In this document: piece after piece, positions 1-64,000 of the stretch
How the letters are laid out: each line of letters opens with the position of its first letter
Position numbering within the stretch: position 1 is the stretch's first letter
From: Orbicella franksi
Lineage: Eukaryota
DNA length: 64,000 nucleotides
Assembly (NCBI GenBank): GCA_964199315.1
Contig: OZ116702.1
Span: 8,866,001 to 8,930,000 of the forward strand
Direction of reading: 5' to 3'
Program-made: the position numbers and the translations under genes
The notes under the pieces: generated by a model
What the model saw: the letters and a program-made list of their open reading frames with translations, nothing else
Told to the model about the DNA's origin: nothing
The model's database searches: none

Positions 1-288
1 TTATGGGTTTGCTTTAAATACCTAAAATTTAATGTTCTGTGAATAAAACTGACTTACCTTGCTTTCCTGTCGTATTCTTTGTTGTATTCTTTGGCATTAC
101 TTGAGTGGCTATATGTACTCGTTAAAACAAAATTGTTAGTTAGAATGCATAAGACCCATGTCAAAAAGGATCCATCGAAGCCATAGTCAAGTTCGCTACC
201 GTGTGAAATAGTTTGCGTGATTCATGATAAAGTACTAGTGCTATTGAAAAAACAAACAGACTGGTCTATAGATATAAGCTGAGTTGTA

Positions 289-680
289 AACGATTTTTTG
301 ACTTCCCTTCAAAGTTGTTTTCTCGTTCCCACAATTGACAAACCAACGCGTGTCCGCTCTACCTCCGCCACCCTAATTGACAGCATTTTTATCAACAATC
401 CTGATCAAGTTGTGGCTAGTGGAAATATCATCTCTGATATAAGTGATCATTTCTCGTAATTCTGTATTCTGAAGTCTATGAGGGATAAAATTAAGATAAG
501 AAAATTTAACGTGCGGGATTTTTCTAGATTCTCTAGGGACAGTTTTAACGCCGATCTGTCTAATGTGAACTGGAATACTCTCTCAGATAAAAAACCGTGT
601 GACGTGGACAATTTATTTTCTTCTTTTTACAACAAGTTTAACAAATTGATAAATAAACATGTACCTATGAAGTCAATTTG
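289..680 (+). mobile_element. Non-LTR retrotransposon (CR1/L2-like) ORF2 fragment: end of the APE endonuclease plus linker, decayed
   Basis: The frame from 289 reads NDFLTSLQSCFLVPTIDKPTRVRSTSATLIDSIFINNPDQVVASGNIISDISDHFS*FCILKSMRDKIKIRKFNVRDFSRF...HVPMKS. It has the PTR..T.ID and SDH endonuclease motifs, one in-frame TAA at 457-459, and is truncated. Confidence 0.88.
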
Positions 681-706
681 TATGTATGCATGTATGTATG
701 TATGTA
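679..706. repeat. (ATGT)n microsatellite at the junction of two oppositely oriented LINE fragments
   Basis: TGTATGTATGCATGTATGTATGTATGTA read directly. Confidence 0.9.
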
Positions 707-925
707 AACCGGACGACAGTTCCCACAGTCTGTTTCGTCATCCTTTTTGTAGATAGGTGTTAGTCTTGCTATTTTCCAATCAGAGTAGACAGCTCTACAT
801 TTAATGCTTTCATGATAGAGGCTGATTAACGATGGGACTATTGCATTTCCCGCAAGTTTTATGAGCTTTGGAGAGATGCTATCGGGGCCTGGGGACTTGT
901 TAGTGCATGAGGAGTTTAGCGAGCC
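707..925 (-). mobile_element. LINE ORF2 fragment immediately upstream of the RT domain
   Basis: NKSPGPDSISPKLIKLAGNAIVPSLISLYHESIKCRAVYSDWKIARLTPIYKKDDETDCGNCRPV matches the KSPGPD...WK.A...PI.K......NYRPI signature. The upstream boundary is approximate. Confidence 0.88.
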
Positions 926-967
926 GAACTGAGTATATTGAGCTAGTTTAGTTTCAGCCGCTTCGAA

Positions 968-1167
968 ATGTCTGACGACGAAACCTCTTCGCATTCATCT
1001 CAATCAAGTCTTTCTATTGACGATGAAAATATGCCTGAAAATGTGATTCGGCCGTACCAGTTCGAACCAGAGTTTTCTTCCAGCGAAGAAGGTGTGGAAG
1101 AAGAAGGAGAATCAGAAGAGGAGCATCAACACGACCACGAAAATGCTCGTACCAGAAATTCAGACTG
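968..1167 (+). CDS. Exon 1 of a P2X7 C-terminal ballast-like / Kolobok KolX-like protein (205 aa when spliced)
   Basis: ATG at 968, acidic N-terminus with an RPYQFEP motif, ends NSD-TG|GTAAGA (phase-2 donor at 1168). Confidence 0.8.
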
Positions 1168-2041
1168 GTAAGAGTTTCTAGATATATTTTCTAACTTAAA
1201 CAATGCAATTTAACCGATCCATCGTGGCACACCATGAATTAAACAGCGTTTGATGTTTTGGAGATGCTGTGAAGATCAAACGCTCACGCTCTCGAGAATT
1301 GTAAACAAACACAATAAAAAAAGAATAAAAATAAAATCGTTCTTGCATGTTTTTGTTAGTTTTATTCATAGCTATTGTGATCTCACAAGCATTTAGAGAG
1401 GCAACATCCACTGCTGTGCTATATTTTAGACCTTACTAAACCAGTTTAAAATCACCCTCCTAAAAACTCCTGGAGTAAAGTCGATTGTACCGATACTCTG
1501 TAATATTGAATCCCTGTTCCTATCAACAACGCAATATACTCCATTTTTTGTAGAACCGTAACAAGATTATGAAACATAATTTTTAAGCTAACCTACTTTT
1601 TTTTAGAAAAGGAACGATTGCCATCGTTACCTCTGAAACGAAAGAAATAACTTTTAATTTAGTTTATTATTAGTAACCTGTATGTTTGGTTTGTTCTAGT
1701 GCTGACAAACTGAGCAGTGTTTGAGCTTGCAAGTGGATCTGGTTCTTGTTTAGAAATCAGAGAAAAACGCATGTAAGACTGTTTTCTATCGCAATCAGAA
1801 CGCAAAAATCTTATAATTTCAGATAAGATTCTGCTATTCTTCTTCAAAAGGATAGGTTTGTAACCCCCTTTTAATCTATAAAGAAAATATTACTGACAGA
1901 ACCTGTTGCATTCCTAACTAGACCGGACTCTCAGATATTAAATGATAAAGAACCTCCTAAGCTATCCTGAAAAGTTTGGGGTAGGTTCATATGTTTTTAC
2001 TGTGCAATAAATCCAAGTCAAACAAAGCTTGTTTACTTTAG

Positions 2042-2459
2042 GTGTACATGTGGAAATTGCCAAATACTGAACAGAAATGAGGAATGTACGTGCTGTTCAG
2101 ATTTTCCTCAAATGTGCGACAAAAACAGGGAGGCAGTAGAGATGGGCGAGGTTGCTGAAGCCCCAGTTTGTATAACTCAGCATCCAGGTTTCCAAGCTGT
2201 TTGTCTCAACAGATGGGTGCTACAGACAGCCTGGTACCAATATAAGCCGCAGTATTCTCAGTCCTATGAAGATCCCCAACATAAACTTAACAGGCACATA
2301 GCCTATCATCAACTTGTCAGATGGTGCTGGGGTATTCTTGGCAAAGAAATAAGAGTCCCTTTGCCATCATGTGCAGTATGTTGCATTAGAGCACACTTTC
2401 CTCCACCAGGACTTGAAGATGACTTCCAGTTGGAGGGTTTTCGTTTTCCAGATGAATAA
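2042..2459 (+). CDS. Exon 2 of a P2X7 C-terminal ballast-like / Kolobok KolX-like protein
   Basis: The acceptor TTTAG| at 2041 restores W-CTCGNCQILNRNEECTCC, followed by CITQHPGFQAVCLN...RHIAYHQLVRWCWGILGKEIRVPLPSCAVCCIRAHFP and TAA at 2457-2459. Exons total 200+418=618 nt with no internal stop. Confidence 0.85.
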
Positions 2460-2989
2460 GAAAAAGTAGGTTCATATGGTGACAAAAAAATTATGGACCC
2501 TTTGTGCTTTGATTGTGTGTTGTAAATTTGATTTTTTTTTTTTTTTTTTTTGGTAAAAACCAATAATATTAACCATTAGGACCCATAAAGTTCCCGTACA
2601 AATGCCTGTAAATCGCAACTTTGTAACAGTCAACACCACTCATAGGCGAGAGTCATGTTTGCGTACGTTTTATTTACATTTTAAATTCTTTCCTCTCATC
2701 TCGCGCTTGGGCCACCTGTGTAAGTATACATGTAGAATACAGTAGGGGCAATTGTACATATATGGTTTACCAGTTTTGTCATTTAAGTACTGTTGCTTAC
2801 TTTGCAAATGGCACTTCAAAATTAAAGTTAAGGTTGTTATTTGCTTACACAGAAAGCCCAACTTCCTACAAGCTGTCTTGTTCACAGCTTTTGGGGTTTT
2901 AAATAAAAGTCACAACAAAGAATAGAAAAAATATGTGCACTGCGACAAATGCTTAAGTAACTACACATGATATGCAAATATCGTCTGTG

Positions 2990-3039
2990 TAACATGCAGC
3001 AAAAATTGCCCGTATCACTGCCATACATCTATACCTTAA
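2990..3039. mobile_element. Probable Kolobok-type terminal sequence with TTAA target site
   Basis: ...GCCATACATCTATACC|TTAA (element end 3035, TTAA 3036-3039). On the reverse strand this is TTAA-GG, about 580 bp downstream of the KolX-like stop. No matching left end was found in the window. Confidence 0.5.
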
Positions 3040-4499
3040 CCTATAATATACCACAGAACCTCCCAAACTACTGGTAAGTTGAGAATTTTATTTTATATCA
3101 AATGGAATTTTAAAAACAAAATTATTTTGTTTTAGTGGGGATAATGGGTTGTTCACTAGTTTAATGGATACACAAGGATATTAAGCTATGCATTAAAGTG
3201 GTACTGTACAATCACTTCTTCCTTAAGATTTTGAAACTCCATCTACTAAACACTCCCTGTGCTAAATTTTAAGCCTTCATAGCAGGGATGAAAAGGAATT
3301 AAAAATTAGAAACTCACTAATTTAACCAGGTTCGAAGAAGATGTGTTTTGAAAAATAATAGCCAAAACTATAAGTTGGCTTTCTCTAACACATTTGGTTT
3401 GCAATGTTCTTCTTAGTATTGCTGGAGTACTTAATGTACAAGAAAAAACTCATAAGCTAACCAGATATTGAACCATAATATAAGGACATAAGCCCTAAAA
3501 TTCTGCCATAAGCCCTAAAATTGCCATTACAATTAAGACCCATTTATGTACAGGTAACAAAAAAAATGAATTATTTTGGCAAGACACAACTCTAAAAAAG
3601 TTATCAACACATGGCAACTGATACATATAATAGCAAGGGCTGATGTTCACCATCCCTACAACAGTCCCTTCTCTACTAAGACTTTCTTCGGTTTGTGTAT
3701 GTTTTCCCTCATCCAACCCATGATGATCATCTATTACTGCAAAAACAGAAATTCAAAGCATTATTATTAAACACAAAATCACACAAATGCAATTATATTT
3801 CAAGTTAGAGACTGTTTTAAAATAACATACAGCCTTGTAGATTAAAAGCTGTTCCTCAGTAAAGGGAAATTTAAAAGAAAACAAAATTCAATCAGAAACA
3901 ACTGCAAGAGTATGACTATCTTATCAAGACCTAGGTTTTTAAAGTCTATTTCAACTGACAATGAAACCAAAACAAAACAGACTGAATCTCTAGAAGCAAA
4001 GTTTAGCTGGTGAGAACTACATCATATTTACCAAGTGATAAAAGACATCCTTGAGAATAAAACTACAAGTTGTTAAACAAACCGTTTTCCCCTTCTTTAA
4101 TTGTTTTTACACATTAACAGAACAAAAAACAAAACAAGTATCCAAAAACATGAATAAATTCTCCAGAAGATAACAAGAATGGCAATGTTCCTCACACAAG
4201 AGCTGGCACAAAGAGATAATGGCAGTGCCACCTAATGAAGACGTGACAAGGCATTGGCATGTATCCCTATTATGTACTAATCGGACCAGCCGCATAGGAA
4301 AGGAAACCTAGGTAAGCACTTCTTGAAGCAGCCTCACATGATGACTATATACACTGTGTGTCTACAAAGCATTGCTTCATAACAAACAGCTTAAAGGAAG
4401 CCAGTCAACAGAGGAAAAGAAGAAAGAAGGACAAACAACCCTGACCTTTACTGGTGATTCCTTAGCACTACATTGCGAACCCTTCAAGTGCAAAATTTT

Positions 4500-4953
4500 C
4501 CCGAGCGGGGTACTCCGTTATATGGGCTATATAGGTATGTACGGCCCCAAAGGGTATGGTTTTTCAGCCGTTTTGGTCATAAATAGGGTATAGATTTTAG
4601 CTGATTTTGGTCATAAATAGGGTATGGTTTTTGCACTCTAGCCTTCATATGGGTAAGTTTTTAAGAAGAAGCCACTTTTTCATCATTATCGAAAAGAAAA
4701 ACAACAAAAGCCCTTCACAAATTATGTTTATGGTAACTTAACATTGGTCTGAACTAGGGAACCAATCATAATGCAGGTCTGTAACAGGGTTTTGATTTAA
4801 AGGTTGGGTCATAAATAGGGTTTCGAATTTTTGGTCAGGTCATAAATAGGGCAGGGAATATCGCAGATTTTGGTCATAAATAGGGTAAGGGTCTTTGGAA
4901 GCGGGCCGCACACCCCCACTCAATTTTTTCGGAAGTACCCCCCCCCCCCCCCG
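4500..4953. mobile_element. Non-autonomous DNA element with CCCG..GGGGTACT / AGTACCCC..CCG ends and subterminal repeats (CACTA/CMC-like)
   Basis: The ends are inverted. Five copies of GGTCATAAATAGGG lie at 4575, 4609, 4807, 4838 and 4872. The TSD is not clear and the superfamily is inferred. Confidence 0.6.
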
Positions 4954-5812
4954 TGAGAATTTTACACTTATGCAATAGCATGCAAAACAAAATCATTACT
5001 CGTGGACACAAATTAAGACCTTAAAATCTAACAACTTGAGGAACGCTCTGATTGTATGTCATTTGGATTATTTTAGATTCTTTTGCATAAGTTGTTTAGT
5101 ATGTTGTTCCTCATGCTCAAAACTTCATGTATGCCTATCAAAGTTCATCAAAAAACTCTACCTTCCAGCCGCCACAAATTGTAATGTGGATTGATAAAAT
5201 ATATGAATAGTACTATTTATAAGAACTGGCAAAATAGGGTAAGACTGTACATCATATCTCTTTTGCAAGCATGGTGATCTATTTTAATTTATTTTTTGAG
5301 ACTGTGCTTGGTAGGTAACATTCAGGGAAATGTATTGTACATTTGTTTTCATGATTGTGCCCAGGAGATTACTTTAAGCTTACTTTAAAATCGGTAGAAA
5401 TCATTGCCAATACTGATAGAAGCACAGAAATATCAGACAAAATAAAGGCTCGAAAGTTCAAACTGTTACAAGAATGGTAAAACTGATTTCTTGACGTCCT
5501 GAACTAAACTCAAATTTCTTGAACTGTAACCAATTTCAATCCTTGCAATCCTACACTTTATTTCAAAACTACTGTTTTTGCTTTGCTCTATAGCATTTTT
5601 AGGCCTACTCTGGGACCTTAAGTCGCCTAAAGTCGCTTTAAGTCGCCTTAAGTTGCCTTAAGTCACCCCAAGTCACCCTAAGTCGCCTAAAGTCGCCTTA
5701 AGTTGCTTCCATTACGCAATGTTAAAAAGGTTTCAACACACTCAAATTGCCCCTTTAGAAGGTTATTAGACTTGTAACTGTCATGTTAGGGTAAACTCCA
5801 CTCTAACCCTAT

Positions 5813-5975
5813 GGAGGAGGAAGCACGATGGTCCAATGGTTGGTGCAATGGACCCCTATTGTGGATCATTGCATTGTGTTCATACTCTCATAGTGCCTCT
5901 CCTCACCCAGATGTATAAATGGGTACTGGATATGGAACAGGGGGGGGGGGGGGCAGGGTGCAGCAGAGGTAACCT
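5813..5975 (+). mobile_element. Degenerate SINE fragment (tRNA-type head plus conserved central domain)
   Basis: The eroded head is followed by ACTCTCATAGTGCCTCTCCTCACCCAGATGTATAAATGGGTAC, a poly-G run and GGTAACC. This resembles the central domain of widespread metazoan SINEs (from recall, not searched). Confidence 0.5.
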
Positions 5976-6050
5976 TGATAGTTGTGCTTTTAATTTTTTT
6001 TAACACTCGTTCCCAATGCATTGGAGCCATCTAACCCCCCCCCCCCCCCC

Positions 6051-6054
<4 letters not shown>

Positions 6055-6092
<38 letters not shown>

Positions 6093-6280
6093 ACAAGAGG
6101 TTGGCTTTTATGCTTTATTCAGAGCATGTCAAAGCAAAGAAAATCACTGTGAAGCTACTAAAGATAAAGGGACATACTTTCAGGAAGAAAACTTACAGTA
6201 AAGCAACAAGACTTTGCCTCAGCATGCAATATCAATAATTTTGATGGCATTGAAAATAGCAGAGGCTGACTTAGGGTCCT
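6055..6280. mobile_element. Kolobok-type MITE, 226 bp, TTAA TSD
   Basis: TTAA|AGGGCCCTAGTCAGCC ... GGCTGACTTAGGGTCCT|TTAA, with TTAA at 6051-6054 and 6281-6284. Confidence 0.8.
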
Positions 6281-8133
6281 TTAAGAAGCTGAGGACCCAA
6301 CAATTACTGTTATGTCTCAAGGCCGTGGCTCCCTTATACAAAACAAAAACCTAATATTATTATAGTCTTGCACCTCTCTAGCCCCCATGTTAGCAGGAAT
6401 AATTTCTACATGTGGACAATACTTAAATAGGAATGACAATCTGATGTATACTCTCTCACAGACGGCTTTTTATTTCTATCAAGTTTTCTTTTTTTTTTCT
6501 TGTATTTCATTGTAAAAGAGTCAATAATTAAGATGACACTCTGTGTTGTCATCAGGAAGTATGTTAAATGTGGAAGGATATAACAAATGACTATACTGCA
6601 ATAACTTCATTTAAGCTTATCAATTTTTGCACGATATTTCTGAATCAAATCTTCCGAAGACCTACAGTGTATAATTAATAAACAACAACAGTGAGAGGTG
6701 TTCCAGATCCTCTAGATGAAAAGAAAAAAAAAACAGAAAGATTTCTGGGTTAAGGCTCAATTCTTTCTAGTCACTTTTACACTGAGCAGTAAAAATATGG
6801 TCATCCAAAGTCAATTGAACCGAATTGAGTTTACACTTTATATACTTTACTTACCCAGTGTAAAAGAGTGACAAAAGTGGCCCATTTCTCCAGCAAAAAT
6901 CATTGTTTGCATTTTACTTCCACATTCGACCAACTGTAAACGTTTGAATTTCGTAATTGGACGAACCAACTTGCAGCATAATGTTTATCTATCCTTTTCG
7001 TACACATGATGAAACCAGGTATTCACATAATCTTATACACTTTACGTGGACTGCGCTACTGTTACTATCGAAAGCTAAGGTACAGAAAATTCTCTGTGAT
7101 CAACTCTCAGTAAACATGGCCGCCAGGGGAATGTTTGGAACACGTGACTTAGTTTGGCCCGTGACTAAGTACGCGAGCTCACGCGACCTACTCGCGCTCA
7201 CGCGAGTATGATTACTCCGACAGGCGTTTACAAAAGACAAGAAAAAAAAAACTAAACACCAAATTAATACTCTCCGAAATATTTGAAGACAGTAATTTAT
7301 TGTCGGGTGATTTGAAATCACCCGAACACTTAGCAAGAGAACTCGAGTTTTCGTGGCACAGATATCTTGTCTCTTTGAAGCATGGAAACCAGTTAGCGGC
7401 GCAAGGGTTACTGGGAGAATCAAAATGGCGGAGATGAGTGTGTCTGATATCGATGTATCAATTTCTAGTATTTCGTTGTGAAAATGTCGTTCTGGGCATT
7501 TGTAATTTCTCAGGTGGAAACTAGTGAAAGTTTGGAAGGTGTATTTCCTGGTAGTCTGATCAACAAAACCTTCTAAAAAGAATCGATTCACTGTATAAAC
7601 TGCCAGGGTCATCAAAGTTTTCTGGAACCTGACAAGTAGTTGGTGAAATTTGACAGGACGTGTTCTTACGAAGGAACTTAGCATGCGCTATTCATTATGG
7701 TATTGGAATATTTTGTCTGACTGAGACAGGAGAGCATCAAATCGATTGGGTCCCTGAAAAGGACTGAAATTGACAGTGGAGATGCCAAAAATGGCAGATA
7801 AGTGTACCAAGATAACCATTTTTATAATTCGGGAAGCATTGTAAAAGAAATGCATGTAAAGGAGCTAAATTAATTTAAATTTCCCTGTTGTTTGAATAAT
7901 TGATGGAAAATATACAAACACTTCAAATTAAATCAAGATATCTTAAATTTGAATTTTTTGTGACTGTGAATATATTTTTATTAGTTTTGTTTGATTTTTT
8001 TATTGTGATATCTTCACTAATATTCATGCTACCTTGCTGGTGTCTATTGTTATTATTATTCTTATAGTAGAAACTGTTCAGTGTTATCATAATCCTTTCT
8101 TTAATAGTATTTTTTTTAATGGTTTGAAATCTG

Positions 8134-8360
8134 GCCCGGGTTGTTCGAAAGCCGGTTAGCGCTAACCCAGGTAATATATTTTTTTTGAATAGAAATATCT
8201 TTCACTGCTTATGGTTGTGTAGTTTTAAAATGAATCAAACTCAAAACTGAAAGGCAAACAACATAAACAGAAAACTGGACCGAAAAGTTACAAAAAATGA
8301 AAGTAATCAAAATTTCCTCCAATGCTGGGTTAGTTTAATCAGGCTTTGAACAACCCAGCC
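8134..8360. mobile_element. PIF/Harbinger-type MITE, 227 bp, CTG TSD
   Basis: CTG|GCCCGGGTTGTTCGAAAGCC...GGCTTTGAACAACCCAGCC|CTG. The 3-bp CWG duplication is at 8131-8133 and 8361-8363. Confidence 0.75.
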
Positions 8361-9302
8361 CTGGATATTTGAGACTGTGGTGACTTAATTATGTACCAGT
8401 ATTGGTACAATATTGGTTTATTGCAAGAGATATATGGAGAGACTGTTGCTAAGTTTGAATTTATAGCACTCGAGTGAAATAAAGTCTCCCCAGGTCACCT
8501 TAAGTCGCCTTAAATCGCCTTAAGTCGCCTTAAGTCGCCTAAAATCACCTTAAATCGCCTGTAGTCGCAATGTTTTTTCTGCCAATTTTGCTTAAGTCGC
8601 CTAAAGTCACCTTAAATCGCCCAAAGTCACCTTAACTTACAGCAACTTAAGGTCCCAGAGTAGGCCTATTTTTTATCCAACTAAGCTGTATATTTGGTGG
8701 CATTTGGCGATATAAGGTGGTAATAAGCTGAGTGAAAATTTGCTCTGTCGGCATGACAGCATTTCTCTATGCCCGTGACGGAGGCAGATCTTAATTGTAA
8801 AATGCAAAACACAACAGTGTGGACTATACAAACTTGTGCCAGCTTAGTTCGTGCTGCTTGAAAGCAACACGATCAACAATACTTAGATTGCTGATGAACA
8901 TGTCGAAATGGCTTCGTAAACTTGAGCCATTAATTACTCACTCCATTACTGCAAACAACATAATACAATACACTACACTTCACAAAGCTTCCTACCAACA
9001 ATATTAAGCTTCAAAGGCAGCTGTAAATGTGTTTCGGAACATGCAGGAAGATCCGGTTTCGAGCTGTCACCTGACAAACACCGTCCCGTCCCCTAGTAAA
9101 AATAATTCCAGAGGACACAGTCACAACGCATTTTCATTGGAAGAAACAACAACACATACAATTGGTCAAAAGGTGTTAGACGAGTTTGTTAGACATGTTT
9201 GCCACGCAGGACGAAAGTGCAACGCCATCAGTCCTAGATTCTAGGACTTCCGGCCTTCATGTATGCAGTCGTCATGTCTCTACATACTGTATGATATTGT
9301 CA

Positions 9303-10495
9303 ATGGCGGCCGTTGAGCCAGGATTCGAGGAATCTTTGTGTCAAGCCTTAAGTGGTAGAGAGAAAGTTTCCCTCCATGTTGAACAGAGAGACGATAAGGA
9401 ACATTGTTGTTTTGAAGAAAGACACTAATTTTTGACCCACTTCATTTTAAGACTGAAAGAGTAGCTGAGACCGCCTTACGCACATCGTGATTTTGAGCAA
9501 CTTTGGCTCGATCTCCCGGAACTTGGGGGATATTTTCCAGTCTCGGGGAGAGACATTGAGCGAGGTTGAAATTGAAGATATCAAGTAATCGAAGTATTCA
9601 ATAATTCATGACCTCCCGGAGGCGTTTGTTGGAAAATTAAGGAAGTTACTGGATTGTGAAGATGTGAGATGCAATACGGGAGCTGTCGCAACTGATGGAG
9701 CATGTCTCCTTGTAGAATGGCAAGTGTTTAAAATCTGTCTTGAGTTATTCCCATGTACTACAGTATGATATTAGGCTTTGTAAGCGAACGAATTTGCTCA
9801 GTAACTATGCTTTGGGGCCAAAGAATGTGACAAATAAAATTTTGTACCTTTTTTGAAATAGTCAACATGTCTTCTTGTAGATGAAGTTATGTGTACAAGA
9901 AATGTAATTTAGCTTCTTTATTTAGTCTTGCCTCACCTTCTCTCATTGAGGGTGGAATTCTCTGATTAGGTTGCAAATTATTACAGTGAATGGTGGCATT
10001 GTTTATGTGATCATCATTTCTATTTTATCGATGCACTCAGACAATCCCAATCCTGTATGAAAGGCTACTAATACAAAATGTGGAAATTTAATTGGCTGAG
10101 TTACTTGTATGCTACCACTGAGCACAAACTAATTATTATAAATTTATCATTGCTAAATCAGCAAACATTCGCATACATTGTGTTTACAGGAAGAGTTTTT
10201 GGCCTGCATATGCCCAACTAGGTATGCCAGGTGCCATATTTGCAAAGGTGCCTGTAGTTGCACTAACGGCAACAGTAACTGAGCAAACAAAATGTTATAC
10301 ATCAAGTTCCCTTGGAATGGTGGATCCAGAAATCATTGCAGTGAGCCCCAATAGGCAGAACATTTTCTACACATGTTCAGCATGACCACACACTGGTGAT
10401 GTCAAAATCAAAGTGCTGCTTCTTCTGTACATAGCAAAACGACAAGTTATGAGAGAGAGGATGTCTCCTACAGTGATTTACTCCAATTTACATTC
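9303..10495 (+). pseudogene. RecQ-family (SF2) helicase pseudogene with intron(s), probably transposon-borne
   Basis: ATG at 9303, then a frameshifted Walker A relic (IRNIVVLKKDT..PTSF...KS) and a motif II relic GAVATDGACLLVEW (about 9680-9720). After the acceptor at 10189 it reads KSFWPAYAQLGMPGAIFAKVPVVALTATVTEQTK..SLGMVDPEIIAVSPNRQNIFY..*..TVIY, containing motif III ALTAT and PNR.NI.Y. Confidence 0.82.
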
Positions 10496-11820
10496 ATTTT
10501 GGACATTGTATATTGACAATATAATTGGAAAATTTGACCTCAAAGCAGTATCCCTTGGTTGATGATTTTCTTAACTTGGCCTGTCTCAGACTTGAAAATG
10601 TATTACTACTACAGTAGGGAGAAATTATAGGTTGACCACTTGTTCTTGACAAGTGAAAATTTCATTACTTAGCCCCTATTTTGTAAGTGATGAACACTTT
10701 GTATATTTTCAAATCCACTGTAAACTTTGCAAACTTTAGCTATAAGACTATTATTGTGTACGTTTCCTCGGTTTCTATTTTTTTAAGTACCTATGAAATG
10801 AAAAAAATCAAGTTATTCATTTAGTACAACTCAAATTGCTCCAAATTTTATTCGAGGCTTGAAGAAACAGATGTATTTTTCTACCCTCAATGTTGGTAAA
10901 AAGGTCTCTTCATTTTGGGGGATTGATTGCAAGTCTCTCACTGATTAGTTGTCAGGTAGTAGATACAAACAGAATATCTAAATGTCTGTTTTCAGTTGCA
11001 CATACATGTATATCAGCGTTGAGAATTCAATGTGTATAGTTTTATACAGTGACAAATTTGTTTTGAAATTGATGCCTTGCTGAGACCTGGTTTTAAAAAC
11101 CCTAATTTCACCTAAAACATTTAATTATACCTGACTGCAAAAGGAACACCTCTTAACGTTTTGCATCAGCACATAGTTGAAATATTATCCAGTCATCATC
11201 ATCATCATAAGTTCAGCTTCCTTGTTTGAAGATTGGGGCCAGCAAAGAAAAGTGGAAATCACTTATTGGCCTTCTCACAGTTCCTTCCATTGATGCCAAA
11301 GCAAAAAAAATATGCTGACAATTATTCGCCAGGAAACAAAACCAGTTACACACCGTTTTCCTTCAAGGGCAATAAAGTAATATATTTTAGACATATTTTC
11401 TGAAACACCAACCCTAAGCACGCATTTATAAACCGTTCCAACTTTTTAAAATTGTTGACGGCGCTGTAGTGCAGTCGTGTTGTTTTGGGGAGCAATGATG
11501 TTGATCACCTTCAACGAAAAAGACACATCTGACCACTTTCCACAGTTTCGCGGTTCACTCTTTTTCGCCTCACCGTAGACAGCGTAGAGTGCTGACTGGA
11601 CGAGGGTGATTCCCCAACCTGTTGCGAGCCACAAACTCTTTTCCACAAGATCCTACGATCGACAATTCCTGCGAAGAAAGTGATGCCAGCCACAAAGAAC
11701 GGAATTCTTCAATAGTTTCGTTGGTAAACCATCGCCAAACTTAATTTCTTTCTCAGTTAAAAACTCAAGCACTTCTCAAGATTTCTATGTTTTCAAACAG
11801 CCAATCAAAAATATTCGAAT

Positions 11821-11903
11821 TAATCGTCCCCAACCCTTCGATTCTCGTGCTAAGGCCCTGCCGGTTAAGAAGAGGAGCGAAAAGGGCTATGGGGACGAGA
11901 ATG
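11821..11903. repeat. Mini inverted-repeat element or transposon terminus (TCGTCCCC..GGGGACGA type)
   Basis: ATCGTCCCCAACCC at about 11823 and GGGCTATGGGGACGAGAAT at about 11883-11901 are imperfect inverted repeats. Confidence 0.5.
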
Positions 11904-12311
11904 GCCCCAGTAAAGAAATTTGGACATTTTGCGGGAGCGGGGATGAGTATTGCACAGTAAACCTGTGAGCGGGAACTCCACTACAAAGCAATGGGGATGT
12001 TTACTTCAGTGTAAGCCAGATTGCAGTCATCACGGTGTAATATTTCATTGGAGCATTTTTTTTTAGTGTGTGTAGTGGTGTAATATCGACGGGACAAACC
12101 GAAGTATTTCTGTATCTCTAGACTCCATGTTGGTAAGGGCTGCCTTTTTGAAAAGCTTCGTGTCCCCTTCTAGACCTTCTATGTGCACTTTTAACCCTGT
12201 CAGTTGATTAAAATAAAATTATACAGAGTTATAACACGTTTTATAGTGAGAACAGTTGGTGCGGCGCTTTTCTGTCTCGTTAAGGTTGAGGATTTTGCCT
12301 GTCACCTAATT

Positions 12312-12498
12312 AACAAATAAAGAAGCCTCGACTGTGCTCTGTTCTGTTGTAAAGCACGCAGGAAGCAGTAGAGCACGAAAGAAGTGTAGGGGAAAACACG
12401 AGACGTAGTCGAGTGTTTTTCCCTACTTCTTGAGTGCTCTACCGCTTCCTAAGTGCTTTACAACAGAACAGAGCACAGCCGAGGCTTCTTTATTTGTT
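12312..12498. repeat. Near-perfect palindrome of about 187 bp inside a larger interspersed repeat
   Basis: AACAAATAAAGAAGCCTCGACTGTGCTCTGTTCTGTTGTAAAGCAC pairs with GTGCTTTACAACAGAACAGAGCACAGCCGAGGCTTCTTTATTTGTT, and the inner arms also pair. Confidence 0.9.
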
Positions 12499-13893
12499 TT
12501 ATGATAAAGAATCCGATAATTTCTCCACGCATTCGGCTGAATTTTCAAACCAAACTTTATTTTCCAAACGAGCAAAAGTGGCGTCAGCGATGCACTGTTC
12601 TCTGATAAAGCACGCTAAAATAAGCCAATCACAATCCTTGTTAGAATTGTTCAAATAATTTGATTGGCTAACGAAGCGACAGCTGTCAATCACAAACTGG
12701 ACTTCAGCTAAGCTTTCAGTTTCGAGTAGTTTGAGCGGCTTTCGAGAGAAGAACGACGCCTTCAAAGTTCGCTTTTAAGTTAATTTTTAAATACGGATCT
12801 AAGGGCAGGTAAAGGTTTATAGTCCAGAGGAATCCGGCCGTATTGTGGCCCATGAAAACGAGCACCTTTCCAGTGGAAATTACGAAACGCGGAGCTCAAA
12901 GCTTGCGGATGAAAATGCGAAATGCCGAGTTTAATTTGAAAGGAGCTGCAATTATTTACGGCTTGTAGCCGCATGCAGCAAGATTGCCCGAACTAGCGTA
13001 AAAGTTAGAAAGACCAAACGGCTCCCACTGGTTCTACTCCGAGCACAGAAGAGAATATCAGAGCAAGCTTTGCATTGACCACTCGTCGGTTCACTTCGCT
13101 GAGATGACCGGAGAACGAGCGTTACTACACTGCATGTAAGTGTTGTTTAAGCAATTGAGCATTTTTACAAAAATAAAGCTTCTCATCATAAACAGAGACA
13201 GTTCAATTGTTGTTTTCTGTCGTTGTTTTACTTCTTAAGTATAATTTCTGCCTTCGTAACAAATATAATGTCCTTATCGAAGCACTGTTTAGGTTGAGAA
13301 TTTGTTTATTTCGCTATGTGTTTTGTCGGCGGGAATCTAGCAAAACTTGTTATTTTAGTACAGTTTTAACACTACTGTTGCTAACAATGGTCTCTGTGAG
13401 CCATATTTACTGCAGACAAATAGCTCGTTTCCACTGCGTTTGTCTGAGTCACAGGGGATGTTTAATTTGGGTCAAATTCGTCAAAATTCCGAAGCAAAAA
13501 CTTGGAAGCCAACTTACCGTCATCAACCCGTGCTCTGTTCTCTGATAAAGCACGCTGTTTCAGCCAATCAGAGCGCGCGTTATATGGAAACTTTGTTATA
13601 ACAACTTATTACTACGAGAGGTCTGTTTCATTTTCAGACAAAGCATCTGGCATTATTTATCAAAGTGAATACTGGATAGGTCCCTCGGCAGAAGTGAGAA
13701 TCATAACCATCTCTTTGGTCCATATTTGAAACTCATAATTTATGTTTTTGATTCTTCATAATCATCCTCAGACTTTTCTTTTCATCTTCTAGATAATAAT
13801 CTGATCAATCAAGTAGTTGTGATAGAGATTGTGTAGGAAGTTTGACTTTACTACCTCATTTTGTTGCCCTTTTTGTAGTCTCTGGCACAAGTT

Positions 13894-13902
13894 TTATTAT
13901 TA

Positions 13903-13933
<31 letters not shown>

Positions 13934-13934
13934 T
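13894..13934. repeat. (TTA)n/(TTTA)n microsatellite
   Basis: Read directly. Confidence 0.9.
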
Positions 13935-14738
13935 TTTTTTTGCTGCCTCTGAAACAGTTTTCAAACAGTTCATGCTCCTCTATTGCACCAAGGATTCCCA
14001 TTTCAGACAAGTATTATTAAAGGCTCCTTGTCTTACTTAACTGTCCTTTCATTACAGGAACTAGCAACTGATAGGCAACACTTTAGGTCAAATCTGCTAC
14101 GTTTAAACCCCTACTCATCTCTTTGCCTTAGAGTAATAAAACAAACATTCCTTGCACTTGATATAACTTCTTGTTATTCCCCAAAGCCTTGGAGCCAACT
14201 ATCAAACTTGGCCTATTTCAACATTGTGGAGGTTCTGTTGACTCTGGTTTGTCCAAGCTAAAGTCAGTTTTCTGGATAAATGACCATTTTGCCTGTCTAC
14301 CTCATAATTAACTAGCACACACATACAGGTAACATGGCTCATTTGCCTTTTCCTTTGCAGATGAGTGTATGGCAGTCCTATTTTGATTTCCATAAGTATA
14401 ACATAGTTTTCTTCCACTCAAGAATAACAAAGCATGTTATTTTAGTAATCATAATGATCAAGTACACATTGTGGTATATTGAATTAAAGCAAAAATTACT
14501 ATTTTTAATTTTTGGCTTCTACGTTTTTAAAACCGACGTTGCATAATTTGGTCAGTTTAGGAAAGAAATGCAAAGCAGCAAAGATACTACAAAACTAATT
14601 GCCATGATAACATCCAGCGAAACCATCTATTTCCATTCTGTTTACTCTATCTCGTTTCTATAACCATAGTTAATAGAGAAAAATGGTTAGGAAACATTGG
14701 CAACGTTCTGTGTTGTATGTATATCGCTAATTTGGGGA

Positions 14739-14869
14739 TTGACCCTGCACAAAACCTGCAAAATACAAAAGGTGGTTATGTGTGCTCATACAACTAACCA
14801 ATAGAAGCATTGTGATAATGTAATTCATGCATAGTCTATGAGCATAAAACAAAAGATGTGCAGGGTCAA
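14739..14869. mobile_element. 131-bp MITE with 13-bp TIR and 4-bp GGGA TSD
   Basis: GGGA|TTGACCCTGCACA ... TGTGCAGGGTCAA|GGGA. Confidence 0.75.
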
Positions 14870-15261
14870 GGGACCTTCCAACATAAATCTTAGCCTGTTT
14901 GTTTGCTCCTTTGATGTTACCGGCCTTCCTGACCAGTTCCCTCTATTGACTATGCTATGACGGAATGATTCTGCAAACAAAACATTATTGTGTACTAAAA
15001 TCTATTTTGAAGAAATACTTTAAAGGTATGACAGCCCCCAGGGAAACACTGTAATTGAATTCCACTAACTCTCTCCCATTTGGTTGGGAAAAATTGTCTG
15101 AACCAGCCTTTTGTGTGTAACTGGATCTCACACACGTGTTGGCAAAGAAGTATAACTAAATGACGCCAAGATATAGGGCTTGATTTAGGAATGATTTCGT
15201 TGTAAGATTAATAATGTTAGAAAGAGAAATATAGAAAACTTAGTTATAAGTTAATAAAATT

Positions 15262-15498
15262 CACCATCTTTATTAACTTATCACTACTCAAGATGACTTC
15301 GATAGCATTGATCCTAGCAGTATGCAGGACACCTGTCATGTATGAACTCAGTTAAATGACCTTGCTCTCCATGAGTTCTCGTAGCTCAGTGGATAGAGCG
15401 CCCGCCCGGTGTTCAGGAGGTCATGGGTTCGATTCCTGTCGGGGACTCAGAATTTTTCTTTGTCCCACGCTCGTGTCATGTTGATTAATTCACCTTCA
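15262..15498 (+). mobile_element. tRNA-derived SINE-like repeat with a pseudo-tRNA core at 15375-15447
   Basis: A box TAGCTCAGTGG and B box GGTTCGATTCC are present. The acceptor stem GTTCTCG/CGGGGAC and the D stem GCTC/GAGC pair, but the anticodon arm does not. AATTCACC is repeated at both ends. Confidence 0.7.
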
Positions 15499-17540
15499 TA
15501 AAATCTTAGTTGTTATACTCGCCAGCGTTACAAACAGGAATCAGTCAATCTTGTTAAAATTAGGTGAATAGAACCACTTTTCAGATAAATTTGAATGCCT
15601 TATAGCTGGCACAAGATATTGATTCATGCATCACTTCATAATAAAAAACAGAAGAAAAGATTGAAAGGCCTAAAAGAATTTGAAGTCATTGTTAGAATTT
15701 GTGAATATCGGCTATCTTAAAGATCCTTCCTTTTCCTCCTTTGATTGGTTATGTTGAAAAATTTGAAAAAATGGTGTTGATGGTGATGATGGTTATTAAC
15801 ACCGTTCAAGAGAAAGCCTTAAATGCTACAGATATTTTATATGAGTATTTTTTTGTCTTGCGGGTGAGTTGGTAGCACAGTATTTGTACTCTCAGTTCTC
15901 CTGTAGTTCCAAAAGGAGATTCACAAACCAAAAAATATCTAGTAACTGAAACAGGTGGTCAGTGGGCGAGGAGCACTTAGTCTAAGAAAACTACTTCGCA
16001 AATTAATTCGATTGAGATACATCATTCCTTTCTCAAAAGAGTCCCTTGTCAATCATGTGTGATAGATGTTTTAATGTTATTTCAACCTGCAGCAGAAAAG
16101 AACCTTAGATTATTTAACTGTGACCTCTTGTACACATTTGAGAATATTCATGTTCTCTTTTTCTCCTTTAAAGCAAGATCAAACCAAGGGACAGTGCTTC
16201 ACAAAAAGTGTTAATATGGACGACAGCTCCTATGTTGGTTTGATACAAGGTGTGATAGCCTAGACTCAATCATATTCAGAACTGCCACGTTATCAAAGTT
16301 TCTAGAGAAATTAATCTGTGAGGAAAGGAGTGGTATGGAGGGCAAATAGAGAATACTTTAGGTTCTGATTGCATGGTTTTCTTTTCAGCTTATAACTGAC
16401 AGCTGTCAATATCTTGTTATTGTACTAGCTGTAAAATGAAATTTTCCGTTTCAATATTGCTAAAGAACTGAAATAAGGAAAAAAAGTAAGGAGGAACATT
16501 ATTTGCATTATGCTGAGTCCCTTCGAAAAAGCTGGAAATTTCAAGTGTTTCACTCACTGGTTCTTTCAGTAGACTTTTTCAGTAATATAATAGGAAGGAC
16601 ATTACAGAAGAGCAGCCTGTACGAACGCAATACATTTTTAGACGTGAACTAGTTCAGTTCACTTTTGTCATGGTTCCCCGGGGTAATCGGCCAGTGGACG
16701 TGAACTACGGCATTGAGGTACCTCTCCCCTGAGCTATTCTAGACGGACGTTGTGTTTCTTTCAAAAGAACAAGCAAAGTCATACCCTCTCCTTGGGGTTT
16801 TTGTTATGTTGAGGCACACAAGAATAAATTTACATTGAGAAGAGATAGCGCTGTGCTTGCTCTGTGAGATGGCCATATTTTGCAGCCCCCATTTTTGTCA
16901 TATGAGGTCAAACGACATCATTTGATTTGCCATCTTGAATCCATCATCTTGGATCGCTATTTTCTTAACAAGTCGAAAAATACCGGAAATTGATAAAAAA
17001 TCAAACCTTCCCCCCACCCGCTGGTACGTCCGAGGGTTATATATATATAGCTGGGAGGGGCAACCTATATTTGTTTAGATAATTGCGAGATTATCCTTTA
17101 TTGTTCAAGCTTCAAACCTAGCCATACAACTAAACGAGAGTCACTATACAACATTTTTCTCCATCTGAACCAGGCCTCAGGCCTGAAGCACGTGGCTTTC
17201 AATTGAGAATTATGTAACAGATACTATTAATGTCAAATTGTGAATGATTAATAATTACAGACTTAATAGAAAACTCTTTGTGATGGTTTCGGTCTATAAA
17301 CAAACTAAAGAGCGTAAAGTAATATTACTTTAACCCCAAAAAGTGAAGTGCCATGAATTTCAAAACAAATAATGTTCAACGGCTTAAGCCTTTTGTCAGT
17401 TGGCAGTAAATCTGACTACAAATGTCAGTTAAGGTTTTCGAGTATTATCAGTTGTCAGTTATTTATTTTTGTTTTTGTTTTTGCCTTTTGTCAGTTGTCA
17501 AAGAAACCCATCCAGACCCTCACTACCATGCACGTCTCTC

Positions 17541-17692
17541 AATAGGCTACTTTTGATATATTAAAATTCTGCTTGATATTGAGGTCTAGAGGACACAAAC
17601 AAAAGAAATAAATAAACATGGCATTCAAATTCCGTTATCTCCTCTAGGCCTCACTGCCACGCTTAATTTTAATATATCGAAAGTGGTCTATT
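17541..17692. mobile_element. 152-bp MITE with 28-bp TIR (AATAGRCYACTTTYGATATATTAAAATT)
   Basis: The TIRs match at 25/28 positions, and there is an inner inverted repeat GAGGTCTAGAGG / CCTCTAGGCCTC. Confidence 0.8.
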
Positions 17693-17904
17693 AGGCACAT
17701 CGTATAAAGAAGATATTTAGTCAATCCCTCTCACCTCACCCCCCTCACCGGCCCCATCATTCCCCCATCATGATAAACATTTTGGCCACTTTTTTTCGAA
17801 ACCGAGCAAGAGTATCAATTAAATGAATTGTTTTAGTTTTCGTTTTTCTTTCGAATTACTGAAGCTTTGTACATGGACTATTTGCTTGGTACAAAGACTT
17901 TTAA

Positions 17905-18066
17905 GGTGGCTTAAAACAGTTCCCAGCACTTAGATTTTGAGGGCTTGTTATTACCTCTCTTCATCACTTGATGCTACAATCATGGTATCAAAAAACTGCC
18001 CAATCATTAGTGAACACGTTATCATTTTTGTGGCACAATAGGTTACACATAGGGTTCAGAGCCACC
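17905..18066 (-). mobile_element. Internally deleted Kolobok-type MITE, inverted relative to its neighbour
   Basis: TTAA at 17901-17904 and 18067-18070, GGTGGCT termini. The reverse complement aligns to the first ~19 bp and last ~145 bp of 18087-18398. Confidence 0.8.
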
Positions 18067-18086
18067 TTAAATTGTCAAAACTTTAA

Positions 18087-18398
18087 GGTGGCTCTGAACC
18101 CTATGTACTGAATTTTTTTAACCTTTAGCAAATGTTGCATCTTATCATGCCCATTAAAATTTTTAATATAAAAAATTTCACCCTGCCGTTTTTGAATTAT
18201 AAGTCCCTAAAGCTGTAATTAAGGGTGTTCTTCGCAGGTCATACTATTGCTATGGTAACCTATTTTGTCACAAAAATGATAACAATGTGCTCACCAATGA
18301 TTGGGCAATTTTTCTATTCCATGATTGTAGCATCAAGTGATAAAGAGTGGTTATAAGATCCATCAAAATTTAACTGCTGGAAACTGTTTTGAGCCACC
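18087..18398 (+). mobile_element. Kolobok-type MITE, 312 bp, TTAA TSD
   Basis: TTAA|GGTGGCTCTGAACCC ... CTGTTTTGAGCCACC|TTAA, with TTAA at 18083-18086 and 18399-18402. Confidence 0.85.
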
Positions 18399-19242
18399 TT
18401 AACTACGGCTCACGGCTCACTTTAGTTCTCTCTCACGTCACTTTATTCTATGACACATCTATATATCACAGGAATGGAGGTTTTCGTTCTTTGATCATGA
18501 ACTTCATAAACACAGTCTAATAATATAAGAATCTCTATGAAAGGCATTCTTTGATTTATGTTATCAAACTCGTACTTTTGTACTGCAGACAACGTGTGTC
18601 ACTGGTTTAAAAGTAGTCTGAGAATAATCAAACATACTAGCTTCTATTCAGCAAAACTGATCTTTTTATTTTCCTACAAAATAACGATGCGGCAAATCGA
18701 TTATAAAACTGACAAAAAAGAAAAAGAGATAAGTGTGCATTTCTAAAACATCTACTACTGTTAAAATACGTCTCATTTAATATTCGGATGCAAAATTTGA
18801 ACGCAATTGTAAAACGTCAACCGGACTAAAAAGCCATACTACTCTCATCTATCTGTTTTCTCTATTCGGGTGGTATGCCTGCAAACTAGTTTTGAGCAAG
18901 TGTATAATGACTACTAAAATCATGCAATTACCTTTCACTTGTCTCATTTCTACACTGATAAGTACGAGACAAACTACATCTACAACGAGTAAACAGGAGA
19001 GGACTCGTGTTTTCAACTAGAACGAACAAGTCTATCGTTTATATAGGATGACGCACCTGCGTGTATACCTGACTTGAAACTGACAATATAACTGAGGTTA
19101 CACGTAGACTAACAGCTCAGTTTTTGCCTAGCCTGTGATTGAAAGGTATAGTAGCAAATGGGAACGTCTAAAGGGGTCCTCTGGTTGGTGAAAAAGCTCT
19201 ACACTTACAAAGGCAAAACGACCTATTGAATATTGTATTTGA

Positions 19243-19638
19243 AGGAACACTGTCAAGATATATTTCCTTTAAACTGTTATAAATTCACGAAATGGCCCCT
19301 AAATTTAAGTAATAAGAACTTAATTAGCTCTAAGTAAATGATTAAAATCAATTTCGTGAAGAAAGTCCACAATGCAGCAACATTTTTGCAAAATTTCAAC
19401 AATTTTCAGGCTAAACTTGAACCTTTTAAAAACTGACATCCCGACCTTTTTTCAAAAATCCATATCGCAATCCGTTTCCATCCTCGCCATCGTTATCCAT
19501 CCTGACTTCCTAGTGGGTTTTAATTATTTGTCGAGTGCTGCTCTACAAAATAAAACCATTATTGTTCAGCTTCCAATGATCGACTGGATATGTTTTTGAG
19601 ACTTTAAAAATCATACTAAAAATGGTGATAGTGTCCCT
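19243..19638. mobile_element. Kolobok-type MITE, 396 bp
   Basis: TTGA|AGGAACACTGTCA ... TGATAGTGTCCCT|TTAA. The TIR matches at 11/13 and the left TSD has one mismatch. Confidence 0.7.
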
Positions 19639-20402
19639 TTAATATCCCAACAAAATGACTCTTAATTTACTTGGAGCAAGGCTTAATAAAAGGTAAGTTG
19701 TCTTTGACTTTAGAACATAACTGAAACCAAACGCGACATTAACGCAAACTATGGTTATAATACTGACTGGAATTCTCCTCTGACTGTTTGGTTAATTTGA
19801 ACACTAAAAGCGAAGTTTCTAACGGTAGATAACGAGATATAAAAAAACATGCACTACCGGAGACGAGAACTCCACGCTAAAAATCGTACTTGGGTTTGAA
19901 TTTGGCTATATGAGCACTTCGATACATCAATCACTGTCCTTAAATCTACTGGTTTACTTCGAAGCTTTATTGTTCGATAAAGTTTAAATCGTCCACTGCT
20001 GCACACATGAGTATGAAGATTGGTCATCACTGTGAGAAATGCATGCGCACCCCTGCTTGAATCTTTCCAGTGGCACGTTTCTGTCACAGCCTGTCAAATT
20101 CAGTTTATAGCATTAGTTGTTGATATCTACACGTCATTAAATAAACGAAAGGACAGATATAAATATGCATATCACCCTTGCATATGTGCATGTGACATTA
20201 AACAAACCAAAAACATTTTCCTTGTTTCCATCGATTAATTTTTCAGTGGAATTCTACTGATATACTATAATACAATCTGATGGCTGGAGGTGGCGATCGT
20301 CCACATAATGACCGGCGACGCCCTTGTCAGCTATGTCTTGTGATAATTGTTACTAGAAACATGTAATCGTCCCACGGAGAGAGATCGCGAGGCGACTGTC
20401 CA

Positions 20403-20408
20403 TTTATT
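20403..20408 (-). terminator. Candidate polyadenylation signal of sacsin copy A
   Basis: AATAAA on the minus strand about 65 nt after the stop codon at 20472. Confidence 0.4.
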
Positions 20409-20471
20409 TATCATGAATTTCACACCCACTTATGGACACACAGTACAGTATTTCTTTCTTCAGAACGCACC

Positions 20472-20750
20472 TTAAGAAATCCGGTCTTTAACACGCTCGA
20501 CGATCTTCTTGGCAAGCTGCAAGGCTTGTTGAGCCATTTGGGCCGAGTAAACGTCGTTTGGAATCTGAGGAAAATGCATCCGATCTGGATAGCGCATGCG
20601 TGTTGAATCGCCAACAAGAACCTCCAACTGCCAAGCCAATTCGGTTAACTCTGAGTCATTCAAGCCGTTGCAATTCTGGACCAAGTTGTGGACACTAGTC
20701 TTGTCGGCGTCTATTGTGTACTGAGCGGCTTTCAGGGCTTTCTCCGCTGC
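20472..20750 (-). CDS. SACS: Sacsin-like copy A, last exon (C-terminal part of HEPN)
   Basis: Acceptor TTTTGTAG| at 20751. Reads AAEKALKAAQYTIDADKTSVHNL...RMRYPDRMHFPQIPNDVY...KDRIS*. 279 nt, phase 0. Confidence 0.92.
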   Translation of the reverse strand, partial: AAEKALKAAQYTIDADKTSVHNLVQNCNGLNDSELTELAWQLEVLVGDSTRMRYPDRMHFPQIPNDVYSAQMAQQALQLAKKIVERVKDRIS

Positions 20751-21101
20751 CTACAAAAGCAGCATTCGCTTAGACTGAGCAAGTGTTAATTTGATAAGTT
20801 ATGTTTTCAATTTTGATGAAAACGGTCGGGAAAGGGACAGTTATTTGAGCAACTGTAAGTACTCCAAGAGTAATTAAAATAGCACAAGCACATTTTTTAA
20901 AATAAGTATATGCTTGGAGAATTTCATGTAGCTGTACATTAATCTCCACATGCTGTCGTTATGGTGAAATATTGGATGCATCAGTCAACATATATGGCTT
21001 CAAAATGTGCTTCAAAATATGCATGTACAGAATGTTTCTCTTACCACCTGCACCTTGCTATCAAATTAGATTAAAGCTAGGGAAACACTTGTTAATCTTA
21101 C

Positions 21102-24100
21102 CTGGTGGCATTTAAAACATGCCCACTCATAGGAAGGATTGCCATACACAATATCATTCTCCACTGCCGCGACATCGGCCTTAGCTTGTCTAAACCATCG
21201 CTTTGCTTCACGTGGTTGAGGATTCTTCCTGTGTGAGTTTCGAGGTGACCGTTGTCTTTCTTGATATCCCTGGCGCTGCGTGTAATGTTCCCTTGCACGA
21301 GCTCCCCAGGACGTAAAGAAATCGTCGTAGGATCCACCCGAAGTTCTGGCTCCTTTGTTAGGTCTTCTACTACCCCGTGGTTCACCTCTTTCCAATCGGG
21401 AGGTCTCGTGCTGTATATGTTGACAAACTTCTGTGCAGAATTCTTCATCGCCAAAGTTTTTATCGGGATGCCACTGCAGATACAGTCGCTTAATGATTTT
21501 CCTTCTCTTCTCTTCTGGTAGTTTCCATGCATCCTCCAGGAGGTCTGAAATTTCATCAAACACCTCCTGTCTACTTCTGTTTCTTGGAGGCTCCCTTCGC
21601 TGATCAGATAAAACAATTGCTGATGAGGTGACAGAAGTCACACGATGGAATTTGTACAAGTCAGCAGCATCGACCACAATTTCTTGATCATCTCCAATAT
21701 TGATTTTGTAGCGCTTTGTCAAGGGGCTGAAATCTTCATTTGCCCTTACGTCGATAATCACAGCGTATATGTAGGTAGCGTTTCCTTCTTGCCTCTGCAG
21801 ACTTGGGTCGTCTAGCTCGTATCCCACATATTCGCCGGGTTCAAATTCTTCAAAGGCATCATTCAGCAAATGGTGGTCTTCAATTGGGATAAAGCTCCCG
21901 GGCGGCGGAAAGATTTCGTCTTCTGCTGGACGATTCGAGTCATCTTGTCGAACACCCATATTATCTAACAGCGACCAAATTTCGCTGGGGGAACACAGCA
22001 ACATGGTAGGAATAAGCACCGCCATTCTACCCAGAAGCCCCAAACATATTTCTACGATAACACTGGATACCAATGGTATGGCAGAGGTAATTTCATCCAC
22101 TGCCGATGTAACATTAACATACACCCGCCATATCTCTTCATCAGAAACCACAACTTTGTCTAAAAAGGACTTCACTTCTTCTTCACTTTCAGGAATGGGA
22201 ACTTCATTTGAAAAAAGCGTGGTTTTGAGGCTTTTTACAACACAAAGTTCGATTCGGCGAAGCCCTCTTGCGATACTGTCAATCACACTCTTATTGATAT
22301 CTCTCTTCTGTCGACTGTTCTCGTCTCGAATTAGTCTGATAACTCCAGAACAAAACTGAGGGGAAGAGAGCTGGTGCTTCAGTTGTGTCACAGCTTGATT
22401 CATCACCAATTCAACGGTCTGTGGGGCACTCAGTTTTTCTTCGACAACCTGAGAAAGCATTTTTGGCTGTAAAGCTGTTGGTAACTTCATCGTTAGCTCT
22501 TTATAGTTGATCTGAGTAGAGCTGCAGGTCACATCCATCAAACGAAGGTCGAGTAAGAAAAGTTGATTGAAATTGCGCAGTCGACCCCGCAGAGAGGCAG
22601 GTGCATCATTGAAAATAAGATCTGAAGACTTGTGTAAGGAGACTGGTGTTACCGTCTGGATCCCCTCAGAAGAACTTCCTGTTAAAGACATTCCCGGAAG
22701 GTAAAGCGCTGAAAGGCTCTCCACCGCTTTGGCGTTTTCTTCTAGTCTTTCGAAGAAGCCTTTCGTTGCCTTGACACACATTCTGACTTCATTTGGGTGC
22801 AGTTTTGATTTCTGGCATTTCTTCTGTAACATGTCCAACACCATAGCATAGTGGGAAATTGTAACAACTTTGGAACAGCCAAGGCTCTCAAAGAGTGGGT
22901 GAAATTTTCCAAATTCTTTAGGAATTCCGTAAAGAAATGGTCTAATTTCAAGATGCTCATACAGCTCGAGGACTGCTTGACAAGGTAGAATGAGTTTCTT
23001 TCCATGTTCAACCAAAACGAAAGGGATATTCTCCAGGACTTTCTTTGCCCCACTGTGTGAGATTGGTTTTGTCAGCAAAAATGTGTAAATGCGTTCCATT
23101 ACTGCCATAATTGTGTGACATTGCTCAGACATCTCCTCGTTGTTGTTTGCGAGATATACACATATATTTTGGCAGTGACCAACAACAAGATCGACTGGTG
23201 GCTTCTCTAAAATCTGGAGCTGTGAGACAAAAGAATTACAGTACTGGGCCATGCTGACACCGGGAGGGCTGTTAAGCTCATGAAGACGACACCGTGGGTT
23301 TGCCCATCTTGGAAGTAAATGCGCCTTCGTCCAAACAATTTCTGCATGTTCAGAGGGAACTGCCTCTTTGAACGCAAAGAAAGTAATCTGATGACCTACG
23401 ACGCGCCCAAGCGGTGGAAAAAGTGCTTGAAGGGGTTCTCTTACGGGATCCCCGGCCACGAAACGAATATCGCAAATACTTTGTAGTAGTCCCTCCGCCA
23501 CTACATTTTGTCGGTGTATGAGATGATTGACCAGAACTGTAGATTTCTTGTAAGTGCTATCATCTGGCGCTGATGCGGCCTCATGTGCAAGTTCCGTAGC
23601 AAATCTCTTGAAATTGTTCTTGGTAACTTCATGAACAAGACCAATACGTCGCAGAAAGTCCAACCACTCTGGTGAATTGAGAGGCTTTGAAGGAAACATG
23701 CTTTCTGAAAGCATTATGCTGAAAACATCAATTCCAGGGTCGTAGAAACAGGAGGCAGTCTTCAGACTCCCATCCGCTGAGGGAACAAGTGGGGTATTTC
23801 TTAAACATTCCAGTAGTCTTTCCTGGTCGCCATCTTCTGTTTCGAAATCGTCCAAAATGGATTTCCGGATAAATTCCAGGTGAACCTGCCTTGCATCCTC
23901 GCTAAGAATGGAGAACTTTGTCAGAATAAAGCTGCAATACACGTCAACAGCAGAAACACATTCAAGTTCCAGGAACTTGAACAACTCGGAGAGACTTTGC
24001 CAGGATTTCAGAAACACTACATTAAGCTCACGCTCCAACACATCTATTCCCTTTTGTGGTATTTCATTTGGTAGAACACACACTCTGCGATCCTTGAGTC

Positions 24101-27100
24101 TTATCAAACCACCATGTGTTGCTTCATAAAAGGGTAGCCTTCTTAGGATGATCCTGTCGGCATCTCGCAGGCACTTCACACTTCTACTGAAGTACTCCAG
24201 GATGGTGATACAATCCGGGGAGCCCAGCCTTCCTCTAAGTGACTGCGGGTCTAACTCCATCTTTTGATCAAGTGATGTTAGAAGTGATGCAGGGACCTTC
24301 AGCGATGCAACAATGATACGAGCGAGATTAACCGAGTTTTGAGATGAGCACGCATAGGTACCTGAACCCGTGGTTGAGAGTGTAGTAGAGTTAAGTTCAG
24401 GTAGACCAAGTTTGTGCAAGACGTCCACGAGTTTCTGGCTTGAAGAATCAGCACTTTTGAAGTCGAGGACAGATGCTGCTTTTCCCAGAGGCACAAGGAA
24501 ATTTTCAGCGGGTGGGGGCCCACTGAACTGTAAGAGAGAACGGAAGGAGCGCTTCCCTTCTGTGTTTTTCGCCTCGGTAGCAGGAAGTATGCTCCAGTTC
24601 GACAGGGGTTCAAGTGCTCGCGCAATCTGAAGGTTCCTGGTCTGCGTATCCATGTTTACGTCATCGACAACATCCCTCACAATCTCATGAAGAAAAACCC
24701 ATACCCTGTATATCCATCGTCGGTTGGGGGTAGCTTTTTGGGTTGGATACCACTCAACAAACTCTGCCTTTCCATAGCGTTCCTGTTGCAATGTTTGGGG
24801 TAAGTTCTCTGCGAATGCTCTTACATCCAAAGGCTTCAAAACGGACGAGTTTTTGGTTGTATCATCACTAAATATCTTCCTGTAAACTTGCTCATGAAGA
24901 AAGATATGTGGTGAACCAGGAAGAATATCTTGATATCGAGAGAGGAACTTGGGTTCTTCGCTTGAGAACAAATGAAGACGATTGTCTTGCGTAAGAAGCA
25001 GTGGAAGACCTTCCAGCTTATCGAGAAAGCTTGCATCACCTTTGCAGTACTGCAGCACCACATTAACTCCAAGAACATCTTTCAATGTTGTTCCATCTAC
25101 TTGACAGGGAATTGGCCCAATCGTGCACAAGGGGTTCTGAGAACTACGTGTTCTGTAGAAATCTATAACAGAGCTTGGAGAGATGCAGCATGTAGTTATA
25201 CCAGCTCTCAAAAAGGATTTGTGCAACGACAAGGAAAAGGCCACGAGGTTAAAACCGCTTTCAAGAAGTATTGCCTCAAACCTCTTTATTGTTTCCGTTT
25301 GGGATTTATTTGTTTCCTTGTCAGGGGACATGGCAAAGGGACCTTCTACTTCAAGGTTGTTGAAAAATGCTTGCTCCCTTCCATTGCTGGTTGGTGGTAG
25401 CCACGAAACTTCTACTACAGTTCTACTCTTCGCAGTTTTGCTGGCGACTTCCATTGGTCTTCTTCGAACAACTGGTATGATTTTCAGTTCTCTTCTGTTG
25501 ATTTCTTGATAGACAGAGTCAACCAGCGTCTCCCAATACTGTTCCTTGGGAGGTAGACGTGGGAAAAAGGTTTCGTAGAAAGCAATCTTGTACAGGATCT
25601 CATCTTCGGTGCAGGGGTTTCTATCTTGGATTATTGGTAGCTGAAGAAAATTTCGCACTTCGACCAACAGCGTAATGTAGCACGATGCCACGACATCTTG
25701 CAACAATGCATTATTCCAGTCACTCTGGTATCCACCAGCTTCGTTGCTCCACAAATTTCTTCTTGCCTCGTGTTCCAGTGCAAAGTGACCATTAATGTGA
25801 ACTGGCAGCTTAGTTTCGAATGGAAGTGGCAGAAAACAATAAGCTTTTTTTCTTCTTTGTACATGGCATTTTTGTACAGATTTCTTTTCCAAAAGGCAGG
25901 CCACACCGCCACGAGGAAGCATCCCAAGTTGATGTTTCTCAAAGGCATTAACGATACTCTTCTCCACAGACTTCTCAAAGCCCATCTGTTGAACAATTAG
26001 CCACTTTTCTTGGTTTCCAAGAGTGTCTGTGATGCTCAAGACATAGGACACTCTTGCTACTTGAATGTCAGTTGGAAGAACTTCTCTTCCCTCCTGTAGT
26101 AGCCTTCCAATCTCTTTGATGTAATTGGCAAATGCTCGTCTCTTGAGTTCATCCTCCTCTGACATCACTGCTTCGACTGTGTAAGCATTCTCTAGATCCC
26201 CACTTGTTCTATTGACTTCACAAAGGGTTATCTTCTTCACATTGTTTACAAAAAGGAGAACTTCAAATAGCTCTTTCTTCAATTCCTCCATCATTGTGTC
26301 CAGCTTTTCCAGTGACACAGAACTTGACGATATTTTGGATTCTAGAGCCATATGCGCTGTTCTCAGAGGAAATCTGAACATGGTTGCGCTATCTCTTGGA
26401 AAGTGTTTTCCCAGATAACATGGAAAAACATCCGGAAACCTTCTCTGAAGGGTTGTGTCGACTTTGATCATTAGTCCAGGTTCTTCTGAACTTGCACCAG
26501 GAGCGAACTTACAGTGGGGGTCAAAAACGCACAAGACATCGCCAATCTCCTCTCCTTTTGAAATGAAGGACGGCGCATCAGTCAAATGGTAGACAGCATT
26601 AAACCCGACACCATATTGACCAGTTTTATTTGGATCGTCGCCCTTACTACCCTCGCCAAGATTCCGTATTCCTTCAATATCGGCATTGGTGAAAGGCTTG
26701 TTGTTGTACACACACAAGGCAGGTCCCTGTAGTGCTTGCCAACTGTCTTCAAACACTTTTTCTTTGGGATGGTGTCTGGGGTCTTTTATGAAACAAATCT
26801 CAGTCGCTTTTGCATCATCAGCGTTTTGAAGAAGTTCTTTCAAAATTTCCTTCTCGCATGGATAGCATGTTAGAATACGTTTCAGGCGATTTGTGAGTTT
26901 CTCCCGCTGACCAAAGGGAATGCCAACGACATGAGACCGCAAAGCTTCTTCTCTGCGTGTTTTAACACCGACATAGTTACACGTTTCCCAAGGAATTCTA
27001 GTGCTAACAAAATGCACGCCTGGCTCATCAGGCATCCAAGGACAGTCCTTGATGCAAAGCTCGGAAACTGGTCGCAAAACTCCTCTCGAGTCAGGAAGAT

Positions 27101-30100
27101 AAACAGTTCCACATTTTTCCTCGACTTCAGAAGGATCGCATTCAGAATCTCTGAGAGTTTCGCCCAGTTGATTCGCCAGATGCACGGCAGTCTGAAGACT
27201 TTTTTGATCAAGTTCAGTTTCAGCGAAGCGGCTTTTCATTTGTAGAAGACTTGAAATGAAATCTTTTTCCCCAAAATGGTCCCTTACACCAGCCACTTTC
27301 ATCAGTTTTGGAAAAGCCTCCGCCAAACGTTCTGGAAGCTGGTAAAGGTATGGCGAGCAGTCGACTCTGAGATGAAAAGCCACCTGACTAGCAAAAAGAA
27401 ACTGTCTTCCGTTAAGGATGAAGTTCTTGCTATTCAACAATTTCTCGATAGCCTTCGAATTGTTAGCAAGCGCTTTATCTAGATACGAATAAGCAGCGTG
27501 GCACAAATGGCTTATCTCTTCATGTACATTGAACTCTGACGATTCAACTTTGGTGGACATAGCTACTTCCAGTTGAGCTATTACATGGGCCAAAGTCGCG
27601 TGTTTTTTGTCTAGCCCCAACAACGGTCTAACATTTCGAGGGATAAACACTCCAACTAATGGTTCCGTGCAGCATAAAAGGTACTTTTTGTCTTCCAGAA
27701 AGACATCATTAGGTGCGAGGAGAACTTTGCTTCCTACCTCATCTCCTTTCCATCGAAGAGGAAACGAGGCAGGCTTCTTAAGAACTGGAAGAAACTTTGC
27801 CTCCAAAATGCGTCTTCCAATGATACTGTTTGAGGGAATTTTATCTTCGTATTTCATCTTCTTCTCCATAAATTGTAGCAATACCATCGTCCGCTTGCAC
27901 GCTGCGTCACTGTTGACTTCATTTAGTCGTTGAATACTTTCGGCTCTCTCTGCAATCTCGTGCCAAGGAAGATAATCCGACACCATTCCCAGAGTCTCAA
28001 GTTTTGCAAGCCGTTGAGTGTGAAGGAAAGTATCTTTATTCCCAAAAGGAAACCTTCCATCGCCAGAAAGAAAGAGATGGGCTGCGTCTTTGCTTGGATG
28101 TATGAGTTGAGATGGATACTTGAGGGTGTTACCAAGTGGTGATGCTGGGATGCAAGCATGCGTCCTTATCAGGTCATTGCAGTTGATATCCAGAGCATGA
28201 AGCACTAGTGCATCTCTTAACTCTGGAGGTACAGTGGAGATGTTTGGGAAGAACAGTTCGCAAAAAAATCTATCCTTGTCGTAGATCTTGGGATTTACTA
28301 CTTCTCCCAGTCCACAAAATTGGAACGACCTTAAGACATCCGCGGGAACATCAATGACCACTGCACTTCCTTTCATAAGCAGCTGGAAAACTGTGAGCGA
28401 GATATCTCCTATTAGCGGCTCCTTTCTAAAATCTGGATCAAGAAATGCAATTTCATCAATATTTAGCCACTTCTGTCCGTCAGAAAACAAAGAGTAATTT
28501 CCTCTGGCAACTTGTGTATAGAACGACTTCATGACTGGCCAGCAATTATGATGAGTCTCACAAGCTTTTGGCCACAACGAATGGAACTTATAAGATCCGT
28601 CAGCAGAAACAATGGACCTCAGATCCTCGAGAAGGCAGAGATAAGCAGAAGCAACAGAATCTTGCATGAGTATATTGTTCCAGTCTACTCCATAACACTT
28701 CTTGTCATCTTCAAGTTTTTCCTGCAAATGACGCCTGTTAGCAGCTAATGCAAATGCTCCATTTATGTGAATAGGAAGGCCACTGTGAATTGGAAGTGGG
28801 AGGTAGCAAAACAAGATCCCGTTGACATCTAATCCATCAGCTGTCTTCTTCACAGGCAAGGGCAAAATGGTGCCAGATGTATTTGGAACCAGCTGAACAG
28901 CTGCCCCCGCCGATGGGAGAAGGCTCAAATCATTCTTAGCAAATTTCAGTGCTTGACCATTACCCATGGAAGACGCCACAAGCCAGGTGCTACACTCCTT
29001 TTGATAAGGTACGTCATATGCGAAGAAACTCAGACCGTCCTCCGTAAAACTGCACTTGATGTTAACCTTCATGGCCGATTTTATTAGTTTGGTTGGTGCT
29101 CCCTTCCTAAAATTTCGAGTTACCTGTGACGACACTTGAAGAAAATTGCATTGCTTCAAGAAATCCTTTTCCTCTGAGGCCAACTTCATTGTCGCGGCTG
29201 GTAGATTAACAGGGACAGACAGGCCTCTAACTATTCCACCTTGTGCTAGTGACTTGCTTACTTGAAACAGTAATGTCGCCTTTCGGTCTTGACTGGGAGA
29301 TACTGCCAAAGAAAATACACTGACATGAAGGACATTCTGCGTGAAGAGGAGTAAGGTATTGGCTCCATTAACGAGCATTAGCAACAATTCTCGTATTTGC
29401 TGGTCATCGTATGGTAGCTTCTTTATCTCACTTCTTTCAGCTTGCTCGCTCGTTCTCAATGGAAATCGAAAAAGAGTTCCATCAAATGAATTGTCTTCTT
29501 TATCAAGACGTAAATCACAGCCAAAGATACCAGTGAATGGCTTGAACTGATTGGTGAATTTTCGAAGCCTCTTCACGTCCTTGTTGAGATCAATCTTCAT
29601 TCCTGGCTTCATTTTGTTCTTAATGGCCTTCCCGAGGTATGACGTGTGAGGATCAAAAATGACAAAATAGTTCCTACTAAGGAACATGGGCACATCTGTC
29701 AAATTGTACACCGCATTAAAGCCAAGTCCAAACCTGCCAATCTTTTCCGTTTCGTGCTCTTTTGTTGCCTCATTCAGTTTTGCAATGTTCTCAAAGTCTT
29801 CATCGTTGAATTGAGCGTCATTGTAGACCCACAATGCAGGACCTTGGCAACCTTTCATGCCTTCGTCGATCAAGCATGTCATGGCATCCTCGTTCGTCCT
29901 TTCATCATAGAGAAATCTGACCTCGGTGGCACCGGCATCGTCTGCGTTTTGAACAAGTTCTTTTAGAACTGAAAATCCATCCGTGTACTCCTCCAGAAGT
30001 CGGTTCAGCCGAGTAGTAAGCCTCTCTTCCTGTCCAAACTCTTCTCCTATGGACAGCTCGTCCGGGTCCAGCATTCGATTTGTGAGACTTGGGACACCAA

Positions 30101-32212
30101 GTCGTTCAGCAGTACTGTTAGGGACATTGGGGTGTACATAAAAGTAGTCCATGTCTTCATCGTCACCTTCTCTCTTCAGCCAATCGTGGTGGGAGTACAT
30201 ACAGCACTCTACTGGTTCAAGCCTTACATCTGAGTTGTTTTCAGTGTGTGTTGGTAGAACAATTTGCCCTTGTAGCTCCTCTGTCAACGTCTCGCTTGCC
30301 AACTCATTCAGAATGTTGACGGATAACTGAAGATCGTGCTTTACTTCTAAAGCGCTGGACAGGACATTTCCATCGTCATACTTCTCTTTAATCATGTGAA
30401 GGACCTGTACCAAAACAGTTGGATTACTGCGTTCCCTCATGCCAAAACGGTAAAACAGTTCACCGTACTTAGCCATGTCGGGAGGAAGAGAACGTAAGTA
30501 GGGTGTAAGATCAATGTGTGGCTTACTGAAAAGCACATGGCTAGGTGAAGAAAAGCCCTCTCCATTCCACACCCAATCAATTTCTTCTAAACAGTCATAG
30601 GCAGGATCCCCACCAACGTCCTTTGACGTTAGCACTCGACTAAGCAACAAGTAAATTTCGTTTACCACAACCATAAAGAGCGGTTTTTCTTCTTTTGAAT
30701 ACGATCTGATCACATTCTGCAACTGCTGAATGACCTGGAAGACACCGGGTAGATATTGCCAGCCAAAATACCTGGAAATTTGATTCGTTGGCTGTACTTC
30801 TACAAGAGGCATAACTGTTCCAACGAGGTTTGCGAGATACTGACTTTTCACTTCAGTTGGCTTGAAAAAGTGTTTGTCATTTTCTTCGCCTGCTTCAAAC
30901 CATGCCAATCCCGCAGGATAGTTAGGGGGCCTCTCTTGCAACCTTGAAACCCACGGAATGTCCTTCAAAAGCGATCCTACTGGTTGTCCATTGACTGACT
31001 CTGACAACTTTTGGGGATTGTCTCTGAGGAACTCCAAAACTGCTCTTGACTTCTGCTCTGCAGTTGGAAGGTGAGTAAGCCCACTTACTAATTTCGCACT
31101 TTGGTACAAATCGTATCCAGTGATGTTGTCCTCGCTTTTCATTCCAAGTTCTTCTAACATGACGAGTACAGAACGTTCGTTGTACGCGACTGTGGGGAAA
31201 ACATCTTCATTGACAAATAACTTCTTCAGGATCAGCTTTCTGGGATCAAAGAGGTCTGATGCTCTTGCGCGCCCTCTTTGTGTGGAGACAAAGGGCAAGG
31301 CCTGTAATTCCTGTTTGAAAGTGGAATTTTTGCGAATTTCCCTAGTGTGGTTTTCCAGTACATAAGTCAGGAGTTTGTCAATCTGCTCTCCAGTGTACTT
31401 TCCTCGTTGTATGTCTGGAAACACTATTTGGCAGAGTAACTCAGTTGGCGTTAGAATCTTGACGTCTAATAAAACTGCAAAAGACTTGGAATCGTGCTCG
31501 CTAATGTCAATCAGCTCTCGTACAGGTGAAACCGGAAGAGAATCAGCAACCGCTGCACAAAGACCCTCCGTCTTTGATACGAACTTCTTGGACAGCGTCT
31601 GGAAAATGGGAAGCGAACACAGAAGATTGTACTCCACTTGTCCTACAGATGACCGTCTCACATGGGCAAGAAATGACCTGAGGAGGTGCTTGTCGTTAGC
31701 AGATAATATCTTGCGTACGATTTCTGGAAACTTTCCAGCTGCCATCTGGCCAGAGGAAATCACCATTGCTTTCAAAACGCCTTGTGCGGAGGGTGGATGT
31801 ACAAACGCCCCCAAGACAGCGGGATGGTGTCTTATATAGGCTGGAAAATCATTCATAATAATTACACCAAGCTTCCTCAAAACATTTGTTAGTGTGTCGT
31901 CGAGGCAATCATCATTTAGGCGTTTGACAACAACTCTAGAAGGGCGGCAAAGTCGTGCCAAGGTTATAGGTGTGTGTACTAGGCTGAGTGGAATCAGAGG
32001 TAGTTTTCCAAGGCTCTGAATATCTTCCTCTCTCGTGAAATGTTCTTGAAGATATCTCCAGACAACTTTGATCCAGTCTCTCGGGGGATGATTGTGATTA
32101 CTGTCATCGGGGAACCACGAAACGGTATTACCCTTATTCCACTCATCCGGTAAGGCCTCCGAGAGAAGAGATGGTACATCATCTTCGCATAATAGCCGTA
32201 ATTGTGTAACTT
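21102..32212 (-). CDS. SACS: Sacsin-like copy A, giant exon (11,111 nt): sacsin repeats 2 and 3, J domain, start of HEPN
   Basis: Open frame with ELVQNADDAG/KIGRFGLGF (SRR2), ELLQNADDA/KTGQYGVGF (SRR3), WHPDKN, and AKRWFRQA..EWACFKCHQ. Acceptor TTTCACAG| at 32213, donor |GTAAGA at 21101; phases are consistent. Confidence 0.96.
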
Positions 32213-32519
32213 CTGTGAAAAAACGATAACAACATAAAGAGTGACGGTCTCCTTCATGAGACACGCAATATTAGGACGTTTTTCACCATAATAATGTAAA
32301 ACCAACGAAAAGGAATTGATTAAAGGATAACAACCGGCATGCCTCAGTCGTCTTTGTTACAGTTTTGGTAAGTTAATTCGTTGTAAGGCCGTTTTTCTTT
32401 CCGCTGTGCCATGCGACTTATGAAAGGAATGTCATTAACTACTGTAGATATTAAAATTAAGAATAAAAAATGCTCGGTAAGATAACACCATAATCGAATC
32501 CAAATAGGAATCATTCTAC

Positions 32520-33091
32520 CTTGATCAGCTGCATCATTCAGCTTCCCAATGACGTCCCCATCGAGTTTTTCGTCAAGGAAACGGTGTCCTAAACCAGGAA
32601 ATAGTTGTCGTGGATGATTACGCGAGCAGACATAAATTCGCTCTCCCTGATCTGAAAATTTTGTGAAGGTGCCATTGAAGAGGGGCAACAACATCAAGCC
32701 GCAGAGTTTGTCATATTTGCGGTCTTTAAGACAAAACTGAAGAAGGAGTAGTTTCTCTCGTCTATCAAGGTTCTGGTAACAAGAAGGGACTTGCTTCAAT
32801 ATTGCTCTTGTACCACTGGGTGTGATATTCTTTACCCCTGCATAGCAACTAATGGCGTCCGTGACGTGGCTGGGTACTGAAACGACAGGCACATCAGCTG
32901 CTAGCAACACTTGCTGAAGCAGCTCTTTAGGTTCATCTTTAGACAGCAGGTCAAAAACGGCTTTCTGTACTGTCAGCCATTGCCCAAGATGTGCCGGGGT
33001 GTAAACAACTTTTTTCTGTAGTAGCAAGTGAAACAATACATCTCTTATCTTTTCCCACTTTGGGTCAATGGAGCTGATGTCTGGCCATGCT
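32520..33091 (-). CDS. SACS: Sacsin-like copy A, exon 5 of those resolved
   Basis: Acceptor CTTACAG| at 33092. Reads (K)AWPDISSIDPKW...DAADQ. Donor |GTAGAA at 32519. 572 nt, phase 2 to phase 1. Confidence 0.88.
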
Positions 33092-33616
33092 CTGTAAGAA
33101 ACAAATAAGCGTAACACTGCAGTAGTTCCCTCGTTTCAATACCAGCATAGCAAGCAAGACTCTTCTCAAGAGCCATGCTTGCTATACTGCCTGTGCCTTG
33201 TAAACATTTTTGAAATTACATTTATTTATAGACGCAATATACGACTTAGTTCTTCTCCAAGAGTACCGAGCGTTGGCTCGGTGAACAGCGGTAGCCAGTT
33301 TTAACTTCAATGCTCTACATACTCCGTGTTTGAATGAAATAACATTTTTAACAAGTCCAGATTACTAACAAACGGTAAAAAGCACGACAAACTACGCGTT
33401 CGCGATCGTGGAAACAAAATGGGTCCAACAATACTAAGAGCTTATCATGTGCTAACAACCATCGATTACTTCTGGGTATAGAATCAAAAATCTGTAACTT
33501 ACGTGAAAGCACGTTTAAGGGCCAACACTGAGTGAATATTTTGTAGTTGGAGGTATACTTATCCAAGAGCATGACAGTTATTATCCGAGTCACTTCTCAG
33601 ACAAAATAACACTTAC

Positions 33617-34610
33617 TTGAAGATGGATGTCCTTGGTACGAAAAATGATTTCTCGTTAATTGCTTCCAAAATCATCGTGGCATACGCTCTGGGTATCGCC
33701 TCCTCGAGAAGACATCTGTTCCATAGTAACGACTTGTCCGTCAGCTGCCGACCACTCGTCTCCCGATCCTCTTGATCCGCATTTGGAGATTTGATATAAC
33801 GCCTGTTCTGACTCAAAGCAAAGAAGCCGTTAACGTGCACTGGCAAACCTGTCAAGCTCCTCTTTTGCACCGGCAGAGGCAAGAAGCAGAACACGTGGCC
33901 TTTGATGTCGGGTGTTTGCAGTTTGGGACCTGTTGGCAGTGCCATGGCGACACCCACTGTGGGTAGATAGTTAAGCTCTTTATCTGTCATTAGCCTCTTA
34001 AACCTCATAGAAACCTCCCCTCCACAAAAGTAATTGGTAACGAGGAAAGAATGCTGCTTCACGGGCGAGTGGAGCTTTACTGTCTCTATCGTGACAGGGT
34101 AGGTCACAGTGACAGATTCTGTCATCACTTTTCCAGGTTTGATCTGTGCGAGAAACTCCTTTCTCTTCGCTCGAACTATTTGGAGACTTTGATCGGCGAT
34201 TCTAACTTGGAAGATCCTTTCAGGATCAGACTCTGACTCTTCTCTAACATAAAGCTCAATTGATTCCAGGTGTTGAAGAAAGAGGAGAATTAAGTGGGCG
34301 TCAGCCTCAAAACTTTCAAACAGTGTATCCATCTTCTCTGCAGAGTAGAGTGTTTCTGACAACTCGGAGGGTTTGGTCCTAAAAGGGAAACGGAACAAGG
34401 TGCCATCGTAAAATCCCTGGGAAAAAACATCTTTCGTACAGTCAAAGATTCCTTGGTAAGGAAGGAACTGGTCTGGTATTTCGTCCATTTCTGCGCGGTC
34501 TTCGTTGAGTCGCCAGTGTTTTCCTGTTCTTCTGTGCCGCTTGTCAGAAAAGTGAATACCATGAGGGTCAATGAAGCCAATTTGGGAATCACTGAGTAAA
34601 CTTGGTAAAT
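33617..34610 (-). CDS. SACS: Sacsin-like copy A, exon 4 (SRR1)
   Basis: Acceptor TCTCAG| at 34611. Reads DLPSLLSDSQIGFIDPH...GTLFRFPFRT...FCFLPLP..GLPVHVNGFFAL. Donor |GTAAGT at 33616. 994 nt. Confidence 0.92.
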
Positions 34611-35096
34611 CTGAGATAGAAGAGTGAAGAAAACATGACTCAGGGGACCACTATATGGTGTCAAGTGCTTTTATTTAAGTAACGGAATATTGAATTCAAT
34701 CTTGAAACAATTGTTTCACTTTTCTAAACAAAGTAGGCCAATTTAATTAACTAATAGAAGACAAGAGTTTTAAACGTTTCTCTTTGCAGCTATTGTCGTT
34801 TTTCATCTGGTTCAATAAATAAATATGAGTCTTTAAGCAGGGTCTCTCCTTCAGTTATGATTAAGAGGGCGCATATGTGTAGACCTATTTGTTACTCTGT
34901 GAACCTTAGATTCTCTGTGATTTCATATCACTGGATGATTTTTTGTATGGAAATATAAAAACGTGATTTGGTCGTAGCTCTCTGAAAAATTCTTTGTGTT
35001 AAGTAGATCTGGAATGTACATCTTTTACCTATGTACCATGTTAGCGACGTATATAAACACTAAAATTTATTAAGATTGTACTGGAGAGGCATGTAC

Positions 35097-35244
35097 CTGT
35101 CATGTGAAATACAGACTTGAATCCCAAACCAAAACGGCCGACTTTCATTGGATCTTCCACTTTGATGCTATCACAGACCAGTCGAATACCCTTCCAGTCT
35201 TCTCTTGTAAACCGTGCGTTGTTGTAAGCGTAAAGCGCTGGGCC
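35097..35244 (-). CDS. SACS: Sacsin-like copy A, exon 3 (SRR1 Hsp90-like ATPase, G1 box)
   Basis: [49 protein letters not shown], with AG/GT boundaries. 148 nt. Confidence 0.92.
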
Positions 35245-35855
35245 CTGTTTGAACATTTCAATAAAAGATATATGAGGAAGTCTTCTGTGGCACTGTGTCT
35301 TTTTGTAGCGTCCCCAGACGTAACTTGTGTAGTCATGTCAACTATAACAGTATGCTGTAGATATTGGCAGATTTTCTCCTTCCCTTATCTAACAACATCA
35401 GAGAAAACTTTAGGCTTTTTAAGCCTTAAAGATGTCTTTGTATCTATAGTTTCTCCAAAATAAAAACGGTTGGATGCACATTTATCTCGTTAAAGATCTG
35501 TTTGTCAGACATAAACGGAAACCATATTCTTCCGTTCGGGAAAATGCCAAGGGCACGCTCCTGTGCATGACTTCGAAAAGCCAGAACCCCAAAGGCTTTG
35601 ACCATTAAATTAGAAGAAACCCTAAGTATAATGCACTGTAAAAAATGACTGTGAAACTGAACTGAGCTGATATTGTGAGTTATCCGTTCATAAGGTTTTT
35701 GGATTTTAGCACAATAATCACTCGGCCTTGAACAATTCAGTGAGTTTTTTCTACGTGGTCTTAGCGGCACATTTTTAATTTTGCGAATTTGCAGCGTTAC
35801 TAAGTCATAATTTTTGTTCATTTTGATCAAAAATGAGACAAAACGATGTGTTTAC

Positions 35856-35966
35856 CTGAAATTGTGCGAGGTCCTCATCAAAAAGATGTTCCGTGTCATG
35901 ATTGTGTTTGTCGTGCAAGAATTTCACTCGACTGGCATTTGCATCCTCGGCATTTTGAATCAGTTC
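35856..35966 (-). CDS. SACS: Sacsin-like copy A, exon 2 (SRR1 N box); absent from the ORF track
   Basis: TCTAG|ELIQNAEDANASRVKFLHDKHNHDTEHLFDEDLAQFQ|GTAAAC. 111 nt, phase 0/0. Confidence 0.92.
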
Positions 35967-36314
35967 CTAGACACGAGAGACTCGAGTGATCAACAATTGC
36001 AAAAATAGAGATGCTACCACAGGAATATCTTTAACATCTAACGCAAAACTGTATAAATTTCTTATACACAGACTGTTACAAAAATAAACGAAGAGTTCTC
36101 GTACATGGCCTTGCTGGTTTTTATCATGAATGTGAAGTTGACGTTGTAATTCAGTATTTAATTGATCCATGGTAGTCCAATATGCTATGTGTTGTATTGT
36201 TTGGCAAAAGGACTATGTCGTGAAATTTGCAAACCTTACTGTAGCAGATAGAAGGAAGGAAATTTTGCTTCCCTGCAATCTCGGAGATTTTTGCACAAAA
36301 GTAATGTGTTTTAC

Positions 36315-36415
36315 CTTCAGTATCTGTCCATCATCAGGATACTGATCTAAGATGGACCTCAACTGTTGGATGAGTGATGGCTGAATCAAATCAAACCCAT
36401 CGTCATCTTTGTTCG
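36315..36415 (-). CDS. SACS: Sacsin-like copy A, most upstream coding exon resolved; start codon not located
   Basis: CTCAG|cg-NKDDDGFDLIQPSLIQQLRSILDQYPDDGQILK|GTAAAA. 101 nt; it requires a phase-1 upstream exon. Confidence 0.85.
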
Positions 36416-38643
36416 CTGAGCAACAAATTAAAAGAAACAGACATTACAGGTAAGTTTCAAAGAAACCACACACAAAGACTGGCCTAAGAAATATCCGAAG
36501 TAACATAATTTCCTTCCTGAATGATCGAGGCTTTTTAAAGTTGCTTGAGACAAGAATTCCACTTCAGTTGAAATCTAATTATCTGATAATTTTGGCATAT
36601 CCGGACTTCTATATGCACCACATGGACTATGGATAGACGAGAGACGTCTCTGTAACCTACGCGTAGGCATTAATTCCCGAAAGAATGCTTCCCTACGCGA
36701 GTTATTAAAAACGCCCCCAGAATATAGAAAACTAAAAATGAAACGCACCCGGATTTCTTACCGAAGTCATCGTTCAGTTATATGGCATAATTTATACCCA
36801 CCCATGAGCAAGATTTCAGATTTTCTTCAAATAGCTTCTTGCTGTTCCTTCACCTGATAATCATCTGAATAAGAGAACAATTAAGAAATAAAATCAGCGC
36901 GCTTTGGAACCATATTGAACATTCAAGCACTGTATAGTTTCAAGCGATGTAAATATTCCGCGACACATACAAGTGTTAATTTTTAATTGAGAAGAACGTG
37001 TAACCGGCTAGGCACCGCTGGATCTTCTTCATTGTTATAGGAAGGCGAAAATCCTGCTGTTAAATCATAAATACGGCATATTTTGCACTTTTGAAACACG
37101 TCTCGCGTCTCGTCTTTCAAATTTTACAACCCAGATTCTGTTTGAAACGTTGCAAATATCTATCAAACTACGTTTCTTTGGGAAATTAACAGGGTCACTG
37201 AAAACGAGCGCCGTTAATCCACGCGTGAAATTATCACAGGGCTTTTAAGCAGCGTGGCGCCGAAAAATAACCCAGATTAAACTCCTTCTGAAACGATGGG
37301 CGAAACTGCTGTCAAAATGAGTCTCAAGTAGCTATGTTCGGCGATTTTTTTAATCCACAACATTCAATGTAGAGCGTTTTCATAGGGCCCTGGGTGCTGT
37401 TCAGTAACACCAGGAAATGTTTACCAAAAAAAAAAAGAACTCATTTCCCAAAGGAGAGAGTCGATATGGCTGCCGTGCTATCGAAGAAGGCTCGACTCTT
37501 CAAATTTAATTCAACGGTGTTTTGAAATGACCATTAACATAAGTTTTGTAAAATGAGTTAACCACTGTCATTTTGATATCGTATGAAATATTTCCATCAT
37601 CGCACGGTTCACAGACAAATTATATTAATTACATACTGATGCGACTCAAGATAACAATGTCGCCCGAATGCGGGAAAACCATTCCGGTGTTCGGCTATAA
37701 ACCGGAGTATTGAAACCTTTTCCAACGCAGGAGTGTGTGCAAAAGCATGCAAAGCATAGTGTTATCACAACAGAATTACGTGTTACCTTGAAAGTCGAGA
37801 ATATAGCAACAAGAAAGAGTTTTTTCGCAGATCTTCCATGTCAGTCTGTACCAACGATTCAGCTGCGTTCTGAGAATCGAGTCAACTTTCCGAGAGACTC
37901 CTTCGTCACGCTCTGTTACGTCATTTGCCCATGGGAAATGTGCTTGGCAACGATATTCGATATGATTTAGCCCTGGCCTTTTAGCCCTTAATTAAGCTTA
38001 AAAATTTATTTGTTCAGCCAATAAATAGTAAAAGTGCTGTTTGAACCTTTTTTGATAGCATATATCTCACTTGTCGAGCATGACATGTCGTTGATCGCCG
38101 AAAGTCCTTTGAAGTTTGCCGGGCTTCATAAGTATTCCTTTCTAAACTATACATCATGCGAAATCTTAAAACGCGAAGATCTAACTCTTAACAAAAATAA
38201 CAATGTCGTACACGAATGTACGGTGCCTAGCATTTCTGGGGTTTACAAGTTTACTTTTCTGTCAAACTGCATGCAAAAGTTTCGCATGGGATATTGTAAT
38301 TATACAACACGCCTGTGTCTGCTCATCGTTTTTTTTTTTTGGAAGGTTTAAAAAATGTTTTTGTTACACTCTGTGACTCACTACGAAAGATCTCCTACCT
38401 TATTCCACTTTCAGATGCTCGTAACTATAGCTCCTGCTTTTTTACAACTAGGAAAACGGCCCCTTCTACCTGCACGGGCCGTGTTTATATGGCTACGAAA
38501 ATATCATCGAAGATTCTTGAAGTGTTTTATTATCTCTTTCCTAGAAAGCAAATTCATTTGCATGACAACAGCAATTTGAATATGAAATGTGACAGTCGTA
38601 TGAAATAACAAACCCTTAAACATCAGGCCCTTGCAGACACTGA

Positions 38644-41600
38644 AATTAATTTTACGATTAGTTATAACTATACTGACAAAATTCTCGAACCTGATTGGTT
38701 ACCAGAACTCCCTATTTTTAACCAAATTCAGGAGCTTAATTGACCAGATAAGGAGTTCAATAACAAAGTATCCAGTAACAAGCGCTGTTTATTTAGTTCC
38801 TCTCAGTGACTCAGTATTCCTATTTATTGAAAAAAAAACCGTTCAGATAAATCGTAAACAGTCTAAACAGGCTTCGCTTTGTCGGAATCTTTCTCTTCAT
38901 TTTGTTTGAAGTTATGATCGATGAATTGTTAACAGGAATTCGTGTCATCCAATTCTGTCTGTAATCCTACTTGTGTTTATTAAAGCAAATCAGACTGTCT
39001 CCCGCTTTTTGTTAATCATTCGTATGATTATAGTTTACAGTCCGAATTGGACTTCACTCCGGTTCATATCACCATAACAAACTGTTTCCACTTCTCAATA
39101 AAGAGATTTCAGTTTCTGAACTTCATTGTTTGAGATACAAGGCATCTATCATTCTGACCAACATCCAACTGAGTAATATTTATCTCTTCCATTATGCGCT
39201 CGAGATTCAGTCTACGAAGTAATAGTTCAGTAATGAGATGGTTTTAGTAGAATTAACAAAGTGTCTTTCAAGTAATCATTTTTAATTCCTCCTGAACATT
39301 TCGGTCTTGTTAAACATCACTCTTTAGCAGAAACGCTTGCTCATAGCTAGTGGCTTGAATTGAGAATCTTTTCTAATGTTGATCCGATCCAAGATTCTAC
39401 AGCTGCTATAAACGCACAAAGACAAAAATCACCTTCAAAAATACAACTGCAGTAAACAATACTTACTTTTGCCATTGAGAATTTACTGAGTAAACAGTAT
39501 TTCGCAGTTTCTCGATCACCGCCGCGTTCGAAGACTTAACACGTTTTTCACAATCAGAATGAAGGTTTAAAGCTGAAGACATCTTTTCTCCACTACTCCG
39601 GCCGTATTTCATTTGAATTGCTTCTTAACGAAGGGTATATTAAGACAGAATGTGAAGCTTGCGAAAAATGTCAGTAAGGGAAGCTTTTTCTAGTAGCTAT
39701 ATCCTGTATTTTGGATTAAGTTTATTCCTAAAGGCTGACTTAATTCCTTCGTTGAATTAGATATTTTGAAATGTTCATATAGCCACGAATTACATTTCAA
39801 TGTAGAAGACTTCCGATCACCTGGCGAAGAATGACTACTTCAAGACATTTCTACCCTTTACATACAAAACATATTTGTAAGATGGCCCGCATTTGGAACA
39901 TGGCAAATAGCGGTAAAGTATAAAACTTTTTGAATTCCTTTGTTTCACCATTCACCTGTTTGCATTGTAATTTTAAGACTCGGTTAATACGTCGAGGCTT
40001 ATAAATTGGAATGTAAAACTGTTCGCTAATTTCTCGCAGTGAAAATTGTATTCACCTCGTCCTAAACAGAATTCACTGTACTCTTTTATTCAATGGCACA
40101 GCTGTAGTAGTTCAATACTTGGTGTTTCTTGACCATTAAAACAGACCACGAATTCTAACTTTTCAAAGAGAAATCATCTTAACAAATGATTACCTGGCAA
40201 AAAATATGACCGCGGTATTTCAAATTATTACATGTCATTTCTTTAGTTCTATAGTGTTTTTCAAAAGAAGAAAATACTATGCTTCTGGCAAAATGGTAAT
40301 TTTCTTTAACTTTCGAGGTCAGAGAAACAGCAAGACCCTTAGACCTGTCTCAGCAGCAAAACACTGATTTATAATTTCTCTTTTGGCTGTTTGTGCTTGC
40401 CTTGCCTGGAAAGTTCGAAGGGTACATAAAATTCTAGCTGGGAATAAAAATTAGGCTCGGCGTGATCACTCAAGAGCGTTTCAGAAAACATTTTAGCGAT
40501 CATTCACCGCCACTAAAAGCTGTGCTTTTTAGTCGATCTTTAGCAATGACTCCCTCCCTTTGAAACTTTCACCAACTCTTTGAACTAAGAGCTTGCTGAA
40601 ACTGACTGCGATCGGCCGATCGAGCAACTTGTTTAAATGCACTTCTTCGGTTAAAAAGTTATAGTTTCTTAGGCTCAGTTACTGAATGGCTGGTATACAG
40701 AAATATTTCCTGTCATCAATTGACTCTGCCACGTTCGTCCATGGCAAATTAGGAGAAGATAACTCCGTCCATTTTGCAGAACATTTCGTTGTTACAGTCT
40801 ATCAATCGTTTCGATCACTGTCGAACATGCATAAATTTATCACGAGCACCATAACAGTTCTTGTAAAACTGTTATTCGGTAAGAAGAAGCTGAGGAGGGT
40901 GAACGGATGACTTGATGAATGACTTTGTGAATGGCTTCATAAATTGACCTAAGTAAAGCATTATTATAAAGGCTTGTTTATCTACAGTTTTAATATATCG
41001 TGTACCTACTCGGTCGTGCCAAACCCTAATCATTATGAGACGTACCTGCATGATACTAAGTGACTCTGAAACTAGTGTCATCGTTCGGCGATATCATGTT
41101 TAAATTTCATTCCGAATACTGTTACTTTTAGACGCTTTATCACGGTGCCAACGAAACTTCCTGTTTAAAATAATATTACGACTCATTTCAAATAATTTAG
41201 CTAACAAAGCGTTTAATAACGATTAGATGATCGAATAAAACTAATTAGTGACCGTCGCATTACCCGGCTTGGTAATAGGAGGGTTGTGATATTATAGTTC
41301 GCACTTTGTGATCGAATTTAATTTGTTCTCGCGTTCAGACTAAATCGTTACCCCGACAACTGAGCGAATGCCGATATTAAAAAAGCTACTTTGCTTTTTC
41401 CCTTGCCCAAACAATCATACAAACCGATAGAACATAACAATATAACATTCTGAAGATTTTCTTATCTTGCACTTAGTTTCAAACCGCTTCTGAGTAAGTG
41501 TTCTCTTTTCACCAAACAGTGCGAAGTGACAGCACAAATAGGAATCAACAGATCCCTTTCCAAGAATTGCCAATGATTCTAGGAATTGCTTTTGTAGCCT

Positions 41601-41868
41601 CCACAAATATCTTTCCGAGAAACCAAGATTCTTATTACATGATAACGCCGCGTGACGTAAGTATTTGTTTTTGTCTTTTTTACCATATCCCGTATGTACT
41701 ATGGCGAGTAGAGTCGCTTATCATCCGGGATAAAGTGGCGCGTCGTTTAAAACAGAGTGGCTGCGGCCTCACGAATTGAAAATGATTTTGCTTGTGTATT
41801 TGGTTTGGCGGAGGCAGAGGGGTAAGATAGGTTTGTACAGCGGATTTGGGCAAAAAGGTTTTCATGAC
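38644..41868. repeat. Tandem array unit 1 (3,225 bp)
   Basis: Starts AATTAATTTTAC..TACTGACAAAATTCTCGAA and ends ..TTCATGAC. Collinear with units 2 and 3. Confidence 0.95.
38659..39078. mobile_element. Non-autonomous element of about 420 bp at the start of each array unit (also about 41883-42292 and 45300-45682)
   Basis: Has an AATCTGATTGGTTA end, internal palindromic blocks CCAATTCTGTCTGTAATC..GATTA..CAGTCCGAATTGG, and a CGAATTGGACTTCACTC end. It resembles a repeat common in coral genomes (from recall). Class not determined. Confidence 0.55.
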
Positions 41869-44128
41869 AATTAATTTTACTATTAGTCATAACCATACTG
41901 ACAAAATTCTCGAATCTGATTGGTTACCAGAACGCTCTATTTTCAACCAAATTCAGGAGCTTGACCAGATAAGGAGTCCAATAACAAAGTATCCAATAAC
42001 AAGCGCTGTTTATTTAGTTCCTTCCGGTGACGCAGTACTCCTATTTATTGAAAAAAAAAAAAACGTTCAGATAAATCGTAAACAGTCTAAACAGTCTTCG
42101 CTTTGTCGGAATGTTTCCCTTGATTTTGTTTGAAGTTGTGATTGATGAATTGCTAACAGGAATTCTTGTCATCCAATTCTGTCTGTAATCCTACTTGTGA
42201 TTAAACAGATCAGACTTCCGCTTTTTGTTAATCATTCGTATGATTATAGTTTACAGTCCGAATTGGACTTCACTCCGATTCATATCACGATAACGAACTG
42301 TTTCCACTTCTCAATAAAGAGATTTCTGAACTTCATTGTTTGAGTTACAAGAAATCTATCATTCTGACCAACATCCAACTGAGTAATATTTATCTCTTCC
42401 ATTATGCGCTCGAGATTTCTACGAAGTAATAGTTCAGTGATGAGATGGTTTTAGAAGAATTTAATAAAGTGTCTTTCAAGTAATCAATTTTAATTCTTCC
42501 TCTACATTTCGGTCTTGTTAAATATCACTCTTTAGCAGAAACGCTTGCCCATAGCTAGTGGCTTGAATTGAGAATCTTTTCTAATGTTGATCCGATCCAA
42601 GATTCTACTGCTGCTATAAACTGACAAAGGCAAAAATCACCTTCAAAAATACAACTGCAGTAAACAATACTTACTTTTGCCATTGAGAATTTACTGAGTA
42701 AACAGTATTTCGCAGTTTCGCGATCACCGCGGTGTTCGAAGACTTAACATGCTTATACATAATCAGAATGAAGGTTCAACGCTGAAGACATCTTTTCTCC
42801 ACTACTCCGGCCGTATTTCATTTGAATTGCTTCTTAACGAAGGGTATATTAAGACAGCATGTGAAGCTTACAAAAAAAGTCTGTAAGGGGAAGCTTTTTC
42901 TTGTAGCTACATCCTGTATTTTGTACTAAGTTTATTCCTAAAGGCTGACTTTATTCCTTCGTTAAATTATATATTTCGACATGTTCATACAATTACGAAT
43001 TACGTTTCAATGTAGAAGACTTCAGCGCATCTGGCGAAGAAGGACTAGCTCAAGACATTTCTACCTTTTACATGTAAAACATAATTGTATGATGGCCCGC
43101 ATTTAGAACATTGCAAATGGCAGTAAAGTATAAAACTTTCTGAATTCCTTTGTTTTACCATTCACCTGATTGTATTGTACTTTTGAGACTCCAGTGAAGT
43201 CGAATATAGCTAGTTCGGCGTTTCCAACACGCTCGGTTAATAGTTTGAGGCTTATAAATTCCAACGTAAAACTGTTGGCTAATTTCTCGGAGTGAAAATT
43301 GTGTTCACCTCGTCCTAAACAGAATTCACTGCACCCTTTTATTCAATGGCACAGCTGTAGTAGTTCAATACTTGGCGTTTCTTAACCATTAAAACGGACC
43401 ACAAATTCTAACTTTTCAAAGAGAAATCATATTAACGAATGATGGAATACCTGGCAAAAAATATGACCTCGGTGTCTAGTAATGGATTTCAATATTACTT
43501 GGCATTTCTTTAGTTCTATAGTTGTTTGAAAGGAAGAAAATACTTGGCTATTGGCAAATGGTAATTTTCTTTAACTTTCGCGGTCACAGAAACAGCGAGA
43601 CCCTCAGACTTGTCTCAGCAGCAAAACACTGGTTTATAATTTCTCTTTCGGCTGTTCGTGCTTGCCTTGTCTGGAAAGTTCGAAGGGTACATAAAATTCA
43701 AGCCGGGAATAAAAATGAGGCTCCGCGTGGTCATTTAAGAGCGTTTCAGAAAACATTTTAGCGATCATTCACCACTACTTAAACTGAGCTGTGTTTTTTA
43801 ATCGATCTTTAGCAACGGTTCCCTCCATTTTGAAACTTTCACCGGCTCTTTAAACCAAGAGGTTGCTGAAACTGACTGCGATCGGCCGATCGAGCAACTT
43901 GTTCAAAGCATTTCTTCGGTTAAAAAATTATAGTTTCTTAGGCTCAGTTACTTAATGGCTGGTATATAGAAATATTTCCTGTCATCAACTGACTCTGCCA
44001 CGTTCGTCCATGGCAAATTAGGAGAAGATAACTCCGTCCATTTTGCAGAACGTGTCGCTGTCGCAGTTTGTCAATCGTTTCAATTACTGTCGAACATACA
44101 TAAAATTATCACGAACACCGTGACTATT

Positions 44129-44177
44129 GATGTGAAGTAAATTTGAAATAATTCATACTTGAACTGCGGTAGTAGAT

Positions 44178-44208
<31 letters not shown>

Positions 44209-44252
44209 TAGCAATTGGAAAATTTACTGCGATGATCATTCTTCACCGCTTT
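44129..44252. mobile_element. 124-bp insertion with a 13-bp TSD and a 28-bp perfect hairpin
   Basis: CACCGTGACTATT at 44116-44128 and 44253-44265. Arms at 44182-44209 and 44219-44246. Units 1 and 3 have the empty site. Confidence 0.88.
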
Positions 44253-45066
44253 CACCGTGACTATTCTTGTAAAACTGTTATTCGGTAAGAAGAAAATGAG
44301 AAGGGTGAGCGAATGACTTGATGAATGATCAATGGCTTCATAAACTGACCTAAGTAAGGCGTTATTTTAAAGGCTTGTTTATCTACAGTTTTAATATATC
44401 GTGTACCTACTCGGTCGTACCAAACCCTAATCACTATAAGACGTATCTGCATGATACTAAATGACTCTGAAACTGTCCTATTGCCAAGCCGGATAATCTG
44501 ACGGTCACTAGTTAGTGTCATTCGATCATCTAATTCTTAAACGCTTTCTAAGCTAAATTATTTGAAATGAGTTGTAATATTACTTTGAACGGGAATTTTC
44601 CTTGGCACCCTGATAAAGCGTCTAAAATTAACAGTATTCCGAAAGAAATTTAAATATCGCCGAAGGATGACACTAGTAATTAAATATTACATACTGGTTG
44701 TGATATTATAGTGCGCACGTTGTGATGGAATTTAATTTGTTCTCGCGTTCAGAGTAAATCGTTACACCGACAACTGAGCGAATGCCGATATTAAAAAAGC
44801 CACTTTGATTTTTCCCTTGCTGAAACAATCATACAAACCGATAGAGCATAACAATACAACATTCTGAAAGATTTTCTTACCATGTTCTTAGTTTCACACC
44901 ACTTCTGAGTGAGTATTCTCTTTTTACCAAACAGTGCGAAGTGACAGCACAAATAGGAATCAGCAGATCCCTTTCCAAGAATTGCCAATGATTCTAGGAA
45001 TTGCTTTTGTAGTTTCCAAAAATATCTTTCCGAGAAACCAAGATTCTTATCACATGATAACATGCG

Positions 45067-45119
45067 TGACGTAGTTGTTTGTTTTTGGTTTTTTACCATA
45101 TCCCGTATGTAAGATGGCG
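45067..45119. promoter_or_regulatory. Promoter-like motif pair (TGACGT CRE-like and AAGATGGCG YY1-like) in a locally CpG-rich segment, repeated in each unit
   Basis: TGACGT at 45067 and AAGATGGCG at 45111; the same pair at 48209 and 48259; degenerate at 41653 and about 41698. Motif match only. Confidence 0.35.
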
Positions 45120-45281
45120 AGTAGAGCCGCTTGTCATCCGGGATAAAGTGGCGCGTCGTTTTAAAAAAAGTGGCTGCGGTCTCATGAATTAAAAATGATT
45201 TTGCTTGTGTATTTGATTTGGCGGAGGCGGAGGGGTAAGATAGGTTTGAGCAGCGGATTTGGGCAAAAACGTTTTCATGAT

Positions 45282-48200
45282 AATTAATTTTACTATTATT
45301 TAATCATAACTATACTGACAAAATTCTCGAATCTGATTGGTTACCAGAATGTTCTATTTTCAACCACATTCAGGAGCTTGCACCCAGATAAGGAGTCCAA
45401 TAACAAGCGCTGTTTATTTAGTTCCTCGCGGTGATTCAGTACTCCTCTATATTGAAAAAACCGTTCAGATAAATCGTAAACAGTCTTAACAGCCTTCGCT
45501 TTGTCGGAATATTGTGGAAGTTGTGATTGATGAATTGTTGACAGGAATTCGTGTCGTTCATTGAATTCTGTCTGTAATCCTACTTGTGATTAACCAAATC
45601 GGACTCCCGCTTTTTTTAATCAATCGTATGATTATAGTTTACAGTCCGAATTGGACTTCACTCGGATTCATATCACGATAACGAACTGTTTCCACTTCTC
45701 AATAAAGAGATTTCTGAACTTCATTGTTTGAGTTACAAGACATCTATCATTCTGACCAACATCCAACTGAGTAATATTTATCTCTTTCGGTATTCGCTCT
45801 AGATTTCTACGAAGTAATAGTTCAGTAATGAGATGGGTTAACTTTAGTAGAAGTTAAGTGTCTTTCAAGTAATCATTTTTAATTCCTCCTCTACATTTCG
45901 GAATTGTTAAACATCACTCTTTAGCACAGACGCTTGCTCATAGCAAGTGGTTTGAACTGAGAATATTTCCTAATTTTGATCTGATCCAAGATTCTACTGC
46001 TGTTATAAACTCACAAGGGCAAACATCACCTTCAAAAATGCAACTGCAGTAGGCAATACTAATTTTTGCCATTGAGCATTTACTGAGTATAAACAGTATT
46101 TCGCAGTTTCTCGATCACCGTCGTGTTCGAAGACTTAACATGCTTATACATAATCAGGAATGAAGGTTCAGGGCTGAAGACATCTTTTCTCCACAGCGCC
46201 GGTCGTATTTCATTTGGATTGCTTCTTAACGAAGGGTATAATAAGACAGAATATGAAACTTGCAAAAAAAGTCAGTAAGGGAAGCTTTTTCTAGTAGCTA
46301 TATCCTGTATTTTGTACTAAGTTTATTCCTAAAGGCTGACTTTATTCCTTCGTTAAATTAGATATTTCGATATGTTCATATAGTCACGAATTACATTTCA
46401 ATGTAGAATACTTCAGGTCACCTGGCGAAGAAGGACTACTTCAAGACATTTCTACCTTTCACATGCAAAGCATATTTGCAAGATGGCCCGCATTTAGAAC
46501 ATGGCAAATAACAGTAAAGTATAGAACTTTTTTAATTCCTTTGTTTCACCATTTACCTGACTCGGTTAATACGTCGAGGCTTATAAATTGTAATGTAAAA
46601 CTGTTCGCTAATTTCTCGCAGTGAAAATTGTATTCACCTCGTCCTAAACAGAATTCACTGCACTTTTTTATTCAGTGGCACAGCTGTAGTAGTTCAATAC
46701 TTGGTGTTTCTTGACCATTAAAACAGACCACGAATTCTAACTTTTCAAAGAGAAATCATCTTAACAAATGATTACCTGGCAAAAAATATGACCGCGGTAT
46801 TTCAAATTATTACATGGCATTTCTTTAGTTCTATAGTTTTTTCAAAAGAAGAAAATACTAGGCTACTGGCAAAATGGAAGTTTTCTTTCACTTTGGAGAG
46901 AGAAACAGCGAGACCCTTAGACCTGTCTCAGCAGCAAAACACTGATTTATAATTTCTCTTTCGGCTGCCGGTTTGCGCTTGCCTTCGAAGTTCGAAGAGC
47001 ACATAAAATTCTAGCCGGGAATAAAAATCAGGCTCAGCGTGATCATTCAAGAACGTTTCAGAAAACATTTTAGCGATCATTCACCGCCACTAAAAGCTGT
47101 GCTTTTTAGTCGATCTTTAGCAATGGCTCCCTCCCTTTGAAACTTTCACCAACTCTTTGAACTAAGAGCTTTCTGAAACTGACTGCGATCGGCCGATCGA
47201 GCTACTTGTTCAAATGCACCTTTTCGGTTAAAAGATTATAGTTTCTTAGGCTCAGTTACTGAATGGCTGGTATACAGAAATATTTCCTGTCATCAATTCC
47301 ACGTTCGTCCATGACAAATTAGGAGAAGATAACTCCGTCCATTTTGCAGAACTTGTCGTTGTTACAGTCTATCAATCGTTTCGATCACTGTCGAACATAC
47401 ATAAATTTATCACGAACACCATGACTGTTCTTGTAAAACTGTTATTCGGTAAGAAAAAGCTGAGAGGGTGAACGGATGACTTGATGAATGACTTTGTGAA
47501 TGGCTTCATGAATTGACCTATGCAAGGCATTATTTTAAAGGCTTGTTTATCTACAGTTTTAACATATCGTGTACCTACTCGGTCGTACCAAACCCTAATC
47601 ATTATAGGACGTATCTACGTGATACTAAATTGATGACTAGTGTCATCCTTCGGCGATAATTAAATTTTACTCCGAATACTGTTAATTTTAGACGCTTTAT
47701 CAGGGTGCCAACGAAAATTCCTGTTCAAAATAATATTACAACTCATTTCAAATAATTTAGCTTAGAAAGCGTTTAAGAATTAGATGATCGAATGACACTA
47801 ACTAGTGACCGTCAGATTATCCGGCTTGGCAATACGAGCATTGTGATGGAATCGTGATGGAATCGTGATGGAATTTAATTTGTTCTCGCGTTCAGACTAA
47901 ATCGTTACCCCGACAACTGAGCGAATGCCGATATTAAAAAAGCTACTTTGCTTTTTCCCTTCCTCAAACAATCATACAAACCGATAGAACATAACAATGT
48001 AACATTCAGAAAGATTTTCTTACCTTGTACTTAGTTTCACACCGCTTCTGAGTGAGTATTCTCTTTTTACCAAACTGCGGAGTGACAGCACAAATAGGAA
48101 TCAACAGATCCCTTTCCAAGAATCGTCAATGATTCTAGGAAACGCTTTTGTAGTTTCCAAAAATATTTTTCCGAGAAAACAAGATTATTATCACATGATA

Positions 48201-48417
48201 ACGATGCGTGACGTAAGTATTTGTTTTTCTTTTTTGTTTTTGACCACATCCCGTATGTAAGATGGCGAGTAGAGCAGCTTGTCAGTGGCGCGTCGTTTAA
48301 AAAAAGTGGCCGCGGTGTCATGCATTGAAAATGATTTTGCCTGTGTATTTGGTTTGGCGTAGGCGGAGGGGGAAAATAGGTTTGTGCAGCGGATTTGGGT
48401 AAAAATGTTTTCATGAC
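45282..48417. repeat. Tandem array unit 3 (3,136 bp)
   Basis: Collinear with unit 1. Homology stops abruptly after TTCATGAC at 48417. Confidence 0.95.
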
Positions 48418-50956
48418 CACATATTCAACCAATATTAATCTGCACGGATTTGAATTCTTTTTTTTTTTTTTCTTTTTTTTTTTTTTGTGCAAACTAACGT
48501 AGAATAGGTATATTGATATATTTGGAGCACTTTGGATTAGTAACTATTGTCGAGGGTTAACCCATAATAGGGAACGTTCACCAAAAAATTTGTACAATCT
48601 AAAAGTCTAAAAATCTAAAAATACAATATTTCATAATACTAATGGATAAAAACTCTCGTTATGTTGTTGGGAGGGGAATCAGAGGTTTTAAAACCTTCCT
48701 GTGATCTCCAAAAATACTCTAGATTGTCGGATTTTCCGGCCTAGAAATTGCACCTGAGTTTCGTAGGCCAACTCTTTTCCATGACCGCTTAAGACCGAGA
48801 CTGAGTGAATCGAGTCACACTGAGAGGAGAGAGAGCCCTAGAGCTTCTTGCATTGTAGGTTCAAAACTTTGTATCGGAAACAAATGGATCAAATGCATAA
48901 TTTGGCATTTTTGCTCCATCTGGGCCTTTCTTCTACCTGCCACCCGCCCCATCACGTCTAGGAAACTGTTTTTTTTAGAAATCAAGCAAGAATGTCAAAT
49001 AAACGCAAATTGGTTTTATTTTTGCTTCGTTTTTCTAACAAACGAGCCTTGCATATGGCCTGTTTCACTGTGTGCTACAGAGATTTTAACTAAATTTATT
49101 TCATTATATTTGTTTCTGGCATCGTTAAATTCAACTGAACGTTTATAATTCAGACTTATTCGACAAGAGAAACACAACCCTTTTAGACCAGGCTTCTCTA
49201 GGGAAAAATGAATTAAGCTTTCGAAGTTGTGTGCTTTGTATTGCAGCCTAAACAAGTTCATTGTTTTAAAAATAGCTCGAGCTTATTTAGCTTGGAAACA
49301 TCAAAACCGCCGAAAACTCTTTGGCATTGTGTTTTAACTAAACCGCTGTAAAAAGACTACAACATCACTTAGAAACACAATAAGAGACGTAGACTAACGG
49401 TACACGTCTCCAAACATTTGCTAGTATAAAACTATTTTTTACTTGAAAATTGCCATTGAAAATTAGAACATATTTGTTTATTTATACCATTAACCTAAAG
49501 GTGTATCTCTCTTTACCTTGTAACTATCTCTACTGATTCCTCTGTTTGACAGGCATGTATTCAAGCTTATTTTGAGTAATTACAGCAGTTCTATAATCTT
49601 GCATTTACATTTTACTTCAGGTATTCTGAAGTATGAATTACTTCGTATATTCTACTGAAAATTATCTACGTAGCAAGCTGTATCTATAACGAGTAAATAG
49701 GAATTAGGTTCGTGTTTGAAAGTAGGAAGAACTTTGGTAACTGTGAAATTACGCGCCTATGTTTATTCCTGACTCACAAATTAGAATATAATCGAGCTAT
49801 TGGGTCAAGAATCCTAAAGGCTCATGTTTTTACATAGTCTGTGAGTCAAAGGCAAGCCTAGGACACGTTCAAAACTATGCCCTCGATCTTACTGGTCAAC
49901 AAGTTTAACTTTGCTAAAAAAAGGTAAATACGAAATGCAACGGCTGACAGGCAATGGTATTTTATGTTGCCGGCCACTGTCAATATGGAAGCGCCCGCCT
50001 ATTTGCCTGCATTGACGCAACTTCTGTTAGAGGCAAGATTTCTTTGCCTTCTTAAACGGTATAAAATAACTCAAACTAAGCTAATATCGTTTCTCTGAGA
50101 AAACAAACAAACAAACAAACAAACAAGCAACTTCTATGTTCACCAAATAAGAATAAAATATTGCAATGCTCACTATAGTCATGCTTTTGCTCGTGCTTTT
50201 GCTCTCGAAAATTTTTACGGATTTGAGAAGTAAAAAAAAATATGCATTTACTGGAACCTTAAACTCCACGCTAGAGAACATGCACGGGTTTGAAATTTTT
50301 TTCTCATCAGAACGTGGATCACCGTACATGTATTACTTGACTTTTTTAAAACTGAATTGTTCGATTTAGTTTAGATCCACTGATTAACACATGCGTAGGA
50401 ACATCGGCAGCAGCATCTGAAATGTATCCTTGAATATTCTCAGCTAGTCCAAACACTTGCCACACCCTGTCAGATCAATGCAAATAAGATCATGCATTAG
50501 TTTTTATTTTTACCTTTACACGTTATTGTACGATCCATTGCATAATAAGAATTTTCACGACTACCCATTCAAATGGTCAAAATTTTGCTTCGCGACCATG
50601 TAGGGATCCATATACTTCGTTTCTATTGTGACACTGCTTGTCTGTAGAGGAAATTCAGCTCCTTCCCATTTCACAACTGAGTTGCCAGGAAAAATGAAGG
50701 TAAAATGTAACCCTTTTTTTAAACTAGGAGATATCAGGAAACCCGAATGTGCAATGAAAACGCAAATTTCTAAAACTGGGTTGTCTCGCTTTGGAGATAA
50801 TAACCGATCACAATTCAGTTTTGGTCATGTCACGTGACGTTTAACGTGTAATTATAACGCCTGATATTGAAAGAAATAGTCTACCGGGTTAATGAAAGGT
50901 TTCCTTTTTAAGTAAAATGTCACTTATCTATTCATTAATTTCATTTAGCATCTACC

Positions 50957-51235
50957 TTAGGGTATCCTGTCTTTGACTCGCATCAAAATATTCTCTGAAA
51001 GCTGTAGGGCCTGCTCAGCCATCTGGGCCGAGTAAACTTCGTTTGGGATCTTGGGGAAGGACACCTGATCTGGATAACGCATGCGCGCGGAACTAAGAAC
51101 AAGTCTCTCTAGACTACATGCTAAGTCGGTTAATTGGGAGTCATTTAAACCATCGCAGTTCTGATCCAAGTTGTGGACACTAGTCTTGTCAGCATCTATT
51201 GTGTATTGAGCCGCCTTTAGTGCCTTCTCTGCTGC
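50957..51235 (-). CDS. SACS: Sacsin-like copy B, last exon (C-terminal part of HEPN)
   Basis: CCTATAG|AAEKALKAAQYTIDADKTSVHNLDQNC...RMRYPDQVSFPKIPNEVY...KDRIP*. 279 nt, same length as in copy A. Confidence 0.92.
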   Translation of the reverse strand, partial: AAEKALKAAQYTIDADKTSVHNLDQNCDGLNDSQLTDLACSLERLVLSSARMRYPDQVSFPKIPNEVYSAQMAEQALQLSENILMRVKDRIP

Positions 51236-51680
51236 CTATAGGAGAACAAATCCATACAAAGTATTCAACGGAGGCACTGGTTACCAATTCTATTCACGGA
51301 GATGTTAGCTGTACTTGAACATATAATAAACAATGTTTTGTAAAGGCGGTTGAAGAGAGAACACTTTCGCACATTCATTCTTTTTTTTTTCTAACACGAT
51401 AACTGCCTGGCTAATACTTCAAGTAAGAATTGATTCATTTCGCGGTCTTTTATTCTCGATCCAACTTGTTGCCTTTCAGTGGTATATTTCTTTTGTACAT
51501 GAAAGTAACAAAGATTGATCAAATGGCAAGCAAAGTACATATCAATTATTTTAAAAAAAAACTTAAGAATGGGAAATTCCGAAGTTGAGTTTTTATAGCC
51601 TTATGAATATCATTGCGGGTCTCTTAAATAAGTCTAAAATGATCTTTACCGGCAAATTAACCAAACAAAGCCTTTCTTAC

Positions 51681-54600
51681 CTGATGGCATTTAAAGCATA
51701 CCCACTCAAAAGAAGGCCTTCTGGAATCAATTTCATTTGTACCGGCTGCAAGGTCAGCTTCAGCCTGTCTGAACCAACGCTTAGCCTCTTCAGGCTGCGG
51801 ATTTCTAAGGCAGAACCTTGGAGGAATTTGACGTGATGACGATTCCAAGGAAACGTCCAAATTAGCGAGTCTTTCTTTGTACTCCTCACGCCGCGTGCCA
51901 TGCTCTATTGCACGTGTTACCCAAGCATCAATATATTCGTCGTAAGAGCCACCCAGTTGCGAGATTGTATTCTTGATGTGCTCAAACGCCTCTGAGCAGA
52001 ATTCTTCATCTCCCAAGTTCTTCTCTGGGTGCCAACGTAGAATTAGCCGCTTCACGATTTGTCGTTTTTGTTCTTCTGGTAGTCTCCATGCATCCTCCAG
52101 TTGCTCTGAAATCTCTCCAAAAATCGCCTCTTTGTTTCTGTTTCTGGGGCGTTCTTTCTCCCTTTCAGATATATCTTGTATACGGTGGAATTTGTACAAG
52201 ACGGCAGCATTGACCTCAATCGGTTCTTTGTCGTATCCAATGTTGATTTGGTACATCTTTGTCAAGAGGATAGCATCTTCATCCATCACTTCGACCTCCT
52301 TGATAATCACAGCGTAGATGTACGTAGCGACCCCTTCCTCGAGTTGGAGACTCGGGTCATGTAGCTGATAACCCACATATTCCCCAGGTTCAAATTCCAA
52401 AAAGGCGTCATTCAGCAGATGATGCTCCTCGATTGGAATAAAGCCACCTGGCTCTGCATAAATGCCCATATCTGTTCCATCATAGGTGTCATCTCGTCGA
52501 ATGCGCCTCCTATCCAGTAGAGGCCATATGTCACCAAGCGGACAATGCAACATCTCAGGAATTAGTACCATTTTCTTTCCCAGAAGCTCACCATAAATCT
52601 CTTCAATTACCTGGGCTATCAAGGAGGCAGCGTTGCTCATTCCTGTTACAGAATTCAAATACACCTTCAACTTTTCCTTGCCAGACACCACAACTTTCTC
52701 TTGAAAGAATGGTACATCTTCCTCACTTCCGGAAATGAGTTGACCGTTGTGAAAGAGTGAGGTTTTAAGGCTTTCTACGGCACAAAGCTCTATGTTTCGA
52801 AGACCATATTCAATATCAGCGGCTATTCCTTCATCAAATTGCTTCTTCTGCGAGTCAACGTGTCGAACAATTCTGATAATGCCCTGTACAAATTGAGCAG
52901 ACAAAAGCCTCGTCGTCAATGCACTGACAGCCCCACTTGTCACTATTGCACCGTCGGTGAGTTTTTCTTTTACCACAGAGGACAGCATCACTGGTTGTAA
53001 AGGTGTAGGCAATTTCATCATTAGCTCTTCGTAGTTTGTCATGGCAGATTTTGGTCTGGCATCCAGCAGGCTAAGCTCAAGCACAAAACGTATGTTGAGC
53101 CTCGCGATCCTTGGTCCGTAAGCAGGTACATCATCGAAAACCAGCTCGGTGGACTTGTGCAAAGTCATAGGGATTTTTTTCAGAGGCTTATCAGAGGAGC
53201 GCGTTTCTGGAAACTTTGGTGGTAGGTACAGATATTCAGGAAACGTCGCTGGTAAGTACAGATTACATACTGCTGACGCTTCAACAGGATCGTCTTGAAG
53301 CCTTGCAAAGAAACCTTTCACTGCCTTGGAACACATTCTTATTTCATTTTGGTGCAATTTGTCATCCCGGCTACTTTCCTGCAACATCTCCAAAACCATG
53401 GCATAATGGGTAGCTCGAACAGCCTTGGAACAGCCCAGGTACTCAAACAATCGCTGAAACTTGCCAAATTCGGGGGGAATTTTGTATAGATATGGCTTAA
53501 TCTCAAGACTTTCGTACAACTCAAGGACTGCCTGACTGGGCAGAATGAACCTCTTTCCTTCTTCAACTAAAATGCATGGAGTAGTTTCGAGGAGCCTTTT
53601 CGCTTCATATCCTGTGGTCGCGTTGACCTGCAGGAAGGCGTAAATACTTTCCATGACCGCCATTACCGCGGAGCGTTCTTCAAGTGAAGCAGTTTGTATC
53701 TTCCTTTTACGTTCAAAATGGATGCAAATGTTTTCGCAATGACTAACTACAAGATTTACCGATGGCTTCTTCACAATTTGGAGCTGGGCGAGAAAAGAAT
53801 TGCAGTACTGCTCGATGTTGACACCATGAGGACGATCAAATTCGTATTGACGAGACCTTGGATCTGCCCACCCTGGAAGCAAGTGTGCTTTCGTCCATAC
53901 GATGTCTTCGTAATCCTTGAAAACTGCCCCTTTGAATGCAATGAAGGGAACTTCGCCATCCATTGTTGCGCCTAAAGCTCGACAGACTGTTAGCAGTGGT
54001 TCTGTAACAGGGTCTGCAGCTACGAAGGGAATATCACAGACCATTTGTAAAAGACCTTCACCCACTACATTGGGTCGAGAGATTAGGTGATCCACCAGAA
54101 TACGTGACCTCGTGAATGTATTCTTATTTCGCTTTGTGGCAGCTTCGTGTGCAACTTCTGTAGCAAATCTCTGAAAATCATCTTTAGAAACATTCTGCAC
54201 CAGGCCTATCATTTCCAAAAAGGGCAACCATTCTTCTGAAGCGAAAGGGTCTGGTGGAAACTCGTCCTCTGTTAGCATGGACTTGAAAACAGGAATTCGG
54301 GGATCACAGAAACTCGACGCAGTCATCAACGTGCCGTCCTTGTTTGGAATGAACTTCACTGTTTTCAAATAATCTAACAGCTTTTGCCTCCCGATTTCTC
54401 TTTCATTTTTCTGTTTTGAACTTCCTGAATAATGAAATTGGCAAATATATCTGATATGAGCCAATGTTCCTTCTTCACTGAAATACGGAAAACATTTGAA
54501 AACAAACTCGAGATACGCTTCAACAGGAGAGACACTTTCAACGTCCAAGAATTCATAAAGATCTGACAGGCTTGAGTTGGATTTCAAAAACAAACAGTCA

Positions 54601-57600
54601 AGAACTGATTCCACAACATCCATCTCTTCTTCGGGTAATTCATCAGGTATAATACACGATTTTCTCTCCTCGAGTTTTGCAAGACCACCTCTTGCTGTGG
54701 GGTAAAATGGCAGCTTCCTCAAGATTTCTTTGTCAACATCTGTGAGACTTTGCACGTTCCGGTTAAAGTACTCTAGGACAACTGTTGCATGTGAGGGCTG
54801 TAATTTCCCCTCAAGGGAAAGAGGATCCGTTTCTAGAGCCTGTTTGAGTGCTGTAAGAAGGGACTTTGGTGTCTTGAGAGAGGCTACGAGATTACGTACG
54901 AACTGGTACGAATCTGGTTTGGTGTAAGGTGTGGTAAGCAAGTATATTGTTGTAATTACTACTGAATTAACCTTTGGTAAGCCCAAAGATCCTACAATAG
55001 TAGCCAGATTCCGATCTGAGATACCACAGTCAGAAAAGTCAAGAACAGTTTCAGCCATACAAAGCGGCACCAAGAAATGATCTGTCAATATTCGTTTGTT
55101 CACAACAGTCTTTGAAGAAAAAGATGTGGAGGATCTTTCCACGTGGATCGTTTTCGTTGCGGGAAGAAGGCACCATTTAGATAGTGGCGAAAGCAGCGTA
55201 CGAATGAATTCTTCTTTACAGTCCTCAGTTATCTCTGCTTTAGTCATTGCATCGTTGACAAACTCTTGCAAGAAGCTCCAAACCCTATAGATCCACTGGT
55301 GATTAGGCAAGGTGGCAGATGGGTCATCTGGGCACCATTTCACATAGTGATCTTCGCTTATGTAGCTGTACGGTAGGGTTTGGTGTAACAACGAAGCGAA
55401 CATTTGTACATCCAAAGGTCGAAAAACGGGGTACTTTACGCATTCGGGGCTGCTAAAAATGTCGCTACGGACTTCTCTGTGAACAAAAATGGACGGGGAA
55501 CATGGAAAAATATTTTGGTAGCGACTCAGACATCGGGGATTACTTTCGCTAAAAGCATTCAAGTTGTTGTCCTCAGTAAGAAGCAGTGGAAGTCCAGAGA
55601 GACTCTTCAAAAAATGGTCGTCGTCTTTGCAGTACTTGAGGACACGGATCACTCCTTGTTCGTTTTTGAATGGTGTCTTGTTCACAGGGCATGGAATCTT
55701 CCCAACATTGCAAAGCGGATCAGGATCACCAAACGATTTGTAGAAATCCATAACTGCAGTGGGTGAAACACAAACCACCTCCACTTCTGCCTTCTTGAGT
55801 GACTCGAAAGTGGTCATTGAAAATGCGACAAGTTTTAAACCAGTCTCGAGCAAGGTTTCTTCAAATTTGGACTTCCGCCTGATTCTTCCTTCTTCTCTTT
55901 TTATTCTTTTTTCTTTCTCTTCTTTGCTTTCAAGGCCACATTTTCGGGGTGTGGCAGCAAAACAGCCTTTTATTTCGAGATTGTTGAAGTAGATTTTATC
56001 TTTTCCGGTACCTGACAGTGGAAACCACTCTACCTGGACTCTCTCAGAACCGTACGATTCCTCACGGCGGCAGCTAGAATTCTCTTCCGCTTTCCTCACT
56101 AATGGGATCAAGCGCATCTTCTTTTTGCTCATCATTTGGTAGACTGCCTCAACCAATGTCTTCCAGTACGTATCCTCTATGGGTAACCTTGGAAAGAGCT
56201 CCTCATATGTACTTAACTTTCGTAAAGTCGTACTTCTGCAGTTACTGCGAGATTCAGTACGAGATTCAGCACGATCCTGAACGATAGGCAAATGGAGGAA
56301 AACGCGAACTCCGTCTAGAAGGGTCAGATAGCATGACGCAATGACGTCGCGCAACAAGGCATTGTTCCAATCAGTCCTGTAGTTGCCGGTTACATCTCTC
56401 CACAAATTTCTCCTTGCCTCGTGGTCCAATGCAAAGTGCCCATTGATGTGAACTGGCAAATCTGTTTCAAGTGGAAGTGGAAGAAAGCAGTACGCTTTCT
56501 TCTTCCTATCTAGCTGCTCCCTCGAGTTTGTACTTTCCAGAAGGCACGCAACACCACCTCGAGGAAGCATCCCCAGCTTTTGTCTCCTAAAAGCATCGAC
56601 AATTCTCTTGTCCACCGCTTTCTCAAAGCCAACCTGTTGGACAATCAACCATGTTTCCTCTCTGCCGGATGAATCTCTCAACTTCATAGTATACATACAC
56701 TTTTGGACATTTACGCTTGTGGGTAGGGAATTGTTGCTCTCTTTCACACGATTCCCGATCCCTTTGATACAATCAGCGAATGCTTTCCTCTTTCTGTCAT
56801 CATCTTCGGAGAGAAGCACTTCAACAGAGTATCTGTCCGTCAGCTTCCCTGATGATTTATCTATTCCACAAAGACTAATCTTCTTCACATTGTTAACAAA
56901 AAGGAGAATGTCGAAAAGCTCCTTCTTCAGGTCTTCCATCATTTCGTCTAATTTCTTCACTGTTACCACAGCTGACGATATGTTAGAAGTTGGTGCCATT
57001 TCCTCCGTTCGTAGGGGAAGCCTGAACATTGTTGAATTCTGGATGGAAAAAAGATCCTCGAGATAACAAGGGAAGACATCTGGGAACTTTGTTCTCATTT
57101 TCTCTATGTCTTTATACATTCTGCCAGGTTCTTTATCGGTTGCATTCGGGACATACTTGCAATGTGGGTCGAATACACACAACACATCTCCAATTTCTTT
57201 TCCCCTTGACATGAATGAGGGCACATCAGTCAAGTGGTAGACAGCATTGAATCCGACACCATATTGGCCGGTCTTGTTTGGATCATCGCCCTTACTACCC
57301 TCGCCAAGGGTTTGTATTCCTTTGATATCTGCATTAGTGAAAGGTTTGTTGTTGTATACACACAATGCCGGACCTTGCAGTGGTTTCCAGCTTTCTTTCA
57401 ACACTCTTTCATCAGGATGGTATCTTGGGTCCTTTATGAAACAAATTTCGGTTGCTCGCGCATCATCTGCATTTTGAAGAAGTTCTTTCAAGATGTCCTT
57501 CTCACATGGGTAACCTGTAAGAATCCGTTTCAGACGAGTTGTGAGTTTCTCTCGTTGTCCACAGGGAAGCCCAAAGTCATGATGTTGTAGGGCTTCGTCT

Positions 57601-60600
57601 CTTCGTGTTTTAACACCCAAGTGAGAACATGTTGGCCACGGAATTTTCTCACTGACAAATTGAATACTTTCGTCGTCATCATCATCGGATATCCAAGGGC
57701 AGTCCTTCATACAAAGTTGAGATACTGGTCGCATTACTCTCTTACAGGAAGGAAGATAAATAGATCCCCATTTATCAGGTATTTTTGAACAATCGCCAGT
57801 TGACCATTCGAGTATCTCCCCTAGTTGAATCGCCATGTGGACTGTCACTTCTAGAGTTTCCTCATCAAGTTGCCTGTCATGGAAATGTCGCTCTACCCGT
57901 TGAAGACTTGAGATGAAATCTTTCTCCTCAAACTTCTCTTTCACGCCAGCAAGTTTCATGATATCGGAACAGGAATCGGCAAGATGTTCTGGAAGCTTAT
58001 AAAGGTACGGAGAGCAGTTTGCGTTAATTTCCAGGGCCACCTGGTCTGCAGGGAGAAATCTCTTCCCTGATAGAATGAACTTCTTGTCAACTAAAAATTG
58101 CATGATCTCAGGGCTGTGACTGCTCATCATTCCCTGCAGAAAGGAATACGCCTCAGTGCAAACACGGTTGACTTCGTCATAACCTTCGCGATCCAATGAA
58201 TCGATGTCAGTGCATATTGCTTCTTCAAGCTGGCTCATTATATGCTGAATGCTGACTTCTTTGTTTCTCAACTTCAACAATTCTGTCACCTTTTTGTGGA
58301 TTTCCAGGTCAACAAGGGGCTCCGTGCAACATACAAGATACTTCTTTTCCTTCAGGAATACATCTTTTGGTGCGACCAGAAGCTTTCTTCTGCGTTGAAA
58401 TTCGTCTCCTTTCCAGGGAAGGGGAAAGTGCTCTGGTTTTCGAAGAACTGGGAGAAATTTAGCCTCTACAAGGCGTGTCATAATGGGTTCTGTAGGACCT
58501 TTACCCTTGCCTTTCATTTTCTTTTGAATAAATGAGAGCAACACCTTTACACGCTTGACTGCCGCTTTGCTGTCAACTGCATTTATCCTGTCGATACTCT
58601 CTGCTCTCTCTGCAATCTCCTTCCAAGGAAGAACATCTGACACCATTCCAAGCTGTTCAAGTTTGGTTAGTCGTTGACGGTTAAGAAAGGTTTCGTCAGT
58701 TCCACAAGGAAATTTGCCATCGTCAGGGCAGAATAGAGTGGATATTTCTGTGTTTGGATTTACAAGTTGGCTAGGACACTTCAGACTTTTGCCACGGGGT
58801 GATGCTGGAATACTGGCATGCGTCTTTATCAGTTCATCTAGATCTCTAATGTTGTTATCCAAAACATGCAGCACCAATACATCTCTCAGGTCTGAACGAA
58901 CTTTCAGAATGTTTGGAAAGAAAATCTGATGGAAAAAACGTCTCTTGTCGTACGTTCTAGTCTGAATTATTTCCCACAGACCACAATCGTGAAAAGACTG
59001 GAACACGTCTGCTGGCAAATCGATTACCACTTCGTCTTCTTTAGCCAACGTCTGAAGCACGGCAAATGAAGTGTCACCTATTTGAGGCTCCAAGCGAAAC
59101 CTTGGATCGAGAAACACTACATGACGTATGTCAACCCATTTACGTCCATCTGCGGAGAATAGGGCATGATCTCCAACGGCAAGTTGTTCATAGAAGGACT
59201 GCAGGACAGGCCAACAGTCTCTATGTACTTCATCAGCCTTTGGCCATAATGCATGGCACTTATAAGAGCCGTCATCTGGAACAATTGACTTGATGTCTTC
59301 AAGAAGAGAAAAATAGGCAGACAAAATGGAGTCTTGCATAAGTACTTTGTTCCAGTCGAAGCCGTGGCATCTCTTGTCGTCTTCAACTTTCGACTGTAAG
59401 TGACGTCTGTTAGCAGCTAATGCGAAAGCTCCATTAATGTGCAATGGTAGGCCACTATGGATTGGAAGTGGAAGATAGCAGAAGATGACACCATTATGCG
59501 TTGGTTCATCCCCATCAACTTTAGCAGGCAATGGCAAAAATGTCTTATTTCCAGTTGGTACCAAACGAACAGCTGCTCCACCTGATGGAAGGAGACTTTC
59601 GTCGGTTTCCACAAACTGCATTGCTGAACCATTGCCCATTGCAGAAACCACGAGCCACGTGAAACGCTCATGACCAAGACACCCGAAACCGTTAAAGAAC
59701 TTCAAGCCCAGTGTAGTAAAACGACAATCGATATCAACTACTATGGAACATTCAGGGAATTTACTTGGATGGACAGTGTGGTATCTTGCCTCCCTCGCTA
59801 CCTTCGATGACGCTTGAAGAAAGCAACATTGCCTCAGGAAACGCTGCTCTCCAGCATCCAGTTTCTTTGCAGTAACTGGTAATGTCACCGGGAAAGACAA
59901 TTCTCGAAGAATTCCTTCCTGGGACATTGATTTGGAGACCTGAAACATCAAAGCAGGCAGAGACTCTTGACTTGTTTTTCTTGGCAAACTGTAGATTTCC
60001 ACACGCAGAACATTTTGTGTAAAAAGAAGCAAAGACCTCGACCTATGAATGAGCATTTGTAGCAACTCTCGTATTTCGCGGTCGTCGTAGTTCAGCTTCT
60101 TTATCTCACTTCCCAGGGCTTGCTCTCGAGTCCTCAACGGAAATCGAAAAAGCGTTCCATTAAATGAGTTGTCTTCCTTGCTCAAATGCAAATCGCAGCC
60201 AAAGATGCCGTTAAATGGTTTGAATTGATTTGCGAATTTGCAAAGCCTCTTCACATCTTTGTTGAGATTGATCTTCATCCCTGGCTTCCTTTTGTTCCTG
60301 ATGGCCTTCCCGAGGTATGACGTGTGAGGATCAAAAATGACAAAATAGTTCCTACTTAAGATCATGGGCACATCTGTCAAATTGTACACCGCATTGAAGC
60401 CAAGCCCAAACCTACCAATCTTTTCGGTATCGTGCTCTTTTGTTGCTTCGTTGAGTTTTGCAATGTTCTCAAAATCTTTATCTCTGAATTCAGCGTCGTT
60501 ATAGACCCACAAAGCAGGACCTTGACAACCTTTCATGCCTTCGTCAATCAAGCAAGTCATGGCATCCTCGTTCATTCTTTCATCATAGAGAAATCTGACT

Positions 60601-62890
60601 TCAGTGGCACCGGCATCGTCTGCGTTTTGCACAAGCTCTTTTAGAACTGAAAATCCATCCGTGTACTCCTCCAGAAGTCGGTTCAGTCGAGTAGTAAGCC
60701 TCTCTTCCTGTCCAAACTCTTCTCCTATGTACAGCTCATCCGCGTCCAGAATTCTATTGGTGAGGCTTCGAACACCAAGGCGTTCGGCTGTACTGTTAGG
60801 GACATTGGGGTGTACATAAAAATAGTCCATGTCTTCATCGTCACCTTCTCTCTTCAACCAATCGTGGTCGCAGTACATACAGCACTCCACTGGCTCAAGC
60901 CTTACATGTGAGTTGTCGTCAGTGTGTGTTGGTAGAACAATTTGCCTTTTTAGCTCTTCTGTCAACTGCCCACTTGCCAACTCATTCACAATGTTGACGG
61001 ATAACTGAAGATCTTGCTTTACTTCCAAAGCGCTGGACAGGACAATTCCATCATCATACTTCTCTTTAATCATGTGAAGGACCTCTACCAGAACAGCTGG
61101 ATTACTGCTTTCCCTCATGCCAAAACGGTAAAACAGCTCAGCGTACTTAGCCATGTCGCTAGGAAGAGAATGTGTGTAGGGTGTAAGATCAATGTGTGGC
61201 TTGCTGAAAAGCACATGGCTAGGTGAGGAAAAGCCATCTCCATTCCACACCCAATCAAATTCTTCCAAACAGTCAAATGCCTGATCCTTATCAACGTCCT
61301 TTGCTGGCACCCGACTTAGCAGCAAGTAAATTTCGTTTACCACAACCATAAAGAGCGGTTTTTCTTCTTTTGAATACGATCTGATCACATTCTGCAAATG
61401 CTGAATGACCTGGAAGACACCGGGTGGGTACTGCCAGCCAAAATACTTGGAAACTTGACCGGATGGCTGTACTTCCACAAGAGGCATAACCGTTCCAATA
61501 AGGTTCGCAAGGGACTGACTTCTCACTTCAGTTGGCTTGAAAAAGTGTTTGCCATTTTCTTCGCCCTCTTCAAACCATGCCAGTCCCGGAGGATAGTTAG
61601 GGGGCCTTTTTCGTAATCTTGAAACCCAGGGAATGTCCTTCAGTAAGGCTCCTAACGGTTGTCCATTGAGTGACTCCAACAAGTTTTGAGGATTTTCACT
61701 GAGGAACTGCAAAATTGCCCTCGATTTCCGTTCTGCAGTTGGAAGGTGAGTAAGCCCACTTACCAATTTGGCACTTTGGTACAAATCGTATCCAGTGATG
61801 CTGTCCTCGTTTTTCATTCCAAGTTCCTCTAACATGGCGAGTACAGAACGTTCGGCGTACTTGACTGTGGGGAAGACATCTTCGTCCACAAATATTTTCT
61901 TGAGGACCATGTTTCTGGGATCAAAGAGGTCTGATGCTCTTCCGCGCCCCCGATGTTTGGAGACAAAGGGCAAGGCTTGTAATTTCTGTTTGAAAGAACC
62001 ATTTTTGCGAATTTCATAAGTGTGGTTTTCCAGTACATAAGTCATGAGTTGGTCAATCTGCTCTCCAGTGTACTTTCCTCGCTGTATGTCTGGAAACACC
62101 ATTTGGCAGAGTAACTCAGTTGGCGTTAGAATCTTGACGTCTAAAAGAACTGCTAAAGTCTTGGAATCGTGCTCGGTAATGTCAATCAGCTCTCGCAGAG
62201 GTGGAACCGGAAGAGAATCAGCAACCGTTGCACAAAGAACCTCCTCCTTTGATACGAACTTCTTGGACAGCGTCTGGAAAATGGGAAGCGAACACAGAAG
62301 ATTGTACTCCGCTTGTCCCACAGATGACCGTCTCACACGGGCCAGAAATGACCTGAGGAGGTGCTTGTCGTTGGTAGATAACATCGTGCACACGATTTCT
62401 GAAAACCTTCCAGCTGCTGCCATCTGGCTAGAGGAACACGCCATTGCTTGCAAAACGCCTTGTACAGAAGGTGAATGTACAAACGTCCCCAAGACAGCGG
62501 GATGGTGTCTTAAATAGGCGGGAAAATCATTCATGATGATTAAACCAAGCTTCCTTAAAACATTCGTCAGTGAATCGTCTAGGCAATCATAACTTAGGGA
62601 TTTGACAACAACTTTTGAAGGGCTGCAAAGTCGAACCAAGGTTACAGACGTTTGTGTCATGTCTAGTGGAATCAGAGGTAGTTTTCCAAGTCTCTGAATA
62701 TCTTCCTCTGTGGTGAAATGTTCTTGAAGATATCTCCAGACAACCTTGATCCAGTCTCTTGGAGGATGGTTGTGATTACTGTCATCGGGGTACCACGGAA
62801 CGGTATTACCCCTACTCCACTCAGGTGGTAGGGCCTCGCAAAGAAGAGATGGTACATCTTCCTCGCACAATAGCCGTAATTGCGTATCTT
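51681..62890 (-). CDS. SACS: Sacsin-like copy B, giant exon (11,210 nt): SRR2, SRR3, J-like domain (HPE), start of HEPN
   Basis: Uninterrupted frame with the same motifs as copy A. Acceptor TTTGACAG| at 62891 and donor |GTAAGA at 51680 fall at the same codon positions as in copy A. Confidence 0.96.
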
Positions 62891-63187
62891 CTGTCAAACA
62901 AACATAACAACATAGTGACGGTCTCCGTCGTAAAACACTTAATATTAGGACGTTTTTCACCATAATGTTGTTATGCCAACGGAAAAGAATTAAATGATAA
63001 ATACCGACATGCTTCAGTTGTCTTTGTTACAATTTTGGTAAGCTTATTCGTTGTAAGACCGTTCTGCTTTCCACTGTGCCATACGACTTATGAAAGGAAT
63101 GCCATTAACTACTTTAGATAGTAAAATAAAGAATAACCAATTGCTGGGTAAGATATAACCATACTCGTATCCAAAAAAACATTATAC

Positions 63188-63765
63188 CTTGGTCAGCTGC
63201 ATCTTCCAGCTTCCTAATGACGTCCCCATCGACTGTGTCATCAATGAAACGGTGTCCTAGACCAGGAAAAAGTTCTCGGGGATGATGAGGCGAGCAAATA
63301 TAAATTTTCTCTCCCCGATATGAAAATGTTGTGAAGGCGCCATTGGAGAGGGGCAACAACTTCAAGCCGCAGAGTTCGTCAAATTTGCGGTCTTTAAGAC
63401 AAAACTGAAGAAGTAGTAGTTTCTCTCGTCTATTAAGGTTCTGGTAACAAGAAGGGACTTGCTTCAGTGCTGCTCTTGTGCCACTGGGTGTGATATTCTT
63501 TACAGAAGCCCCTGCATAGCACAAAATGGCGTCTGCGACATGACTCGGCACTGAGACGACAGGCACATCAGCTGCTAGTAACACTCGCTGAAGCAGCTCT
63601 TTAGGTTCATCTCTAGACAGCAGGTCAAAGACGACTTTCTGTACTGTCAGCCACTGACCAAGATGTGCTGGGGTATAAACAACTTTTTTCTGCAGTAGCA
63701 GGGTAAACAATGGTTCTTTTATCTTCTCCCACTTTGGGTCAATGGAGCTGATATCTGGCCATGCC
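63188..63765 (-). CDS. SACS: Sacsin-like copy B, exon equivalent to copy A exon 5; upstream exons lie beyond the window
   Basis: CTTGCAG|g-AWPDISSIDPKWEKIKEP...DAADQ-g|GTATAA. 578 nt, phase 2 to phase 1. Confidence 0.9.
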
Positions 63766-64000
63766 CTGCAAGAAACAAATAAGCGTAACACTTCATCAGA
63801 TTCCTGGTTTCGATACCAGTATAGCAAGCAATGCTCTTTCCAATATATACTACAGCCTTGTAGACATTTTTGAAAATACATCATTTCTAAGCGCAATTTC
63901 CGCCGCTCTCTCAGCTCTCGTGGGTTCAGAGAACAGCGCCTGCAAATCAAGCCTAATTAAATTGTGAAAAAGAGAACTTCGATGCACTACATACTCCGTG

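Follow-up and report, generated by a model that had tools for sequence, protein, structure and literature searches.

Probable partial concerted evolution of tandem sacsin-like genes in corals, with a recurrent boundary inside the second Hsp90-like ATPase domain

Partial concerted evolution with a fixed boundary has textbook examples in the primate gamma-globin genes, RHD/RHCE and the red/green opsins. The locus described here, a pair of sacsin-like genes (A and B) in a 64,000-nucleotide stretch of the Orbicella franksi genome (the window), resembles these cases in that the paralogues are near-identical in one block, at silent and intron sites alike, and anciently diverged past a sharp boundary, in that the block groups by species rather than by gene, and in that copy number and gene order are kept. 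It differs from them in that the block comprises the 5' third of a 4400-residue gene with its boundary inside a conserved ATPase domain, and in that the zone where the block ends is reused in lineages up to 35% apart at silent sites, as is a second boundary (near residue 2815). The kind of process, gene conversion with partial concerted evolution, is already well known; what is new is the sacsin-like family. Human sacsin (SACS, the ARSACS protein) has a UBL domain, three SRR repeats with Hsp90-like ATPase domains, an XPCB, a J domain, a HEPN domain and a giant exon. Like it, the coral genes encode proteins of about 4400–4500 residues in which SACS/Hsp90-like domains occur three times and HEPN lies at the C-terminus, and they have a giant coding exon of about 11 kb, but corals carry arrays of several paralogues, and Pfam gave no DnaJ (J) or ubiquitin-like (UBL) match at E ≤ 0.01 in the full-length relative P0001 or in the window's open reading frames. 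A genome survey of coral tandem duplicates found gene conversion to be very rare in corals (PMC10236652). The A/B pair is like the arrays of that survey in consisting of long-lived tandem genes in conserved synteny, and it is a clear exception to the rarity stated there.

Genes A and B form a tandem pair on the same strand, with B upstream of A (Table 1); the 5' exons of B lie beyond the window end. Pfam SACS matches gene A with E = 1.9e-160, in two stretches of the giant exon and one of exon 4, and gene B with E = 9.4e-162. P0001, which is 89–90% identical to A, contains three SACS stretches and HEPN (E = 7.7e-16, residues 4318–4441); HATPase_c_3 matches also score above their cut-off. At the C-terminus of gene A, the end of the giant exon gives a partial HEPN match and the last exon aligns with P0001 residues 4362–4444. 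An RNA contig joins 32212 to 32520 of gene A across GT..AG on the minus strand, confirming the intron at 32213–32519, and has a loose end at 33091; a B-specific stretch (56800–58800) is present in many RNA-seq runs. The spacer between the genes (36500–50900) holds only one open reading frame of at least 130 residues, and no third gene was found between A and B.

Table 1. Coordinates of the sacsin-like genes and of their similar and diverged parts in the window.
Feature	Position	Strand	Basis or remark
Gene A, sacsin-like, ~4444 aa	~20475-36416	minus	tblastn of full-length relative P0001; Pfam SACS, HATPase_c_3, HEPN
Gene A exons 1-4	~36416-36252, 35966-35856, 35247-35098, 34617-33616	minus	
Gene A exons 5-7	33091-32520, 32212-~21080 (giant exon), 20723-20475	minus	
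Gene A giant-exon ORF, 3732 codons, open	21066-32264	minus	
Gene B, sacsin-like paralogue	~50963 to past window end (64000)	minus	tblastn of P0001; Pfam SACS
Gene B exons	last 51208-50963; giant ~51666-62890; exon 5 63188-63765; intron 4 from 63766	minus	
Gene B giant-exon ORF, 3768 codons, open	51657-62963	minus	
Putatively homogenised tract, A side (window-visible part)	29540-33238	minus	part of intron 4, exon 5, intron 5, first ~890 giant-exon codons
Putatively homogenised tract, B side	60218-63897	minus	BLAST match
56-nt identical run	29623-29678 = 60301-60356	minus	encodes conserved FVIFDPH...LGKA ATPase motif
Change point in synonymous divergence, copy A, support interval	29451-29538	minus	max chi2 160
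Change point, copy B, support interval	60129-60216	minus	max chi2 160
Anciently diverged 3' giant-exon part	A 21069-29450, partner B 51660-60128	minus	rest of SRR2, SRR3, long region before J/HEPN
Gene B C-terminal module, deeper lineage than rest of gene	51660-54390	minus	segment tree; identity profiles

An earlier note on this DNA had placed the onset of high similarity toward the 5' end at about 29620 in A and 60300 in B, and our comparison bears this out: along the whole tract of Table 1 the two genes agree at 88.8% of nucleotides, introns included, with 80–97% identity per 100 nt and 64% just past the end. The B-side BLAST match ends about 100 nt short of the window end, in an intron that carries indels in relatives. 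Synonymous divergence is not uniform along the gene; NG86 dS between A and B is 0.254 over the 890 codons of the tract against 2.07, a saturated value, over the 2753 codons beyond, and four-fold sites differ at 54 of 328 positions in the tract versus 378 of 639 beyond. The alignable introns are likewise as described in that note, with 85% identity in intron 5 (A 32213–32519, B 62891–63187; shuffled control 44%) and 81% in the first 135 nt of intron 4 (from 33092 and 63766), and the last intron does not align, since its 48% identity is close to the shuffled level of 42%. Most of the tract is a fast-evolving linker (dN/dS 0.3–1.2). The 56-nt run singled out in the note is identical as claimed, but we rejected it as evidence of exchange because, in 3.7 kb of sequence that is 88.8% identical, runs at least this long are expected by chance (P = 0.40); runs of 75 and 64 nt also occur, and the sequence of the run is almost invariant across all eight genes compared.

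The maximum chi-squared at four-fold sites, for which the permutation maximum was 15, places the break within the SRR2 Pfam SACS (sacsin/Hsp90-like) domain, residues 747–988 of the giant-exon ORF, so that the crossover zone proposed for the conserved ATPase core is upheld. In an eight-gene nucleotide alignment, type-specific A/B differences start at about residues 891–901. Protein identity between A and B drops at the break from 0.86 to about half (0.48) over some 150 codons, as had been noticed, and the 3' part as a whole has a dS of about 2.07, a dN of 0.364 and an amino acid identity of 0.53. The SRR3 core is conserved in protein (71–85% identical) yet rich in synonymous differences, again in agreement with the note, with a pS of 0.64 versus 0.30 in the SRR2 core 5' of the break.

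For comparison we used independent assemblies of three other corals, X, Y and Z, whose genes (Ax/Bx, Ay/By and Az/Bz) make up an eight-gene set with the window pair. Trees were built on BLAST-delimited segments, as the repeated SRR regions distort a global MAFFT alignment of whole proteins. The 3' tree falls into an A clade and a B clade, both with 100% support and both made up of 20 proteins that include sequences from Acropora/Montipora and from Oculina; by this phylogeny A and B are ancient duplicates, older than the Acropora/Oculina split. In the 5' tree, proteins cluster by lineage and not by A/B type. The conflict is strong in AU tests: an A-type clade is rejected for the 5' part (p = 4e-8), as is a mixed clade for the 3' part (p = 3e-47). 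The type defined by the 3' part takes eight changes on the 5' tree (at least seven of them forced) versus one on the 3' tree. In the eight-gene DNA trees, the 5' part unites Ay with By and Az with Bz as sisters at 100%, and the 3' part repeats the species tree within each of the A and B clades. Four-fold change points fall at A residues 909–938 in the window, 912–938 in X, 872–893 in Y and 767–930 in Z, giving a common switch zone at giant-exon residues of about 770–940, while the 5' four-fold divergence between A and B is 0.165, 0.180, 0.023 and 0.146, respectively. GC at four-fold sites is 0.40–0.44 in the tract versus 0.36–0.39 outside it in all eight genes, a comparison that lacks an unconverted DNA control, and the excess is largest in Y, the most recently converted pair; this small rise is a weak sign of GC-biased conversion.

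All four corals have two A/B genes, and in the window, X and Z these lie on one contig with B upstream of A. In both X and Z the similarity of A and B extends as far as exon 1; in X it continues for about 1.2 kb past that exon. We consider it probable (roughly 0.85) that ectopic gene conversion, a non-reciprocal recombination between the neighbouring loci, has homogenised the 5' third repeatedly, with the 3' two-thirds diverging freely. The eight-gene comparison shows separate putative conversion events, of differing ages, in at least three lineages. The exchange claimed in the earlier note therefore stands, but not its extent of a 5' half: the homogenised part is the 5' third, which begins at about exon 1, includes SRR1 and ends midway through the SRR2 ATPase (giant-exon residue ~920). 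As the 5' end of B lies outside the window, how far upstream this part reaches in the present genome is judged from the relatives. Nor does the suggested shuffling of halves among paralogues apply to A and B, for which gene number, order and distinct flanks are retained (window, X and Z), a non-reciprocal pattern. Shuffling of that kind is found only in a relative's gene, P0107, whose 5' part apparently derives from a distant paralogue, switched at the same SRR2 point, and which looks like the only case of a true 5'-part swap.

Unequal crossing-over or partial re-duplication could also join similar 5' parts to diverged 3' parts, if a crossover in the SRR2 core made chimeras that later replaced an original, the shared 5' part then being a young duplication. 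The array extends beyond two genes and its copy number does change: a second A-type copy, L007, is present in X, its flanks being collinear with those of L001 and about 90% identical. P0107, moreover, looks truly chimeric, its other source being a distant paralogue and its switch point the one seen in A and B. However, a single unequal crossover between B and A would leave either a lone fusion gene or a set of three in which one 3' type occurs twice. In the window, X and Z the arrangement is instead precisely B followed by A, both of which keep an ancient 3' part of their own, and in X and Z their similarity begins at about exon 1. Crossover followed by loss in several lineages takes more steps than conversion, and we regard this account as unlikely.

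The similarity of the 5' parts might also involve no exchange at all, the 5' part merely evolving more slowly under stronger purifying selection, silent-site constraint or a low local mutation rate. The SRR2 ATPase core is indeed strongly conserved in protein, at about 80% even in the Acropora pair P0108/P0104, but neither that pair nor P0011/P0107 has the 5' elevation, which is likewise absent from the A/B pairs of Montipora and Porites, most of the tract is the fast-evolving linker, and its introns are well conserved between A and B whereas the last intron is at the shuffled level. Moreover, four-fold divergence between orthologues is about the same in both parts of the gene (5' and 3' values: A-Ax 0.136 and 0.124, A-Az 0.164 and 0.181, A-Ay 0.330 and 0.382, B-By 0.378 and 0.341), so that the low A-B dS does not reflect a low mutation rate or silent-site constraint. 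The matching silent divergence of orthologues in the two parts and the conflict between the trees of these parts already refute this explanation, and we give it practically no weight. Scarcely more credible is an assembly artefact, in which a contig was misjoined or haplotypes or copies collapsed at the 56-nt run. Short-read contigs of all three runs do end at 29652, within the shared run, and k-mer graphs are therefore unable to phase across it, but contigs from the three independent runs bridge the break itself, and the same mosaic occurs in the independent assemblies of the three other corals. Swapping the two 5' parts would leave the mosaic unchanged; both parts exist, since they differ at 11% of sites, and correct phasing is argued by the 5' DNA tree, which pairs A with Ax and B with Bx as the 3' parts do.

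Under recurrent gene conversion, tracts would initiate at some point within 5' sequence that is already similar and would end just beyond the conserved ATPase motif, where the heteroduplex meets diverged sequence. The boundary would thus perpetuate itself, perhaps aided by selection that favours distinct 3' parts. At least 3.7 kb of the tract lies in the window, and in the relatives, introns included, it measures about 7–12 kb. The latter size is long for single animal conversion events, and the tract was probably assembled by several overlapping events. Heterogeneity within the tract is only marginal (29 of 500 permutations). A candidate younger nested tract (A 31623–31257, with 0 of 50 four-fold sites differing) is marginal by the same permutations and is not claimed; four-sequence site counts do not favour conversion after the split from X.

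With respect to age, the 5' exchange is "more recent", as had been proposed, but not "recent": the divergences suggest that the last large homogenisation in this genome shortly predates the split from the closest sampled relative. The four-fold divergence of A and B (0.165) compares with 0.13 between A and Ax, and the tract of the window species and X still groups by gene, hence their event would be older than that split. Because the 5' tract mostly keeps its orthology signal between the window and X, nothing shows conversion to be ongoing in this genome. Among the variants listed in the tract, 14 of 28 match the base of B, which cross-laid B contigs or a retained ancestral state explain equally well; we set this ambiguous sign aside.

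A second, also recurrent, mosaic boundary lies at about A residue 2817. Four-fold divergence between B and its orthologue Bx changes there (0.29 versus 0.13; chi-squared 43, with 0 of 300 permutations as high), and the deeper lineage of the C-terminal module is seen in B versus Bx and in Ax versus Ax2. A sacsin-like gene associated with heat tolerance in Acropora has deep haplogroups, more than 100 million years old, whose cause was left open (PMC8626496). There too the deep lineages are confined to the stretch that separates the J domain from the last Hsp90-like domain, but the Acropora gene has been described as a three-exon, single-copy gene with allelic lineages, whereas those in B/Bx and Ax/Ax2 may be alleles or paralogues; the text of PMC8626496 does not permit its gene to be equated with A or B. 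A tentative and rather doubtful extension is a fixed array of three modules (start to mid-SRR2, mid-SRR2 to ~2815, and ~2815 to the J/HEPN end) with exchange recurring at both boundaries, in which the Acropora haplogroups would stem from the same process, as paralogue-derived C-terminal modules kept as alleles, and not from point mutations under classical balancing selection. Combinations of giant-chaperone modules would then arise by exchange among paralogues, or perhaps also between a paralogue and an allele.

The A/B locus provides a clean, replicated and long-lasting case of partial concerted evolution in corals, in which whole-gene trees or dS would misdate the tandem duplicates. Sacsin-like genes recur in coral heat-stress and bleaching genetics (PMC8626496), and module exchange among paralogues at fixed boundaries offers a concrete, testable source of sacsin haplogroup diversity. 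Within the 5' third, short reads can map to the wrong member of the array, whether A, B or a further copy, and such cross-mapping can mimic high diversity or balancing selection. Finally, A and B have nearly the same front from SRR1 to SRR2 but a different SRR3 and tail, and it is in the latter that any functional difference between them may be sought.

Comparing the window with itself revealed a single large direct duplication (25678-33238 versus 56329-63897, 77% identity), with weaker duplicated pieces extending down to 20469/50954, in sequence of 36-45% G+C without N runs. It corresponds to two tandem sacsin-like genes, A and B, with B upstream of A. Both giant ORFs contain Pfam SACS (sacsin) domains (E ~1e-160) and a GHKL/Hsp90-like ATPase match, and that of A also contains the start of a HEPN domain; the SACS domains identify the SRR of the earlier note as the sacsin repeat region. 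Gene models were mapped with the full-length relative P0001 (4444 aa, 89-90% identical to A). The nearest named relatives are from stony corals, led by Oculina patagonica (~75%), with Acropora, Montipora, and Porites more distant, which identifies the window as scleractinian DNA. The 14-kb spacer between the genes (36500-50900) holds no third large gene, its sole ORF of at least 130 aa lying at 48067-48492 on the minus strand. Exon 5 (32520-33091, 63188-63765) is the coding part least conserved with orthologues, at 70-76% identity to P0001 compared with ~89-91% for the adjoining exons.

Coordinates of genes, change point, bridging contigs, and orthologous loci
Feature	Position or locus	Strand	Detail
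Giant ORF of A	21066-32264	minus	3732 codons
Giant ORF of B	51657-62963	minus	3768 codons
Gene A	~20475-36416	minus	seven exons, mapped with P0001
Giant exon 6 of A	start 32212	minus	mapped with P0001
Gene B		minus	exits window after exon 5, mapped with P0001
Change-point support interval	A 29538-29451 / B 60216-60129	minus	four-fold sites
Bridging contig X1	28150-29652		RNA
Bridging contig X3	29226-29652		DNA
Bridging contig X11	29395-29652		DNA
Species X orthologues	L001 (Ax), L002 (Bx)		one contig
Species Y orthologues	L003 (Ay), L004 (By)		
Species Z orthologues	L005 (Az), L006 (Bz)		one contig

A is transcribed, as shown by an RNA contig that leaves out precisely 32213-32519, an interval with minus-strand GT..AG ends. 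This contig, which also has a loose end at 33091, confirms the introns originally proposed. Sequence specific to B was found in contigs of many RNA-seq runs, where 0.64-0.94 of sampled words were present, so that both genes are probably expressed.

The earlier note had proposed that A and B are mosaics whose similarity switches inside the SRR2 ATPase core. From A 33238 to ~29540 the copies are indeed very alike (80-97% per 100-nt bin), whereas identity beyond this point falls to 49-75%; overall, the tract is 88.8% identical versus 64% for the adjoining sequence beyond it. Intron 5 (85% identity; shuffled control 44%) and the first part of intron 4 (81%) align between the copies as claimed, and the last introns do not (48% versus 42% shuffled). 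The 56-nt run put forward as evidence is identical but carries little weight, since such a run has a chance probability of 0.40 in a 3.7-kb tract at 88.8% identity; longer identical runs also occur in the tract, and this one codes for the conserved FDPH ATPase motif, nearly invariant across the eight genes compared. By the Nei-Gojobori method, dS and dN between A and B are 0.254 and 0.079 5' of the break (890 codons) versus ~2.07 and 0.364 3' of it (2753 codons). In 100-codon windows, dS stays at 0.06-0.46 until window 800, reaches 0.70 in the window from codon 850, and is saturated from ~900. Four-fold sites differ at 54/328 positions 5' and 378/639 positions 3' of the break, and the change point has a maximum chi2 of 160 versus 15 for the largest of 300 permutations. 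The SRR3 core is rich in synonymous differences, as had been noted (pS 0.64 versus 0.30 for the SRR2 core). Between A and B, dN/dS rises to ~1 in some stretches of the linker that precedes SRR2 (A 31814-31364).

A step of this kind could reflect slow change in the 5' part or a chimeric assembly, and orthologous genes of three related corals (species X, Y, and Z), taken from independent ENA assemblies, bear on both. Four-fold divergence between orthologues is equal in the 5' and 3' parts (A-Ax 0.136/0.124; A-Az 0.164/0.181; A-Ay 0.330/0.382; B-By 0.378/0.341), which rules out slow change and indicates that the low A-B divergence of the 5' part reflects younger common ancestry. As to assembly, the break point (29451-29538) is bridged by contigs of three independent runs. 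All three end at 29652, inside the shared run, where a 31-mer graph has to branch, and short reads are therefore unable to phase across that run; a swap there would nevertheless leave the mosaic unaffected, since the difference between the two 5' parts amounts to 11% of sites. Moreover, A groups with Ax and B with Bx in the 5' DNA tree, matching the pairing of their 3' parts. Bridging, the 11% difference, and this consistent pairing together counter an artefact.

Separate trees of the two parts proved incongruent. Among 42 proteins, the 3' tree (A residues 960-3700) contains two clades of 20 proteins, each with 100% support and each including Acropora or Montipora as well as Oculina proteins, placing the A/B duplication before the deepest split among the sampled corals. 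The 5' tree (residues 20-880) instead groups proteins by lineage, with A and B types intermixed. In AU tests, the 5' data rejected an A-type clade (lnL difference 1399, p 4e-8), and the 3' data rejected the mixed clade of 11 proteins (lnL difference 2453, p 3e-47). The 3'-defined type needs a single change on the 3' tree but eight on the 5' tree (range 7-9 among bootstraps), of which well-supported branches force at least 7. The 5' DNA tree of eight genes is ((Ay,By)100,((B,Bx)100,((A,Ax)96,(Az,Bz)100))), whereas the 3' DNA tree repeats (Y,(Z,(window,X))) within the A clade and within the B clade.

Within the tract, the silent divergence of A from B (0.165) slightly exceeds that of A-Ax (0.13), is similar to that of A-Az (0.17), and is less than half that of A-Ay (0.35). 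In four-sequence site counts, most 300-nt tract windows favor (A,Ax)(B,Bx) over (A,B)(Ax,Bx) (e.g., 15:0, 14:0, and 23:1), with two near even (5:4 and 6:4). These results place the last large homogenization shortly before the split of the window species and X; Z and Y underwent later events of their own. The exchange is thus much more recent than the divergence of the 3' part, as the earlier note held, but not recent in absolute terms.

The end of the tract recurs across species. Four-fold change points lie at residues 909-938 of the giant exon of A (window), 912-938 (X), 872-893 (Y), and 767-930 (Z), inside the Pfam SACS domain of SRR2 (residues 747-988) where the crossover zone had been predicted; A/B divergence 5' of them is 0.165, 0.180, 0.023, and 0.146, respectively, and 3' of them ~0.58 in all four pairs. 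At the nucleotide level, differences separating B, Bx, and Bz from A, Ax, and Az start at about residues 891-901, right after the conserved motif. In protein comparisons, the switch falls at residues 939-965 in eleven A/B pairings of robust corals, whose 5' identity ranges from 76% to 97%; five of these come from one assembly or form sister pairs on the 5' tree, and six are cross-pairings that need not share an origin. P0015/P0096 shows a weak 5' step at 985, and the Acropora and Montipora pairings, P0011/P0107, and Oculina P0007 versus P0038 show no such step in protein, only conserved ATPase cores of ~80%. The nucleotide and protein switch points, too, fall inside the SACS domain of SRR2.

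Upstream, A/B similarity in X and Z extends through SRR1 to exon 1, and in X ~1.2 kb further; the homogenized domain is therefore the whole 5' third of the gene, and not the 5' half originally suggested. The window itself allows the tract to be traced only to B 63897, ~100 nt from its edge, in an intron with indels in relatives. Y is uninformative here because a retrotransposon truncates the By contig immediately upstream of exon 5: an ORF with endonuclease and reverse-transcriptase domains (L004 320-3262) sits ~0.4 kb upstream of that exon (L004 3693-4289), where further exons are expected. This contig is short (16.5 kb), with about half the coverage of the Ay contig. The giant ORF of Bz is broken after 3247 codons and resumes as a second ORF of 472 codons (L006 19744-21276); the interruption is either genuine (a frameshift or stop) or an error of assembly.

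A single unequal crossover between A and B would leave either one fusion gene or a set of three genes in which one 3' type is present twice. Neither matches the observed pairs: in each of the four species an A gene and a B gene retain separate ancient 3' parts, and in the window, X, and Z the two lie on one contig in the same order. The process is non-reciprocal homogenization. The dS step, the conflicting trees, and the bridged junction uphold, with the qualifications described, the original interpretation of recombination at the ATPase core. Tracts would start in the already similar 5' region and stop where the heteroduplex reaches diverged sequence just past the conserved ATPase motif, so that the boundary would perpetuate itself; selection favoring distinct 3' parts may also contribute, in a way not separable from this heteroduplex effect. 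All eight genes have a slightly raised four-fold GC within the tract, with the largest shift in the Y pair, the one converted last (0.43-0.44 versus 0.36-0.37), an uncontrolled comparison that is compatible with GC-biased conversion.

Support for the module swapping proposed in the earlier note extends beyond the A/B pair. P0107, encoded on a 1.7-Mb ENA contig of the complex-coral lineage, has a B-type 3' part and a 5' part that sides with the distant paralogue P0116: informative sites favor P0116 by 170:81 before A residue 915 and the B-type P0096 by 701:194 after it (chi2 192, permutation maximum 14). It looks like a true chimera of distant paralogues, joined at the same point as the A/B switch. 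A second A-type copy (L007/P0003) lies on another contig of species X, and its flanks are collinear to L001 (P0002) at ~90%; the four-fold difference of this copy from Ax is 2.4% up to about residue 1000, ~12% from 1000 to 2750, and ~25% after ~2812, with boundaries at about 770-1020 and 2812. Similarly, B-Bx four-fold divergence rises from 0.13 to 0.29 at about residue 2817 (0/300 permutations as high; B 51660-54390). Over residues 3000-3250, B is near Bz (9/64) and Bx far from it (21/50), and in the C-terminal tree B falls outside a 100%-supported group of P0025, P0028, P0041, and P0088. The C-terminal module of B, from ~2817 to the end of the giant exon, thus comes from a deeper lineage than that of Bx and groups with Bz instead; the cause is either an exchange involving a paralogue outside the sample or the existence of two old haplogroups. 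Together, these switches indicate that two boundaries, at ~770-940 and ~2815, are reused. The deep C-terminal lineages may be either alleles or paralogues; an Acropora sacsin-like gene with deep lineages offers an analogy to the boundary at ~2815 rather than a demonstrated identity. Five B-type proteins of relatives (P0102, P0068, P0039, P0089, and P0100) carry a third kind of C-terminal module: their remaining 3' sequence is B-type, whereas the final ~800 residues belong to neither the A nor the B clade (stem 0.36, 100% support).

Our literature search turned up no earlier account of gene conversion in coral sacsins. Tandem duplicates of corals are reported to undergo gene conversion very rarely (PMC10236652), and the A/B locus is an exception to that rarity. 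The process itself, interlocus gene conversion with a stable boundary, is a known one that had not been described for this family.
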